Shown here: one piece after another, positions 1 through 41,778 of the stretch
Layout of the letters: each line of letters begins with the position of its first letter
Position numbering within the stretch: position 1 is the first letter of the stretch
Origin: Gammaproteobacteria bacterium
GTDB taxonomy: Bacteria; Pseudomonadota; Gammaproteobacteria; Steroidobacterales; Rariloculaceae
Direction of reading: 5' to 3'
DNA length: 41,778 bases
Assembly: GCA_035760685.1 (NCBI GenBank)
Contig: DASTSM010000098.1
Span: forward strand, 1 to 41,778
Position numbers and translations under genes: made by a program
Notes under the pieces: generated by a model
The model's input: only the letters and a program-made list of their open reading frames with translations
The model's database searches: none
What the model was told of the DNA's origin: nothing

Positions 1-959
1 CGAACGGCTCGTGCGAGCTCCGCGGGCGAGAGACGCTCGAGCGCTTGATAGTACGAAATGGTATCGATCGTTCGAGCGGGACCGTAGTAGCTCAGATACC
101 GGCTGTCGGGACCGGCATACACGTCGACGAGCGCATCGAGAAGGCGGCGGCGCTCGGCCGCCGGATCACGCGCCGCTATCGCGGCTCTAACGTCGATACC
201 GAGCCGGTCGTCTCGACGGAAGGTGTCCTTGAGTCCGCGGATCGCGCGCGCCAATCCCCCGCGTGCGTGCATCTCGTGCCGCAGCGACTCGAACGCAGCG
301 CCGAGATTCGGGCGTGCCGACTTCGCGAGATCGATGAGATCGTCGAGCGCCGGCTGAGCGATTCCGTGGAGCACGGCGACCGGAAGCGTCGGCGTATTGC
401 CGCCCGCCCGCCCGAACGCCCAGAACTGACCGACTCTAATCGGCACGACGGGCAGCGTGAAGGGCCCTGTCGCGAGAGCCGCGCGATCGAGCGGCTCGAT
501 CGGCGGCACCCGGTGCTCGACGACCGCGCTGCCGCTGCCGCCCGCCCTCGCGAGATCCACGGTCTCGCTTTGCACGCGCTCGAGAAGAACAACGTTGCCT
601 GCCGTTTCTATTGCTGTCGCGAGCCTTTGGTCGCCGTCGGGCTCGCGGGGCACGTCGAACATGACGTCGAAGGCGATGACGGCGGCGCCCGCTGCGGAGA
701 GCCGGTCGATCAGATCCGCGTGCAAGGCGCGGGGCCATCGGTCCAGGTGGCTCGTGAGGCCCAGCTCGTCGGCCGACTCGCCGTCGATGCTGACGACCGC
801 GACGTCTTTCGGCGGCGGGACGGGGCCTCGAACCGCAAAAAGCCAGGCGAGGCCCGCGTGCTCTTCGAGGCTCAGCACGCTCGGCAACATGCTGAGCACG
901 ACGCCGAGGGCTCCGACGCCGAGACCGAGCACGACGACCCGCCGTAACCGTCCATTCAT
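1..959 (-). CDS. CHASE2 extracytoplasmic sensor domain protein (N-terminal ~319 aa; 3' end lies outside the window)
   Basis: The minus-strand frame is open from the ATG at 959-957 to the window edge. It is absent from the ORF track because no stop falls inside the window. My translation reads MNGRLRRVVVLGLGVGALGVVLSMLPSVLSLEEHAGLAWLFAVRGPVPPPKDVAVVSIDGESADELGL..DRWPRALHADLIDRLSAAGAAVIAFDVMFDVPREPDGDQRLATAIETAGNVVLLE...TIDTISYYQALE. An N-terminal TM helix followed by this conserved pattern is typical of CHASE2 domains. The output domain is not visible. Confidence 0.75.
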   Translation of the reverse strand, partial: MNGRLRRVVVLGLGVGALGVVLSMLPSVLSLEEHAGLAWLFAVRGPVPPPKDVAVVSIDGESADELGLTSHLDRWPRALHADLIDRLSAAGAAVIAFDVMFDVPREPDGDQRLATAIETAGNVVLLERVQSETVDLARAGGSGSAVVEHRVPPIEPLDRAALATGPFTLPVVPIRVGQFWAFGRAGGNTPTLPVAVLHGIAQPALDDLIDLAKSARPNLGAAFESLRHEMHARGGLARAIRGLKDTFRRDDRLGIDVRAAIAARDPAAERRRLLDALVDVYAGPDSRYLSYYGPARTIDTISYYQALERLSPAELARAV

Positions 960-1154
960 GCGTGCCGCACTGTACGCACTCGTTTTTGTAGCCGTTCTAA
1001 CTGGCACGATGCGCGGCTTCGCTTGACTCCTGGACCCGCACCCTTAGACTGAGCGCAAAGCTTGGGGGAAACTCGACGGTACATCCTGTTCGACGAAAGC
1101 GGTTACGCCGGTCGACCGGACATCCGAGCCGGCGAAAAAAGCAATGACGCATTG

Positions 1155-4100
1155 ATGTGCCCCCCATCGCCGAAGATCGCCGGGCCGGGATTCGGATCTT
1201 CGGAGCCGTTCCAGACCCGCGAGCGTACCTCAGTCGCCCGCCTCGGTGCAGCGGTCGTCACGCTTGCGCTTCTTCTCGCCTGCACGGGCGCTCGGGCCGA
1301 CGAGAAGGCACGGAGCTGCGAGGAGTGGCATGGCGAGTTCGTCGCCGTCGAAGGCACCGTCGAAATCCGCAACGGCGACGCCTGGAAGCCCGTAGCGGCG
1401 GGCGGCATGGTCTGTACCGGCGACTCCGTGCGCGTCGGCAGCTACAGCCGCGCCGCGATCCGGCTGCCGGACAGGACCGTGCTCAGGCTCGATCAGGACA
1501 CGACCCTGACGTTTACCGCGCCGAAAGACGACACGGCGACGTGGATCGACGTCCTCAAAGGCGTCATTCATGTGATCAGCCGGGATCCGCGCGCCCTGAA
1601 GTTCAATACGCCTTACGCAAACGCGGGCCTGGACGGCACCGAGTTCGTCCTCGAGGTCAAGAAGGACCGGACCGACGTGACCGTCATCGAGGGCGAGGTC
1701 AAGCTCAGCAACGATTCGGGGCAGATCGGCGTGCCGAGCGGACAGCGCGGGTCCGCGACGATGACCCAGCAGCTCGAGGCCGTTCCCGTTCAGGAGCCGA
1801 TCAATGCGCTGCGCTGGACGCCTTATTTCGTCTCGATTCTCGGCGACGAGCTTCCGGCGCCCGACGCGGCGCCTCGCGCGGCGGAGTCGTCGTCGGCGGA
1901 GTTCTTCGCGCGCCGGGCCGCGAGCCGGCTCAAAGTGGGTCAAGTCGATTCTGCTCGAGCCGACGTCGCGCAGGCCCTCCGCCTCGATCCCCGCTGCGGC
2001 CGGGCTTTCGCCGTCGATGCGATGATCGCGTTGAGCGAGGCGCGTGTCGCTGACGCCCTCGCGGCCGGGCACAAGGCGGTCGACGCCTCCCCGCGCCTTC
2101 CCGCGCCCGAGCTCGCGCTCTCGTATGCCGCCGAGGCGGGCTTCGATCTCGACCTCGCGCTCGCGAGCGCGACGAAGGCGACGGCGCTCGATGGGGGCAA
2201 TGCGCTCGCCTGGGCTCGCGTGGCCGAGCTCCGCCTCGCGACGGGAGATTTCGCGGGCGCCCGGAAAGCGGCCGAGAAGTCGCTCGATCTACGGTCCCAA
2301 TTCAGCTACGCGCTGGCGGTCCTCGGCTTCGCAGACCTCAGAAGCGCCGGGCCCAAGGCGGCGGAGACCACGTTCAAGAAGGCCATCTCCTCCGAGCCCT
2401 CGGCGCCGCTGCCTCGGCTCGGCCTTGCGCTCGCCCTGATCCGGGACGGCAATCTGCAGCTCGGGAGGGACCAGCTCGAGCTCGCGGTGATGCTGGATCC
2501 GACGAACGCCTCGTCGCGAAGCTACATGGCGAAAACCTACGATGCCGAGCTGCGCGAGACGTTGAGCGCGGCTCAGCTCGACATCGCGAAGCGGCTCAAC
2601 GGAGCCGATCCGACTCCGTGGCTCTACGATGCGTTGCGAAAGCAAAACGACAATCGGCCCATCGAAGCCCTGCGCGACCTCCAAAGCGCGATCGAGCGCA
2701 ACGATAACCACGGCGTCTACCGCTCGAGGCTACTCATGGACGAGGACCTCGCGGCGCGCAGCGCCGGAATCGGGCAAATCCATCGAACGCTCGGGTTCGA
2801 GGAGCTCGCCCTCCTCGAGGGGTGGAAGTCCGCCGCGGCCGATCCGGGCGACTACTCGAGCCATCGTCTGCTCGCCGACGTTTATTCGTACCTGCCCCGG
2901 CACGAGATCGCGCGCGTCGACGAGCTCTATCAGTCCCAGCTGCTGCAGCCGCTCAACTTGACGCCCGTGCGGCCTCAGCTCGGCGAAGCGAGCTCGTTCG
3001 TCCTCGATACCCAAGGGCCGAGCAAGCTCGCATTCGACGAGTTTCACGCGCTGCTGGCGGAGAACGGCCCGTCGTTCCAGGGCTCAGCAGTCGTCGGCGC
3101 ACACGACACGAGAGGCATCGACGTCGCCGTCGGGGCGCTCGAGGACAAGATGTCCTACAGCCTCGGCTGGTTCGACTATTCGACCGACGGCTTTCGAGAG
3201 AACAACGACTTCCACCAGCGGATCGGCAATGCCCTCTTCCAATTCAGGCCCGCGCCGGGGACGGGCGTGCTGACCGAGCTGCGCACGAGCCGGGTCGAGA
3301 GGGGCGACCTCATGCTGCTCTTCGATCCGTCCGCGTACAGCCCCAATCTCCGTTCATTCGAGACTGTGAACAGCGCACGCGTCGGGATCCGGCACGACGT
3401 GTCCGCACACGGAACGTTCCTCGCGAGCGTGATCGGGGAATGGTCCGACTCCGGCCTAACTACCGATGCGCCCTTCGTGGTCGACACTGACCGAACGACG
3501 CTGTCCGTCGACCTGCTGCATCTCTATCGCGCGGATCGTTGGCAGCTTACGAGCGGGGGCCGCTACTCGACGAATCACGACGAGCAGGCGGCCACCACAT
3601 CGGTTCCGGGGCTACCGGAAACGCACGTCGAGGCACGCTCGGAAATCAAGCACTGGAACGGCTTCCTCTACGCGACCCTCTCGCTGACCCCGACGCTCTC
3701 CGCGACCTTCGGCGGCAGCTTCGACGATCTCGACGACCCGCTGTTATCGAAGAGCGGATTCAATCCGAAGCTGGGCTTCATGTGGCAACCGAGCGGCGCG
3801 ACGTCGGTTCGAGTCGTCGCGTTCCAGACGCTCCAGGGCCCGCTGCTGTCGAAACAAAACGCACCGCCGTCGCTCGAGCCGACGCACGTCGTCGGTTTCA
3901 ATCAGCGGTTCTTCGGCACGGAGGGCGAGAAGGCGCGACGATACGGCGCCGCGGTGGACCACCGGTTCTCGAGCGATCTGTACACGGGGGGCGAGGTCTC
4001 CCTGCGGAAGCTCAGCGAGCCGCTCACGGTCCCGGGACTCGCCCCGTTCACGTTTCTGGCGGACGTCCGAGACAGCTCCGCTCGCGCCTATGCCTATTGG

Positions 4101-4514
4101 ACGCCCTCGACGAAGCTCGCGGTCAGCGGCAGATTCGAGTACGAGCACGTCGACAGCGGCGGCGTCGCGCTCCCCGACGGGTTCACCGACGTGGAGACGC
4201 GCCGCTTGCCGCTCTCGGCCCGCTACTTCCATCCGAGCGGCTTCAGCGCCGGTGCGACGGCGACCTGGATCAGCCAATCGGGAGATTTCGCGCCGATGTT
4301 CGTCGGACCGAATTTGCCCATCGAGCACGGCGAAGACCGGTTCTGGACGCTCGATCTTTCGCTCGGCTACCGCCTGCCGAACCGCCGCGGGATCGTATCG
4401 CTGGACGTGAGCAACGTCCTGGACCAGGACTTCCGATTCCAGGACATCGACCCCGAAAACCCCCGGATTTTGCCCGAGCGGACCGTTCTGCTCAGGGCGT
4501 CGCTGTCCTATTAA
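1155..4514 (+). CDS. Secreted FecR-domain / TPR-repeat / C-terminal beta-barrel-like protein (~1,119 aa)
   Basis: This is the long ORF 1062..4514. I prefer the ATG at 1155, the last in-frame start before the signal-like segment VARLGAAVVTLALLLACTGARA. A FecR-like segment is present (GDSVRVGSYSRAAIRLPDRTVLRLDQDTTLTF...GLDGTEFVLEV). An Ala/Leu-rich TPR-like region follows (ALRLDP.., AVMLDPTN..). The C-terminal ~500 aa show alternating-hydrophobic strands and end LLRASLSY, a terminal aromatic as in OMP barrels. The start codon is uncertain. Confidence 0.8.
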   Translation: MCPPSPKIAGPGFGSSEPFQTRERTSVARLGAAVVTLALLLACTGARADEKARSCEEWHGEFVAVEGTVEIRNGDAWKPVAAGGMVCTGDSVRVGSYSRAAIRLPDRTVLRLDQDTTLTFTAPKDDTATWIDVLKGVIHVISRDPRALKFNTPYANAGLDGTEFVLEVKKDRTDVTVIEGEVKLSNDSGQIGVPSGQRGSATMTQQLEAVPVQEPINALRWTPYFVSILGDELPAPDAAPRAAESSSAEFFARRAASRLKVGQVDSARADVAQALRLDPRCGRAFAVDAMIALSEARVADALAAGHKAVDASPRLPAPELALSYAAEAGFDLDLALASATKATALDGGNALAWARVAELRLATGDFAGARKAAEKSLDLRSQFSYALAVLGFADLRSAGPKAAETTFKKAISSEPSAPLPRLGLALALIRDGNLQLGRDQLELAVMLDPTNASSRSYMAKTYDAELRETLSAAQLDIAKRLNGADPTPWLYDALRKQNDNRPIEALRDLQSAIERNDNHGVYRSRLLMDEDLAARSAGIGQIHRTLGFEELALLEGWKSAAADPGDYSSHRLLADVYSYLPRHEIARVDELYQSQLLQPLNLTPVRPQLGEASSFVLDTQGPSKLAFDEFHALLAENGPSFQGSAVVGAHDTRGIDVAVGALEDKMSYSLGWFDYSTDGFRENNDFHQRIGNALFQFRPAPGTGVLTELRTSRVERGDLMLLFDPSAYSPNLRSFETVNSARVGIRHDVSAHGTFLASVIGEWSDSGLTTDAPFVVDTDRTTLSVDLLHLYRADRWQLTSGGRYSTNHDEQAATTSVPGLPETHVEARSEIKHWNGFLYATLSLTPTLSATFGGSFDDLDDPLLSKSGFNPKLGFMWQPSGATSVRVVAFQTLQGPLLSKQNAPPSLEPTHVVGFNQRFFGTEGEKARRYGAAVDHRFSSDLYTGGEVSLRKLSEPLTVPGLAPFTFLADVRDSSARAYAYWTPSTKLAVSGRFEYEHVDSGGVALPDGFTDVETRRLPLSARYFHPSGFSAGATATWISQSGDFAPMFVGPNLPIEHGEDRFWTLDLSLGYRLPNRRGIVSLDVSNVLDQDFRFQDIDPENPRILPERTVLLRASLSY

Positions 4515-4688
4515 GGCTATGACAGGGCATTTTGCAGTGGCACGTTTCCCAGGAACCCGGTTAAAGTCTTGGCGTCGCGAGTTTCGGCTTCGGTACCCTA
4601 TCTATATACGAGCCGAATGTTGTAAGCGTAAAATTCTCTGGCTGGAAGCATAAGAGCAAGCAGCAAAACACAATGAGGGAAAGACTTC

Positions 4689-5153
4689 ATGTCGGCACAG
4701 GCACAATTCGGAAATCAGCCCGGTGAGATCGCAGCCCTGCTGCACGAACGGTTCTCCCGCCTCTCGCGCCAGTTGAGGCACATGGAGCTTCCGGCCGGCA
4801 TGACCCCGGAGCGCCTCAGCACACTCTCCGTCATCGACAAGAGCGGACCGATCTCGGTCACCGCGCTCGCGGATCGGGAGATGGTGCGGCCCGCGACGAT
4901 GTCGCGGATGGTCTCCGCGCTCGTCGACGACGGGCTCGTTCGGCGTCGGGAAGACAAATCCGACGGCCGCGGCGTTCTCGTCAGCGTGACGGCCAAGGGG
5001 AGACGCATGTACCGGCGCGCGCACCAGCAACGGTTGGAGCAGCTTGCCGAAGCCCTCAACGGCCTCAGCAAAGAGCAGCTCGCGTCGATGAAAAACCTCG
5101 CCGCCGTTCTGGAGCATCTCACTTCCCTCCTCGACAATCCTCAGGCGACTTGA
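4689..5153 (+). CDS. MarR-family transcriptional regulator
   Basis: 154 aa. It carries a winged-helix MarR pattern: LTPERLSTLSVIDKSGPISVTALADREMVRPATMSRMVSALVDDGLVRRREDKSDGRGVLVSVTAKGR. It is preceded by an AT-rich intergenic region. Confidence 0.9.
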   Translation: MSAQAQFGNQPGEIAALLHERFSRLSRQLRHMELPAGMTPERLSTLSVIDKSGPISVTALADREMVRPATMSRMVSALVDDGLVRRREDKSDGRGVLVSVTAKGRRMYRRAHQQRLEQLAEALNGLSKEQLASMKNLAAVLEHLTSLLDNPQAT

Positions 5154-5420
5154 AGGGCCCTCCCTAGAATCGCGGGCCTCGCCGAGGCTCGCGGAAAAAG
5201 CGCGGCTGACGACGGAAACGTGAGCCGCGCACGGCCTGCCGCTGAGCCGCGCACCGGCTGTCGCCGAAACAAGACACGTCGTGGCGCGGCTCTGCCGGTC
5301 CGCGCGGCTTCGAGGCGCCAGCGGCCCCCGCGCCGACTTCGGTTGCTCGATTCGGAGAAACCCTTCACATGCTTCTTCGCTCGCGACCGGTACACTGCGT
5401 TCGCCTTCGGAGGGACCGGC

Positions 5421-6479
5421 GTGAAGAAGCCCGCAGACACTTCAGTGCTGAGCAGGACGATCGCAAGCACGGCGACGATGAAGCTCGCTCACTTGCCGAT
5501 GCTCGACCTGCTCTACACCCCGATCGAGGAGCGTTTCGAGCGCATCACTCGATTGGCGCGGCGCGCGCTCGGATTCCCCGTCGCCGCGATTACGCTGCTG
5601 AGCTCCGAAAAGCAGTGGTTCAAATCCGTTTCCGGGTGGTCCATCAGCGAGCTGCCGCGCGATCGCTGCCTGTGTAACCTCACGCTCGAAGCGAACGATC
5701 TCGTCGCGATTCCCGATACGCTGGAAGATTCGCGGACCGCCTCGCACCCCCTCGTGACCTCGGGACCGAAATTCAGAGCCTACGTCGGATTCCCTCTGAC
5801 CGACGGCGAAGAGCTCGTGGCCGGGACGCTCTGCGTGTTCGACGTCAAGCCGAGACCGCTCTCGAGCGGCGATCGCCAGACTCTGCTCGACCTCGCGGCC
5901 ATCGCGCAAAGCGAGATCGCGAGAGACCGTTTGCGCAGCGCGCACGCATCCTTGACGTCGAAGCTCGGAGTCGCCCGGCGCGAGGCCATGATGGACCCGC
6001 TCACGCGCCTCTGGAATCGGCGCGGCGCCATGTTGCTGCTCGAGTCCGCCTTCGAGGACGCCGATCGAAGCTCGAAGCCGTTGACGATCGCTCTCGTCGA
6101 CCTCGACGGCTTCAAGCAAGTCAACGATACGATGGGCCATCAGACGGGCGACGAGGTCCTGCGCAAGGTCGCGGGGCGCCTCGTGAGCAGCGTGCGCGGC
6201 CACGACGTCGCTTGCCGAATCGGAGGGGACGAGTTCTTGCTGCTCATCATCGACTCCGATATTGAGTCCGGGCGCGCAATCACCGAGCGCGTCCTCGGCT
6301 CCATCACGAGCTCTCCTATCCCTACTCGCGACCGCTCGATCGACATGACCGCGAGCGTCGGATTCACGGTCCGGAAGCCGCGCGAGCGAGCCTCGATCGA
6401 CGAGCTCCTCGAGCGCGCCGACCGCGCCCTCAGGCAATCCAAGGATCAAGGCCGCAACCGCGTCCGCATGGCGAGCTAG
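5421..6479 (+). CDS. GAF-domain diguanylate cyclase (GGDEF) with I-site
   Basis: This is ORF 5220..6479, but its first ~67 codons are Arg/Pro-rich and look non-coding. The GTG at 5421 follows GGAGGGA (5409-5415) with a 5-nt spacer. An alternative ATG lies at 5478. A GAF-like region is present (ERFERITRLARRALGFPVAAITLL...AYVGFPL...GTLCVFD). The GGDEF domain has DPLTRLWNRRG, VDLDGFKQVNDTMGHQTGD and RGHDVACRIGGDEF, i.e. RxxD five residues before GGDEF. Confidence 0.88.
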   Translation: MKKPADTSVLSRTIASTATMKLAHLPMLDLLYTPIEERFERITRLARRALGFPVAAITLLSSEKQWFKSVSGWSISELPRDRCLCNLTLEANDLVAIPDTLEDSRTASHPLVTSGPKFRAYVGFPLTDGEELVAGTLCVFDVKPRPLSSGDRQTLLDLAAIAQSEIARDRLRSAHASLTSKLGVARREAMMDPLTRLWNRRGAMLLLESAFEDADRSSKPLTIALVDLDGFKQVNDTMGHQTGDEVLRKVAGRLVSSVRGHDVACRIGGDEFLLLIIDSDIESGRAITERVLGSITSSPIPTRDRSIDMTASVGFTVRKPRERASIDELLERADRALRQSKDQGRNRVRMAS

Positions 6480-6767
6480 ACGCTCGCATCGCGGCCCCTC
6501 CCCGGCTCTTCGCTTTGTTCCGGCGGCAGCAACTCGACGGGCGAGCCGCCGCGCGGCGAATTGCGCGCGCGGGAAGTTTCATGCGATAAATGCCCGGCCC
6601 TCGCCTCGACAAGACTGAGTCCAAGGAGGTGCACCGCGAGCGCTCGCAGGCGCGTGCCGCGCGCGGCCGCTCGCCGAGCGCCGGGTCCGGATCCGGCGGC
6701 TCGGAGGCGAACTCCCCTTCGGTCCGGTTGTCGTAGATCCTGGCGGCGCGGGTCTGTTGTAGGAGAA

Positions 6768-7724
6768 ATGCAAATGATAAGTGTTTTGCACTATGCGGCC
6801 CGCCGACCGGCGATCCTGGCCGGCCTAGCGGCCCTCGTATGTGCCGCCGCTCCGAGCGCCAGGGCGCAAGACGATCTTCTCCCGAAAGGCGATGCCGTGG
6901 TCCAGCCCTCGCCCGAGAAGCAAAAAATGGTCGACCTCGGCGTCCAGTACAAGACGGCGGAGGGCCTCTACGACCACTTCAAGGAGCAGGCGCACGGCGG
7001 ACAGCCGTTGACCTGGCAGAAGGTGCCGGACTGGACCGGATTGTGGACGCGCGAGGCGAGCGTGTTCTTCTTCGACCCCGATCAAGCGCCGGGAACGAAC
7101 CCGACGGCCAAGCTCACGCCCGAATACGAAAAGATGTTCAAGGCGAAGATCGACCGGGTACGCCATGGCATCGAGTACGATCCCCTCAGCATGTGCAACC
7201 CGGCCGGTATGCCGCGCTGGCTCGTCGAGCCGTTCCTTCGGGAATTCGTCGTGACGCCGGCGCAGACTTATCTGATCACCGAGCAGATGAACGAGGTCCG
7301 GCGCATCTACACCGACGGCCGCGCGCATCCCTCCAAGGAGGACGCGTATCCGCTCTGGGAGGGCGACTCCATCGGTTTCTGGGACGGCGATGAGCTCGTC
7401 ATCTGGACGAGCCAGATGCGGGCCGGCCAGTACCAGCGCATTCAGCCGGAATACAGCGAGCAGGTCGAGGTCGTCGAGCGGTGGCGCAAGACCGACGACC
7501 GCTCGATCACGGCCGACGTCTGGATCTACGATCCGCCGGCCCTCGTCGAGCCCTGGTACACTAAGCAGGTGTACAAGAAAGTCGATGACCAGAACAAGAG
7601 CTTGAGGATTCGTTACTGGGACTGCAACGAGAATCAGAACAATACGGTCGTCCCGAACGCCGAAGGCACCTCGGATTTCAAGGACTTCACGTTCACGAAA
7701 AAGGACGACGACAAGCAGGAATGA
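6768..7724 (+). CDS. Secreted hypothetical protein, homologous to the C-terminal half of the fused protein at 20812..21816
   Basis: The ATG at 6768 (or 6774) follows AGGAGA at 6761-6766. The ORF-track start at 6561 gives an Arg-rich non-coding-like extension. The signal peptide is MQMISVLHYAARRPAILAGLAALVCAAAPSARA|QDD. Motifs shared with 20812..21816 include C-x-P..P, R..Y.DGR.HP, G.SIG.W.G..LVI.T and a C-terminal Cys. Confidence 0.8.
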   Translation: MQMISVLHYAARRPAILAGLAALVCAAAPSARAQDDLLPKGDAVVQPSPEKQKMVDLGVQYKTAEGLYDHFKEQAHGGQPLTWQKVPDWTGLWTREASVFFFDPDQAPGTNPTAKLTPEYEKMFKAKIDRVRHGIEYDPLSMCNPAGMPRWLVEPFLREFVVTPAQTYLITEQMNEVRRIYTDGRAHPSKEDAYPLWEGDSIGFWDGDELVIWTSQMRAGQYQRIQPEYSEQVEVVERWRKTDDRSITADVWIYDPPALVEPWYTKQVYKKVDDQNKSLRIRYWDCNENQNNTVVPNAEGTSDFKDFTFTKKDDDKQE

Positions 7725-7740
7725 CGACAAGCAGGAATGA
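7709..7740. repeat. Perfect 16-bp tandem duplication (CGACAAGCAGGAATGA x2) spanning the stop codon of the 6768..7724 gene
   Basis: Positions 7709-7724 and 7725-7740 are identical. The first copy contains the TGA stop at 7722-7724. Confidence 0.9.
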
Positions 7741-7764
7741 GGCTTGGACCGTAAGGAGAGTGAC

Positions 7765-8151
7765 ATGAGAAAACTGCTCGCAGCGGCGCTCGGAAGCACG
7801 GTGATGCTGTCCACCGCCGGTTTCGCCCACCATTCGTCCGTGATGTTCGACGACCAGAAGGAAGTCACGCTTCACGGCACCGTCAAGGAATTCCAGTACA
7901 CGAACCCGCATTCCTGGCTGCTCGTCGACGTGAAGGGCGACGACGGCACGGTGACGACATGGGGCTTCGAGGCCGAGGGCCCGAGCACGCTGATGCGCGC
8001 GGGCATTCATCGGGGCGATCTGGCGCCGGGCACGGCCCTCACGATCACCGGACATCCGATGAGGGACGGCCGGCCCGCCGCGCAGTGGATCAAGGCGACG
8101 CTCGACAGCGGCAAGGTCCTCGACCCGCGCGCCGGCTTCCAAGTCAAGTAA
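7765..8151 (+). CDS. DUF6152-like small secreted protein (mature N-terminus predicted HHSS...)
   Basis: The ATG at 7765 follows AAGGAGAG (7753-7760). The signal peptide is MRKLLAAALGSTVMLSTAGFA|HHSSVMFD. It shares HHS..MFD..KE.T..G.V......NPH and PGD..T with the N-terminal half of the 20812..21816 protein. The family name is assigned from memory of the HHS..MFD / NPH pattern. Confidence 0.8.
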   Translation: MRKLLAAALGSTVMLSTAGFAHHSSVMFDDQKEVTLHGTVKEFQYTNPHSWLLVDVKGDDGTVTTWGFEAEGPSTLMRAGIHRGDLAPGTALTITGHPMRDGRPAAQWIKATLDSGKVLDPRAGFQVK

Positions 8152-8190
8152 GCCGCGACTCGGTCAGAGAGCCTGCATTCCTCAGTCTGA

Positions 8191-8228
8191 GCGGCTTCGA
8201 CCCGCAAGGGTCGAAGCCGCTTTTTTTT
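8191..8228 (+). terminator. Rho-independent terminator after the DUF6152-like gene
   Basis: GCGGCTTCGACCC-GCAA-GGGTCGAAGCCGC forms a perfect 13-bp stem with a GCAA loop (8191-8220). It is followed by TTTTTTTT at 8221-8228. Confidence 0.85.
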
Positions 8229-8468
8229 CCGCGGCTGCGCAACGCCTCGCCGCTCGGGAAAGTTCTTTTCTCGGGAACGAATCGACCGACCGCTCGCGTC
8301 CGCATGTTGCTTTTTGCCCATCCGAGCGACGCCGCCCGGCTTAGATAAACCTTTTGGCGGCGCGAGACGCTGTATGATACTTTCCCAGCGCCACGGATTG
8401 GCGATGTTGCTATACGGCAACAACGCCCTGGATGGGGTCCGAGAAACTCGACCACAAGGGGAATCGAA

Positions 8469-11400
8469 ATGAACATGAACGCTGCTCGTGCGCTCGCGCC
8501 GCGAGCGAAACGGTTACGACTGTCCTCGATGGCGCGCAAAGGCATGCTGCTTCCGCTCGCGCTGTCGAGCGTCGCCGTGTCGGTCTCCGTCGCGCTGACC
8601 GGCCAGGCGTACGCCCAGGAATCGCAACAGGGCCCGCAGGGCGTCGAGGAGGTCACGGTCACGGGCTCGCGCATCCAGCGCACGTCGGGCTTCACGAGCC
8701 CGGTGCCCGTGACCGCCGTGACTACCGAGGAGCTCACGCAGTACCAGCCGAGCACGACGATGACCGATCAGCTGGCCCAGCTGCCGCAGTTTTTCCAGAC
8801 GCAAAGCGCCCAGCGCGGCGGCGGCGCGTTGTTCGGAAGCGCCGGCGGAAGCTACCTGGACCTGCGCGGCTTCGGTCCCCAACGCACTCTGATCCTGCTG
8901 GACGGCGCGCGTGTCGTGCCCGCGGATCGTAACGGCAACGTCAACGTCGACAACTTCCCCACCGTGCTGCTGCGCAGCGTCGAGGTCGTCACGGGCGGCG
9001 CGTCGGCCGCGTACGGCGCCGACGCGCTCGCGGGCGTCACGAACTTCGTGCTGAACCGCGACTTCCAGGGCCTCGACGTCAATGTCCGGGGCGGCCGCAC
9101 CGAGGTCGGCGACGGCAACAACTACGAGGTCAGCGTCGCGGGCGGCACCAAGCTCACGGACCGCTGGCGCATGATCGGCTCGATCGAGAATCAGCACATC
9201 GACCAGATCCAGCGCGACCCCGCGACGCTCGGCAGCTGGTTCAAGCGCTACGGCATCGTGGCGAATCCGGCCTACGTGACGGGCGACAACTCGCAGCCCA
9301 TGCGGCTCGTGCTGCCGAACGTCTATTCGACGGTCCACTCACCGACGGGCAGAATCGCGCAGGGCAAGGACCCAGCGGGCAAGGTCTGCGGCACGGCGGG
9401 CGCGACTTGCACGGGGCCGGCCTTCTCGATGACCGGCCTTCAGTTCACCTACGACGCGAGCGGCGTCACTCCTTTCATCAACGGCGACGTCGTCGGCGCC
9501 TCGACGGGCAACACGGCGGACACGCAAGGCACGGGCAGACAGGCCGAAATCGCGAACGATGCGTTTGCGGGCGGTCCCTTCGGAGCCGAAGTGGCCCGGC
9601 GGAACCTGTTCACGGCCTTCACTTTCGACGCGACCGACAAGCTGCGCCTCACGTTCGATCTCTTGGGCTCCCAGGTCGAATCGAATCAGCACGATCTGCG
9701 GGGCATCCCGCACGGCACGTCGCCTTGGAACTTCGAGATCTTCAGGGAGAACCCGTACCTGCCCGACAGCGTGCGTCAGGCCATGTACGACCAGAACGTC
9801 GAGTCGTTCATTTACCAGAAGCAAGGCCAGGTCCTCGGCCAGGCCGGCAACTACGACGACCACGAGGAGCAGCGCAACCAGTTCGACACGTTCAACTTCG
9901 CGGTCGGCATCGACAAGGATCTCTTCGACGGCGGCAACTGGAACCTCAAAGTGCGGCTGCAGCGCGGCCAGACGCGAAAGTACACGGCCGTGCTCAACGA
10001 GCTGCGCGTCGACCGCGAGTTCTTGGCGATGGATGCGGTCGAGATCTACGCGGACCGCCGCGATCTCGATGGCGACGGTATACCCGACGTCGTGTCTGAA
10101 GCCGACCACGGAACGGGCATCGTCATGTGCAACGTGCAGCGCTACAACCCGACCCAGGCGCAGCTTCAGGCCGCCGTCGCCGGCATTCTCGTCCCGGCGC
10201 CGCAAGGCGACGACTCGCTCGGCGGCCCCGAGGATCGCGTCCCGATCCCGGGCCCCGTCGGGCCCGACAACACGATCCGCGACTGCGTGCCGATGAACGT
10301 GCTCGGCCAAGGCAACGTCACGCCGGACGCCGCGTCGTACGTCACGTCGCCGAAGGAGGGCCGCTCCGTCGTGACCCAGGAGTTCGCCGAGACCCTGCTG
10401 AGCGGAGACATCTTCAAGGGCATCGGCGCGGGTCCCTTCTCGATGGCCGGAGGCACTACCTACCGCAAACAGCACTTCTGGCAGCGCGGCTATCCGGTCG
10501 AGCTCATGGCCTACGGGCCGCCCACCAATGCGCCCAACATCGGCATCCGGGGCATCTCGGGCGGCTACACGGGCGGCAGCCCGAACCTGCACGAGTTCTC
10601 GACGGTGCCCGCGATCAAGGGCGGCTACGACGTCTGGGAGGCCTTCACCGAGTTCAACCTGCCCCTCTGGCAGTCCGGCCCCCGCAACCTGACGCTCGAC
10701 CTCGCCGGACGCTACTCCGACTACTCGACGAGCGGCGGCATCACCTCGTGGAAGACCGGCCTCGACTTCTCCGTGGCCAAGCCTGTGCGCCTGCGCGGCA
10801 CCGTATCGCGCGACGTGCGTGAGCCGACGTTCTCGGAGCGGTTCGACCTCCAAGGAGGCGGCGGCAACGTCAACGACCCGAGGCAGGGCAACAAGAACGT
10901 CGAGATCACGGTCACGACGGGCGGCAACCCCGACCTGAAGCCCGAGAAAGCGGACACGGTCACGACCGGGTTCGTGCTGCAGCCGCAGAAGATCCCGGGC
11001 TTCCAGTTCTCGGCGGACTGGTACCGCATCGACCTCTCCGACGCGGTCGGCCAGCTCGGTCAGCAGAACATCGTGAACGGCTGCTTCCTCCAGAACAATC
11101 AGGACCTCTGCAGCCTGGTATCCCTCGACGTGTTCGGCGAAATCGGCACCGTGCGGAACGTGTTCCTCAACATCGACAGGGCCAAGGTCCGGGGCATCGA
11201 CTACGAGGTGCTCTTCAACGCGCAGCCCGACTTTTTCTCGAACGCGGACGAGTCGTTGAGCTTCCGCCTGCTGGCGGGAAGGCTCCTCGAGGACAGCCGG
11301 ACGGTGACGGCTGCGAGCGGCGCGCAGACGACGACCGACCTCGCGGGAACCTACTTCAGGCCGGACTTCTCGGCCATCGCGAGCGTGCGGTACCAGGTCG

Positions 11401-11762
11401 GCGCCTTCGCCGTGAACTTGCAGCAGCGCTACATCCCGGAGAGCTCTTTGGCCGATACGGCGACGTCGGGGCCGTACATCCAGTGGGAGCCGGGCGTGCA
11501 GGTCGCGCCGGGTCAGATCACGCTCAACGACGCGACCGTGCAGTCCAAGATGTATACCGACCTCGGCTTCGCATACACCTCGGATCTCGCGGGCGGCCGG
11601 CGCTGGAGGACGTCGCTGACGGTGACGAACCTCTTCGACGTCGATCCGCCCATCGTCGCGAACTTCGGACAGCGCTTCAGCTCCCAGGGCCCGGGCGCGA
11701 CTCCGAACGACTACGACGTGTACGGGCGCAGGTACTCGCTGGCCTTCGACTATAGCTTCTGA
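8469..11762 (+). CDS. TonB-dependent receptor
   Basis: 1097 aa. Signal sequence and plug region: EEVTVTGSRIQRTSGF, LDLRGFGPQRTLILLDGARVVP, SVEVVTGGASAAYGADALAGVTNFVLN. The C-terminal barrel ends YGRRYSLAFDYSF. The N-terminus is long, so the in-frame ATG at 8529 (MARKGMLLPLAL..) is an alternative start. Confidence 0.95.
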   Translation: MNMNAARALAPRAKRLRLSSMARKGMLLPLALSSVAVSVSVALTGQAYAQESQQGPQGVEEVTVTGSRIQRTSGFTSPVPVTAVTTEELTQYQPSTTMTDQLAQLPQFFQTQSAQRGGGALFGSAGGSYLDLRGFGPQRTLILLDGARVVPADRNGNVNVDNFPTVLLRSVEVVTGGASAAYGADALAGVTNFVLNRDFQGLDVNVRGGRTEVGDGNNYEVSVAGGTKLTDRWRMIGSIENQHIDQIQRDPATLGSWFKRYGIVANPAYVTGDNSQPMRLVLPNVYSTVHSPTGRIAQGKDPAGKVCGTAGATCTGPAFSMTGLQFTYDASGVTPFINGDVVGASTGNTADTQGTGRQAEIANDAFAGGPFGAEVARRNLFTAFTFDATDKLRLTFDLLGSQVESNQHDLRGIPHGTSPWNFEIFRENPYLPDSVRQAMYDQNVESFIYQKQGQVLGQAGNYDDHEEQRNQFDTFNFAVGIDKDLFDGGNWNLKVRLQRGQTRKYTAVLNELRVDREFLAMDAVEIYADRRDLDGDGIPDVVSEADHGTGIVMCNVQRYNPTQAQLQAAVAGILVPAPQGDDSLGGPEDRVPIPGPVGPDNTIRDCVPMNVLGQGNVTPDAASYVTSPKEGRSVVTQEFAETLLSGDIFKGIGAGPFSMAGGTTYRKQHFWQRGYPVELMAYGPPTNAPNIGIRGISGGYTGGSPNLHEFSTVPAIKGGYDVWEAFTEFNLPLWQSGPRNLTLDLAGRYSDYSTSGGITSWKTGLDFSVAKPVRLRGTVSRDVREPTFSERFDLQGGGGNVNDPRQGNKNVEITVTTGGNPDLKPEKADTVTTGFVLQPQKIPGFQFSADWYRIDLSDAVGQLGQQNIVNGCFLQNNQDLCSLVSLDVFGEIGTVRNVFLNIDRAKVRGIDYEVLFNAQPDFFSNADESLSFRLLAGRLLEDSRTVTAASGAQTTTDLAGTYFRPDFSAIASVRYQVGAFAVNLQQRYIPESSLADTATSGPYIQWEPGVQVAPGQITLNDATVQSKMYTDLGFAYTSDLAGGRRWRTSLTVTNLFDVDPPIVANFGQRFSSQGPGATPNDYDVYGRRYSLAFDYSF

Positions 11763-11777
11763 CCGTCTGTGCGCCGT

Positions 11778-11806
11778 GCGCCGCCGGCTTCTTATGCCGG
11801 CGGCGC
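11778..11806 (+). terminator. GC-rich hairpin downstream of the TonB-dependent receptor (possible terminator, no U-tract)
   Basis: GCGCCGCCGGC-TTCTTAT-GCCGGCGGCGC is a perfect 11-bp stem lying 16 nt after the stop codon. No T-run follows, so its function is uncertain. Confidence 0.4.
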
Positions 11807-12004
11807 CGGGCGTCCGTCACCGCGCGACGCAGGCTCGCGGGCAACAGCCGCTGCGATCCTTTTGCCTGCGAAAGCTCGATCTCGTGATGAACACGCTCGC
11901 CGCTAGCGCACTGCGTGCGTGTGCTCTCTGCCCGCGTGGACAGCTCGGCGTTTCGCTGGGCACAATAGCCGCGGCAGCGGTGTACGAGAAGCCGGAGAGC
12001 GCAG

Positions 12005-12406
12005 ATGGCGGACAACGAGAACGAACGGCTCGTGTGCAAGTTCTTCGAGACGCTTAGCACGGGCGACCTCGAGGCGTTGCGCCCGCAGCTGCACGTCGAC
12101 GGCAGCTGGGAAGCAACGGGACGCTCGATCCCCGGTGCCGGCATCACGCGCGGCCGCGACAAAATCATCGATGAGTTCCTGAAGCCCGTGCGCGGTCTCT
12201 TCGTGCCGGGCGATCCGAAGATCAAGATCCTTCACATCGTCTCGAAGGGGCCGCTCTGCGCAGCCGAGACGGAAGCGATGGGCAAGCTCAGCAACGGCAA
12301 GGACTATCACAACCGCTACGCCTGGTTCATCGAGATCCGCGACGGCAAGATCTACGCGCTGCGCGAGTACATGGACACGGGCTACATCCTCGAGCAGCTG
12401 GCCTGA
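12005..12406 (+). CDS. SnoaL-like / NTF2-fold protein (ketosteroid-isomerase-like)
   Basis: 133 aa, with GGAGAG 5 nt upstream of the ATG. Typical NTF2-like features: N-terminal NERLVCKFFETLSTGDLEAL, and C-terminal YAWFIEIRDGKIYALREYMDT. Confidence 0.8.
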   Translation: MADNENERLVCKFFETLSTGDLEALRPQLHVDGSWEATGRSIPGAGITRGRDKIIDEFLKPVRGLFVPGDPKIKILHIVSKGPLCAAETEAMGKLSNGKDYHNRYAWFIEIRDGKIYALREYMDTGYILEQLA

Positions 12407-12410
12407 CGCC

Positions 12411-13988
12411 ATGGCGGAGCGCTACGACGTCGTCGCGATCGGCTCCGGCCACAACGGGCTCGTCGCCGCGGCCTACTTGGCCGCCGCGGGCAAGAAGACG
12501 CTCGTGCTCGAGCGCAACGCTTGGTTCGGCGGCGGCGTGGTCACGCGCGAGCTCACGGTGCCCGGCTTTCGCCACGACCAGCATTCGATGGCCCACATCT
12601 TCATCCAGGCGAATCCGCTCCTTGCACGCGACGAGCTCGGGCTCAAGCGCGATTTCGGCCTCGAGTACGTGTTCCCCGAGCTTCCGATGATGTCGGTATT
12701 CGAGGACGGCACCACGCTCGGCCTTTACCGCGACAGAGACAGGACCTGCGCCGAGATCGCAAAGTTCTCGAAGCGCGACGCCGAAGCGTACCGCCGGCTC
12801 GCGGAGAAGGCCGCAAGCTACTTGCCGATGGTGGCCGCGTCGCTGTACGCGCCGCCTGCGCCGCTCGGCGCGACCTACGCGCTGCTCGATCAGAGCCGCG
12901 AAGGCCGCGAGCTCTGGCGCTACATGCAGATGAGCTCGCACGATCTGCTCTCCAGCATCTTCGAGCACGACAAGGTCCGCATGCACTTCGCGCGCGTCGC
13001 GGGCGAGAATCTCGTCTCGCCCGACGAGAAGGCGACGGGCTTCGGGGTATTCGTCTTCGTCGGCTTTCTGGAGGCGTACGGCATCGGCGTGCCGCTCGGC
13101 GGATCGGGAAGGCTCACGGACGCCCTCGTCGCCTGCATCCGCAAGCACGGCGGAGAGGTGCTCGGCGACAGCGACGTCGCGCGCGTCGTCGTTCGGAACG
13201 GCCGCGCGGCCGGCGTCGAGACCACCGACGGGCGCACCTACCTCGCCGCGGACGCCGTCATCGGCGCCCTGCACCCGCACGATTTGCCGCGCATGGTCGA
13301 CGGCTTGCCCGACGAGGTCGCCGACGACGCGCGCGCGACCCAGGTCTCCGACATCGGCTGCATAACCGTGCATGCGGCCCTCAACGCCCCGCTCGAATTC
13401 CGCGCGGGCCCGCACGTGCGCGCCGTCATGATCGAGCTGCTGCCGGCCTCGTACGACACGATCCGCAAATCCTTCGACAAGCTGCGCTATCGAGAGCTCT
13501 CGGACTATCCGCTCGTCGGGCTCGGGTCGCTCACGATGTTCGACCCCTCTCGCGCGCCGGCCGGCAAGGCGACGATGCACGCGTGGGACTACGTGACGTA
13601 CGACCGCGCCGACGGCCGTGCTTGGGACGCCGCGAAGGACGCCTACGTCGAGCGCATGCTGACCCACATGGGCAAGTTCATCGCGAACCTCGATTCCGAC
13701 AACGTCATCGCCTATCACAGCGACAGCCCCGTCGACATGGAGCGGACGTCCTCGAGCTTCCGGCGCGGCGACCTGCACGGCATCGCGGCCACCACGTATC
13801 AATACGGCGCGCACCGCCCAACGCCGGATCTCGGGCAAAACAAAGTGCCGGGCTGCGAGCGGCTCTACCTCGTCGGCCCGTTCCAGCATCCGGGCGGCGG
13901 GGTCTTCGGCGCCGGGCGCGCCGCGGCCATGCAGGCGTGCGCGGATCTCGGCATCGATTTCGACGCGATCGGAGCGCGCCGCGCATGA
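12411..13988 (+). CDS. NAD(P)/FAD-dependent oxidoreductase, phytoene-desaturase (CrtI) family
   Basis: 525 aa. Dinucleotide-binding N-terminus YDVVAIGSGHNGLVAAAYLAAAGKKTLVLERN..GGG. C-terminal motif LYLVGPFQHPGGGVFGAG, typical of the CrtI-like amine-oxidase fold. It starts 4 nt after the SnoaL-like gene. Confidence 0.9.
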   Translation: MAERYDVVAIGSGHNGLVAAAYLAAAGKKTLVLERNAWFGGGVVTRELTVPGFRHDQHSMAHIFIQANPLLARDELGLKRDFGLEYVFPELPMMSVFEDGTTLGLYRDRDRTCAEIAKFSKRDAEAYRRLAEKAASYLPMVAASLYAPPAPLGATYALLDQSREGRELWRYMQMSSHDLLSSIFEHDKVRMHFARVAGENLVSPDEKATGFGVFVFVGFLEAYGIGVPLGGSGRLTDALVACIRKHGGEVLGDSDVARVVVRNGRAAGVETTDGRTYLAADAVIGALHPHDLPRMVDGLPDEVADDARATQVSDIGCITVHAALNAPLEFRAGPHVRAVMIELLPASYDTIRKSFDKLRYRELSDYPLVGLGSLTMFDPSRAPAGKATMHAWDYVTYDRADGRAWDAAKDAYVERMLTHMGKFIANLDSDNVIAYHSDSPVDMERTSSSFRRGDLHGIAATTYQYGAHRPTPDLGQNKVPGCERLYLVGPFQHPGGGVFGAGRAAAMQACADLGIDFDAIGARRA

Positions 13989-14191
13989 TCCTCTACTCGC
14001 CCGACGGCACGGCCCTCATCGAGGTCAAGTCGCTCGAGCGCAGCGGCAACGAGCTGCTCATCAAGGGCAAGGTGTTCGGCACGATGCCGCTCACGGCCCG
14101 TCTGACCGCCGCCGAGACGCGCAAGGGGCTGAAGCTCCTCCGGCCGAGCCTCGTGTGGTTTCTGCTGTCCCTGGCCTTCAGGCGCGGCTGA
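13985..14191 (+). CDS. Small (68 aa) tail-anchored hypothetical protein, translationally coupled to the flavoprotein
   Basis: The ATG at 13985 overlaps the TGA of the upstream gene (ATGA). It is the in-frame 3' end of track ORF 12521..14191. The sequence is MILYSPDGTALIEVKSLERSGNELLIKGKVFGTMPLTARLTAAETRKGLKLLRPSLVWFLLSLAFRRG, with a hydrophobic C-terminal segment and non-Arg-rich, coding-like composition. Confidence 0.5.
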   Translation: MILYSPDGTALIEVKSLERSGNELLIKGKVFGTMPLTARLTAAETRKGLKLLRPSLVWFLLSLAFRRG

Positions 14192-14449
14192 CCGCTTCCC
14201 TGCCCGCGCGGCTCGCGCTCCCGGCGCGGCCGCCGAGCTTCCGTGCTTCAAGCGATGTGACAAAACTCGGCTCCGGCAAGCCTCAAGCCTTGCCGCGAAT
14301 GGCCGATAACCCGTGAGTCGGTCAATGAGTCGCCCGGGGCCGGAGGCGCCGGTTTGATGCACGAGAATCGATTCTTTCCCGGGGAGCGTGCGGCCGTCGG
14401 TGCATCGAGCGAAGAGACTCTGACGGCGCTTCACCGCGGCTGCTAAGCC

Positions 14450-16402
14450 ATGACATCGGTCTGGACGCGCGAAGTCGACCGGCGGGCCGCGAAGGCGGAG
14501 ACGCGCACCGTCCTGCTCATCGCGGAGTCCCCGGCTCTGCGGGCCTCGATCGCTCGTCATCTCGAGCCGATGCCCGTCGCGCTCGTTCAGGGCGAATCGA
14601 TCGAGCAGTGTCTCGCCGCGGCCGAAGCCGACGCGCCCGCTGCGATCCTGCTCGACGACGCCTTCGGCGAAACCCGGATCGCGGTTGTGCTCGAGGCCAT
14701 GAGGCAAAAGCTTGCGCTATCCGGCACCCCGATCATCCTGTTGATCTCGGCCGACGACGACGAGACGGTCTCACGCGCCTTCGCACTCGGCGCCGCGGAC
14801 TACTTGAGGAAGCCCGTCCGCGCCCCCGAGATCAAAGCGCGCGTGAGCGCCGCGGTCGAGACGCGGGCGCTCCTCACGCGGCTCGGCCGGCAAGCGCAGC
14901 ACGATACGCTCACGGGCCTGCCGAACCGCGCGCTCGTCGCGGCTCGAATCGAAGAGGCGATCCGAAAGGCGAGCAAATCGCCCGACCGCCACTTCGGCGT
15001 CCTGTTTCTCAACTTCGATCATTTCCGGAACGTGAACGACAGTCTTGGATACGCCGGCGGCGACGAGCTCCTGAGGCAAATTGCCGTTCGCCTCCGCCGT
15101 AATCTCCGCGTCGAGGATGCCGTCGGTCACGACGCTCGGCCGCCGCAGAGCACTGCCGCCGGCGCCGAGGCGAGCAGCGCAGACGAGGGAGGGCTCGAGA
15201 ACGGTCCCGCCGGCGCAGAAGCAGACGAGACGGCCGGCACGGCGGCATCGGAGGCCGCCGGGACGGCGCCTTCCACGGTCGCCCGCGTCGGCGGAGACGA
15301 ATTCGTCGTGCTTCTGGATGGGCTCGCGAATCCCGCGGACTCGGCCGTCGTCGCGCACCGCCTCACCGATCTCTTCTGCCGCAGCTACCGCATCGGAGGA
15401 CACGAGGTGTTCGCGACGGCCAGCGTCGGCGTCGTCACGAGCGAAGCCGGCCACACGAACGCCGAGGAGCTCCTGCGCGACGCCGAGACCGCCATGCGCG
15501 AGGCCAAGGCCGCCGGCAAGCGGCGCTACTTGGTATTCGAGCGTTCGATGCGCACGCGCCGGGAGCGGCGCACGTGGATAGAGAACGACCTGCACAAGGC
15601 CGCCGATCGCGAAGAGCTGTTCCTCATGTATCAGCCCATCGTGTCGCTCGGAACGGGACGGCTCGAGAGCGTCGAAGCGCTGCTGCGCTGGCGCCATCCG
15701 CGGTTCGGGCTCGTGGGACCCGACGAGTTCATTCCGATAGCGGAGGATACGGGGCTCATCGTGCCGATCGGCGAATGGGTGCTCGAGGAGGCGTGCCGCC
15801 AGCTGGCGCGCTGGCGCGCCGTGCCCGGCCGCCCGCCGCTGCGCATGAGCGTGAACGTCGCGCGCCGGCAGCTGCTGACTCCGAACCTGGCCGCGCGCGT
15901 CGAGGACGCGATCCGCTCGGCCCGCATGCTTCCGGCGGACCTCGTCCTCGAGGTCACGGAGAGCCAGATGATGACGGACGTGCAAACGACGATGCGCGCG
16001 CTGAACTCGCTCGGCGAGATCGGCGTCAAGATCAGCATGGACGACTTCGGCACCGGCCACTCCTCGCTCGCCTGCCTGCGCGATTTCCCCTTGAGTCACG
16101 TCAAGATCGACCGATCCTTCGTGACGCACATCGGCGCGGGCCGCGATCTCATGGCCGTTCTCAACGCGATCATCGAGCTCGCGCACGACCTCGGCATCGA
16201 GACGGTGGCCGAAGGCATCGAGACGATCGAGCAGCTCGCGAGCCTCCAAGCCCTGAACTGCGACTACGGACAGGGCTTCTACCTCTCGCGCCCGCAGCCG
16301 GCGGCCGCCCTGCCCGACTTGCCCATGCCGTCGATCAACGAGGAGAAAGCCGCGCGCGACGACACCGCGCATCCGGCCGAGGCGCGCGGAGATACCGAAT
16401 GA
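14450..16402 (+). CDS. Response-regulator receiver / GGDEF / EAL protein (c-di-GMP turnover)
   Basis: 650 aa. The REC-like N-terminus has LLIAES, ILLDDAFGE, ILLISAD and YLRKPV. The GGDEF domain has DTLTGLPNR, LNFDHFRNVNDSLGYAGGD and RVGGDEF. The EAL domain has VEALLRW, EVTES, DDFGTGHSSL, EGIET and QGFY. A ~55-aa Ala/Glu/Gly-rich insertion sits just before GGDEF. Confidence 0.9.
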   Translation: MTSVWTREVDRRAAKAETRTVLLIAESPALRASIARHLEPMPVALVQGESIEQCLAAAEADAPAAILLDDAFGETRIAVVLEAMRQKLALSGTPIILLISADDDETVSRAFALGAADYLRKPVRAPEIKARVSAAVETRALLTRLGRQAQHDTLTGLPNRALVAARIEEAIRKASKSPDRHFGVLFLNFDHFRNVNDSLGYAGGDELLRQIAVRLRRNLRVEDAVGHDARPPQSTAAGAEASSADEGGLENGPAGAEADETAGTAASEAAGTAPSTVARVGGDEFVVLLDGLANPADSAVVAHRLTDLFCRSYRIGGHEVFATASVGVVTSEAGHTNAEELLRDAETAMREAKAAGKRRYLVFERSMRTRRERRTWIENDLHKAADREELFLMYQPIVSLGTGRLESVEALLRWRHPRFGLVGPDEFIPIAEDTGLIVPIGEWVLEEACRQLARWRAVPGRPPLRMSVNVARRQLLTPNLAARVEDAIRSARMLPADLVLEVTESQMMTDVQTTMRALNSLGEIGVKISMDDFGTGHSSLACLRDFPLSHVKIDRSFVTHIGAGRDLMAVLNAIIELAHDLGIETVAEGIETIEQLASLQALNCDYGQGFYLSRPQPAAALPDLPMPSINEEKAARDDTAHPAEARGDTE

Positions 16403-17340
16403 GCTCGAGCGCGCCGCGGCGCGCGGCTCGCGACGTCGTCGTCGAGCAGGCCGTCGGCGGCGCCAAGCGCTTGGCGATGCTGCCCGAGGCGACGATGCGC
16501 ATCCTCGAGCTCCTGCAGTCGGAAGCCTATGGCGCCGCCGAGCTCGAGAAGGTCGTCTCGACCGATCCGGTGCTCTGCATGCAGATTCTCAAAGTCGTCA
16601 ATTCCGCCTTCTACCGGAGCCCGCAGGAGATCGCGTCGATCCGTCGAGCCGTCGTCATGCTCGGCGCCGCGGCGGTCAAGAACATCGCGCTCGCGGCAAG
16701 CCTCGGCCGAGGGCTCCGGGGAATCGAATCGGCCGGGCTCTCGGCCCGCGAGCTTTGGCGCCATTCGCTCGCCGTCGGCGCGGGCGCAAAGCTTGCGGCC
16801 GCGGCGGCGCGGCGCGTGCCCGCGGATACGGCCTTTCTCGCCGGCCTGCTGCACGACGTGGGCTTCATGCTCGAGCTCCGTCTCGACGCGGCGCGGCTCG
16901 CCCGGCTCACGACGAGCCTCGACGGCGGCGAGCGCCGTGCCGACGGCGATTCTCGCGAGGACCGTGCGGGGGATTCAGGCGAGGACGGGGCGACCCGCGC
17001 ACCCCACGCGCTGCTCGCAGAGGAAGCGGCCTTCGGCGCCACGCACGAGGACTTCGGCCGAGGTCTCTGCGAGCGGTGGGGATTGCCCGCCGACATCGCC
17101 CTCGCGGTCGGACGCCATCACGTCGCGTCGGCCAACGAGGACGCCTCCGATCTCGCTTGCGCCGTGCATATTGCGGACGTCGTCGCGGCCCGCCTCGCGC
17201 TCGGATTCGCGGCGGACGCCCCCGATCCGGAGCTCCATAACGCGGCGCTCGAGCGGCTCGGCCTCACGGCCTCGGCCCTCGAGGACATCGAACGGGCGGT
17301 GCCGGACGCGACCGGCGAGCTGCTTCGGATCCTCGGCTAG
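16399..17340 (+). CDS. HDOD-domain protein
   Basis: The ATG at 16399 overlaps the upstream TGA (ATGA). It is the in-frame 3' part of track ORF 15574..17340. HDOD pattern: LPEATMRILELLQSE..AAELEKVVSTDPVLCMQILKVVNSAFY, IRRAVVMLG, LWRHSLAVG, AGLLHDVG, THEDFG..L...WGLP and HH. An acidic insertion is present (GGERRADGDSREDRAGDSGEDG). Confidence 0.85.
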   Translation: MSSSAPRRAARDVVVEQAVGGAKRLAMLPEATMRILELLQSEAYGAAELEKVVSTDPVLCMQILKVVNSAFYRSPQEIASIRRAVVMLGAAAVKNIALAASLGRGLRGIESAGLSARELWRHSLAVGAGAKLAAAAARRVPADTAFLAGLLHDVGFMLELRLDAARLARLTTSLDGGERRADGDSREDRAGDSGEDGATRAPHALLAEEAAFGATHEDFGRGLCERWGLPADIALAVGRHHVASANEDASDLACAVHIADVVAARLALGFAADAPDPELHNAALERLGLTASALEDIERAVPDATGELLRILG

Positions 17341-18254
17341 GCGCTGCCGAGCTCTTCCGTGAGCGGCGCGATCCGCCCCGCCGGAACGAGACCCGCCGCC
17401 TGGAGGAGCGCGGCCGCGCGCTCGAGCGCCTCGGCCTCGAAACCGACGCGGCCGGCCCATTGCGTCCGCTGCAGCCATTCCGCGGCGTCGCCTTGTGTAA
17501 GACCGAAGCGCCGGGAGATCTCGGCGGCCGCGCCGGGGTCGGCGCGAAATTTCGCGGCGGCGTCCAGCACGGCGGCGAGCACGCGGGCGATCGCATCGCT
17601 CATCGTCGCCAACGCGGAATCCGACGCGGCGACGACGAACGCGGGCCAAGGCGCGCCGAATTCGCCCACGCGCCGAAACCGCCCCGAATCGACGAGCGGT
17701 TTCGTCATAAACTTTTCCCAGAGGAACACGTCGGCCGTGCGGCGCTCGAAGGCGCGGACGGCGCCGTCGAGGTCGTCGACCGCGACGAACCGCAGCTCGT
17801 CGAACGGCCAGCCGCGTTGCTGTGCGAGTGCGAACGCCATGAGATGCGAGCCCGATCCGAAGCGGCTGATCGCGTAGCGTGCGCCGCGCACGTCGTCGAG
17901 CGCGCGGAACGCGGAGCCGGCGGGCACGTGGACTCCCCAGAGCAGCGGCGACTCGGTGTAGACGCTCACGATGCGGAACGCGCCGCCGTTCGCGATGCCG
18001 GCGACGGCGCCCTCGGTCAGCAGCACGCCGAGATCGAGCCGGCCGGCCTGCAGCGCTTCGCGCATCGCGCCCGAGCCGCCGGGGTAATCCTCCCACGATG
18101 CGTCGACGCCCTCGCGCGCCAGCGGCCCCGAGTCGAGTAGCCGGCGCCAGGGCAGATTGAAGTGCTCGGGGACGCCTCCGATTCGGAGCCTCACGACGGC
18201 GCGATCTCGGCGCTCGAGTCTCGGCGCGCTCGCGTCAAGCTCGGGCCGGCGCAA
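17337..18254 (-). CDS. NMT1/THI5-like (SsuA/PhnD-type) substrate-binding-fold protein, apparently without signal peptide
   Basis: 305 aa as given in the track. The pattern LRIGGVPEHFNLPW...GGSGAM..AL..G.LD...LLTEG is typical of this periplasmic-binding-protein fold. The start is uncertain: the ATG at 18254 overlaps the upstream gene by 20 nt, and the GTG at 18194 (VRLRIGG..) is an alternative. Confidence 0.7.
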   Translation of the reverse strand: MRRPELDASAPRLERRDRAVVRLRIGGVPEHFNLPWRRLLDSGPLAREGVDASWEDYPGGSGAMREALQAGRLDLGVLLTEGAVAGIANGGAFRIVSVYTESPLLWGVHVPAGSAFRALDDVRGARYAISRFGSGSHLMAFALAQQRGWPFDELRFVAVDDLDGAVRAFERRTADVFLWEKFMTKPLVDSGRFRRVGEFGAPWPAFVVAASDSALATMSDAIARVLAAVLDAAAKFRADPGAAAEISRRFGLTQGDAAEWLQRTQWAGRVGFEAEALERAAALLQAAGLVPAGRIAPLTEELGSA

Positions 18255-18840
18255 TGACCCACGAGTAGAGCGTCTCGGCGCAGGACGGCCGCGCGGCGGG
18301 AGCCGTCACGCGTGCGCTCTTGATCTCGGTTCGCCCGCGCGGACACTGCGCGACGACCTCGGCCATGCGCGCGGACCAATCCTCGCGAGACGCGTCGAGC
18401 GGCAGGGCGGCCTCGAGCATCGCGAGCGGACCCGACAGCCGATGCTCGAGCGTGCCGTCCGCCGTGGGGACGTGCTCGCCGCGAAACACGGCGCGCATGC
18501 GCTGATCCCAGGCGAGTCGCTCGAGGCAGAAAAACGCGCCGTGCGCGGTGAGCCCGGCGATCGCGACGGGCGCGCCGGGACGCTCCCCGCCCCGCCATCG
18601 ACGATCGAGCTCGTGGTACCAGAACGACGTGATGTCGCCCTGTATCTCGTGTGCCGGCAAGCCGAGATCGCGGGCTCGGCGCGCGAACGCGACGCTGTCT
18701 TCGAAGCGGGAGTCGTAGACGACCTTGTAGAGCGGCACGCCGTGCGCCGTCGCCGCGCCTGTCGCGCGCGCGGCGCGTGAAGCCAGGGGCCAGGCTCCGG
18801 CCGCGATGCCGATCTGAAGGAATTCTCGACGATTCGTCAT
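18235..18840 (-). CDS. Tat-signal hypothetical protein
   Basis: 201 aa. The twin-arginine signal is MTNRREFLQIGIAAGAWPLASRA. Composition is coding-like. I see no CxxCH or other cofactor motif. It lies between the PVADH-like gene and the SBP-like gene on the same strand. Confidence 0.7.
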   Translation of the reverse strand: MTNRREFLQIGIAAGAWPLASRAARATGAATAHGVPLYKVVYDSRFEDSVAFARRARDLGLPAHEIQGDITSFWYHELDRRWRGGERPGAPVAIAGLTAHGAFFCLERLAWDQRMRAVFRGEHVPTADGTLEHRLSGPLAMLEAALPLDASREDWSARMAEVVAQCPRGRTEIKSARVTAPAARPSCAETLYSWVIAPARA

Positions 18841-18961
18841 GCTCGGTTCTCCCCGCTGCGCGAGCGCCGTTCTCGACTTCGACTTAAGCCAATCATAGCG
18901 AGCGCGCGCAGCCGGGCAAGGCGGCGCCTCGGAGAGCCCGCCGATAGCCGCCGTCGCGAAG

Positions 18962-20815
18962 TCACTTGCCGTCGACCGAGAACGCGAGCAGGACGTTCCC
19001 CGGCGTCCCGCCCGCGTTCGGATAGCCCGAGTTCACGAAGACCATGCCGCCGCCGACGACGGGTCCGGGTCCGTCGAGCGAGCCTCCGTGCCCCGGCACG
19101 CCGTCGACGCTGTCGTACTCGCGCACCGTGTCGAAGTCCCAGATCACGCTTCCGTCCTCGGTCGAGTACGCGCGCAGATGTCCGTCGAGCGAGCCCGAGA
19201 ACACGACGCCTTCCAGCGCGGTCACGGCGGCGAGCTGAGCGGGGCTGCAGCGTGCGCGAGCCGCCGGACAACCGGCCGGCGGCGTGTACCAAAGCCGCTT
19301 GCCGTCGGCGAGACGCAGCGCGAACATGCCGCCGCCGACGGCCGGATCGGCCTCCGTCGCGCCCGTGTTCGCGACCGGCACACGTCCGAGGTCCGAAAGC
19401 GCGACGTAGACGTTGGCCGCGTCGGCTGCAGAGCCCCATTGAATGCCGCCGAGGCTTCCGCCGCGCCCGATTCGCACTTGCCAGCGGATTCGCCCGTCCT
19501 GATCGGGATCGACCGCGTGCACCACGCCCGACTTCTGTCCGGCGATGAGTGCCCGCCCGCCGCCGGCCGGCAACGACACGAGGATCGGCGATGCGCCGAA
19601 GTCGAAATCGGGCCCGCTCTGCTCGGTGCAGTTCGTTCGATCCGGGAGCCGGCATGCGACCGTGTAGACATCGGACGAGGTCATCTGCCTCGACCAGAGG
19701 ATGCGGCCCGTGTCGAGATCGAGGGCGACGAACGCGTCGCTCAGGTCCGTCGCGGGCTCGCTGTAGTTGTTGCCCGTCGTCACGTAGATCGCGTTTCGCG
19801 CGGGATCGACGGCGGGGCTCGACCAGATCGGAGCGCCGGACGGCCCCCAAAGCTGCACGCCGCCCGCGCTCTTGCGCGTCGGGTGCGGCACGTCGACGGT
19901 GTAGGTCTTCCAGACGAACGCGCCCGTCGCCGCGTCGAGCGCGACGAGGCTGCCGCGGAAACGGCAGCACTCGTAGTCGGGCGAGGCCGCCGCGTTCTCC
20001 TCGTGCGACGAGACCGGCACATAGAGCCGACCTTGATAGAACACGGGCGAGCCCGTCAGCGTGGCGAGCGGGAAGTCGTCGACTCGGACCTTCCAGAGCG
20101 GCCGGCCGGTGTCCGCGTCGACGGCATGCATGAAGCCCGCCGCATCGCCGAAGAAGGCCGCACTGTGCCGGCCTTCGGGCGTCTCGATCTCGGCGACGCT
20201 GACGGCGGTCCGGACCCCGGCGCCGACGTTCCTGACCCAGTGCACGCAGCCCGTGGACGCGTCGAGCGAGTAGACGTTCCCGCTTTCGGTGCCCGTGAAA
20301 AGCCGCCCGCCTGCGAGCGCCGGATGGCCGTACACGCGAATCTCGTGCGGAAACGCGAAGGCCCATTTGAGCGCGAGCCGCGGCACGTCGGCGGCGCGAA
20401 GACCCGCCGCCTCGGCACTGCGAAATCGCGTGTTGGCGAGGTCGGCGCCCCAGCCGCTCCAAGTCGGCCCTTGCAGCTTGAGCGGCGGCGCGTCGGCCGC
20501 GCACAGCGCGGCGGCCGGGGGCAAGGCGCTCGAGGCATCGGCCAACGGCTCGCCCGCCACGAACTCGCTGACGAGGCGGCGCTGATCCGCGGACAGGCCC
20601 ACGGCCATCGTGATCATGGAGCCGCGCTCCAAGGCCTCGAGCACGCGCTCGGGCGTGAGCGACGCGAGCGTCTCGCGCGGCGGCGCGCGCTCGAGCGCGG
20701 CGTCGTGGCAGACGGAGCAACGCTCCGCATACAGCCTCGCCCCTTCCTGGGCCTGCGCGGCAGCCGCGACGCCGACGACGAGGCCGGCGCCCCAGCGAAG
20801 CACGCTCGTCTTCAT
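18962..20815 (-). CDS. Quinohaemoprotein: N-terminal cytochrome c + PQQ beta-propeller dehydrogenase (polyvinyl-alcohol-dehydrogenase-like)
   Basis: 617 aa. A signal peptide is followed by the haem-c site LYAERCSVCHD. A repeated propeller pattern is present (G.LF.GT.SG.VYSLDA.TG...W, MHAVDADTGRPLW, LVALDAATGAFVW, FVALDLDTGRILW, LRAYSTEDGSVIW), along with a vicinal Cys-Cys (YECCRF). The start ATG overlaps the stop of the upstream gene (ATGA at 20812-20815). Confidence 0.85.
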   Translation of the reverse strand: MKTSVLRWGAGLVVGVAAAAQAQEGARLYAERCSVCHDAALERAPPRETLASLTPERVLEALERGSMITMAVGLSADQRRLVSEFVAGEPLADASSALPPAAALCAADAPPLKLQGPTWSGWGADLANTRFRSAEAAGLRAADVPRLALKWAFAFPHEIRVYGHPALAGGRLFTGTESGNVYSLDASTGCVHWVRNVGAGVRTAVSVAEIETPEGRHSAAFFGDAAGFMHAVDADTGRPLWKVRVDDFPLATLTGSPVFYQGRLYVPVSSHEENAAASPDYECCRFRGSLVALDAATGAFVWKTYTVDVPHPTRKSAGGVQLWGPSGAPIWSSPAVDPARNAIYVTTGNNYSEPATDLSDAFVALDLDTGRILWSRQMTSSDVYTVACRLPDRTNCTEQSGPDFDFGASPILVSLPAGGGRALIAGQKSGVVHAVDPDQDGRIRWQVRIGRGGSLGGIQWGSAADAANVYVALSDLGRVPVANTGATEADPAVGGGMFALRLADGKRLWYTPPAGCPAARARCSPAQLAAVTALEGVVFSGSLDGHLRAYSTEDGSVIWDFDTVREYDSVDGVPGHGGSLDGPGPVVGGGMVFVNSGYPNAGGTPGNVLLAFSVDGK

Positions 20816-21816
20816 TCGTCCGTGAGATAGCGTTTAGCGACGCCGGGATCGCACTCGAGATTCGTCGGCGCGAGGTCCGGCCGGTATTCCCACTGCGAGT
20901 AGAACTCGACCGGCTTCTCGAGATAGTCCGGATCCTCGAGCGCGACCTTGTAGTTGATGTGCCGCGCGTCCTGCGTCAGAGAGAGACGCTCGACGAGATG
21001 CTTGCGCGGACCGGACGGCAAACCGAGCGCATTGCCTTCCCGATGATCCGCGAAATCGACCGTGTCGATGACGAGCGTATTGCCTTCCCAATGGCCGATC
21101 GAGTGGCCGTGCAACGTGCGCTGCCCGTTCTCCGGATGCCCGCGCCCATCCATGTACACGGCGCGCTTCGACGACATCCAATCGACGTTGAACACGATCG
21201 TGTCGTCGTCGACCTCGATGGTGCGGACGACGGGATAGAGCATGAGCGTCGGAGCCGTCACGGGGATGCACCTCGCATGCGTCGCATCGCTCACGTCGAA
21301 ATCGGCGAGGGCTTTCTTTCCCGCCTCGGTCAACGGCCCGCCGCGCACGCTCGACGTGAAGGCGAAGAAACCATCCCGCGGAGCGAGCCAGGTCCCCGCC
21401 AAGCCCTTCGCCCGCTCCGCGCTCGGCGCCTTGATGCTGCGCGACGCGATGAAGAGCGGCAACACGCTGCCGTCCGCGGTCACGATCTCTCGGCCGAGAA
21501 CGATGTGCCCCTCGCCGCGGCGGCTCGGATTCGCGTGGACCGTGACGCGATCGCCGGGATGGAGCGACTCCTTCGCGAGGCCGAGCGGCTGCAGCACCGA
21601 AGCCGCCCCGGCCTCGATCTCCTGCTCGCGCTCGGCGCCGTCCGGGCCCGCCGTGCGCACCGTCATATACACGTGCGGATTCTTCCAGTCGTACCGCGTG
21701 ACGACGCCGTCGAAGGTGATCTCCTTGCTCGTGTCGAACATCGCGGCGCTGTGATGCGCCGCGGCCGCGTTCCCGATGAGCAGAGCGGCGAAAACGCTCA
21801 TCACCCGAAAGCCCAT
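20812..21816 (-). CDS. Secreted fusion protein: DUF6152-like N-terminal domain + domain homologous to the 6768..7724 protein
   Basis: The ATG at 21816 (alternative 21801) lies inside track ORF 20812..22560. The upstream part of that ORF is Arg-rich and antisense to nothing coding. The signal peptide is MGFRVMSVFAALLIGNAAAA|HHSAAMFD. The N-terminal half aligns with 7765..8151 and the C-terminal half (ARCIPVTAP...RAVYMDGRGHP...GHSIGHWEGNTLVIDT...LECDP) aligns with 6768..7724. Confidence 0.8.
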   Translation of the reverse strand: MGFRVMSVFAALLIGNAAAAHHSAAMFDTSKEITFDGVVTRYDWKNPHVYMTVRTAGPDGAEREQEIEAGAASVLQPLGLAKESLHPGDRVTVHANPSRRGEGHIVLGREIVTADGSVLPLFIASRSIKAPSAERAKGLAGTWLAPRDGFFAFTSSVRGGPLTEAGKKALADFDVSDATHARCIPVTAPTLMLYPVVRTIEVDDDTIVFNVDWMSSKRAVYMDGRGHPENGQRTLHGHSIGHWEGNTLVIDTVDFADHREGNALGLPSGPRKHLVERLSLTQDARHINYKVALEDPDYLEKPVEFYSQWEYRPDLAPTNLECDPGVAKRYLTDE

Positions 21817-22023
21817 TCGATACCCCTCGACGACAAACGGCGAGCGCCGACGGCGGCGGCGCCGTCGGCAAACAATTCGCGCTGCGCGACGCTGAGATTC
21901 GCGATCGAGTATAGCACCGGCCCTCCGCAGGCCCGGTCGTCCAGCGGGCACGGGACGCGCCGCACTGGCACGGCCGCGAAGGCCTGCCGTAGTATCGGAA
22001 ACGATTCCTCCAAGGAGAGTTCG

Positions 22024-23778
22024 ATGGGGCGTTCGCCTTCCCGCGCGCCGGCTCTGCTCCTCGGCGCCCTGCTCCTTCCGACCGCGCGCGCCGGCGGCCT
22101 CGAGCCCGTGACCGACGCGATGCTGCGCAATCCCGATCCCGCGGATTGGCTCATGTTTCGCAGGACGTACGACGATTGGGGCTACAGCCCCCTCGACGAG
22201 ATCGATCGGACCAACGTCGCGCGTCTCGAGCTCGCATGGTCCCGCGACTTGAACGACGCGTCCTCGCAGGAAGGTACGCCGCTCGTCCGCGCCGGCGTCA
22301 TGTACTTTCCGGAGCCGATGGACGTCGTGACCGCGATGAACGCGGCGACGGGCGAGACGCTCTGGCAGTACCGCCGAAAGCTGCCCGAGGACGTCGGCCG
22401 CTACGTCCCGAACCCGCAGACCAACCGCAACCTCGCCGTCTACGGCACGCTCGTCATCGACGCCGGCTCCGACGACTTCATCTATGCGCTCGATGCCGAG
22501 ACGGGCCGGCTCGTCTGGGAAACGAAGATCGTCGACTACAAGACGCATCCGGCCAAGCAAGGCTCAGGCCCGCTCGTGGTGAACGGCAAGCTCGTCTCGG
22601 GCCGGAACTGCATGCCCCAAGGCGGCCCCGAAGCATGCGTGATCACGGCGCACGACGCGCGCTCCGGCAAAGAGCTATGGCGCCTGCACACGATTCCCCG
22701 CCCCGAGGATCCTCACGGCGACAGCTGGGGCGGCGTGCCCTACGAGCAGCGCTGGCACGTCGGCGCGTGGATGGTGCCGAGCTACGATCCCGCCCTCGGC
22801 CTCGTCTACATGGGCACGTCCGTGACGGCGCCCGCGCCGAAGTTCATGCTGGCGGGCAACGACAAGACTTACCTCTATCACAACTCGACGCTCGCCATCG
22901 ATCCCGACGACGGCAAGATCGTCTGGTACTACCAGCATCTCGTCGATCATTGGGATCTCGACCACACCTTCGAGCGCATGCTCGTCGACACGGCCGTCGC
23001 GCCCGACCCGGCGGAGGTGCCGTGGATCAATCCGGGCCTGAAACCCAAGGAACGCCGCCGCGTCGTGACGGGTATTCCGGGCAAGACGGGCATCGTCTAC
23101 ACGCTCGACCGGGAGACGGGCGAATTCCTCTGGGCGCGGCCGACCGTCGAGCAAAACGTCGTGGCAAGCATCGACGGCGCGACCGGAAAGGTCGTCGAGA
23201 ACGAGGCCATGCACTTCACGGCCGCGGGCCAGACGCGGTTCGTCTGCCCGACGACCAACGGCGGCAAGAACTGGCCGGCCGGCGCGTACAGCCCGCGCAC
23301 GAAGGCGATGTACTTCCCGCTCGCGAACACGTGCATGAGCACGACGTCGGTCGCGGATAAGCCGAAGCCCGAGCTCATCTACGCGATCGACAGCGAGACG
23401 GTCGTGGCACCCGGGGCGGCGGGCGTCGGCACGCTTCGCGCGATCGACGTCGAGACGGGCAGAACGCGCTGGCGCTACGACGAGCGCGCGGGCCTCATGT
23501 CTCTCGTCGCGACGGGCGGCGACCTGCTGTTCGGCGGAGACGTCGCGGGCAAGTTCCGGGCATACGACGCCGAGACGGGCAAGGTGCTCTGGGAGACGGA
23601 TCTCGGCTCGCCCGTCACGGGCTTCCCGATCACGTTTGCGGCGGCCGGGCGTCAGTACGTCGCGGTCAGCACGGGGCGATCGAATTTGACAGGGGCCTTG
23701 GCGCGGCTTACGCCGGATGCGCGGGCCGCGGGCGACGGCGCGAAACTGTTCGTGTTCGCGCTCCCCGCCGCGAAATAG
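22024..23778 (+). CDS. PQQ-dependent dehydrogenase, methanol/ethanol family
   Basis: The ATG at 22024 follows AAGGAGAG (22012-22019), in frame inside track ORF 20959..23778. A signal peptide is followed by VTDAMLRNPDPADWLMFRRTYDDWGYSPLDEIDRTNVARLELAW, the typical N-terminus of this family. Propeller repeats are present (FIYALDAETGRLVWE, ITAHDARSGKELW, LAIDPDDGKIVW, TLRAIDVETGRTRW, FRAYDAETGKVLWE), as is the active-site region DHWDLDH. Confidence 0.9.
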   Translation: MGRSPSRAPALLLGALLLPTARAGGLEPVTDAMLRNPDPADWLMFRRTYDDWGYSPLDEIDRTNVARLELAWSRDLNDASSQEGTPLVRAGVMYFPEPMDVVTAMNAATGETLWQYRRKLPEDVGRYVPNPQTNRNLAVYGTLVIDAGSDDFIYALDAETGRLVWETKIVDYKTHPAKQGSGPLVVNGKLVSGRNCMPQGGPEACVITAHDARSGKELWRLHTIPRPEDPHGDSWGGVPYEQRWHVGAWMVPSYDPALGLVYMGTSVTAPAPKFMLAGNDKTYLYHNSTLAIDPDDGKIVWYYQHLVDHWDLDHTFERMLVDTAVAPDPAEVPWINPGLKPKERRRVVTGIPGKTGIVYTLDRETGEFLWARPTVEQNVVASIDGATGKVVENEAMHFTAAGQTRFVCPTTNGGKNWPAGAYSPRTKAMYFPLANTCMSTTSVADKPKPELIYAIDSETVVAPGAAGVGTLRAIDVETGRTRWRYDERAGLMSLVATGGDLLFGGDVAGKFRAYDAETGKVLWETDLGSPVTGFPITFAAAGRQYVAVSTGRSNLTGALARLTPDARAAGDGAKLFVFALPAAK

Positions 23779-23809
23779 CGCGGCCGGGCCGGCGCGCTCG
23801 AGGTAGCCC

Positions 23810-23884
23810 GATCAGGCGGATCAGGCCGATCACGCGGCCGGATCAGGTTGATCAGGCGGCCGGATCGGGCCGATCAGGCGGCCT
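23810..23884. repeat. GATC-rich tandem repeat (three 22-bp units plus a partial unit; 7 GATC sites in 75 bp)
   Basis: Partial unit: GATCAGGCG (23810-18). Full units: GATCAGGCCGATCACGCGGCCG (23819-40), GATCAGGTTGATCAGGCGGCCG (23841-62) and GATCGGGCCGATCAGGCGGCCT (23863-84). The array lies between convergent genes, and the last unit overlaps the final codons and stop of the desaturase gene. Confidence 0.85.
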
Positions 23885-25052
23885 GCTCTCGATAGCCGCG
23901 CAGCTGCCGCGCGAACTCCTCGAGCGCCGCGATACCGCTCCCTTCCGCGTCGGCGCACCAAGCCTGAAGGCGTGCGAGCATCTCGTGCTGCGTTTTCGCC
24001 TGCTGAGTCCAGAGGTCCTTGAGCCGCTGCCGGAACTCGTAGATCGTCTGAAGCGTGTGATTCGCCTGGAGCGCTTCCTTGAGATGCCGGCGGTTCGCCG
24101 CGTCGAGCGCGAGGTGCTCCTTCGAGATGAGCCTGCGCACGCGCTGAATCCTGCGCTTGGCCTCCCCCTGCAGGTAGCGCGCCTCGGCGCGCAGCACGGG
24201 GCGGACGACCTCGGTGCCGTACAGCTTCAGCACGTGAAAGCGGTTCGCGACCACGGCGCGCAGCATCTCCATGTCGATGACGTGCGAGCCCGCGAGGAAC
24301 GAGGTCTTCGGCGCCGTGCGCCGGACCGTAGCGAGGCCGAGCGACGCGAGGATCCTGATGTAGAGCCACCCGATGTCGAGCTCCCACCATTTGTTGGAGA
24401 GCCGCGCCGAGCTGCCGTAGGCGTGATGGTTGTTGTGGAGCTCCTCGCCGCCGATCAGGATGCCGAAAGGCACGATGTTGCGCGAGGCGTCCTGCGTCTC
24501 GAAGTTTCGGTAGCCCCAGTAATGACCGACGCCGTTGATGACGCCGGCGGCCCAGAACGGGATCCAGACCATCTGAACAGCGAAGATGACCGCGCCCGCG
24601 ACGCCCCCGAACAGCAGCAGATCGGCGACGAGCATGACACCGAGCCCGAGGAAGCGATGCCGGCTGTACACTTTGTGCTCGACCCAGTCGTCGGGCGTAC
24701 CGGCGCCGTAGGCGGCGATCGTCTCCGGGATCATGGCCTCGTGCCGGTACAGGAACGTCCCGCCGAAGAGCACTCGCCAGATGCCCTCCTGCTGAGGGCT
24801 ATGCGGATCGTTCTCCGATTCGCATTTCGCGTGATGCTTGCGGTGGACCGCGACCCACTCGCGCGTGACCATGCCCGTCGTGAGCCAGAGCCAGAGCCGA
24901 AAGAAGTGCGCGACCGCCGGATGGAGGCTCAACGCGCGATGCGCCTGGTGGCGATGCAGATAGATCGTGACCGAGGCGATCGTCACGTGCGTGAGCGCGA
25001 GCGCGGCGACGATGTATCCGACGACCGAAAGATTCAGCAATCCGTCCGACAA
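23874..25052 (-). CDS. Membrane fatty-acid (acyl-lipid/acyl-CoA) desaturase, DesA-like delta-9 type
   Basis: 392 aa. Three histidine boxes are present: HRHQAH, HRKHH and HNNHH. The N-terminal half is hydrophobic. A long helical C-terminal extension is present, as I recall for Pseudomonas DesA-type enzymes. Confidence 0.88.
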   Translation of the reverse strand: MSDGLLNLSVVGYIVAALALTHVTIASVTIYLHRHQAHRALSLHPAVAHFFRLWLWLTTGMVTREWVAVHRKHHAKCESENDPHSPQQEGIWRVLFGGTFLYRHEAMIPETIAAYGAGTPDDWVEHKVYSRHRFLGLGVMLVADLLLFGGVAGAVIFAVQMVWIPFWAAGVINGVGHYWGYRNFETQDASRNIVPFGILIGGEELHNNHHAYGSSARLSNKWWELDIGWLYIRILASLGLATVRRTAPKTSFLAGSHVIDMEMLRAVVANRFHVLKLYGTEVVRPVLRAEARYLQGEAKRRIQRVRRLISKEHLALDAANRRHLKEALQANHTLQTIYEFRQRLKDLWTQQAKTQHEMLARLQAWCADAEGSGIAALEEFARQLRGYREQAA

Positions 25053-25219
25053 AGCGGCGACTCCCGAGGTTTCGACCTCAATTTCGCGAGACGAGCCCCG
25101 AGGCCCATCGCATCGGGGCTCCGCCAGCTTACCAGACTCCCCGGCCCCGGAAGCGGAAATAACTCTCGGCGAGCCGGAGAGGGTAAGCTAGGCCGGCCGG
25201 CCGAGGCCGGAAGCCGCCG

Positions 25220-26236
25220 ATGCCGGGAGGTGCTTTGATCATCGATTGCCACGCGCACGTGAGCGCGCCGAAAGCGTACTGGGCGTTCAAGGCGCTGCTG
25301 CTCTCGCACCGTGGCTCCCACGGCCGGGCCGGCCTCCGCCTGACCGATGCCGAGATCCTCGAGGCGTGGAATGCCAAGGAGATGGCTCCGGCCGGGCACC
25401 TCGACCACATGCGGGCCTGCGGCATCGATATGCAGTGCATCTCGCCCCGCCCTTTTCAGATGATGCATTCCGAGAAGCCCGCGAAGATCGTCCACTCTTG
25501 GACCGAGGAGACGAACAACGTCATTCATCGCAGCTGCCGCTTGATGCCGGACAAGTTCTTCGGCATCGCGGGGCTCCCGCAGGCGGCGGGCGACCCCATC
25601 GAGAGCTGCCTGCCCGAGCTCGAGCGCTGCATCAAAGAGCTCGGCTTCAAGGGCTGCCTGTTGAATCCCGATCCGTTCGAGAACGGCGGCGCAAAGGCGC
25701 CGCCGCTCGGCGATCGATACTGGTATCCGCTCTACGAGAAGCTCGTCGAGCTCGACGTTCCGGCACACTTGCACGCGACCAGCTCGCGCGAGCCCGAGCG
25801 CGAGCCGTATACGCTGCACTTCATCAACGAGGAGACGACCGCCGTATTCGGACTCGTGAGCTCCTCCGTGCTCGAAGACTTTCCCGAGCTCAAGATCCTC
25901 GTCTCGCACGGCGGCGGCGCGATGCCCTATCAGCTCGGGCGATTCGACTCGAGCTCGATGCGTGGCACGCGCGGCCGCTTCCGCGACCGCATGCGGCGGC
26001 TCTACTTCGACACGGTGCTCTACACGAAGGACGCGCTCGAGCTGCTCATCAAGACCGTCGGCGCGGATCGCGTGCTCTACGGCGCCGAGTGCCCGGGCGT
26101 GGGCTCGGTCGTCGATCCCGCGACCGGGCACACGTTCGACGACATCGTCCCGCAGATTCGGGCGATCGAATGGCTCTCGGACGAGGACAAGGCCGGGATC
26201 TTCGAGCACAACGCCCGGCGTCTCTTCAAGCTCTAG
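25220..26236 (+). CDS. ligJ: 4-oxalomesaconate hydratase (LigJ-type amidohydrolase_2)
   Basis: 338 aa. There is extensive recognisable similarity to Sphingobium LigJ as I remember it: IIDCHAHVSAP, ISPRPFQMMHS, GLPQ, GFKGCLLNPDPFENGGAKAPPLGDRYWYPLYEKLVELDVPAHLHAT, LHFINEET, VSHGGGAMPYQLGRFD, LYFDTVLYT and ECPGVGS. An alternative TTG start at 25235 would give M-IIDCH. Confidence 0.85.
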   Translation: MPGGALIIDCHAHVSAPKAYWAFKALLLSHRGSHGRAGLRLTDAEILEAWNAKEMAPAGHLDHMRACGIDMQCISPRPFQMMHSEKPAKIVHSWTEETNNVIHRSCRLMPDKFFGIAGLPQAAGDPIESCLPELERCIKELGFKGCLLNPDPFENGGAKAPPLGDRYWYPLYEKLVELDVPAHLHATSSREPEREPYTLHFINEETTAVFGLVSSSVLEDFPELKILVSHGGGAMPYQLGRFDSSSMRGTRGRFRDRMRRLYFDTVLYTKDALELLIKTVGADRVLYGAECPGVGSVVDPATGHTFDDIVPQIRAIEWLSDEDKAGIFEHNARRLFKL

Positions 26237-26269
26237 AAGCTGGCCGATGAGCGCAGCGACGGGGAACGC

Positions 26270-26944
26270 ATGAACCGGACGGCCGATGCTTCCCTCGTCG
26301 CGCGTCTCGAGATTCTGGACAGCTGCGCGGTCTCGGACGCGCTCGACTCGCTGGGCCTGCCGCCGGCCGTCGCGGGCATCGCGCCTCTCTCGCTGCGCAA
26401 GCGCATCGCGGGCCCGGTCAGAACCGTCAAGCTCGGCAGAGAAAAGCCGGCCGCCGGGCCCGTCAGGCATCTCGGCACGGCCGCCATAGAAGCCGCCGCG
26501 CCGGGCGACGTCATCGTCGTCGCGCATTCCTCGGGCGTCGAATGCGCGGGCTGGGGCGGAGTGCTTTCGAGCGCGGCGCTGATCCGCGGCGTCTCGGGCG
26601 TCGTCGTCGACGGCCCCGCGCGCGACGTCGACGAGGCCGCGGCCCTCGGCTTCCCGATCTTCGCGCGCTCGGCGGACCCGCGCACGGCCCGCGGCCGCGT
26701 CTACGAGCAGGACTTCGACTGCCGCATCGAGATCGCGGGCCTTTCCGTCGAGCCCGGCGACCTCGTCGTCGCCGATTCGACGGGCGTCGCTTTCATCCCG
26801 AGCGCTTCCGCCGCGGAGATCGTGCGCCGGGCGGAGCGCGTCGCCGCGCGCGAGCGGCTCATGGTCGAGGCGCTCCGGCGAGGCGAGCGCGTTACGGAGG
26901 TGGTCGGGCGCGACTACGAGGAGATGCTCGACCGGCTCGAGTGA
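26270..26944 (+). CDS. RraA-family protein, probable 4-carboxy-4-hydroxy-2-oxoadipate / HMG aldolase (LigK-like)
   Basis: 224 aa with an RraA-fold pattern: SCAVSDALD, PGDVIVV, GG.L...A...G..G.VVDG..RD, FPIFAR and EPGDLVVADSTGVAFIP. The aldolase assignment rests on adjacency, 33 nt downstream of ligJ. Confidence 0.7.
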   Translation: MNRTADASLVARLEILDSCAVSDALDSLGLPPAVAGIAPLSLRKRIAGPVRTVKLGREKPAAGPVRHLGTAAIEAAAPGDVIVVAHSSGVECAGWGGVLSSAALIRGVSGVVVDGPARDVDEAAALGFPIFARSADPRTARGRVYEQDFDCRIEIAGLSVEPGDLVVADSTGVAFIPSASAAEIVRRAERVAARERLMVEALRRGERVTEVVGRDYEEMLDRLE

Positions 26945-26951
26945 GCGCTCG

Positions 26952-27965
26952 TCAAGTCCACGCAATGAAGCCCTGCGCCGTGCCGGTCCCGGCCTCGGTG
27001 CGATAGCACGGCACGTAGTCGATGAGCTCGCCCTCGAGCGACGTCTGAAACAAGCATCCCGACGCGGAGACCCAGTTCAAGAGCTCCGACGTCCCATCCT
27101 TCATGTACGCAGGATCGATGCCGCGCAGAAACCGCTCGTCGCGCCGCTCGATCGCGCCGATCAGCTCGCGGTCGAAGTCCTCGTTGATCACGAAGTGAGT
27201 CATGCCGCCCGATCCGACGACGGCGACGCGCACGTCTCGGTCCCAGTCCGAGATCAGCGAGCCCACGAGCCGGCCGAGATCGAAGCACCGCCACGGCCGC
27301 GGCTGATTCGGCGGAAAGAACGTGTTCGTGATGATCGGCAGCATCGGCACGGCGCGGTCGCGCATGACGCGCCGCAAGATGTACGCGAACGCGTGCGGCG
27401 TGCCGACGTGGTGATGCTCGGCGGGATACTCCGGCCAAGCGTCCGAGGCGGCGAAGTCCCATCCCTGCTCGATGCCGCGGTCGAGCAGGCGCCGCGCGAG
27501 GTCCGCCAAGCCCGGATACTCGGTGCGCGTCTCGGGCCTGTTGGCCCACTCGGACTCGCGTATGCCGGGCGGGAGCCTTGCCGCGCGCTCCTCGGCCAGC
27601 GGGCCGTTCCAAAACGTCTCGCCGTAGTAAACCGTGTAGGCCGGCTGGAGCGCGGGCAGCACGAGCTCGCGCTGGTCGTTGCCGAAGACGACGCAAACGT
27701 CGGGGGCGGCGTCCGCCCAGATGTCCGCGACTCGCGCGATCGCGGCCTGGCACGCGGCGTGGTTTCGCGTTCTCGCCTCGAGCGTCGCGCGCTCCGCGAG
27801 TCGCTCGCCCGCGCGAAGCTCGACGAGCTCGTCGAACGTGTAGCGCTTGCCCTTGAACCAGTGGCTGCGGGAGCGATCGGCCGGCACCCGCAGCATCCAC
27901 TCCTCGGGAGTGGTGTTGAGCTGCGGTCCGTGCGTCGTCCAGAGCCCCAGCACGATTCTTGCCAT
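26952..27965 (-). CDS. Class III extradiol ring-cleavage dioxygenase (LigB superfamily), divergent
   Basis: The ATG at 27965 (MARIVLGLWTTHGPQL) lies inside track ORF 26952..28037. LigB-like landmarks: the N-terminal THGP, PDVCVVFGNDQ (LigB has ..YNDH), HHVGTPHAF and VVGSGGMTHF. It is convergent with the ligK-like gene, with stops 8 nt apart. Confidence 0.72.
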   Translation of the reverse strand: MARIVLGLWTTHGPQLNTTPEEWMLRVPADRSRSHWFKGKRYTFDELVELRAGERLAERATLEARTRNHAACQAAIARVADIWADAAPDVCVVFGNDQRELVLPALQPAYTVYYGETFWNGPLAEERAARLPPGIRESEWANRPETRTEYPGLADLARRLLDRGIEQGWDFAASDAWPEYPAEHHHVGTPHAFAYILRRVMRDRAVPMLPIITNTFFPPNQPRPWRCFDLGRLVGSLISDWDRDVRVAVVGSGGMTHFVINEDFDRELIGAIERRDERFLRGIDPAYMKDGTSELLNWVSASGCLFQTSLEGELIDYVPCYRTEAGTGTAQGFIAWT

Positions 27966-28104
27966 GGCCGGATCTCGCTTCGAGGAATCCGCTGCAAGTG
28001 TACCGGACGAGAGCGCGAATCGCGGGCCCGCGCCCATGGCAGCCAGGAGGCCCGGGTCGGGAAGCCGGGCCGCATCTTTTAGCCCGTACCGAGATAGGAA
28101 TCAG

Positions 28105-28127
28105 AAAATGGGGTCTGACCCCATTTT
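28105..28127. terminator. Bidirectional terminator-like palindrome AAAATGGGGTC-T-GACCCCATTTT
   Basis: Perfect 11-nt arms are flanked by an A-run and a T-run (T-run continues to 28130). It lies downstream of the six-gene minus-strand operon. Confidence 0.5.
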
Positions 28128-28162
28128 TTTGTTTGGGCTAGCCCGTGCCAGAAGGAAATTGG

Positions 28163-28200
28163 GGTCTGACCCCATTTTCGGAAATGGGGTCAGACCTTTT
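28163..28200. terminator. Perfect 15-bp hairpin (GGTCTGACCCCATTT-TCGG-AAATGGGGTCAGACC) followed by TTTT
   Basis: I checked all 15 pairs by hand, 28163-28177 against 28182-28196. It begins 14 nt below the lower (stop-codon) end of the 28210..28764 gene on the minus strand. The T-run is on the plus strand, so it may mainly insulate against antisense read-through. Confidence 0.5.
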
Positions 28201-28209
28201 GGGGTTGGG

Positions 28210-28764
28210 CTAGCCCGTGCCGAGATAAGGAATCAGGCGCCCGAATATGAGCACCAAGGTCCAGAGCAGTATGGACATGAACCCGACGGCCTTCGCGGGC
28301 AGCGGCGGATCTGCATTCGGCGGAACGGCGGCCAGCATCGGGCCTATCTTCCGCCAATAGATGAGCGCATTGATGCCCGCGAGCAGCACGCAAATCATCT
28401 TGAGCTGGAACGAGATGTTGATCGCGTAGCGATGCGGATCGCCGAAGCAGAAGATGATGCCGGTCAAGAGATTCAGGCCGAAGCCGATGAACGCCATCGG
28501 CAACATGCGATGGATGCTCAACGAAGAGATGACCGGATGCTGGACGCCCATGAGCCGGAGGTCCATGACGAGGATCGAGCCGAAGAGCAGCGAAAGGCCG
28601 ATGTAGTGCGTGATCTCGAGCGTCGGCCACGTTTGCGAATAGTCGAGCGCGAGATGACTCAGCCAAGTCGTCTGCATCCAATCCATCACCGGATTGAGAT
28701 GCTTAACGGTATCGGGGCTCAGGAGCCCCGACTGAGCCGAGTTCAGATGCGAAAGAAAGCTCAT
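28210..28764 (-). CDS. Integral membrane protein, unknown function (paralogue of 28774..29253)
   Basis: 184 aa with about 4 hydrophobic helices. It ends GRLIPYLGTG, and the neighbouring protein ends GRLIAYLT. It contains THYIGLSLLFGSILVMDLRLMG; the neighbour has TIHALGMGIMTGLSWFISLRVLG. It resembles DUF6644-type proteins, from memory only. Confidence 0.75.
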   Translation of the reverse strand: MSFLSHLNSAQSGLLSPDTVKHLNPVMDWMQTTWLSHLALDYSQTWPTLEITHYIGLSLLFGSILVMDLRLMGVQHPVISSLSIHRMLPMAFIGFGLNLLTGIIFCFGDPHRYAINISFQLKMICVLLAGINALIYWRKIGPMLAAVPPNADPPLPAKAVGFMSILLWTLVLIFGRLIPYLGTG

Positions 28765-28773
28765 GGGGTCACC

Positions 28774-29253
28774 CTAGGTCAAGTAGGCGATGAGCCGGCC
28801 CGTCACGATCGCGGCGAGCCAGAAAAAGATCGCGAAGCCTGCGACGATGCGCGCCGACTGCGGAAGAACTACGGCGCTACCGGCCGGCTCGCCGACGCGG
28901 CTGACGGCCGTCTGCAGATAGGCGATGCTGATCGCCCCGATCAGCACGAAGGCCATCTTCGTCAGATACGGAACGTTGTGTACGTAGTTCGAAGCCGCTT
29001 GCGAGGTGAAGAGCGCGCCGCCGGAGATGAAGTTGATCCCGAAGCCGAACCACGAGATCGCAAACAGCGGCCGAAGATAGGAGATCGGGATCATCGGGAA
29101 GCGGCCGAGGACGCGCAGGCTGATGAACCACGATAGGCCGGTCATGATGCCCATGCCGAGGGCGTGTATCGTCAAGATCGTCGGGTAGGCGACGGACGAC
29201 GTCCGCACCCAGTCCGCGAACGAAGTCGCCTCGAGCCACATGAAAAATTCCAA
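28774..29253 (-). CDS. Integral membrane protein, unknown function (paralogue of 28210..28764)
   Basis: 159 aa. The TTG start at 29253 lies 7 nt after AGGAG; the ATG at 29241 is an alternative. It has four hydrophobic segments. The downstream paralogue starts 9 nt after its stop. Confidence 0.75.
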   Translation of the reverse strand: MEFFMWLEATSFADWVRTSSVAYPTILTIHALGMGIMTGLSWFISLRVLGRFPMIPISYLRPLFAISWFGFGINFISGGALFTSQAASNYVHNVPYLTKMAFVLIGAISIAYLQTAVSRVGEPAGSAVVLPQSARIVAGFAIFFWLAAIVTGRLIAYLT

Positions 29254-29350
29254 GGAAGTGCTCCTGTGGGAGGATAAATCGGCGACGGAGGTTAGCTTTA
29301 GACAGGCGGGAAGTCCAGTGCCGGCGATGCGCTCCCGAGTAATCTCCAGT

Positions 29351-30076
29351 CTAGCTTCCGGGTTGCTCTCCTCGGTGGCGACTGCGGATGTACGCGGTCA
29401 GGAGATCGATCTCCGTCGGGCTCAGCTTTGCCCCGAAGGCCGGGCTCTCCGATTGCTCGCCGCCGCTGATGACGCGCCTGACGTTCATCATCGAGTCGCC
29501 GTGCTCCCAGTAGCTGTCCGTCAAGTCCGGGGCGCCTTTCGTGGTGTCGCCCGTTCCGTCCTCGCCGTGGCAGGCCGCGCAATGCTCGGTGAACAGCATT
29601 TTGCCGCGCTTCTGGTAGTCCGTCGGCTGCGCGCCGGCGCTTGCGGAGAGGGATTGGACGTAGCTCACGAGCTGACCGACGTCGACCTCGCCGAGCTTGC
29701 TCTCGCGCATGGGCGGCATGACGCTCTTGCGGCCCTGCGCGATCGTCGTCCGGATCGCATCCTCGCTATCGCCGTAGTTGTAGCGGCCGGCTACGAGGTC
29801 GACGACGCCGCGCGACGCCCGCCCGTCCTCGCCATGGCAGGACCCGCAGTGGGTCAGAAAAAGGCGGTTGGCGAGCTCCATGGCGGTTGGATTCGCAGTC
29901 AGCTCGGCGACAGGCTGCCGGGCATAGGCTTCGCTTTCGGCGCGGAGCTGCTGCGGAGATTCGGCGACTCGCGCCGCGGAATCGCCGCCGCCTTGGGAGC
30001 AGGCGGCCGCGAGCGCGGCTCCGGCGACGGCGAGCGCGCGGCAAAGGCGCGCGCTCGAGCGTGTGGAAGCTCCCAT
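29351..30076 (-). CDS. Dihaem c-type cytochrome lipoprotein (CcoP-C-terminal-like)
   Basis: The ATG at 30076 lies in frame inside track ORF 29351..31030. The lipoprotein signal is LAVAGAALAAAC|S. There are two CxxCH sites, CGSCHGEDG and CAACHGEDGTGD. The GAPDLTDSYWEHGDS...ISGG context resembles the dihaem domain of cbb3 oxidase subunit III. Confidence 0.85.
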   Translation of the reverse strand: MGASTRSSARLCRALAVAGAALAAACSQGGGDSAARVAESPQQLRAESEAYARQPVAELTANPTAMELANRLFLTHCGSCHGEDGRASRGVVDLVAGRYNYGDSEDAIRTTIAQGRKSVMPPMRESKLGEVDVGQLVSYVQSLSASAGAQPTDYQKRGKMLFTEHCAACHGEDGTGDTTKGAPDLTDSYWEHGDSMMNVRRVISGGEQSESPAFGAKLSPTEIDLLTAYIRSRHRGEQPGS

Positions 30077-30084
30077 GGAACCGG

Positions 30085-31947
30085 TTATTGACAGAGCGTC
30101 GGGGTTACGCAAATCGAATCCAGCGTCCTGCCCGCCGGCGGCGTGGGCAGGCCTCGCTCCTCCATGAGCTTCCTGATCAATGCGGCCGTCTCGGGATGCG
30201 CGACGGCCGACTGCACGCCGACGCGCACGAGGCCGTCGGCATAGTCGATCGCCTGCCACGTGACGCCTGCGAGCTTGTGAATGCTGTCGCGGCTGCCGAT
30301 GTCGTGCGTCGAGAGATCCGCGCCGTGGTCGACGAGCAGCTGCACGACGTCGCTCCGGCCCTTGTGCGCGGCGCCCATGAGCGCCGTGCGGCCGTCGAGC
30401 GTGTCTTGGGCATTGACGTCGGCGCCGAGATCCACGAGGTACTTGACGGTCTCGAGCGTCTGCTTCGGCGACCACTCGTACGTCACGCCTTCGACCCAGC
30501 CGATGCCGGACGCGACCATGAGCGGCGTCACGTTGTAGTCCGTCGGGATGTTTGGATTCGCGCCATGCTCGACGAGCAGCTTCATGAGCACGAGATCGCC
30601 GGACTGCGCGGCGCGCAGGAACGGTGTCGCGCCCTCCTCGTAGAGCCACTGGTGCGTGAAGATCGTGCGTGTCTCCGTGCTCGACTTCATTCGCATGTTC
30701 GGATCCGCGCCCTTCGCGAGCAGCAGCTTGATGAAGTCGAGATGGTCCATGTCGGGCTTGCGGACCGGATAGTCGCCGCCCTCGATGTTGCGGTTGTCCG
30801 TCGCGATGTAGAGCGGCGTCCAGCCGCCCTTGTTGGCGATGTTCGGATCCGCGCCGTGATCGAGCAGATATTTGCCGAGCTGGTAGTACCGGTTCTGGGC
30901 CGCGGTCAGCAGCGGCGTCCAACCGTATTCCGTCGTCTCGTTGACGTCCGCGCCGGCCTCGACGAGCGCCTTCGTGGACTCGATGTCGCCCTGACGCGCC
31001 GCGAAGACGAGCGCCGTCAGGCCGCCCCACTTGTCCCGGCTCCGGGTCTGCGGCAAGGGCGGCGCGAACTCGTTTTCGCCGTTGTCGACGCGGGCAGAGG
31101 CGCCGCCGCCGTCGCCGTCGTCCCCGCCGACATCGCCGGCATCGCCGGCGTCGTCCGCGGCATTGTCGTTGCCCGCGGCATTCGCGCGCTCCGCCTGGCG
31201 CTGCTTCGGCGAGCCGTTCGGATCGACGCTATCGGAGATGTCGTTATCGCTGAAGTCGACCTTGCCCTCGCCCACCTTCTTGGCGTCGACCCTGCGCCCC
31301 GCCTGACCGACGCCGCGCTCGGCCTCTTCGATGCGCGAGCGCGCGGAAGGCGCGAGGTAAGGACCCCGGCCCGGCGCGATCGGATCGGAGCGCGCCGCGA
31401 GATCCGCGCCGTGCTCGACGAGGAGCTTGACCGCCTCGGGATTCGAGTACGCGGCGGCCCACATGAGGGCCGTCGTGCCGCGCAGCTTCTCCTTGGCGTT
31501 GACGTCGGCTCCGTGCTTGAGCAGAACGTCGAGCGCCGCCGTGTTGCCCGTGCGCGCCGCCATCATGAGCGGCGTCTCGCCGTGCTGGAACGTCTCGTTC
31601 GCGTCGGCGCCGGCCGAGAGCAGCAGCTCGATGAGCTTCGCATCGCCGCTCTGGCTCGCGAGGAACAGCGGCGTCACGCCTTCCTGATTGGCGGCCTTCG
31701 GATCCGCGCCGGCCTTGATGAGCGCTCGCGCGGCGTCGAGGTCGTCGAGATAGGCGGCCCAATGCAGTCCCGTGGCACCGTCCGCCTGCGGGGCATTGAC
31801 GTCGACGTGCTGGGCCAGAAGCTTCGCGAGGAGCGCTTCGTCCTTGTTCATGACGGCGTCCGCGACCTCGCTCGCGGCGAGAGCCGTCCCGGCGGCGCCG
31901 AGACCGAGCATCAGCGCGACACCCGCTATCAATCGCTTGTTGGCCAC
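30085..31947 (-). CDS. Secreted ankyrin-repeat protein with central acidic low-complexity insertion
   Basis: The GTG at 31947 lies 8 nt after GGGAG, in frame inside track ORF 30085..32508. The signal peptide is VANKRLIAGVALMLGLGAAGTALA. There are about 4 + 5-6 ANK repeats (G.TPLH/L.A......v..LL..GAD.N pattern). They are separated by ~100 aa rich in D/G/A (NAAGNDNAADDAGDAGDVGGDDGDGGG). Confidence 0.9.
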   Translation of the reverse strand: MANKRLIAGVALMLGLGAAGTALAASEVADAVMNKDEALLAKLLAQHVDVNAPQADGATGLHWAAYLDDLDAARALIKAGADPKAANQEGVTPLFLASQSGDAKLIELLLSAGADANETFQHGETPLMMAARTGNTAALDVLLKHGADVNAKEKLRGTTALMWAAAYSNPEAVKLLVEHGADLAARSDPIAPGRGPYLAPSARSRIEEAERGVGQAGRRVDAKKVGEGKVDFSDNDISDSVDPNGSPKQRQAERANAAGNDNAADDAGDAGDVGGDDGDGGGASARVDNGENEFAPPLPQTRSRDKWGGLTALVFAARQGDIESTKALVEAGADVNETTEYGWTPLLTAAQNRYYQLGKYLLDHGADPNIANKGGWTPLYIATDNRNIEGGDYPVRKPDMDHLDFIKLLLAKGADPNMRMKSSTETRTIFTHQWLYEEGATPFLRAAQSGDLVLMKLLVEHGANPNIPTDYNVTPLMVASGIGWVEGVTYEWSPKQTLETVKYLVDLGADVNAQDTLDGRTALMGAAHKGRSDVVQLLVDHGADLSTHDIGSRDSIHKLAGVTWQAIDYADGLVRVGVQSAVAHPETAALIRKLMEERGLPTPPAGRTLDSICVTPTLCQ

Positions 31948-31988
31948 GTTCTTCGCTCCCTTTACCCTCGCATCGACCGCTCGGCGGC

Positions 31989-33380
31989 TCAGCTCAGCTC
32001 GGAGATGGCGTCGATGCGCCCGGTGCTGTCGCCGAACTTGTCGAGGTGAATGTCGAACAAGTCGAGGACGCTGAGCAGCAGGTTGCCCGTCGGCACGGTC
32101 TTCGACGGGAACGGCAAGTGCCGGTTGCCCTTGAGCTTGCCGGAAGCCCCGCCGATCAGCACGTGCGGCACGTCGTAATGCAGATGCTGGTTCGAGTTGC
32201 CCATGTCGGAGCCGTACATCAGCAGCGAATGGTCGAGCAGCGTGCCCTCGCCCTCTTGGATCTTGCTGAGCTTGTCGGCGAGATACGCGAGCGTCGACAC
32301 GTGGTATCGATTCAGCTTCGCGTAGACCTTGATGCGGCCCGGGTCCTCTGCGTGATGCGATCCGCCGTGGAAGCTGATCGTCGTGCCGCTCTCCGGGAAC
32401 ACGCGTCCCGTGAGATCGCGCGCATAGAGAATCGTCGCGACGCGCGTGATGTCGCCTTGGAACGCGAGCGCGAGCAGATCGTAATGCAGCTTGATGTGCG
32501 TGTCCCACGACTCGGGCACGCCGACCGGAGCCGGGATGTCGGGCGCCGCCGTCGACGCTTGCGCGGCGATCTGCAGGCGCCGCTCGAGCTCGCGGACGTC
32601 GTCGAGGTACTGATCCATGCGGTTCTTGTCCGCCGACGGAAGATCCGCCTTGAGGCCCTTGAGGCTCTCGGCCACGGAATCGAGGATGCTGCGGTTCTGC
32701 TCGCGCCGAGCGGCGCGCTCCTCGGCCGTGCCGCCGTTGCCGAACATGCGCTCGAACACCGTCTGCGGATTGATCTCCATGAGCAGGGGCCGGCCCACGA
32801 GGATCTTGTTCGAGTTCCCGGTGCCGACCCAGACGGGCTTACCCCAGGAGATCGTGTTCGTGTAGATGCAGCTGTAGCCCTCGCCGCAGCCGCTCGAGTT
32901 CGCGCCGGGATCCTCGACGGCGAGCTGGAGGGACGGCAGCAGGTTCTGCTGGCCGATCTTCTCGGCGATGAGCTGATCGATCGTCACGCCGTTGTAGATG
33001 TCGGCGCCCGTGGTCTTTCTCGGCTTCGTCGCGGACAGGTACGAAGCCGCGACGAAGTGATCGGCGCCGGTCACGCCCTCCGGCGGCTCCGCGGCCTGCG
33101 ACCACATTCCGCTCGTGATCACGACCTTGTCGCGGAACGGCTCGAGCGGCTCCCAGAGGTAGGGGAACTTGAAGTTCTTGTCCGTCGAGTCCGGCACCCA
33201 GTAACCGGGCGCGGCCCCGTGCGGAACGAAGGCGCCGAGGAAGCGCGTAGGCGGCGCATCGGCCGCATACGCGACGGAACGGAGAGCAGGCACCATCGAT
33301 TCCAAGAACGGCAGCGCAATGGCCGCGCCCGCCCCGCGCAGAAAAGTCCTTCGCGGAATTCGTTTCTTGGTGATGAACAT
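31989..33380 (-). CDS. DUF1552-family protein with Tat signal
   Basis: 463 aa, with GAAGGAGA 8 nt upstream of the ATG. The N-terminus MFITKKRIPRRTFLRGAGAAIALPFLESM is the characteristic DUF1552 start. The C-terminus is FGDSTGRIDAISELS. Confidence 0.85.
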   Translation of the reverse strand: MFITKKRIPRRTFLRGAGAAIALPFLESMVPALRSVAYAADAPPTRFLGAFVPHGAAPGYWVPDSTDKNFKFPYLWEPLEPFRDKVVITSGMWSQAAEPPEGVTGADHFVAASYLSATKPRKTTGADIYNGVTIDQLIAEKIGQQNLLPSLQLAVEDPGANSSGCGEGYSCIYTNTISWGKPVWVGTGNSNKILVGRPLLMEINPQTVFERMFGNGGTAEERAARREQNRSILDSVAESLKGLKADLPSADKNRMDQYLDDVRELERRLQIAAQASTAAPDIPAPVGVPESWDTHIKLHYDLLALAFQGDITRVATILYARDLTGRVFPESGTTISFHGGSHHAEDPGRIKVYAKLNRYHVSTLAYLADKLSKIQEGEGTLLDHSLLMYGSDMGNSNQHLHYDVPHVLIGGASGKLKGNRHLPFPSKTVPTGNLLLSVLDLFDIHLDKFGDSTGRIDAISELS

Positions 33381-33471
33381 CGCCTCTGTCTCCTTCTCGT
33401 CTGGTTCGTCGTCTCGTCTGGGCTCGTCGCTTCCTAGCTGGGTTCGCGAGCTCCTCGCCTCGGCCGTCGTC

Positions 33472-35970
33472 TCAGTCGGTCAAGCTCGCCTTGGCCGCCA
33501 CGTCCGTCGAAGCCACCGTCTCCTTCTCTGCCTTCGGATTCTGCTGCGTCAACTCCTTGAGGCTCTTGTCTCCGAGCTTCATGTTCTCCCGGAACGGCTG
33601 GCTGTCGACCACGGCCATGATCATCGACTCTAGGCTGTAGTCGTCCTTCGCCGACTCCCGCACGACCTTCCGCACGACCGGCTCGTCGTAGTACTCGATC
33701 CCGCGGCCGAGAGCGTACGTCATGAGCTTCTCGGCGAAATGCACGAGATACTGCTGCTTGTACTTGAGCAGCCAATTGCGCAGGTCGACGGCGCCGTTCA
33801 CGGTCTGGCCGTCGTACATGACGACCTTGGTGTCGATCGGATTGCCGTGATCCGTCGTGCGCTCCTTGCCGATCGCGTCGAACGCCTCGAGCACGAAGCC
33901 GAACGGCTCCATCATCGAATGGCACGAGGCGCAGACGGGATTCTGATGGTGCATCTCCATCTGCTCGCGCATCGTCGGCGTGTGCGCGTTGCCGGCCGCG
34001 TCGCTCTCCTGCGTCTTCAGCGCCGGAACGTTGGGCGGAGGATCGGGCGGCGGCACGCCGATGAGCTCGGCCATGACCCACTTGCCGCGCTGCACGGGCG
34101 AGGTTCGCCCGGGCTGCGAGGTCGCCGTCAGGATCGCGCCCTTGCCGAGCAGGCCGCGCCGGTCGTCGAACTGGTCGCCGAGCTTGATGCGCCTGAATTG
34201 GCTGCCCTGGACGCCGGGGATGCCGTAGTGCTTCGCGAGCCTGTCGTTCACGAACGTGTAATCGGCGTCGAGCAGGTCGACGACGCTGCGGCCCTCGCGC
34301 AGCACGCTGTCGAAGAAGAGATCCGCCTCCTCGACGAACGCCTGGCGCAGGTTGTCGTCGAAGTCGGGGAAGTCGGCGACGACCGGCTCGTGGCCTTGCA
34401 GCGACCGCAGATCCAGCCACTGACCCGCGAAGTTCTTCGTGAACTCGAACGACTTCGGGTCCTGGATCATGCGGCGGACCTGCTTCTCGAGCACCTTCGG
34501 GTCGCTGAGCTTGTTCTGCTCCGCGAGCGACAAGAGCTCATCGTCCGGCATGCTGCTCCAGAGGAAGAACGAGAGCCGAGAGGCGAGCTCGAGGTCGTTG
34601 ACCTGATAGAGATCGCCCGGCGCGACGTTCTCGGGCTCCTTCTCGATGCGGTAGATGAAGCGCGGATCGGCGAGCACGCGTTGCAGCGCCGCCTGGATCC
34701 CGGCGTCGAAATCGCCGCCCGCCTTGCGCGCATTCTCGTAGAAGTCCATGAGCGTCGAGACGTCCTGCTCGCTGTCGAAGCCGCGATAGGCGCGGTGCGC
34801 GAGCTTCGCGACGATCTGCTCGGCGCAGGCGCGCTCGTCGGCCGGCGTGTCGGCGCTCTTCGGGTTGCAGACGTACAAGCGGGCCTTGGCCGGCGAGTCT
34901 TCCGCACCCTTCGCGTCGAACGGCCCGTCGATGCGCACGCTGCCGACGTGCGGATAGAACGTCATGCCCGGCAAGCCGCCCGTCTCGATCGTGCTGCGCT
35001 CGAACTCGTGGTCGAGATCGAGCAGCGGCGCGTAGTTGCTCGCGAGGAACGTCACGCCGATCTTGTGCTGGCCGGCCGTGATGGGCAGCTCGAGGTCGAG
35101 CGTCTTGAGATGGCCGTTCTGCCCGCCGAAGCCGCCGAAGGCGCCGCGGTTGAGCCCGAACTCCTTGTCCCAATCGAAGACGTGGACGCGCTTGCCGTCG
35201 ACGAGGATCTCGAGCTGCTCGCCCTTGACCTCGCCGAACGGACGGAAGTTGCCCATGTTGCCGAGGTTCACGGAGTACACCTTGATCGTGTACCGTCCGT
35301 CGACCGGGAAATAGTGGTTGATGAGAATTCCGCCGCGCGTCCCGAACGGCAGGCCCTCGACGTGGTAGTTCTGCGTCGTGTCGGCCGGCACCCGGAACGT
35401 GGTCTGGGTCGGCTGCGTCACGTCGCCGAGCGCCTCGCGGCTGATGCGCCCGGCCGCGGACACATACGCTTCGAGCAGCGCGGTCGACAGGGTCAGCGTG
35501 CCCGCTTGGTTGTCGAATCCGCGGCTCGTGTCGTCCGCGGGCAGGAATTTAGAGGCGTCGAGCTCGATGCCGAGCAGGTCGCGGACGACGTTCTGGTACT
35601 CGGTGCGGTTCAGCCGATGGACGCCCGGCGGCGGCAGAATCGGCTTGTAGTTCGCATCGAGACGATCGACGAGGTAGCTCACGAGCTCGGACCGCGTCTC
35701 CCCATCCGGCCTTCGGCCGTCGCTCGGAGGCATCTGACCCGAGCGCAGCATCTTGACGACCTTCTCCCACGTCGCCGCGTCGGCGCCCACGTGGGCGAGA
35801 TCGAGGCGCTCGAGCGAGAGCCCGGCGACCTGCTCGATGTTGTTGTGGCAGTCGAGGCAATACTTGCTGATGGTCGAGCTGTTCTTTGCCACGAGCTCCT
35901 TCGGAGACGGGCTGCAGCCCGTCAGCGCGATCGCCGCAACGGCGGAGCCAAACAACACGACTCTCTTCAC
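33472..35970 (-). CDS. Haem-c lipoprotein of the DUF1587/DUF1592/DUF1595/DUF1588/DUF1585 multi-domain family
   Basis: The GTG at 35970 follows GGAGGAGGGAG, in frame inside track ORF 33472..36060. The lipoprotein signal is VKRVVLFGSAVAAIALTGC. The haem site is CLDCHNN with SGQMPP downstream. Family landmarks: LNRTEYQNVVRDLLGIELD...GFDNQA, LASRLSFFLWSSMPDDEL, FAGQWLDLRSL, DADYTFVNDRLAKHYGI, SPVQRGKWV and CASCHSMMEPFGFVLEAFDAIG. Confidence 0.9.
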   Translation of the reverse strand: MKRVVLFGSAVAAIALTGCSPSPKELVAKNSSTISKYCLDCHNNIEQVAGLSLERLDLAHVGADAATWEKVVKMLRSGQMPPSDGRRPDGETRSELVSYLVDRLDANYKPILPPPGVHRLNRTEYQNVVRDLLGIELDASKFLPADDTSRGFDNQAGTLTLSTALLEAYVSAAGRISREALGDVTQPTQTTFRVPADTTQNYHVEGLPFGTRGGILINHYFPVDGRYTIKVYSVNLGNMGNFRPFGEVKGEQLEILVDGKRVHVFDWDKEFGLNRGAFGGFGGQNGHLKTLDLELPITAGQHKIGVTFLASNYAPLLDLDHEFERSTIETGGLPGMTFYPHVGSVRIDGPFDAKGAEDSPAKARLYVCNPKSADTPADERACAEQIVAKLAHRAYRGFDSEQDVSTLMDFYENARKAGGDFDAGIQAALQRVLADPRFIYRIEKEPENVAPGDLYQVNDLELASRLSFFLWSSMPDDELLSLAEQNKLSDPKVLEKQVRRMIQDPKSFEFTKNFAGQWLDLRSLQGHEPVVADFPDFDDNLRQAFVEEADLFFDSVLREGRSVVDLLDADYTFVNDRLAKHYGIPGVQGSQFRRIKLGDQFDDRRGLLGKGAILTATSQPGRTSPVQRGKWVMAELIGVPPPDPPPNVPALKTQESDAAGNAHTPTMREQMEMHHQNPVCASCHSMMEPFGFVLEAFDAIGKERTTDHGNPIDTKVVMYDGQTVNGAVDLRNWLLKYKQQYLVHFAEKLMTYALGRGIEYYDEPVVRKVVRESAKDDYSLESMIMAVVDSQPFRENMKLGDKSLKELTQQNPKAEKETVASTDVAAKASLTD

Positions 35971-36067
35971 GCTCCCTCCTCCGTGACGCCTTCCGGTCTT
36001 GTGACTGTCGAGGCGCCGGCGTGTTCCATCCAATCGGCTCGGGAGGAATCCCAATGCCATCGACCAA

Positions 36068-36097
36068 ATGTTACCGTGTTATGCATTCCTACTCCAA
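36068..36097 (-). promoter_or_regulatory. Possible sigma70-type promoter for the six-gene operon (TTGGAG-N18-TAACAT on the minus strand)
   Basis: Hexamers found by eye in the comparatively AT-rich 247-bp region upstream of the 35970 start. There is no independent support. Confidence 0.2.
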
Positions 36098-36217
36098 GCC
36101 GACGGCGCCACGAATTTTGCAATTCGTCGGCGGGAAAAAGCCCGAGTTCACAATTCTTTACGTGCGACCCGCCGCGTCGTTGGAGGTGCAGACAGCACCC
36201 GTATCGGGAGTCCCGCT

Positions 36218-37342
36218 CTAGCGTCGCTCGGAAGCGCGGGGATAGGCGCGCGGGGCGGGTCCGATGTAGTCGGCCGTCGGCCGGATCAGGCGGTTGTCGG
36301 CCCGCTGCTCGATGACGTGCGCCGACCATCCGGACGTGCGCGCGCAGACGAAAACCGGCGTGAAGAGCGGCGTCGGAATCCCGAGGCTGCGGTAAACAAG
36401 CGCGCTGTAGAAGTCGAGGTTCGGGAAGAGGTGCTTCTCGCGCTCTATCAGCGCCTCGATCGCTTCCGCGACCGCGAAGCGCGTTTGCTCTTCCGGCGTA
36501 ACGGCGAGTTCCTTCGCAATTCTTTTGATGATCGGGCTTCTCGGATCGCCCGAGCGGTAGACTGCGTGCCCGAATCCCATGACCTTGGCCTTGCGCGCGA
36601 GCATTTCGCCGACGCCCTCCACCGCGGCTTCGGGCGTAGCGAAGCGATCGATGAGCTCCATGGCCGCCTCGTTCGCGCCGCCATGCAGCGGCCCGCGCAG
36701 CGTTCCGATCCCGGCCGTGATCGCGGAGTAGAAATCGGAAAGCGTCGCCGCGCAGACGCGAGCCGCGAACGTCGACGCGTTGAACTCGTGCTCGGCGTAG
36801 AGGATCAGCGAGACGTCGAAAGCGCGCTCCTGCTCGCGCGTCGGCGCACGTCCGTGCAGGAGCTTCAGAAAGTGCGCCGCGATGCTCGGCTCGTCGCTCT
36901 GCGTCTCGATGCGCTGCCCGGTCGCCGCGTAGTGATGCCAGTAGAGCAGGACGCCCGGCAGCGCCGCGAGCAGCCGGCGCGCGACGCGCCCCTGCTCCGC
37001 GAAGCTTCGCTCGGGCTCGAAGCAGCCGAGCGCCGAGCAGCCCGTGCGCAGCACGTCCATCGGATGAGTCTCGGCGGGGAGGCGCTCGAGGATCTCGCGC
37101 AGCGGCGGCGGCAGACCGCGCGCCGCGCGGAGCTCCGCGCGAAACGCATCGAGCTCGCGGCGCGACGGCAGCTCGCCCTCGACGAGCAGGAACGCGACTT
37201 CCTCGAACGTCGACTTATCGGCGAGCTCCGCGATCGAATACCCGCGATAAGTGAGCCCCGTGCCTTCCTTGCCGACCGTGGCGATTTTCGTGCTGCCGGC
37301 GGCGACGCCGCGGAGGCCCGCGGCGGACTTAGCTTCCGTCAT
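36218..37342 (-). CDS. prpC: 2-methylcitrate synthase
   Basis: 374 aa from the citrate-synthase family: [34 protein letters not shown] and GFGHAVY. Size and context, immediately after prpB, indicate PrpC. AAGGGAG lies 8 nt upstream of the ATG. Confidence 0.9.
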
Positions 37343-38225
37343 TGTTTTCGCTCCCTTGCGCGAACAGCTCGTCGAGCTTGCGCTCGTACGCGTAGTAGTC
37401 GAGCACGGCGTAGAGCTCCTCGCGCGTCTGCATGGTATCGACGACGCTCGCCTGCGTGCCCTCGTCGATGATCGCGGCGTAAACCCGCTCGGCGGCCTTG
37501 CTCATGGCTCTGAACGCCGACAGCGGATAGAGGATCATCGCGACGCCCGCCTCCGCGAGCTGCTTGGCCGTGAACGAAGGCGTGACGCCGAACTCGGTCA
37601 GGTTCGCGAGCACGGGAACCGGCATCGCCTGCGTGAACGCGCGGTAGTGCCCGATCTCGCGCAGCGCCTCAGCGAAGATCATGTCGGCGCCCGCCTCCGC
37701 GTAGGCCGCACAGCGCGCGATCGCGGCGTCGAGCCCTTCGCGCGCGAACGCATCCGTGCGCGCCATGACGACGAAATCGTCGTCGCTACGGCCGTCGACG
37801 GCCGCCTTGATGCGATCGCACATCTCGCTCGCCTCGACGATCGCCTTGTTCGGACGGTGGCCGCAGCGCTTCGCCTGCGCCTGATCCTCGATGTGCATGC
37901 CCGCTGCGCCCGCGCGCACGAGCTCGCGCGCCGTTCGCGCGATGTTGAAGGCGCTGCCGAAGCCCGTATCCGCGTCGACGAGCAGCGGCAGCGGCGTCGC
38001 GCCCGTGATCCGGCGCGCGTCCTCGAGCACGTCGGCCTGAGTCGTGATGCCGAGGTCCGGCAGCCCGAAGGAAGCGTTCGCGACGCCGGCGCCGGAAAGA
38101 TAGACGGCGCGAAAGCCGGCGCGGCCGGCGAGCAGCGCGCAGTAGGCGTTGATCGTGCCGGCGATTTGCAGCGGCGGCGCGTCGTGCACCTCGCGCCTGA
38201 AGCGCCGGCCTGGGCTGTCGGTCAT
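37329..38225 (-). CDS. prpB: Methylisocitrate lyase
   Basis: The ATG at 38225 lies 8 nt after GAAGGAA, in frame inside track ORF 37329..39065. PEP-mutase/isocitrate-lyase pattern: [30 protein letters not shown] and ARTDA. It overlaps the prpC start by 14 nt. Confidence 0.9.
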
Positions 38226-38244
38226 CGCCGCCGTTCCTTCGCGC

Positions 38245-39717
38245 TCACTGCCGCGCGCCTTCGGGCATGAACAGCTCCACGAGCTCGTCGACGGGCGTCG
38301 CCTCGAGGCGCGGCAGATCGAGACACAGCGACTCGATGCGCTCGATGCGCTCTTCGCCGAAGCGCGCGGCGAGGTTGCGCCGGAACTTCTCGAGCAGCAG
38401 AGGGATGCCTTCCGCGCGGCGGCGCCGGTGCCCGAGCGGGTACTCGACCTCGACGCGCGGGGTCGCCGATCCGTCCTTGAAGAAAACCTGCACGGCGTTG
38501 CCGATCGAGCGCCTGTCCGGATCGAGGTACTCCTTCGAATAGCGCTCGTTCTCGACGACCTGCATCGCGGACCGCAGCGCATCGATACGCGGATCGGCCG
38601 CCGCCTCGTCCTCGTAGTCGTCGGCCGTGAGCCGGCCGCGCAGCAGCGCGACGGCGACCATGTATTGGAGGCAATGGTCCCGATCGGCCGCGTTGGCGAG
38701 CGGTCCCGTCTTGTCGATGATGCGCCGCGCGGCCGCTTGCGTCTCGATGACGATGCGCTCGACGTCGCCGAGCCGCGGGGCGACGTCGCCGTGCAGCGCG
38801 AAGGCGGCCTCGACGGCGGTTTGCGCGTGAAACTCCGCCGGGAACGCGATCTTGAAGAGCACGTTCTCGATGACGTAGCTGCCGAGCGGCCGAGCGAGCC
38901 GGATCTCGCGCCCGCGAAAGAGCACGGGCTCGAAGCCCCAGCCCGGCGCCGTGAGCGCCGACGGATAGCCCATCTCGCCGCGCAAAGCGAGCAGCGCGAG
39001 CCGCACGCCGCGGCTCGCGGCGTCGCCGGCCGCCCAGCTCTTGCGCGAGCCCGTGTTCGGCGCATGGCGATAGGTTCGCAGCGCTCCGCCGTCGAGCCAG
39101 GCGTTCGACACCGCGTTGACGATCTCCTCGCGCGTGCCGCCGAGCAGCCGAGCCGCGACGGCCGTGCTCGCGACGCGCACGAGCAGCACGTGATCGAGGC
39201 CGACCTCGTTGAAGGCGTTGTCGAGCGCGAGCACGCCTTGGATCTCGTGGGCGGCGATGGTCGCCGTGAGCGCTTCGCCCATGCGAAGCGGCGGCCGTCC
39301 CGCGGCGCGCCCGCTTCGCGCGAGGTAGTCGCCGACGGCGAGGATCGCGCCGAGGTTGTCCGACGGATGCCCCCATTCGGCCGCGAGCCACGTGTCGTTG
39401 AAGTCGAGCCAGCGGATCATCGCGCCGAGATTGAACGCGGCTTGGACCGGGTCGAGCTCGTAGCGCGTGCCGGGCACGCGAGCGCCGCCGCGAAGCTCCG
39501 CGCCCGGCACGATCGGACCGAGCAGGCGCGTGCAGGCCGGATAGTCGAGGGCCAGCATCGCGCAGCCGAGCGCGTCCATGAGCGTATAGCGGGCCATGCT
39601 GCGGGCCTCCGCGCTCGGGGCGGGCGGCGCGAGCACGTAGTCCGCGATGTCGGTCAACAGGGGGTCCGGCGCGGGCCGGCGCGCGTCTCGTGTGCCCCGC
39701 GCCACTGATTGGCTCAT
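38245..39717 (-). CDS. prpD: 2-methylcitrate dehydratase (MmgE/PrpD family)
   Basis: The ATG at 39717 is preferred; the track start at 39750 is TTG. Pattern: [46 protein letters not shown] and [10 protein letters not shown]. Confidence 0.9.
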
Positions 39718-39948
39718 GCAGCGTCTCGCTGTCGTCGTCGCTCCGGCCAATATACCGCAGCGGCGCGCCTTCGCCGTCCATGGTGCAGCCCGGCCTTTCG
39801 GGCCGCGGCGGGGTTGCCGCGGCGTTTCTGTGATCCAGTTTCAGGAAAGCGCGGGCCCGGAGGACGCAGACTAGCGCTCGGTCCGGTGGGCCGGCGGAAC
39901 CGCAGAGAAGCGATCCCGCGCATGCATGCCGCCGGCGTCGAGGGGTCG

Positions 39949-40965
39949 ATGTATCAGCAACATTTCGATTTGGCGAAGGCGCTCTTCGGAAGCCCGATCG
40001 CGGGCGACGGCAGCGTCTTCTTGAGCGCGCGGCTGCGCGCGGTCGTGGACAACATCGAGATCGCGTCGAGCACGCGCGATTCGGCGCTCGTGCTCCACGG
40101 CCCGGCGGGCCTCGGCAAGACGACGATCGCCGCCCACGCGCTGCGCAATGCCGGCACGCGGCTCGCGATCGGATGGCTCGGCGACGCGGCGCAGACGGGC
40201 ACCGAGGTGCTCGACCTGCTGCTCGGCGAGTTCGGCTTCGACGTGCACGGCCAAAGCCGCGGCGAGAGGCTCCAATCGTGGCGGCAGTATCTGCGCGAGC
40301 TCGGCGCGACCGACACGCGCGCCTACATCGCGGTCGAGAGCGCACATGAGCTCCCCGTCGCGGCGCTCCAAGCGCTCGATACGTTGACGCGGCCGGACCC
40401 GAACGGAGGACCCGGTGCGAACCTCGTGCTCATGGGACCGACGCGGCTCTGCGGGTTGCTCGACGAGCCGGCGCTCCAGCACCTCAAGCAGCGGGTTCGG
40501 CTGCGGCAGCGCTTCGCGCCTTTCGAGCAGGCGGAAACCGAGGCCTATCTCGTGCACCAGATCATGGCCGCGGGCGGCAACTATGACGCCGTCTTCCGGC
40601 CCGGCGCGGCCGGTGCCGTGCACGCTTTTTCGGCCGGCGTTCCCCGCATCATCAACAATCTCTGCGAGACGGTCCTCGCCGTCGCGGCTCGTCGGAAGAT
40701 TCCCGCCGTAACGGCGGAGCTCGTCGAGGCGACGGCCGTCGGCCTCTGCGGTCTGTCGCCGCCGGCCGCGGACGCTCACGTGGCCCACGAGCGCGCCGTC
40801 GATGCGCTGTTGTCGGATGCGGACGGAGACACGGACGAAGACGCGGCTGCGCTTACGCTCGAGTCCGCCGCACGCGAGGAGATTCCGACGCTCACGGAGT
40901 CGGTCGAGATCGACATCGACAGCGGCGCCTACGAGCTCGTGGTCGAGGCCGCCGCGAGCGCTTAG
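39949..40965 (+). CDS. ExeA/GspA-like AAA ATPase with acidic C-terminal tail
   Basis: The ATG at 39949 lies in frame inside track ORF 39709..40965. Features: MYQQHFDL, Walker A GPAGLGKTT, LVLMGP..L, F...E...Y and GVPRIINNLCE. The C-terminus is LLSDADGDTDEDAAALTLE. No peptidoglycan-binding or TM region is visible. Confidence 0.8.
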   Translation: MYQQHFDLAKALFGSPIAGDGSVFLSARLRAVVDNIEIASSTRDSALVLHGPAGLGKTTIAAHALRNAGTRLAIGWLGDAAQTGTEVLDLLLGEFGFDVHGQSRGERLQSWRQYLRELGATDTRAYIAVESAHELPVAALQALDTLTRPDPNGGPGANLVLMGPTRLCGLLDEPALQHLKQRVRLRQRFAPFEQAETEAYLVHQIMAAGGNYDAVFRPGAAGAVHAFSAGVPRIINNLCETVLAVAARRKIPAVTAELVEATAVGLCGLSPPAADAHVAHERAVDALLSDADGDTDEDAAALTLESAAREEIPTLTESVEIDIDSGAYELVVEAAASA

Positions 40966-40992
40966 TGCCCCGGGGCGCGAGGCGCCTCGTCG

Positions 40993-41418
40993 TCAGTTGC
41001 CGACCGTGAAGCCCGCGCGCTGCACGCCGTGCGCGCAGACGGCCTCGTCCTCGTCCCCCGTACCGCCGCTCGCGCCCGCGGCTCCGAGCACGGTGCCGTC
41101 CGAGTCCCGAATCAGCACGGCGCCCGGTTGCGGAAGGAACTTGCCCTGCGCGGTGGCAGCCAGCGCCACGAAGAAGTTCGGGTTGTCCTTCGCGCGCTGT
41201 GCGACGGCCCTGCTCGAGGTACCCATCCCGACGGCGGCCCACGCCTTGCCTCGCGCTACGTCGAATCGGAACATGCTCGCGCCGTCTTGGCGCTGCATGG
41301 CCTTGAGGTTGCCGCCGGCGTCGAGCACGACGACGGCGAGCGGCGGCACCTTCATCTCCTTCGCCTTCGCGAACGCTTCGGCGATGATCGTGTTGGCCCG
41401 CTCCAGAGTCAGCTCCAT
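40993..41418 (-). CDS. GlcG/HbpS-like (DUF336) haem-degrading/haem-binding family protein
   Basis: The ATG at 41418 follows GGGAGGAAAC, in frame inside track ORF 40993..41754. Sequence landmarks: MELTLERANTIIAEAFAKAKEMKVPPLAVVVLDAGGNLKA..RQDGA......A..KA.....G, and the C-terminal AAGASGGTGDEDE. Confidence 0.8.
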   Translation of the reverse strand: MELTLERANTIIAEAFAKAKEMKVPPLAVVVLDAGGNLKAMQRQDGASMFRFDVARGKAWAAVGMGTSSRAVAQRAKDNPNFFVALAATAQGKFLPQPGAVLIRDSDGTVLGAAGASGGTGDEDEAVCAHGVQRAGFTVGN

Positions 41419-41596
41419 GTTTCCTCCCGAGTCGTCACGGCGGCTCGCAGCATAAACGGCCGGACGCGGGCGAGCCACCGACGCGCTGGCGGCCGACCCT
41501 CGGGCGCGCCTACCATGTTCGCTCCCCGTCCCGCGCACTCGAGTATTCGGACGCTTCGGCGCGGGGACTCTCCTCGATTCGATTCGCGGCGGGCGC

Positions 41597-41778
41597 TTGG
41601 AGCACAGGTACAGAGTTTTTGTCGTCTGCGTAATCGGCATCTTCGTGACCGTGTTCGACACGAGCTCGTCGATCGTCGCGCTGCCGACCATCGCGCTCGA
41701 GTTCGGCACGGACCTGCCGACCGCGCAGTGGGTCGTCATCGGCAACAATCTCACGATCGCGGCCTTGCTCGTGCCGGT
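41597..41778 (+). CDS. MFS transporter, DHA2/EmrB-like (N-terminal fragment; continues beyond window)
   Basis: My translation of the frame containing 41639 reads ..VFVVCVIGIFVTVFDTSSSIVALPTIALEFGTDLPTAQWVVIGNNLTIAALLVP. This matches TM1 and the loop signature of drug:H+ antiporter MFS proteins. The TTG at 41597 is only a tentative start. Confidence 0.6.
   Translation, partial: MEHRYRVFVVCVIGIFVTVFDTSSSIVALPTIALEFGTDLPTAQWVVIGNNLTIAALLVP

Follow-up and report, generated by a model that had tools for sequence, protein, structure and literature searches.

DUF6152 proteins and a previously unannotated FABP-like barrel family are almost always encoded side by side or as one fused periplasmic protein

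Introduction

FABP/CRABP and other calycins are barrels of ten antiparallel strands in which a helix-turn-helix lid connects strands A and B and the first strand carries a G-x-W signature. The FABP-like fold is best known from animal intracellular lipid-binding proteins. Histidine-brace proteins (LPMOs, CopC, YcnI, PmoB) are secreted Ig/cupredoxin-like beta-sandwich proteins in which signal peptide cleavage exposes an invariant His1, and a second conserved His lies elsewhere in the chain. CusF, YgiW/BOF and CcmE are small, five-stranded periplasmic OB barrels. MxaJ/XoxJ-type binding proteins, the SoxYZ-like carrier and relay metallohydrolases are encoded beside periplasmic PQQ dehydrogenases.

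The two proteins described here, a DUF6152 domain and a barrel domain, share features with all of these systems and differ from each. The barrel has the predicted strands and lid and the G-x-W of the calycins but lacks Pfam sequence-family membership, is secreted to the periplasm, carries a conserved Cys pair, extra helices and another polar core (R..Y.DGR.HP), and is obligately paired with an OB domain. DUF6152 is secreted, begins with an invariant His after cleavage and has a further conserved His, like the histidine-brace proteins, and additionally carries a conserved Glu along with the candidate second His (His28 of a Pro-His motif). It is nevertheless an OB barrel rather than a beta-sandwich, its motif is His-His, and no copper genes lie nearby. 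CusF, YgiW/BOF and CcmE share its small five-stranded periplasmic OB architecture, but are missing from its top 50 Foldseek matches and differ in their conserved residues. A sizeable minority of the loci resemble those of the quinoprotein-associated accessories, whereas most hold no PQQ enzyme and the proteins have no NCBIfam match.

Results

Two versions of the gene pair in one window

The window is the whole stretch of DNA analysed, 41,778 nucleotides from a gammaproteobacterial contig. One version of the module is encoded there as two separate genes:

6768..7724, plus strand: split partner gene; its 318-aa product carries a signal peptide (aa 1-33) and an N-terminal extension of some 50 aa ahead of the barrel domain
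7765..8151, plus strand: split DUF6152 gene; its 128-aa product has a signal peptide at aa 1-21
7828-7833, plus strand: mature N-terminal His-His of the split DUF6152 product
8469..11762, plus strand: TonB-dependent receptor gene after the split pair (context only)

The partner gene precedes the DUF6152 gene by a gap of 41 nt, and AAGGAG stands before the ATG at 7765. The other version is a single gene:

20812..21816, minus strand: fused gene; its 334-aa product runs from a signal peptide through the DUF6152 OB domain and a linker to the FABP-like barrel domain
Upstream of the ATG at 21816, minus strand: ribosome-binding site GAGGGG
21757..21816, minus strand: signal peptide, aa 1-20, ending GNAAAA before HHS (by inspection)
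21751..21756, minus strand: codons of His21-His22, the predicted first two mature residues
21451..21756, minus strand: DUF6152/OB-fold domain, aa 21-122 (Pfam E 3.1e-25, AF2, Foldseek)
21673-21681, minus strand: Asn46-Pro47-His48, within the DUF6152 domain, which also carries Glu68
20815..21402, minus strand: barrel domain, aa 139-334 (AF2 DSSP, Foldseek, homology to the 6768..7724 product)
20812-20814, minus strand: stop codon TGA
18962..20815, minus strand: quinohaemoprotein gene (cytochrome c plus PQQ-like beta-propeller)
22024..23778, plus strand: PQQ alcohol dehydrogenase gene, divergently transcribed (context only; absent at this position in the relative)

By inspection, Sec-type signal peptides are present on the fusion and on the 6768..7724 and 7765..8151 products, in agreement with the description of the fusion as secreted in the initial annotation. 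The reversal noted there, with the split genes running partner then DUF6152 and the fused domains in the opposite order, is likewise real. So is the coupling to the quinohaemoprotein gene, whose ATG overlaps the fused-gene stop in ATGA at 20812-20815. In the relative L003 the fused gene is coupled to a cytochrome c plus PQQ-propeller gene in just the same way. The coupling was rejected as a conserved feature, having been seen only in the window and in L003, the one close relative examined at this locus. A look for RNA data bearing on co-transcription turned up no usable run, and the DNA runs trace to a soil metagenome. A further ORF at 16279..16974 (minus strand) was at first taken for a gene but looks spurious; judged by eye, the plus strand there seems to code for an HDOD-like protein.

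Homology of the fused halves to the separate proteins

Fusion residues 14-103 match Pfam PF19649 (DUF6152) at 88.5 bits (E ~3e-25) and the 7765..8151 product does so at 111.3 bits, the gathering cut-off for membership being 27 bits. By BLASTP, the N-terminal half of the fusion is 35% identical to the 7765..8151 product over 92 aa (E 3e-18), and the C-terminal half is 25% identical to the 6768..7724 product over 269 aa (E 2e-12). Family HMMs cross-matched, with the fusC HMM scoring 45 bits on the partner and the splitP HMM 28 bits on the fusion. Alignment of the fused-C and split-partner family alignments with hhalign gave 97.4% probability (E 9.5e-12, 157 columns). Both halves are therefore related to the separate proteins far beyond chance in pairwise and profile comparisons, as had been proposed. 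The motifs listed in support of that proposal are present, with one correction: the shared C-domain motif reads G.SIG.W.G..LVI.T, not GHSIGHW. With each half significantly homologous to a separate protein, and with the separate genes co-occurring across genomes, the fusion is a Rosetta-stone protein.

No Pfam match was found for the partner or the fusion C-domain at E values up to 1, which places the barrel outside the FABP/lipocalin sequence families. Nine larger barrel-containing relatives also had no Pfam match, and their extra domains gave no functional clue. NCBIfam returned nothing for the fusion, the partner or the split DUF6152 product. A PDB sequence search with both profiles found no match, and literature searches found no paper mentioning DUF6152 or the barrel family. 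The barrel family is previously unannotated, with no Pfam or NCBIfam entry, solved relative or literature, and the earlier remark that neither family has a characterised function holds.

Predicted folds and conserved residues

Confidence is high over the entire AF2 model of the fusion, an OB fold followed by an FABP-like barrel (pLDDT 91.6, pTM 0.86), and this implies that the interface between the domains is fixed. The DUF6152 domain was examined in the model of the 7765..8151 product (pLDDT 93), which has strands at 13-23, 28-36, 42-50, 70-78 and 84-92 and helices at 52-57 and 62-65. This is the OB arrangement, in which five strands close into a beta-barrel and a helix lies between the third and fourth of them. 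Foldseek returned OB-fold proteins at probability 1.0 (SSB, PriB, LysRS N-domain; TM 0.5-0.6). When a specific OB relative was sought among these matches (CusF, BOF, CcmE, TIMP), they were generic OB matches only.

In the barrel domain of the fusion model, DSSP assigned a strand at 141-144, helices at 147-159 and 164-172, and then nine main strands. The predicted fold is that of an FABP/iLBP-type calycin, in which ten strands form the barrel and a helix-turn-helix lid follows strand A. Foldseek matched it to CRABP2, FABP1 and SAHS4 at probability 1.0 (TM 0.55-0.60, normalised to target). The first-strand GxW is formed by G141 and W143, neither of which varies among the fused proteins; when split and fused sequences are aligned together, the equivalent G91 is invariant and W93 nearly so (at least 90%). 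The barrel core is conserved as R..Y.DGR.HP and G.S.G.W.G..LV..T, together with a cysteine pair (Cys183 and Cys322 in the fusion). The conserved Arg, Asp and His of the barrel could be structural.

His-His opens the mature DUF6152 protein in every complete sequence (about 195), with the cleavage site inferred from sequence, so that His is mature residue 1 as in a histidine brace. HH follows an AxA-type site in 194 of 198 domains; the other four comprise three contig-end truncations and one spurious ORF. Position -1 is A, G or S and position -3 is A, V, S, L or T, which fits cleavage by signal peptidase I. Strand 2 opens with an invariant Pro-His (usually Asn-Pro-His), and a mostly conserved Glu lies on the neighbouring strand 3. 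In mature numbering, conservation is 195/195 for H1, 194/195 for H2, 198/198 for P27, 197/198 for H28 and 165/192 for E48. The invariant His-His and the conserved Pro-His and Glu point to an N-terminal-histidine metal or ligand site. By strand-pairing logic, H1, H2, H28 and E48 would cluster, and their predicted position was assigned relative to the barrel mouth in the same way.

Pairing across genomes

Testable loci (76, from Gammaproteobacteria, Caulobacteraceae, Acidobacteriota and SAR86) were scored for gene order. In 73 of them a DUF6152 gene follows closely downstream of the partner, at a spacing of 73-344 nt measured between matched domain segments. Conversely, a barrel gene adjoins 136 of the 155 stand-alone DUF6152 ORFs and the remaining 19 stand beside a divergent one, a rate biased upward by the retrieval of loci through the barrel domain. 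The pairing is kept in different phyla and at identities of 30-35%. Three layouts were found: the C>N pair (barrel gene first), the N>C pair and the N-C fusion. Since the DUF6152 and barrel domains are almost always neighbours or fused, they constitute a single widespread periplasmic unit. The initial annotation had reached the same view, which the counts, the fused and split forms in both orders and the confident fusion model all bear out.

Clustering at 90% identity gave 1,234 clusters for the fusion, 3,188 for the partner and 4,579 for the DUF6152 gene; a mixed profile found 21,187 clusters at 50% identity. Several paralogous pairs may occupy one locus, and many paralogues one genome. N>C split pairs, ordered like the fusion, exist elsewhere, and the fused forms fall in independent, old clades. 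The fusion is thus an old and large family (more than 1,200 clusters) and no recent join of the reversed pair in the window.

Recoding or readthrough across N>C junctions was also considered. Although 22 of 38 junctions are in frame, their stops are a mixture of TAA, TAG and TGA, and the barrel gene begins at a start codon of its own and, judging from the junction translations, in most cases also encodes a separate signal peptide. On these grounds the idea was rejected.

Genomic neighbours

PQQ dehydrogenases are the commonest neighbour family (7/125 and 3-4/130 neighbour ORFs). Of the 63 loci that span at least 12 kb, 23 contain a PQQ homologue, as do 10 of 33 dereplicated groups (about 30-37%). 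Counting the window, six of eight fused-orthologue loci examined have one within about 5 kb; among the 43 fused genes tabulated in fetched loci, four have a PQQ gene within 6 kb, one of these being L003. Alpha/beta-hydrolases, amidohydrolases, MFS transporters and LysR regulators also occur. Such heterogeneous neighbours imply no single pathway. In L011, an MBL protein weakly like relay metallohydrolase 2 is encoded near pairs.

The TonB-dependent receptor was rejected as a conserved partner. L001, the closest relative examined, reads partner-DUF6152-SnoaL and has no such receptor there. Jackhmmer with the window receptor found matches in four of the 164 sources scanned (163 fetched loci and the window), the window itself included. 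TonB-dependent receptors are absent from the top neighbour families in 21 split loci, and receptor-like barrels occur in about 3 of 34 fused or N>C loci. The receptor reported beside the split pair is present, then, but is specific to the lineage of the window and rare overall. The survey of co-occurrence suggested at the outset found the two families adjacent or fused across genomes, with PQQ enzymes as the commonest neighbours. The phrase "accessory module of uptake/oxidation loci" proved only loosely true: PQQ enzymes are found in about a third of loci, but receptors are rare and the translational coupling is that of the window and L003.

Discussion

The pairing of DUF6152 and the barrel is well shown, and the window holds two versions of one conserved two-part periplasmic module. 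The mechanism that we tentatively prefer, although it is far from certain, is that of a small-molecule-binding metalloprotein module serving oxidative catabolism. The split parts, at 6768..8151 as in the N>C pairs found elsewhere, are exported separately and would then associate in the periplasm; at 20812..21816 they are made as one chain. The barrel would hold a small, probably amphiphilic or anionic, organic molecule. The free N-terminal His of the OB domain, with His2, His28 and Glu48, would form a metal- or ligand-coordinating site, which may act on, sense or hand over the molecule in the barrel. In this way the module would contribute to oxidative or hydrolytic catabolism in the periplasm, often with PQQ dehydrogenases alongside. 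Homology, export signals, predicted folds and invariant residues are firm; association, metal binding, the identity of the ligand and the role are proposed from them.

That the pair passively carries poorly soluble substrates or products through the periplasm is unlikely, but this reading fares best among the alternatives. The barrel would shuttle these compounds between the outer membrane and periplasmic enzymes, and His-His would serve only docking or pH gating. The FABP-like fold with its lid and GxW fits such a carrier, as do neighbouring catabolic enzymes and transporters, and many paralogous pairs per locus would be expected of diversified binding specificities. The luciferase barrel domain 1vpr, which is pH-gated by N-terminal histidines, was also among the Foldseek matches of the barrel. 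An invariant +1 residue, a Pro-His and a conserved Glu nevertheless amount to more constraint than docking usually needs, and a promiscuous lipid carrier would not usually have conserved polar residues in its barrel core.

A copper oxidase or monooxygenase is rather improbable. It would carry a histidine-brace-like Cu site on the OB domain and a hydrophobic substrate in the barrel, and would take electrons from the haem domain of a co-transcribed quinohaemoprotein. The invariant mature His1, the other invariant His and the conserved Glu are consistent with this, as are the predominance of PQQ enzymes among neighbours and the coupled genes of the window and L003. In fungi, LPMOs are activated by PQQ pyranose dehydrogenase or cellobiose dehydrogenase, which offers an analogy. 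Against it, the direct coupling goes no further than the window and one close relative, PQQ genes lie within 6 kb of only 4 of 43 fused genes, the fold is OB and not of LPMO/CopC type, and there are no copper-related neighbours. The corresponding broader claim, a new class of periplasmic mononuclear-metal (copper-type) enzymes with an OB-fold His-His site, a substrate-holding FABP-like barrel and reduction by quinohaemoprotein dehydrogenases in some lineages, is improbable as well. If it is true, bacteria would have a small-molecule equivalent of the LPMO and PQQ/CDH redox-partner systems.

Metal trafficking of the kind performed by CopC/YcnI with CopD is decidedly improbable. Here the DUF6152 N-terminus would bind Cu or another metal and pass it to a membrane protein or enzyme. 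Besides the N-terminal His motif, it is favoured by DUF6644 four-helix membrane proteins encoded beside pairs in five loci (L026, L029, L038, L044 and L047); these are weakly similar to DUF2214, which we take to be CopD-like. Stand-alone DUF6152 genes in L011 and L035 are also directly followed, on the same strand, by TonB-dependent receptor genes. DUF6644 homologues, however, were found in just 8 of the 164 sources scanned, the surveyed neighbours include no prominent copper-handling genes (none of CopA, CusF or PCuAC type), and several paralogues in catabolic islands are atypical of metal homeostasis. The obligate FABP-like barrel would also be left without a role.

A cofactor chaperone for quinoproteins is very improbable. 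The barrel would be a binding site for PQQ, which is an anionic aromatic tricarboxylate, or would assist in loading calcium or a lanthanide into periplasmic PQQ dehydrogenases. This accords with the association with these enzymes, with the conserved Arg, His, Trp and Tyr of the barrel, and with the D-x-D motif of the window PQQ alcohol dehydrogenase, a motif typical of lanthanide PQQ enzymes. About two thirds of loci, however, have no PQQ enzyme nearby, genomes hold many paralogues, His-rich sites are poor lanthanide ligands, and no NCBIfam match to known quinoprotein-associated families was found. The absence of any functional link, with similarity and adjacency arising by chance or from local synteny among close relatives, is effectively refuted: many loci belong to related MAGs of soil Gammaproteobacteria, which makes the counts less than fully independent, but pairing spans phyla at low identity, three arrangements and independent fused clades exist, and the alignment statistics are far beyond chance.

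The paired DUF6152 and barrel proteins account for tens of thousands of sequence clusters from soil, freshwater and marine Proteobacteria and Acidobacteriota, and their genes often lie in several copies per genome inside catabolic islands. Obligate pairing, an invariant processed His-His end and an FABP-like fold give a testable handle on these uncharacterised periplasmic proteins. If the N-terminal His binds a metal, as the preferred metalloprotein reading would have it, the module would provide a new structural context for N-terminal-histidine metal chemistry. Should it prove to be a carrier, poorly soluble substrates would have a new route across the periplasm to PQQ dehydrogenases and hydrolases. 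Under either reading, the result supports a new family for the barrel and the annotation of the two genes as one unit.

Homology of the fused gene and the split pair

The genes compared occupy the following positions.

6768..7724, + strand: partner (barrel) gene of the split pair, 318 aa
7765..8151, + strand: DUF6152 gene of the split pair, 128 aa
20812..21816, - strand: fused gene, 334 aa, Sec-type signal peptide (MGFRVMSVFAALLIGNAAAA, followed by HHS)

Pfam placed a DUF6152 match at residues 14-103 of the fusion (88.5 bits, E 3e-25) and another in the 7765..8151 product (111.3 bits). In pairwise alignments the N-terminal part of the fusion was 35% identical to this product over 92 residues (E 3e-18), and the C-terminal part was 25% identical to the 6768..7724 product over 269 residues (E 2e-12). 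HMMs built for each barrel family cross-matched the other family at 45 and 28 bits, and the two family alignments were matched by hhalign with 97.4% probability (E 9.5e-12, 157 columns). Both alignments proposed in the initial annotation were thus borne out, as was the ATGA overlap (20812..20815) joining the fusion to a quinohaemoprotein-type gene, 18962..20815 (cytochrome c and PQQ-type propeller); every part of what had been observed there was upheld. The split genes are separated by a 41-nt gap, and an AAGGAG site precedes the second. An exact 16-nt tandem duplication (CGACAAGCAGGAATGA, two copies) at 7709-7740 (+) contains the partner gene's stop codon.

Pairing of the two families

A search of one genome per species with a split-partner profile returned 80 loci, all from MAGs, in Gammaproteobacteria (including Candidatus Rariloculus, Steroidobacteraceae, Pseudohongiellaceae and SAR86), Caulobacteraceae and Acidobacteriota. 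Four loci were left out of the pairing count as the contig ends there. The co-occurrence for which a survey had initially been suggested was found: using our own HMMs and six-frame ORFs, a same-strand DUF6152 gene was located downstream of the partner in 73 of 76 testable loci, with 73-344 nt between the matched barrel and DUF6152 segments. It was absent from three Caulobacteraceae loci. Across all fetched loci, a barrel gene adjoined 136/155 stand-alone DUF6152 ORFs (97 barrel-first, 39 DUF6152-first) and the other 19 lay next to a barrel gene in divergent orientation, a rate that is biased because the loci were retrieved via the barrel domain. Many single loci contained multiple paralogous pairs. 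Chance is excluded as the cause of this link, and the two families very probably work as one unit.

In two loci (L011 4671-7989 (-); L035 4754-7685 (-)) a TonB-dependent receptor gene is immediately preceded by a DUF6152 paralogue (mature HHSFAVYD), which has no barrel gene on its own strand and is divergent from a partner/DUF6152 pair. A distant 287-aa barrel-like gene with no adjoining DUF6152 gene occurs in L011 (9302-11908 (-)), L018 and L039. The next gene codes for a metallo-beta-lactamase-fold protein with weak similarity to 'quinoprotein relay system zinc metallohydrolase 2' (83 bits, cut-off 280), and a 250-aa unknown comes after that.

Conserved residues and predicted folds

Residues were counted in 198 non-identical DUF6152 domains from approximately 160 loci and numbered from the start of the mature protein. 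A His-His pair directly follows a canonical signal-peptidase site (-1 A/G/S; -3 A/V/S/L/T) with four exceptions in 198, one a spurious ORF and three cut off at a contig end. H1 (195/195), H2 (194/195), P27 (198/198) and H28 (197/198) were the most strictly conserved; N26 (174/198, otherwise Ser), D8 (177/196) and E48 (165/192) were less so. An invariant +1 residue in a secreted protein usually denotes a free amino terminus in use. Histidine-brace copper proteins use theirs, and DUF6152 has an invariant His at this position.

DUF6152 alone was modelled as a generic OB barrel (pLDDT 93), for which Foldseek found no specific structural relative (TM 0.5-0.6 only). Because strands 2 and 3 pair as a hairpin in an OB barrel, Glu48 (close to the end of strand 3) is expected to lie beside His28 (the start of strand 2) on one face.

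The AlphaFold2 model of the fusion, made from the fused alignment, had a pLDDT of 91.6 and a pTM of 0.86, a value that in a two-domain chain implies a defined domain interface. In Foldseek searches of the PDB, its N-domain matched OB folds (LysRS N-domain, SSB, HIN). The C-domain matched CRABP2, FABP1, SAHS4 and a dinoflagellate luciferase barrel with probability 0.99-1.0 (TM per target 0.55-0.60 for FABP-type chains), and by DSSP the modelled domain has the FABP topology, with G-T-W on its first strand, two lid helices and nine main strands. Both barrel clades carry GxW, its G without exception and its W at 90% or above, together with invariant or near-invariant Cys...Pro...Pro, R..Y.DGR.HP, G.S.G.W.G..LV..T, a Glu and Asp-Pro. 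Each clade also has a conserved C-terminal Cys.

Origin of the fused family

A search with the fusion C-domain returned 1,234 clusters, the best 120 of which were nearly all ~335 aa with DUF6152. A metagenome scan for the fusion gave at least 600 matches, with 592 confirmed among the matches listed. A mixed profile retrieved 21,187 clusters (50% identity) at E <= 1e-3 and 7,067 at E <= 1e-10. The fusion is an old family and no local event.

Clustering of the barrel domains showed gene arrangement to be clade-specific. One large barrel-first clade, with ~50 extra N-terminal residues, corresponds to the split type of the window; there are also separate fused clades and clades of mixed gene order. 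The fusion and split pair of the window, at 35% and 25% identity, are therefore ancient paralogues. Gene pairs in the DUF6152-first order of the fusion are numerous among its more distant relatives, and such a pair was most likely its source, hence the reversed order of the split locus.

Frames were surveyed at DUF6152-first junctions (L104, L107, L108, L110, L112, L113, L119, L136, L144-L148 and others). The two ORFs shared a frame in 22 of 38 pairs (~13 expected), an excess that may come from ancestry shared with fused forms. Recoding at these junctions is unlikely, since all three stop codons (TAA, TAG, TGA) occur and the barrel gene brings a start codon and, judging from the junction translations, in most cases a signal peptide of its own.

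Genomic context

The genes around the fusion include the following.

18235-18840, - strand: 201-aa ORF, Tat-type signal RREFLQ, between the cytochrome c-PQQ and NMT1/PBP-like genes
22024-23778, + strand: PQQ alcohol dehydrogenase, divergent from the fusion operon

The minus-strand operon comprises the fusion, the cytochrome c-PQQ protein, the 201-aa ORF (no family match) and an NMT1/PBP-like protein. The closest relative examined keeps the fusion followed by cytochrome c-PQQ; the divergent dehydrogenase is missing. In the fusion relative L003, the place of the 201-aa ORF is taken by a 225-aa gene of unknown family, followed by a FAD_binding_4 oxidase and cytochrome c that are absent from the window. 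Among fused orthologues of at least 53% identity, a PQQ gene lay within ~5 kb in 6/8 loci examined, window included; gene order was variable and esterases were also common. The proposed quinohaemoprotein link thus holds in the window and in this relative's gene order and does not extend further, as no other fetched fused locus besides the window and L003 has the fusion directly adjoining a PQQ gene.

The best match of the window dehydrogenase is the Pseudogluconobacter enzyme 4cvb (E 2.5e-131), in which W-D-S-E stands in place of the window enzyme's W-D-L-D. D-x-D motifs of this type are associated with lanthanide-dependent enzymes.

A fatty-acid desaturase gene at 23874-25052 (-) matches the Pfam transposase model DDE_Tnp_ISL3 in its C-terminal part. 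It is no recent insertion, as L003 (6714-7886) and L174 (2562-3740) have the same architecture. HbpS-like (PF03928) genes occur near fused orthologues (L171 6084-6521, L172 9898-10332, L173 9892-10326); that of the window, 40993-41778 (-), lies ~20 kb from the fusion with PrpD and citrate synthase genes. At 16279..16974 the minus-strand ORF is apparently spurious; judged by eye, an HDOD-like protein seems to be encoded on the + strand at 16279-17340.

Beside the split pair, the uptake/oxidation setting initially described was retained in part. A TonB-dependent receptor (8469-11762 (+)) follows the pair in the window. In L001, the closest split-pair relative examined, the pair is followed directly by SnoaL and FAD oxidase genes with no receptor, and the receptor looks like a lineage-specific insertion between the DUF6152 and SnoaL genes. 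Upstream (1062-6479 (+)) lie a giant FecR-TPR-beta-barrel protein, a MarR regulator and a GAF-GGDEF cyclase. Homologues recur in 16, 17 and 26 of the 80 genome loci, respectively (including L001 and L004-L036), which suggests that this regulatory neighbourhood is conserved in the lineage.

Neighbouring Pfam families were counted in 21 diverse split loci (125 ORFs: PQQ 7, MFS 5, cytochrome c 4) and 34 fused or DUF6152-first loci (130 ORFs: PQQ 3-4, alpha/beta-hydrolase 4, receptor-like outer-membrane barrels 3, LysR 3, amidohydrolases 3). A PQQ homologue was present in 23/63 loci of at least 12 kb, or 10/33 dereplicated groups. The pairs are set in periplasmic catabolic islands that are mostly oxidative and follow no single fixed pathway. 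As the neighbours vary, the conserved unit is the DUF6152/barrel pair itself.

Tandem DUF6644 membrane proteins (~4 helices, weakly like DUF2214) adjoin pairs in several loci (L026 4887-5970, L029, L038 9330-10600, L044, L047). The window tandem, 28210-29397 (-), lies beside a LigB-type dioxygenase instead.

Proposed function

We tentatively propose a two-part periplasmic module, in which the FABP-like barrel would bind a small organic molecule in the periplasm and the OB domain would add an N-terminal-histidine site for metal or ligand. That the module is a passive carrier is unlikely, and a copper oxidase fed by quinohaemoproteins is rather improbable. A CopC/YcnI-like metal relay, at which the DUF6644 proteins beside some pairs weakly hint, has a small chance of being correct. 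A PQQ or lanthanide chaperone is very improbable.

For DUF6152 the only catalogue entry is as a domain of unknown function, and the literature searched did not mention it. The barrel family has no catalogue entry; Pfam and NCBIfam gave no model for it, and PDB sequence searches found no relative. To our knowledge, an OB domain bearing a processed His-His end is not combined with a calycin barrel in any known system.

Follow-up and report, generated by a model that had tools for sequence, protein, structure and literature searches.

The window, that is, the whole contig analysed (41,778 nt), carries six minus-strand genes, termed g1 to g6, and the question raised by this locus is whether their products form a single redox complex or whether a smaller conserved module has been joined here by other genes. 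All six ORFs reported in a preliminary description were found, separated from g1 to g6 by gaps of exactly 91, 41, 8, 97 and 9 nt. The relevant features are listed below.

g1, 33472..35970, minus strand: 832-aa lipoprotein, PSCyt3/PSD haem protein (Pfam)
g2, 31989..33380, minus strand: 463-aa Tat-signal DUF1552 (HXXSHH) protein (Pfam)
g3, 30085..31947, minus strand: 620-aa Sec-signal ankyrin-repeat protein (Pfam)
g4, 29351..30076, minus strand: 241-aa lipoprotein, CcoP-like dihaem cytochrome c (Pfam)
g5, 28774..29253, minus strand: 159-aa membrane protein, divergent DUF6644 paralogue (BLASTP against g6)
g6, 28210..28764, minus strand: 184-aa DUF6644 membrane protein (Pfam)
Hairpin/palindrome block 3′ of g6, 28101..28203, minus strand: likely terminator or REP-like element (fold energy)
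Region 5′ of g1, from prpC to g1, 35971..36217, minus strand: 247 nt, likely promoter region (sequence reading)
F3 and DUF6152, unlinked copy, 6897..8151, plus strand: F3 at 6897–7724, DUF6152 at 7744–8151
DUF6152-F3 fusion protein, 20812..21816, minus strand: between two PQQ dehydrogenase genes

Organization of the cluster

The g1–g6 genes are co-directional, no terminator was found between them and their order recurs in the nearest relative, locus L093, all of which upholds the earlier reading as a single operon; the six genes probably form one transcript. RNA folding gave no stable structure in the two larger intergenic gaps (z +1.2 and +0.95), while the 126 nt located 3′ of g6 folded at −57.9 kcal/mol (z −7.9). 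The palindromes described as ending the cluster were confirmed as hairpins, with perfect 15-nt arms and a weak subsequent T-tract, and within the block at 28101..28203 the final codons of g6 are locally duplicated (GGCACGGGCTAGCCC). The g1 start codon is GTG, preceded by GGAGGAGGG, and the 247-nt region upstream contains a palindrome with 7-bp arms (ACGAATT-gcaa-AATTCGT, 36110–36127) and matched neither a sigma-70 consensus nor any Rfam family. Signal peptides, lipoboxes, a Tat motif or transmembrane segments were found as appropriate, placing every product outside the cytoplasm or in the membrane, as proposed. The family assignments were recovered with Pfam for g1–g4 and g6, but not for g5, which scored 16.6 bits with DUF6644, below the cut-off.

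The shared strand, the gaps of 8–97 nt and the lack of an internal hairpin are consistent with the model put forward earlier, in which all six products build one membrane-anchored electron-transfer complex. The DUF6644 proteins would be its anchor, for example by contributing one His each to a haem b in the manner of SdhC/SdhD or HemJ, with g4 as an internal wire and the ankyrin protein as a scaffold.

Conservation of the core and of its neighbours

Gene neighbourhoods were compared across 80 genome loci and 80 metagenome loci, 53 of the genome loci having enough flanking sequence, and a reverse test was made with 24 metagenome loci centred on the ankyrin gene. An ankyrin orthologue lay beside the PSCyt3-DUF1552 pair in 48 of the 53 genome loci and never on the opposite strand; these orthologues were full length with 55–66% identity. 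The pair was in turn adjacent in 20 of the 24 ankyrin-centred loci. The ankyrin gene takes two alternative positions, either 3′ of DUF1552 or 5′ of the haem gene, and the median gaps were 11 nt for PSCyt3 followed by DUF1552 (67 cases), 56 nt for DUF1552 followed by ankyrin (31 cases) and −4 nt for ankyrin followed by PSCyt3 (11 cases). The core is probably translationally coupled. The trio is common to Gammaproteobacteria (Steroidobacteraceae, Rariloculaceae, Pseudohongiellaceae), Vicinamibacterales and Terriglobia, with DUF1552 identities of 62–72%. A composite architecture with g1–g3 as a three-gene core is, in our judgement, very likely. Counting against this explanation are five low-GC loci where DUF1552 and ankyrin genes are present but PSCyt3 is not found within 10 kb, five loci whose architecture is of the closest type but that have no ankyrin gene, and four of the 24 ankyrin orthologues that are sited away from the pair.

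The preliminary description had asked whether the four genes downstream of the pair are conserved with it; the ankyrin gene is, but g4, g5 and g6 are not. A g4 homologue was beside the pair in none of the 80 genome loci and none of the 24 metagenome loci, and solely in L093 does g4 occupy the same position, within the repeated order ankyrin-g4-g5-g6-LigB. Even there, g4 shares only 65% identity with its counterpart, against 79–97% for the neighbouring genes. Elsewhere, homologues had HiPIP (L092) or a LigB cluster (L094) as neighbours, and in the L001 genome the homologue was 1.3 Mb away from the trio. The g4 gene is a lineage-specific addition. A DUF6644 pair was near PSCyt3-DUF1552 in seven of the 53 loci, on the same strand in just three, and DUF6644 was present in none of the 24 ankyrin-centred loci. 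Such pairs also occur without PSCyt3-DUF1552, either beside LigB/RraA/amidohydrolase genes or alone. In favour of a single complex are the order repeated in L093 and the 11 of 80 loci in which DUF6644 pairs adjoin the trio, in three different arrangements that include the same-strand run DUF6152-F3-DUF6644-DUF6644-ankyrin-PSCyt3-DUF1552 (L025, L026, L037, L042). Against it count the placement and greater divergence of g4 and the distribution of the DUF6644 pair, and we regard the one-complex model as improbable.

Pairing of the large haem protein with DUF1552 is already recognized in Planctomycetes and Verrucomicrobia (Studholme et al. 2004; Kamneva et al. 2012; He et al. 2017), where the Pfam domain set and order are those of g1, DUF1552 follows immediately 3′ as here, and both proteins are uncharacterized, as the preliminary description had it and as He et al. 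also indicate. The present pair differs in belonging to a Gammaproteobacteria/Acidobacteria sub-clade, where it is a single-copy locus. It also differs in its conserved third gene, ankyrin, and in its frequent DUF6152 and F3 neighbours, which those papers do not mention. Two distant members of the family retained the pair, with no ankyrin gene seen on their short contigs. The ankyrin trio appears to be new.

Predicted properties of the core proteins

The g1 protein contains the PSD3, PSD5, PSD4, PSCyt3 and PSD2 domains (DUF1587/1595/1592/1588/1585), each exceeding its Pfam cut-off, behind a signal peptide with the lipobox LTGC. Its N terminus is a class-I-like cytochrome c domain (C38xxC41H42, with M80 as the axial-Met candidate) that matches Cytochrome_CBB3, and the same type of module is fused to a PQQ dehydrogenase of the window (18962–20815). 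The N-terminal CxxCH noted earlier was confirmed; a second, C-terminal motif (C680-x-x-C683-H684) had been overlooked, which raises the number of candidate haem sites in the cluster from three to four. Both motifs and M80 are invariant across 25 orthologues, which argues that haem is essential, and the C-terminal CxxCH is retained in distant family members of 34–46% identity. A profile search of the PDB with g1 detected no relative.

The g2 protein was assigned to DUF1552 by Pfam (264 bits) and carries the Tat motif RRTFLRG, of which R11 is invariant and R10 at least 90% conserved among 104 diverse members; an RRxFL-type motif is present in 65 of 66 orthologues. A confident AF2 model (pLDDT 90.5, pTM 0.92) matched only alkaline-phosphatase-superfamily structures, the top Foldseek matches in the PDB all being sulfatases, PMH, LtaS, iPGM and similar (best 6s21_B, 7oz9, 4upk, 2vqr and 1e33; probability 1.0, E down to 1e-4), with low TM-scores of 0.3–0.42 and ~ 10% identity. 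Alkaline-phosphatase-clan Pfam families gave no match to g2 even at E ≤ 10, and PDB profile searches likewise gave none. On the strength of the model, DUF1552 likely has an alkaline-phosphatase-type fold, an assignment that appears to be new. The earlier argument that Tat export implies a redox cofactor did not hold up, since no known redox-cofactor protein has the predicted fold. DUF1501 is a member of the alkaline-phosphatase clan, which parallels the structure predicted here, and the PSCyt2/PSD1 (DUF1549/DUF1553)-DUF1501 pair likewise joins a large multidomain protein with haem motifs to an uncharacterized Tat-signal protein, although the two pairs consist of different Pfam families.

We know of no enzyme of the alkaline-phosphatase superfamily with redox chemistry, and the fold alone therefore favours hydrolysis or transfer. 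DUF1552 could then be a sulfatase-, phosphoesterase- or phosphonate-ester-like enzyme, with g1 as a substrate-binding, sensing or maturation partner whose haems have no catalytic electron role. This would fit the structural resemblance of the model to S1 sulfatases and phosphonate monoester hydrolases, enzymes with the same periplasmic location, and the consensus GxHARxxxxxLTG around H108 of DUF1552 resembles the sulfatase signature, which we take to be CxPxRxxxLTG. PSCyt genes in Verrucomicrobia moreover lie near sulfatases and carry CBM domains, and some members of the superfamily, such as PlcH, are exported by Tat. The S1 enzymes have no obligatory haem partner, and DUF1552 differs from them in giving no HMM match, in lacking the Cys/Ser-x-Pro-x-Arg formylglycine motif (the sulfatase CxPxR) and in a long helical insertion of the model at about residues 205–308. 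No Ser, Thr or Cys nucleophile is invariant among the 104 members, the presumed nucleophile position being His. The invariant CxxCH pair and Met, and an N-terminal g1 domain of the type that serves as electron exit in periplasmic dehydrogenases, also speak against hydrolysis, which we consider rather unlikely. The residues invariant family-wide are H108, D135, Q136, D234, D251, E266, H338 and H342, with H399 near-invariant, and this His/Asp-rich set is a predicted candidate metal site.

The g3 protein has a Sec-type signal and ankyrin repeats by Pfam, arranged in two blocks with an acidic linker between them. Ankyrin proteins of the AnkB/Cj1386 type are ~ 200 aa, against 620 aa for g3. As with g3, the ankyrin genes of AnkB-KatB (Pseudomonas, Xanthomonas) and Cj1386-KatA (Campylobacter) adjoin that of a haem enzyme, and these proteins are reported to be required for full activity or haem loading of catalase (Howell 2000; Flint and Stintzi 2015; Pan 2018). 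The partner of g3 differs in being a c-type haem protein, with haem attached by the Ccm system.

The core is best read as a haem-coupled metalloenzyme of the periplasm that an ankyrin protein assists. The g1 product would be a periplasmic or lipid-anchored two-haem protein and g2 a Tat-exported protein of divergent alkaline-phosphatase/sulfatase-type fold, whose putative metal site would make it the catalytic subunit acting on a periplasmic substrate; g3, as a large periplasmic protein, may stabilize or mature the haem protein as AnkB and Cj1386 do for KatB and KatA. The g1 haems would pass electrons to or from the DUF1552 metal centre, in which case the chemistry would be oxidative rather than canonical ester hydrolysis. 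We hold this redox mechanism tentatively, and give the composite explanation as a whole, core module with add-ons, about an even chance of being correct.

Added genes and recurrent partners

The add-ons g4–g6 are lineage-specific and probably co-transcribed with the core in this organism. Pfam recognized two cytochrome c domains in g4, which aligns with CcoP across both haem domains; the resemblance noted earlier was borne out only as CcoP-like, as the score of 137.8 bits falls below the cut-off of 179.95 and the FixP_N membrane anchor is absent. A lipobox (LAAC, conserved within its clade) replaces that anchor and, in further contrast to CcoP and cytochrome c4, there are no ccoNO neighbours and, at the second haem, the usual axial Met is replaced by Ser here and by Cys in most clade members. 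The g4 protein may connect the module to the respiratory chain.

The g6 protein scored 33.7 bits with DUF6644 (cut-off 27), and g5 and g6 matched each other by BLASTP (E = 3e-14, 25% identity) and are therefore paralogues; a hydropathy scan found ~ 4 TM segments in each, in agreement with the preliminary description. The TTG start of g5 yields MEFFMWLE, matching its homologues. Alignments showed a TM1 His invariant in both paralogue types, and H53, K122, W168 and G175-R176 are invariant in g6. DUF6644 members matched DUF2214 (13 of 27), CopD (5 of 27) and HemJ/UPF0093 (1 of 27), all far under the gathering thresholds. These matches and the invariant His would suit the haem b anchor of the one-complex model; the ~ 4 TM segments and TM1 His are also features of CopD/HemJ-type four-helix proteins. 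Under the composite explanation, the pair would be a floating, CopD/HemJ-like membrane module in common with the aromatic-cleavage genes next to it (LigB/RraA/amidohydrolase).

Two secreted families overlooked by the preliminary description, DUF6152 and F3 (an unnamed family of ~ 240 aa with no Pfam match), are commoner partners of the trio than g4 or DUF6644. DUF6152 adjoined the trio in 28 of 53 genome loci and 17 of 24 ankyrin-centred loci (53–71%), often placed between DUF1552 and the ankyrin gene, and F3 did so in 29 of 53 and 19 of 24. DUF6152 is also recurrently beside DUF6644, and the DUF6152-F3 fusion in the window links both families functionally. All 26 DUF6152 sequences share A|HHS directly after the signal peptide, and H56 and E76 are likewise invariant among them.

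These observations could point to a copper-linked periplasmic oxidative system, in which DUF6152 would be a small Cu protein (its mature N-terminal His-His, the NPH His and Glu resembling a histidine brace), the DUF6644 pair with its weak CopD matches would handle copper, DUF1552 and F3 would act on the substrate, and g1 would reduce the Cu centre. A precedent is Cbp2D of Cellvibrio japonicus, a candidate bacterial LPMO electron donor in which one haem domain reduces the histidine-brace copper. Like g1, Cbp2D is a secreted multidomain protein having c-type cytochrome domains with DUF1587 (PSD3); unlike g1, it has CBM2, YceI-like and FN3 domains and no reported DUF1552 partner, and g1 did not match its solved X183 domain in the PDB. 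However, DUF6152 matched no copper-protein family and has no relative in the PDB, its weak Pfam matches being to OB-fold or beta-barrel families, the brace is read from sequence position alone, and in the window F3 and DUF6152 sit 21 kb from the cluster, 5′ of a TonB-dependent receptor. The copper reading is, in our judgement, very unlikely. In the proteome of a lignocellulose community, a CBM2 protein of Cellvibrio with a DUF1592 annotation has been detected.

Gene layout and conservation of the cluster

The cluster consists of six genes on one strand, designated g1 to g6 from the 5' end.

33472-35970, minus strand: g1, PSCyt3/PSD haem protein, 832 aa; GTG start, with GGAGGAGGG just before it
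31989-33380, minus strand: g2, DUF1552 protein, 463 aa
30085-31947, minus strand: g3, ankyrin protein, 620 aa
29351-30076, minus strand: g4, dihaem cytochrome, 241 aa
28774-29253, minus strand: g5, membrane protein, 159 aa; TTG start
28210-28764, minus strand: g6, membrane protein, 184 aa

The genes lie where the preliminary description had placed them, with gaps of exactly 91, 41, 8, 97 and 9 nt, and the families that it had named were recovered by Pfam for g1, g2, g3, g4 and g6 and, for g5, by paralogy to g6. Its account of signal peptides, lipoboxes and approximately four transmembrane segments was matched as well. The hairpins that it had reported at the end of the cluster were borne out by folding, in which the 126 nt 3' of g6 gave -57.9 kcal/mol (z = -7.9), and the two longer intergenic gaps of the cluster were without stable structure. 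The six genes thus share one strand and short gaps and have a likely terminator at the end and none internally, which are the sequence criteria of an operon and are consistent with a single transcript. No match to the sigma-70 promoter consensus was found in 27800-36400, and an Rfam scan of the whole window returned no riboswitch and no sRNA.

Two repeat features flank the cluster. A palindrome (ACGAATT-gcaa-AATTCGT, 36110-36127) in a lower-GC region 5' of g1 could be an operator, and with arms of 7 bp it may also be due to chance. The 3' end of g6 (GGCACGGGCTAGCCC) has two further copies downstream (window 28040-28215), interleaved with copies of a palindrome (ATGGGGTCAGACCCCAT) found at no other place in the window; the arrangement resembles a terminator array, either REP-like or produced by slippage.

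Conservation of the genes was studied with a DUF1552 alignment, against which one genome of each GTDB species was scanned. The 80 loci obtained, at 62-72% identity, belong to uncultured Gammaproteobacteria (Steroidobacteraceae, Rariloculaceae, Pseudohongiellaceae), Vicinamibacterales and Terriglobia. When the six window proteins were compared with these loci by tblastn, g1 and g2 were nearly ubiquitous, full-length orthologues of g3 (55-64% identity) were present at most loci, g5/g6 were found in a minority and g4 in none. Families were then counted at the 53 loci whose flanks extend at least 6.5 kb upstream and at least 6 kb downstream, using heuristic gene calls and clustering with tblastn cross-checks.

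Table. Families counted at the 53 loci
Ankyrin protein: 48/53 loci, always on the same strand
DUF6152: 28/53 loci
'F3' (~240 aa, secreted, without Pfam match): 29/53 loci, often in 2-4 copies
DUF6644 (the family of g5 and g6): 7/53 loci, on the same strand in 3
g4: 0/53 loci

The PSCyt3 haem gene is followed by DUF1552 at a median gap of 11 nt. The ankyrin gene lies directly 3' of DUF1552 in 31 cases (median gap 56 nt; DUF6152 sometimes intervenes) and directly 5' of the haem gene in 11 (median gap -4 nt); because this adjacency outlasts a changed gene order, it is good evidence for functional coupling. Pfam identifies ankyrin repeats in g3, and the explanation that the counts reflect a generic repeat match was rejected since the matches are full-length, position-specific and at 55-66% identity. 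The reverse test, in which metagenomes were scanned with g3, gave 24 ankyrin orthologues flanked by at least 4.2 kb on either side: the haem protein-DUF1552 pair was adjacent in 20/24, F3 in 19/24 and DUF6152 in 17/24, and neither DUF6644 nor g4 was found beside any of the 24. Exceptions are five low-GC loci with DUF1552 and ankyrin and no PSCyt3 gene within 10 kb, and five loci of the order F6-F3-6152-F3-PSC3-1552 without an ankyrin gene.

The four genes downstream of the pair had been expected to accompany it in other genomes, and this expectation held for g3 and failed for g4 and the DUF6644 pair. The unit worth following up is a module of three conserved and tightly spaced genes (g1, g2 and g3), all products of which are predicted to be exported, and not the proposed six-gene operon. 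The preliminary description had further united all six proteins in a membrane-anchored electron-transfer complex. Their layout in the window would suit such an assembly; set against the counts for g4 and DUF6644, we consider it improbable.

The haem protein and the DUF1552 protein

All five PSCyt3/PSD HMMs score above their gathering thresholds in g1 and in the expected order, an N-terminal cytochrome c domain being followed by PSD3 (76.6 bits), PSD5 (57.0), PSD4 (161.5), PSCyt3 (118.0) and PSD2 (78.2), that is, DUF1587/1595/1592/1588/1585, against cut-offs of 23-34. The next gene 3' of g1, at 91 nt, is the DUF1552 gene. A single CxxCH had previously been credited to g1; the N-terminal site stands and the count has to be raised, there being a second CxxCH (C680/C683/H684), in the PSCyt3 domain, that is invariant in orthologues. 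Neither motif varies among 25 orthologues, nor does M80 (in AGMMPP), and the C-terminal motif is retained in relatives of only 34-46% identity. The lipobox of g1 reads ALTG↓C, and a lipobox-like motif is present in only 20 of 57 orthologues. The N-terminal domain matches Cytochrome_CBB3 and in this resembles the electron-exit module fused to periplasmic dehydrogenases, including a PQQ enzyme of the window (18962-20815). A PDB profile search with g1 returned nothing meaningful, and NCBIfam has no model for g1, g2, g5 or g6. The only family member found with experimental data is Cellvibrio Cbp2D, which carries DUF1587 and cytochrome c domains and is required for growth on cellulose, and of which one haem domain reduces LPMO copper.

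The g2 protein matches PF07586 (DUF1552/HXXSHH) with 264.3 bits (cut-off 30), its HxxSHH motif being FHGGSHH at 337-343, with H338 and H342 invariant in 104 diverse members. Its twin-arginine motif is IPRRTFLRGAGAAIALPFL, with an invariant R11 and an R10 that is conserved in at least 90%; a Tat motif is present in 65/66 DUF1552 orthologues. The score against the Pfam TAT_signal HMM is 16.7, below the cut-off of 22.7. By its motif g2 is a predicted Tat substrate. The family is large, with 16,138 clusters at 50% identity in an exhaustive HMMER search (E<=1e-3).

An AlphaFold model of DUF1552 was prepared from a deep alignment of 104 sequences, with members of 32-93% identity, and reached a pLDDT of 90.5 and a pTM of 0.92. 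A first model, from 40 sequences of at least 67% identity, had a pLDDT of 58 and no significant Foldseek matches and was discarded. Searched against the PDB with Foldseek, the deeper model gave top matches (~50) that belong exclusively to the alkaline-phosphatase superfamily: S1 sulfatases, phosphonate monoester hydrolases, LtaS, iPGM, phosphopentomutase, YejM, an EptA-like enzyme and alkaline phosphatase. E values go down to 1.1e-4 and probabilities up to 1.0, with TM scores of only 0.3-0.42 and ~10% identity. A Pfam scan of 40 DUF1552 members at E<=10 returned no family of the alkaline-phosphatase clan (Sulfatase, Metalloenzyme, Phosphodiest, DUF1501), PDB profile searches with the shallow and the deep alignment found no relative, and the fetched loci contained no sulfatase genes for a profile-profile comparison.

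In the 104-sequence alignment H108, D135, Q136, D234, D251, E266, H338 and H342 are invariant family-wide and H399, D310, T312 and R313 nearly so. Invariant Ser, Thr or Cys residues are absent; S150, S231 and T312 reach at least 90% conservation. H108 lies within helix 106-109 of the model, the presumed counterpart of the superfamily's nucleophile helix after strand 2. Judged by secondary structure against the superfamily template, H108 may occupy the nucleophile position, and H/N54 at the end of strand 1 that of a metal-binding Asp; H338 and H342, one helical turn apart, would correspond to the DxxxH metal ligands, and (D/N)395-x-N-x-H399, after a strand, to the DH/DN pair. The consensus GxHARxxxxxLTG at H108 is reminiscent of the sulfatase CxPxRxxxLTG. 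From these correspondences DUF1552 looks like a very divergent member of the superfamily with a His-rich candidate metal site and without a canonical nucleophile.

One alternative is that DUF1552 is a plain hydrolase and its partner takes no part in redox chemistry. The hydrolases among the Foldseek matches speak for this, and the lack of an invariant Ser, Thr or Cys and the two invariant haem motifs of g1 speak against it; we regard it as rather unlikely. Such an ordinary answer, in which DUF1552 is a hydrolase and its neighbour a binding partner, would nonetheless provide an annotation for a very large protein family.

Genes that accompany the module

Pfam identifies two cytochrome c domains in g4. 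The preliminary description had likened g4 to the dihaem domain of CcoP, and it is CcoP-like; an identification as CcoP itself was rejected, as the TIGR00782 score (137.8 bits) is below the cut-off (179.95), the FixP_N anchor is missing and the context is wrong. True CcoP matches carry PF14715 (FixP_N), which neither g4 nor its clade has, and no cbb3 genes occur among the ORFs of the window. The clade is a small group of ~230-aa lipoproteins, with the lipobox of g4 reading LAAA↓C and its Cys conserved in 11/11 members. Where CcoP has the axial Met of its second haem (MPAW/MPAF), 8 of the 11 members have Cys (ECPA), and g4 (residues ~205-215) and its closest homologue have Ser. Together with a weak SoxA/TsdA-type domain match of g4 (E 4e-4), this suggests that g4 may have His/Cys or otherwise unusual haem ligation and not be a plain electron shuttle. 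The order ANK-g4-g5-g6-LigB recurs only in the nearest relative, L093, where identity to the window is 97% for the ankyrin C terminus, 79% for g5, 85% for g6, 88% for LigB and only 65% for g4. In the complete genome of the next relative, L001 (DUF1552 83% identical), the g4 homologue is found next to a HiPIP gene at a distance of 1.3 Mb.

The g6 protein matches PF20349 (DUF6644) with 33.7 bits, above the cut-off of 27; g5, at 16.6 bits, is below it and was placed as a g6 paralogue by BLASTP (E=3e-14) and the family alignment. A His in TM1, K122, W168 and G175-R176 are invariant in the family. Its HMM matches to other families are weak (best E 7e-4 for DUF2214, 0.005 for CopD and 0.03 for HemJ/UPF0093), a PDB profile search found no relative and no paper on DUF6644 was found. 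In L001 a LigB gene on the opposite strand comes after the ankyrin gene, and the DUF6644 pair comes next; L085 has the pair with LigB/RraA/amidohydrolase genes and without the PSCyt3/DUF1552 pair; and in L087 a single DUF6644 gene adjoins DUF6152 and cytochrome bd genes. DUF6644 stands beside the three-gene module in three arrangements, with the same-strand run 6152-F3-6644-6644-ANK-PSC3-1552 in four loci, so that a loose functional link to the module is possible.

The DUF6152 gene of the window (7744-8151, plus strand) and an F3 gene (6897-7724, plus strand) form a pair that sits before a TonB-dependent receptor gene (8469-11762), and a DUF6152-F3 fusion is encoded at 20812-21816 (minus strand) between two PQQ dehydrogenase genes. 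Among 26 aligned DUF6152 orthologues Ala↓His-His-Ser is invariant immediately after the signal peptide, so that the mature protein would begin His-His; an NPH histidine and a Glu are also invariant. This predicted N terminus resembles a histidine-brace metal site. The F3 proteins, secreted and ~240 aa long, form an unnamed family that is paired with DUF6152 in many genomes; it has an invariant Cys pair and invariant R, E and D residues, and a permissive Pfam scan gave no match for it. For DUF6152, a PDB profile search and a permissive Pfam scan returned no PDB and no copper-protein match, the weak Pfam matches being to OB-fold or beta-barrel families. A copper or histidine-brace system centred on DUF6152 would account for the His-His start and, given these searches, is very improbable.

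Possible function and neighbouring genes

The invariant haem motifs of the module are consistent with a redox reading, which we hold to be quite possible, if short of probable. DUF1552 would be the catalytic metal subunit, to or from which g1 would carry electrons, and g3 may stabilise or mature g1. Ankyrin proteins encoded beside haem enzymes are known helpers (AnkB-KatB, Cj1386-KatA). In this lineage alone, the g4 cytochrome might join the module to the respiratory chain, and g5/g6 may represent a shared CopD/HemJ-like membrane module. A more far-reaching form of the redox reading is itself unlikely: the alkaline-phosphatase fold would have its first redox-active member in DUF1552, a His-ligated metal of which would be wired through the two-haem PSCyt3 protein, and DUF1552 together with ankyrin, histidine-brace-like DUF6152 and F3 would constitute a widespread periplasmic oxidative system acting on recalcitrant organic matter (lignin- or humic-derived compounds, esterified polymers). 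If true, it would parallel the LPMO/Cbp2D electron-donor pairing in the periplasm and would explain the long-puzzling PSCyt/PSD expansions in Planctomycetes and Verrucomicrobia.

Since 2004 the PSCyt/PSD proteins and their DUF1552/DUF1501 partners have counted as a 'known unknown', and some PVC genomes hold dozens of copies of DUF1552, for which there is no published function. That PSCyt3 and DUF1552 are paired is known from the literature, where the pair counts as uncharacterised; no function was found there for DUF1552 or its partner, and neither the ankyrin third gene nor the DUF6152/F3 neighbourhood nor the DUF1552 fold assignment was described in the literature searched. The version in Gammaproteobacteria and Acidobacteria is simpler, being single-copy with a fixed ankyrin partner, a confident DUF1552 fold and DUF6152 and F3 as recurrent secreted partners. 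A 'planctomycete-specific' puzzle is thereby turned into testable questions: whether DUF1552 is a redox metalloenzyme, whether both haems are loaded and whether the ankyrin protein is a haem-protein helper.

On the 3' side the cluster is bordered by three genes.

26952-28037, minus strand: LigB-type extradiol dioxygenase
26270-26944, plus strand: RraA-like aldolase
25220-26236, plus strand: Amidohydro_2 enzyme

By their predicted products they are a gallate/protocatechuate 4,5-cleavage-like set, which in relatives accompanies the DUF6644 pair, DUF6152 and g4-like cytochromes. Directly upstream of g1 lie prpC, prpB and prpD of the 2-methylcitrate cycle (36218-39750, minus strand); this synteny is kept in four relatives (L001, L082, L089 and L090) and is probably a feature of the lineage, not a functional link. 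The two PQQ-dependent dehydrogenase genes (18962-20815, minus strand, and 22024-23778, plus strand), one with an N-terminal cytochrome c domain, have counterparts near the module in 10/53 loci, notably in Vicinamibacterales. In a 1150-aa ORF (1062-4514, plus strand), FecR, TPR repeats and a TonB-dependent-receptor beta-barrel share a single frame; this is an unusual fusion or possibly an over-extended ORF call. Finally, a 392-aa ORF (23874-25052, minus strand) matches FA_desaturase in its N-terminal and DDE_Tnp_ISL3 in its C-terminal part; since the same combination is called in the relatives L001 and L082-L084, the protein is conserved and does not stem from faulty assembly.
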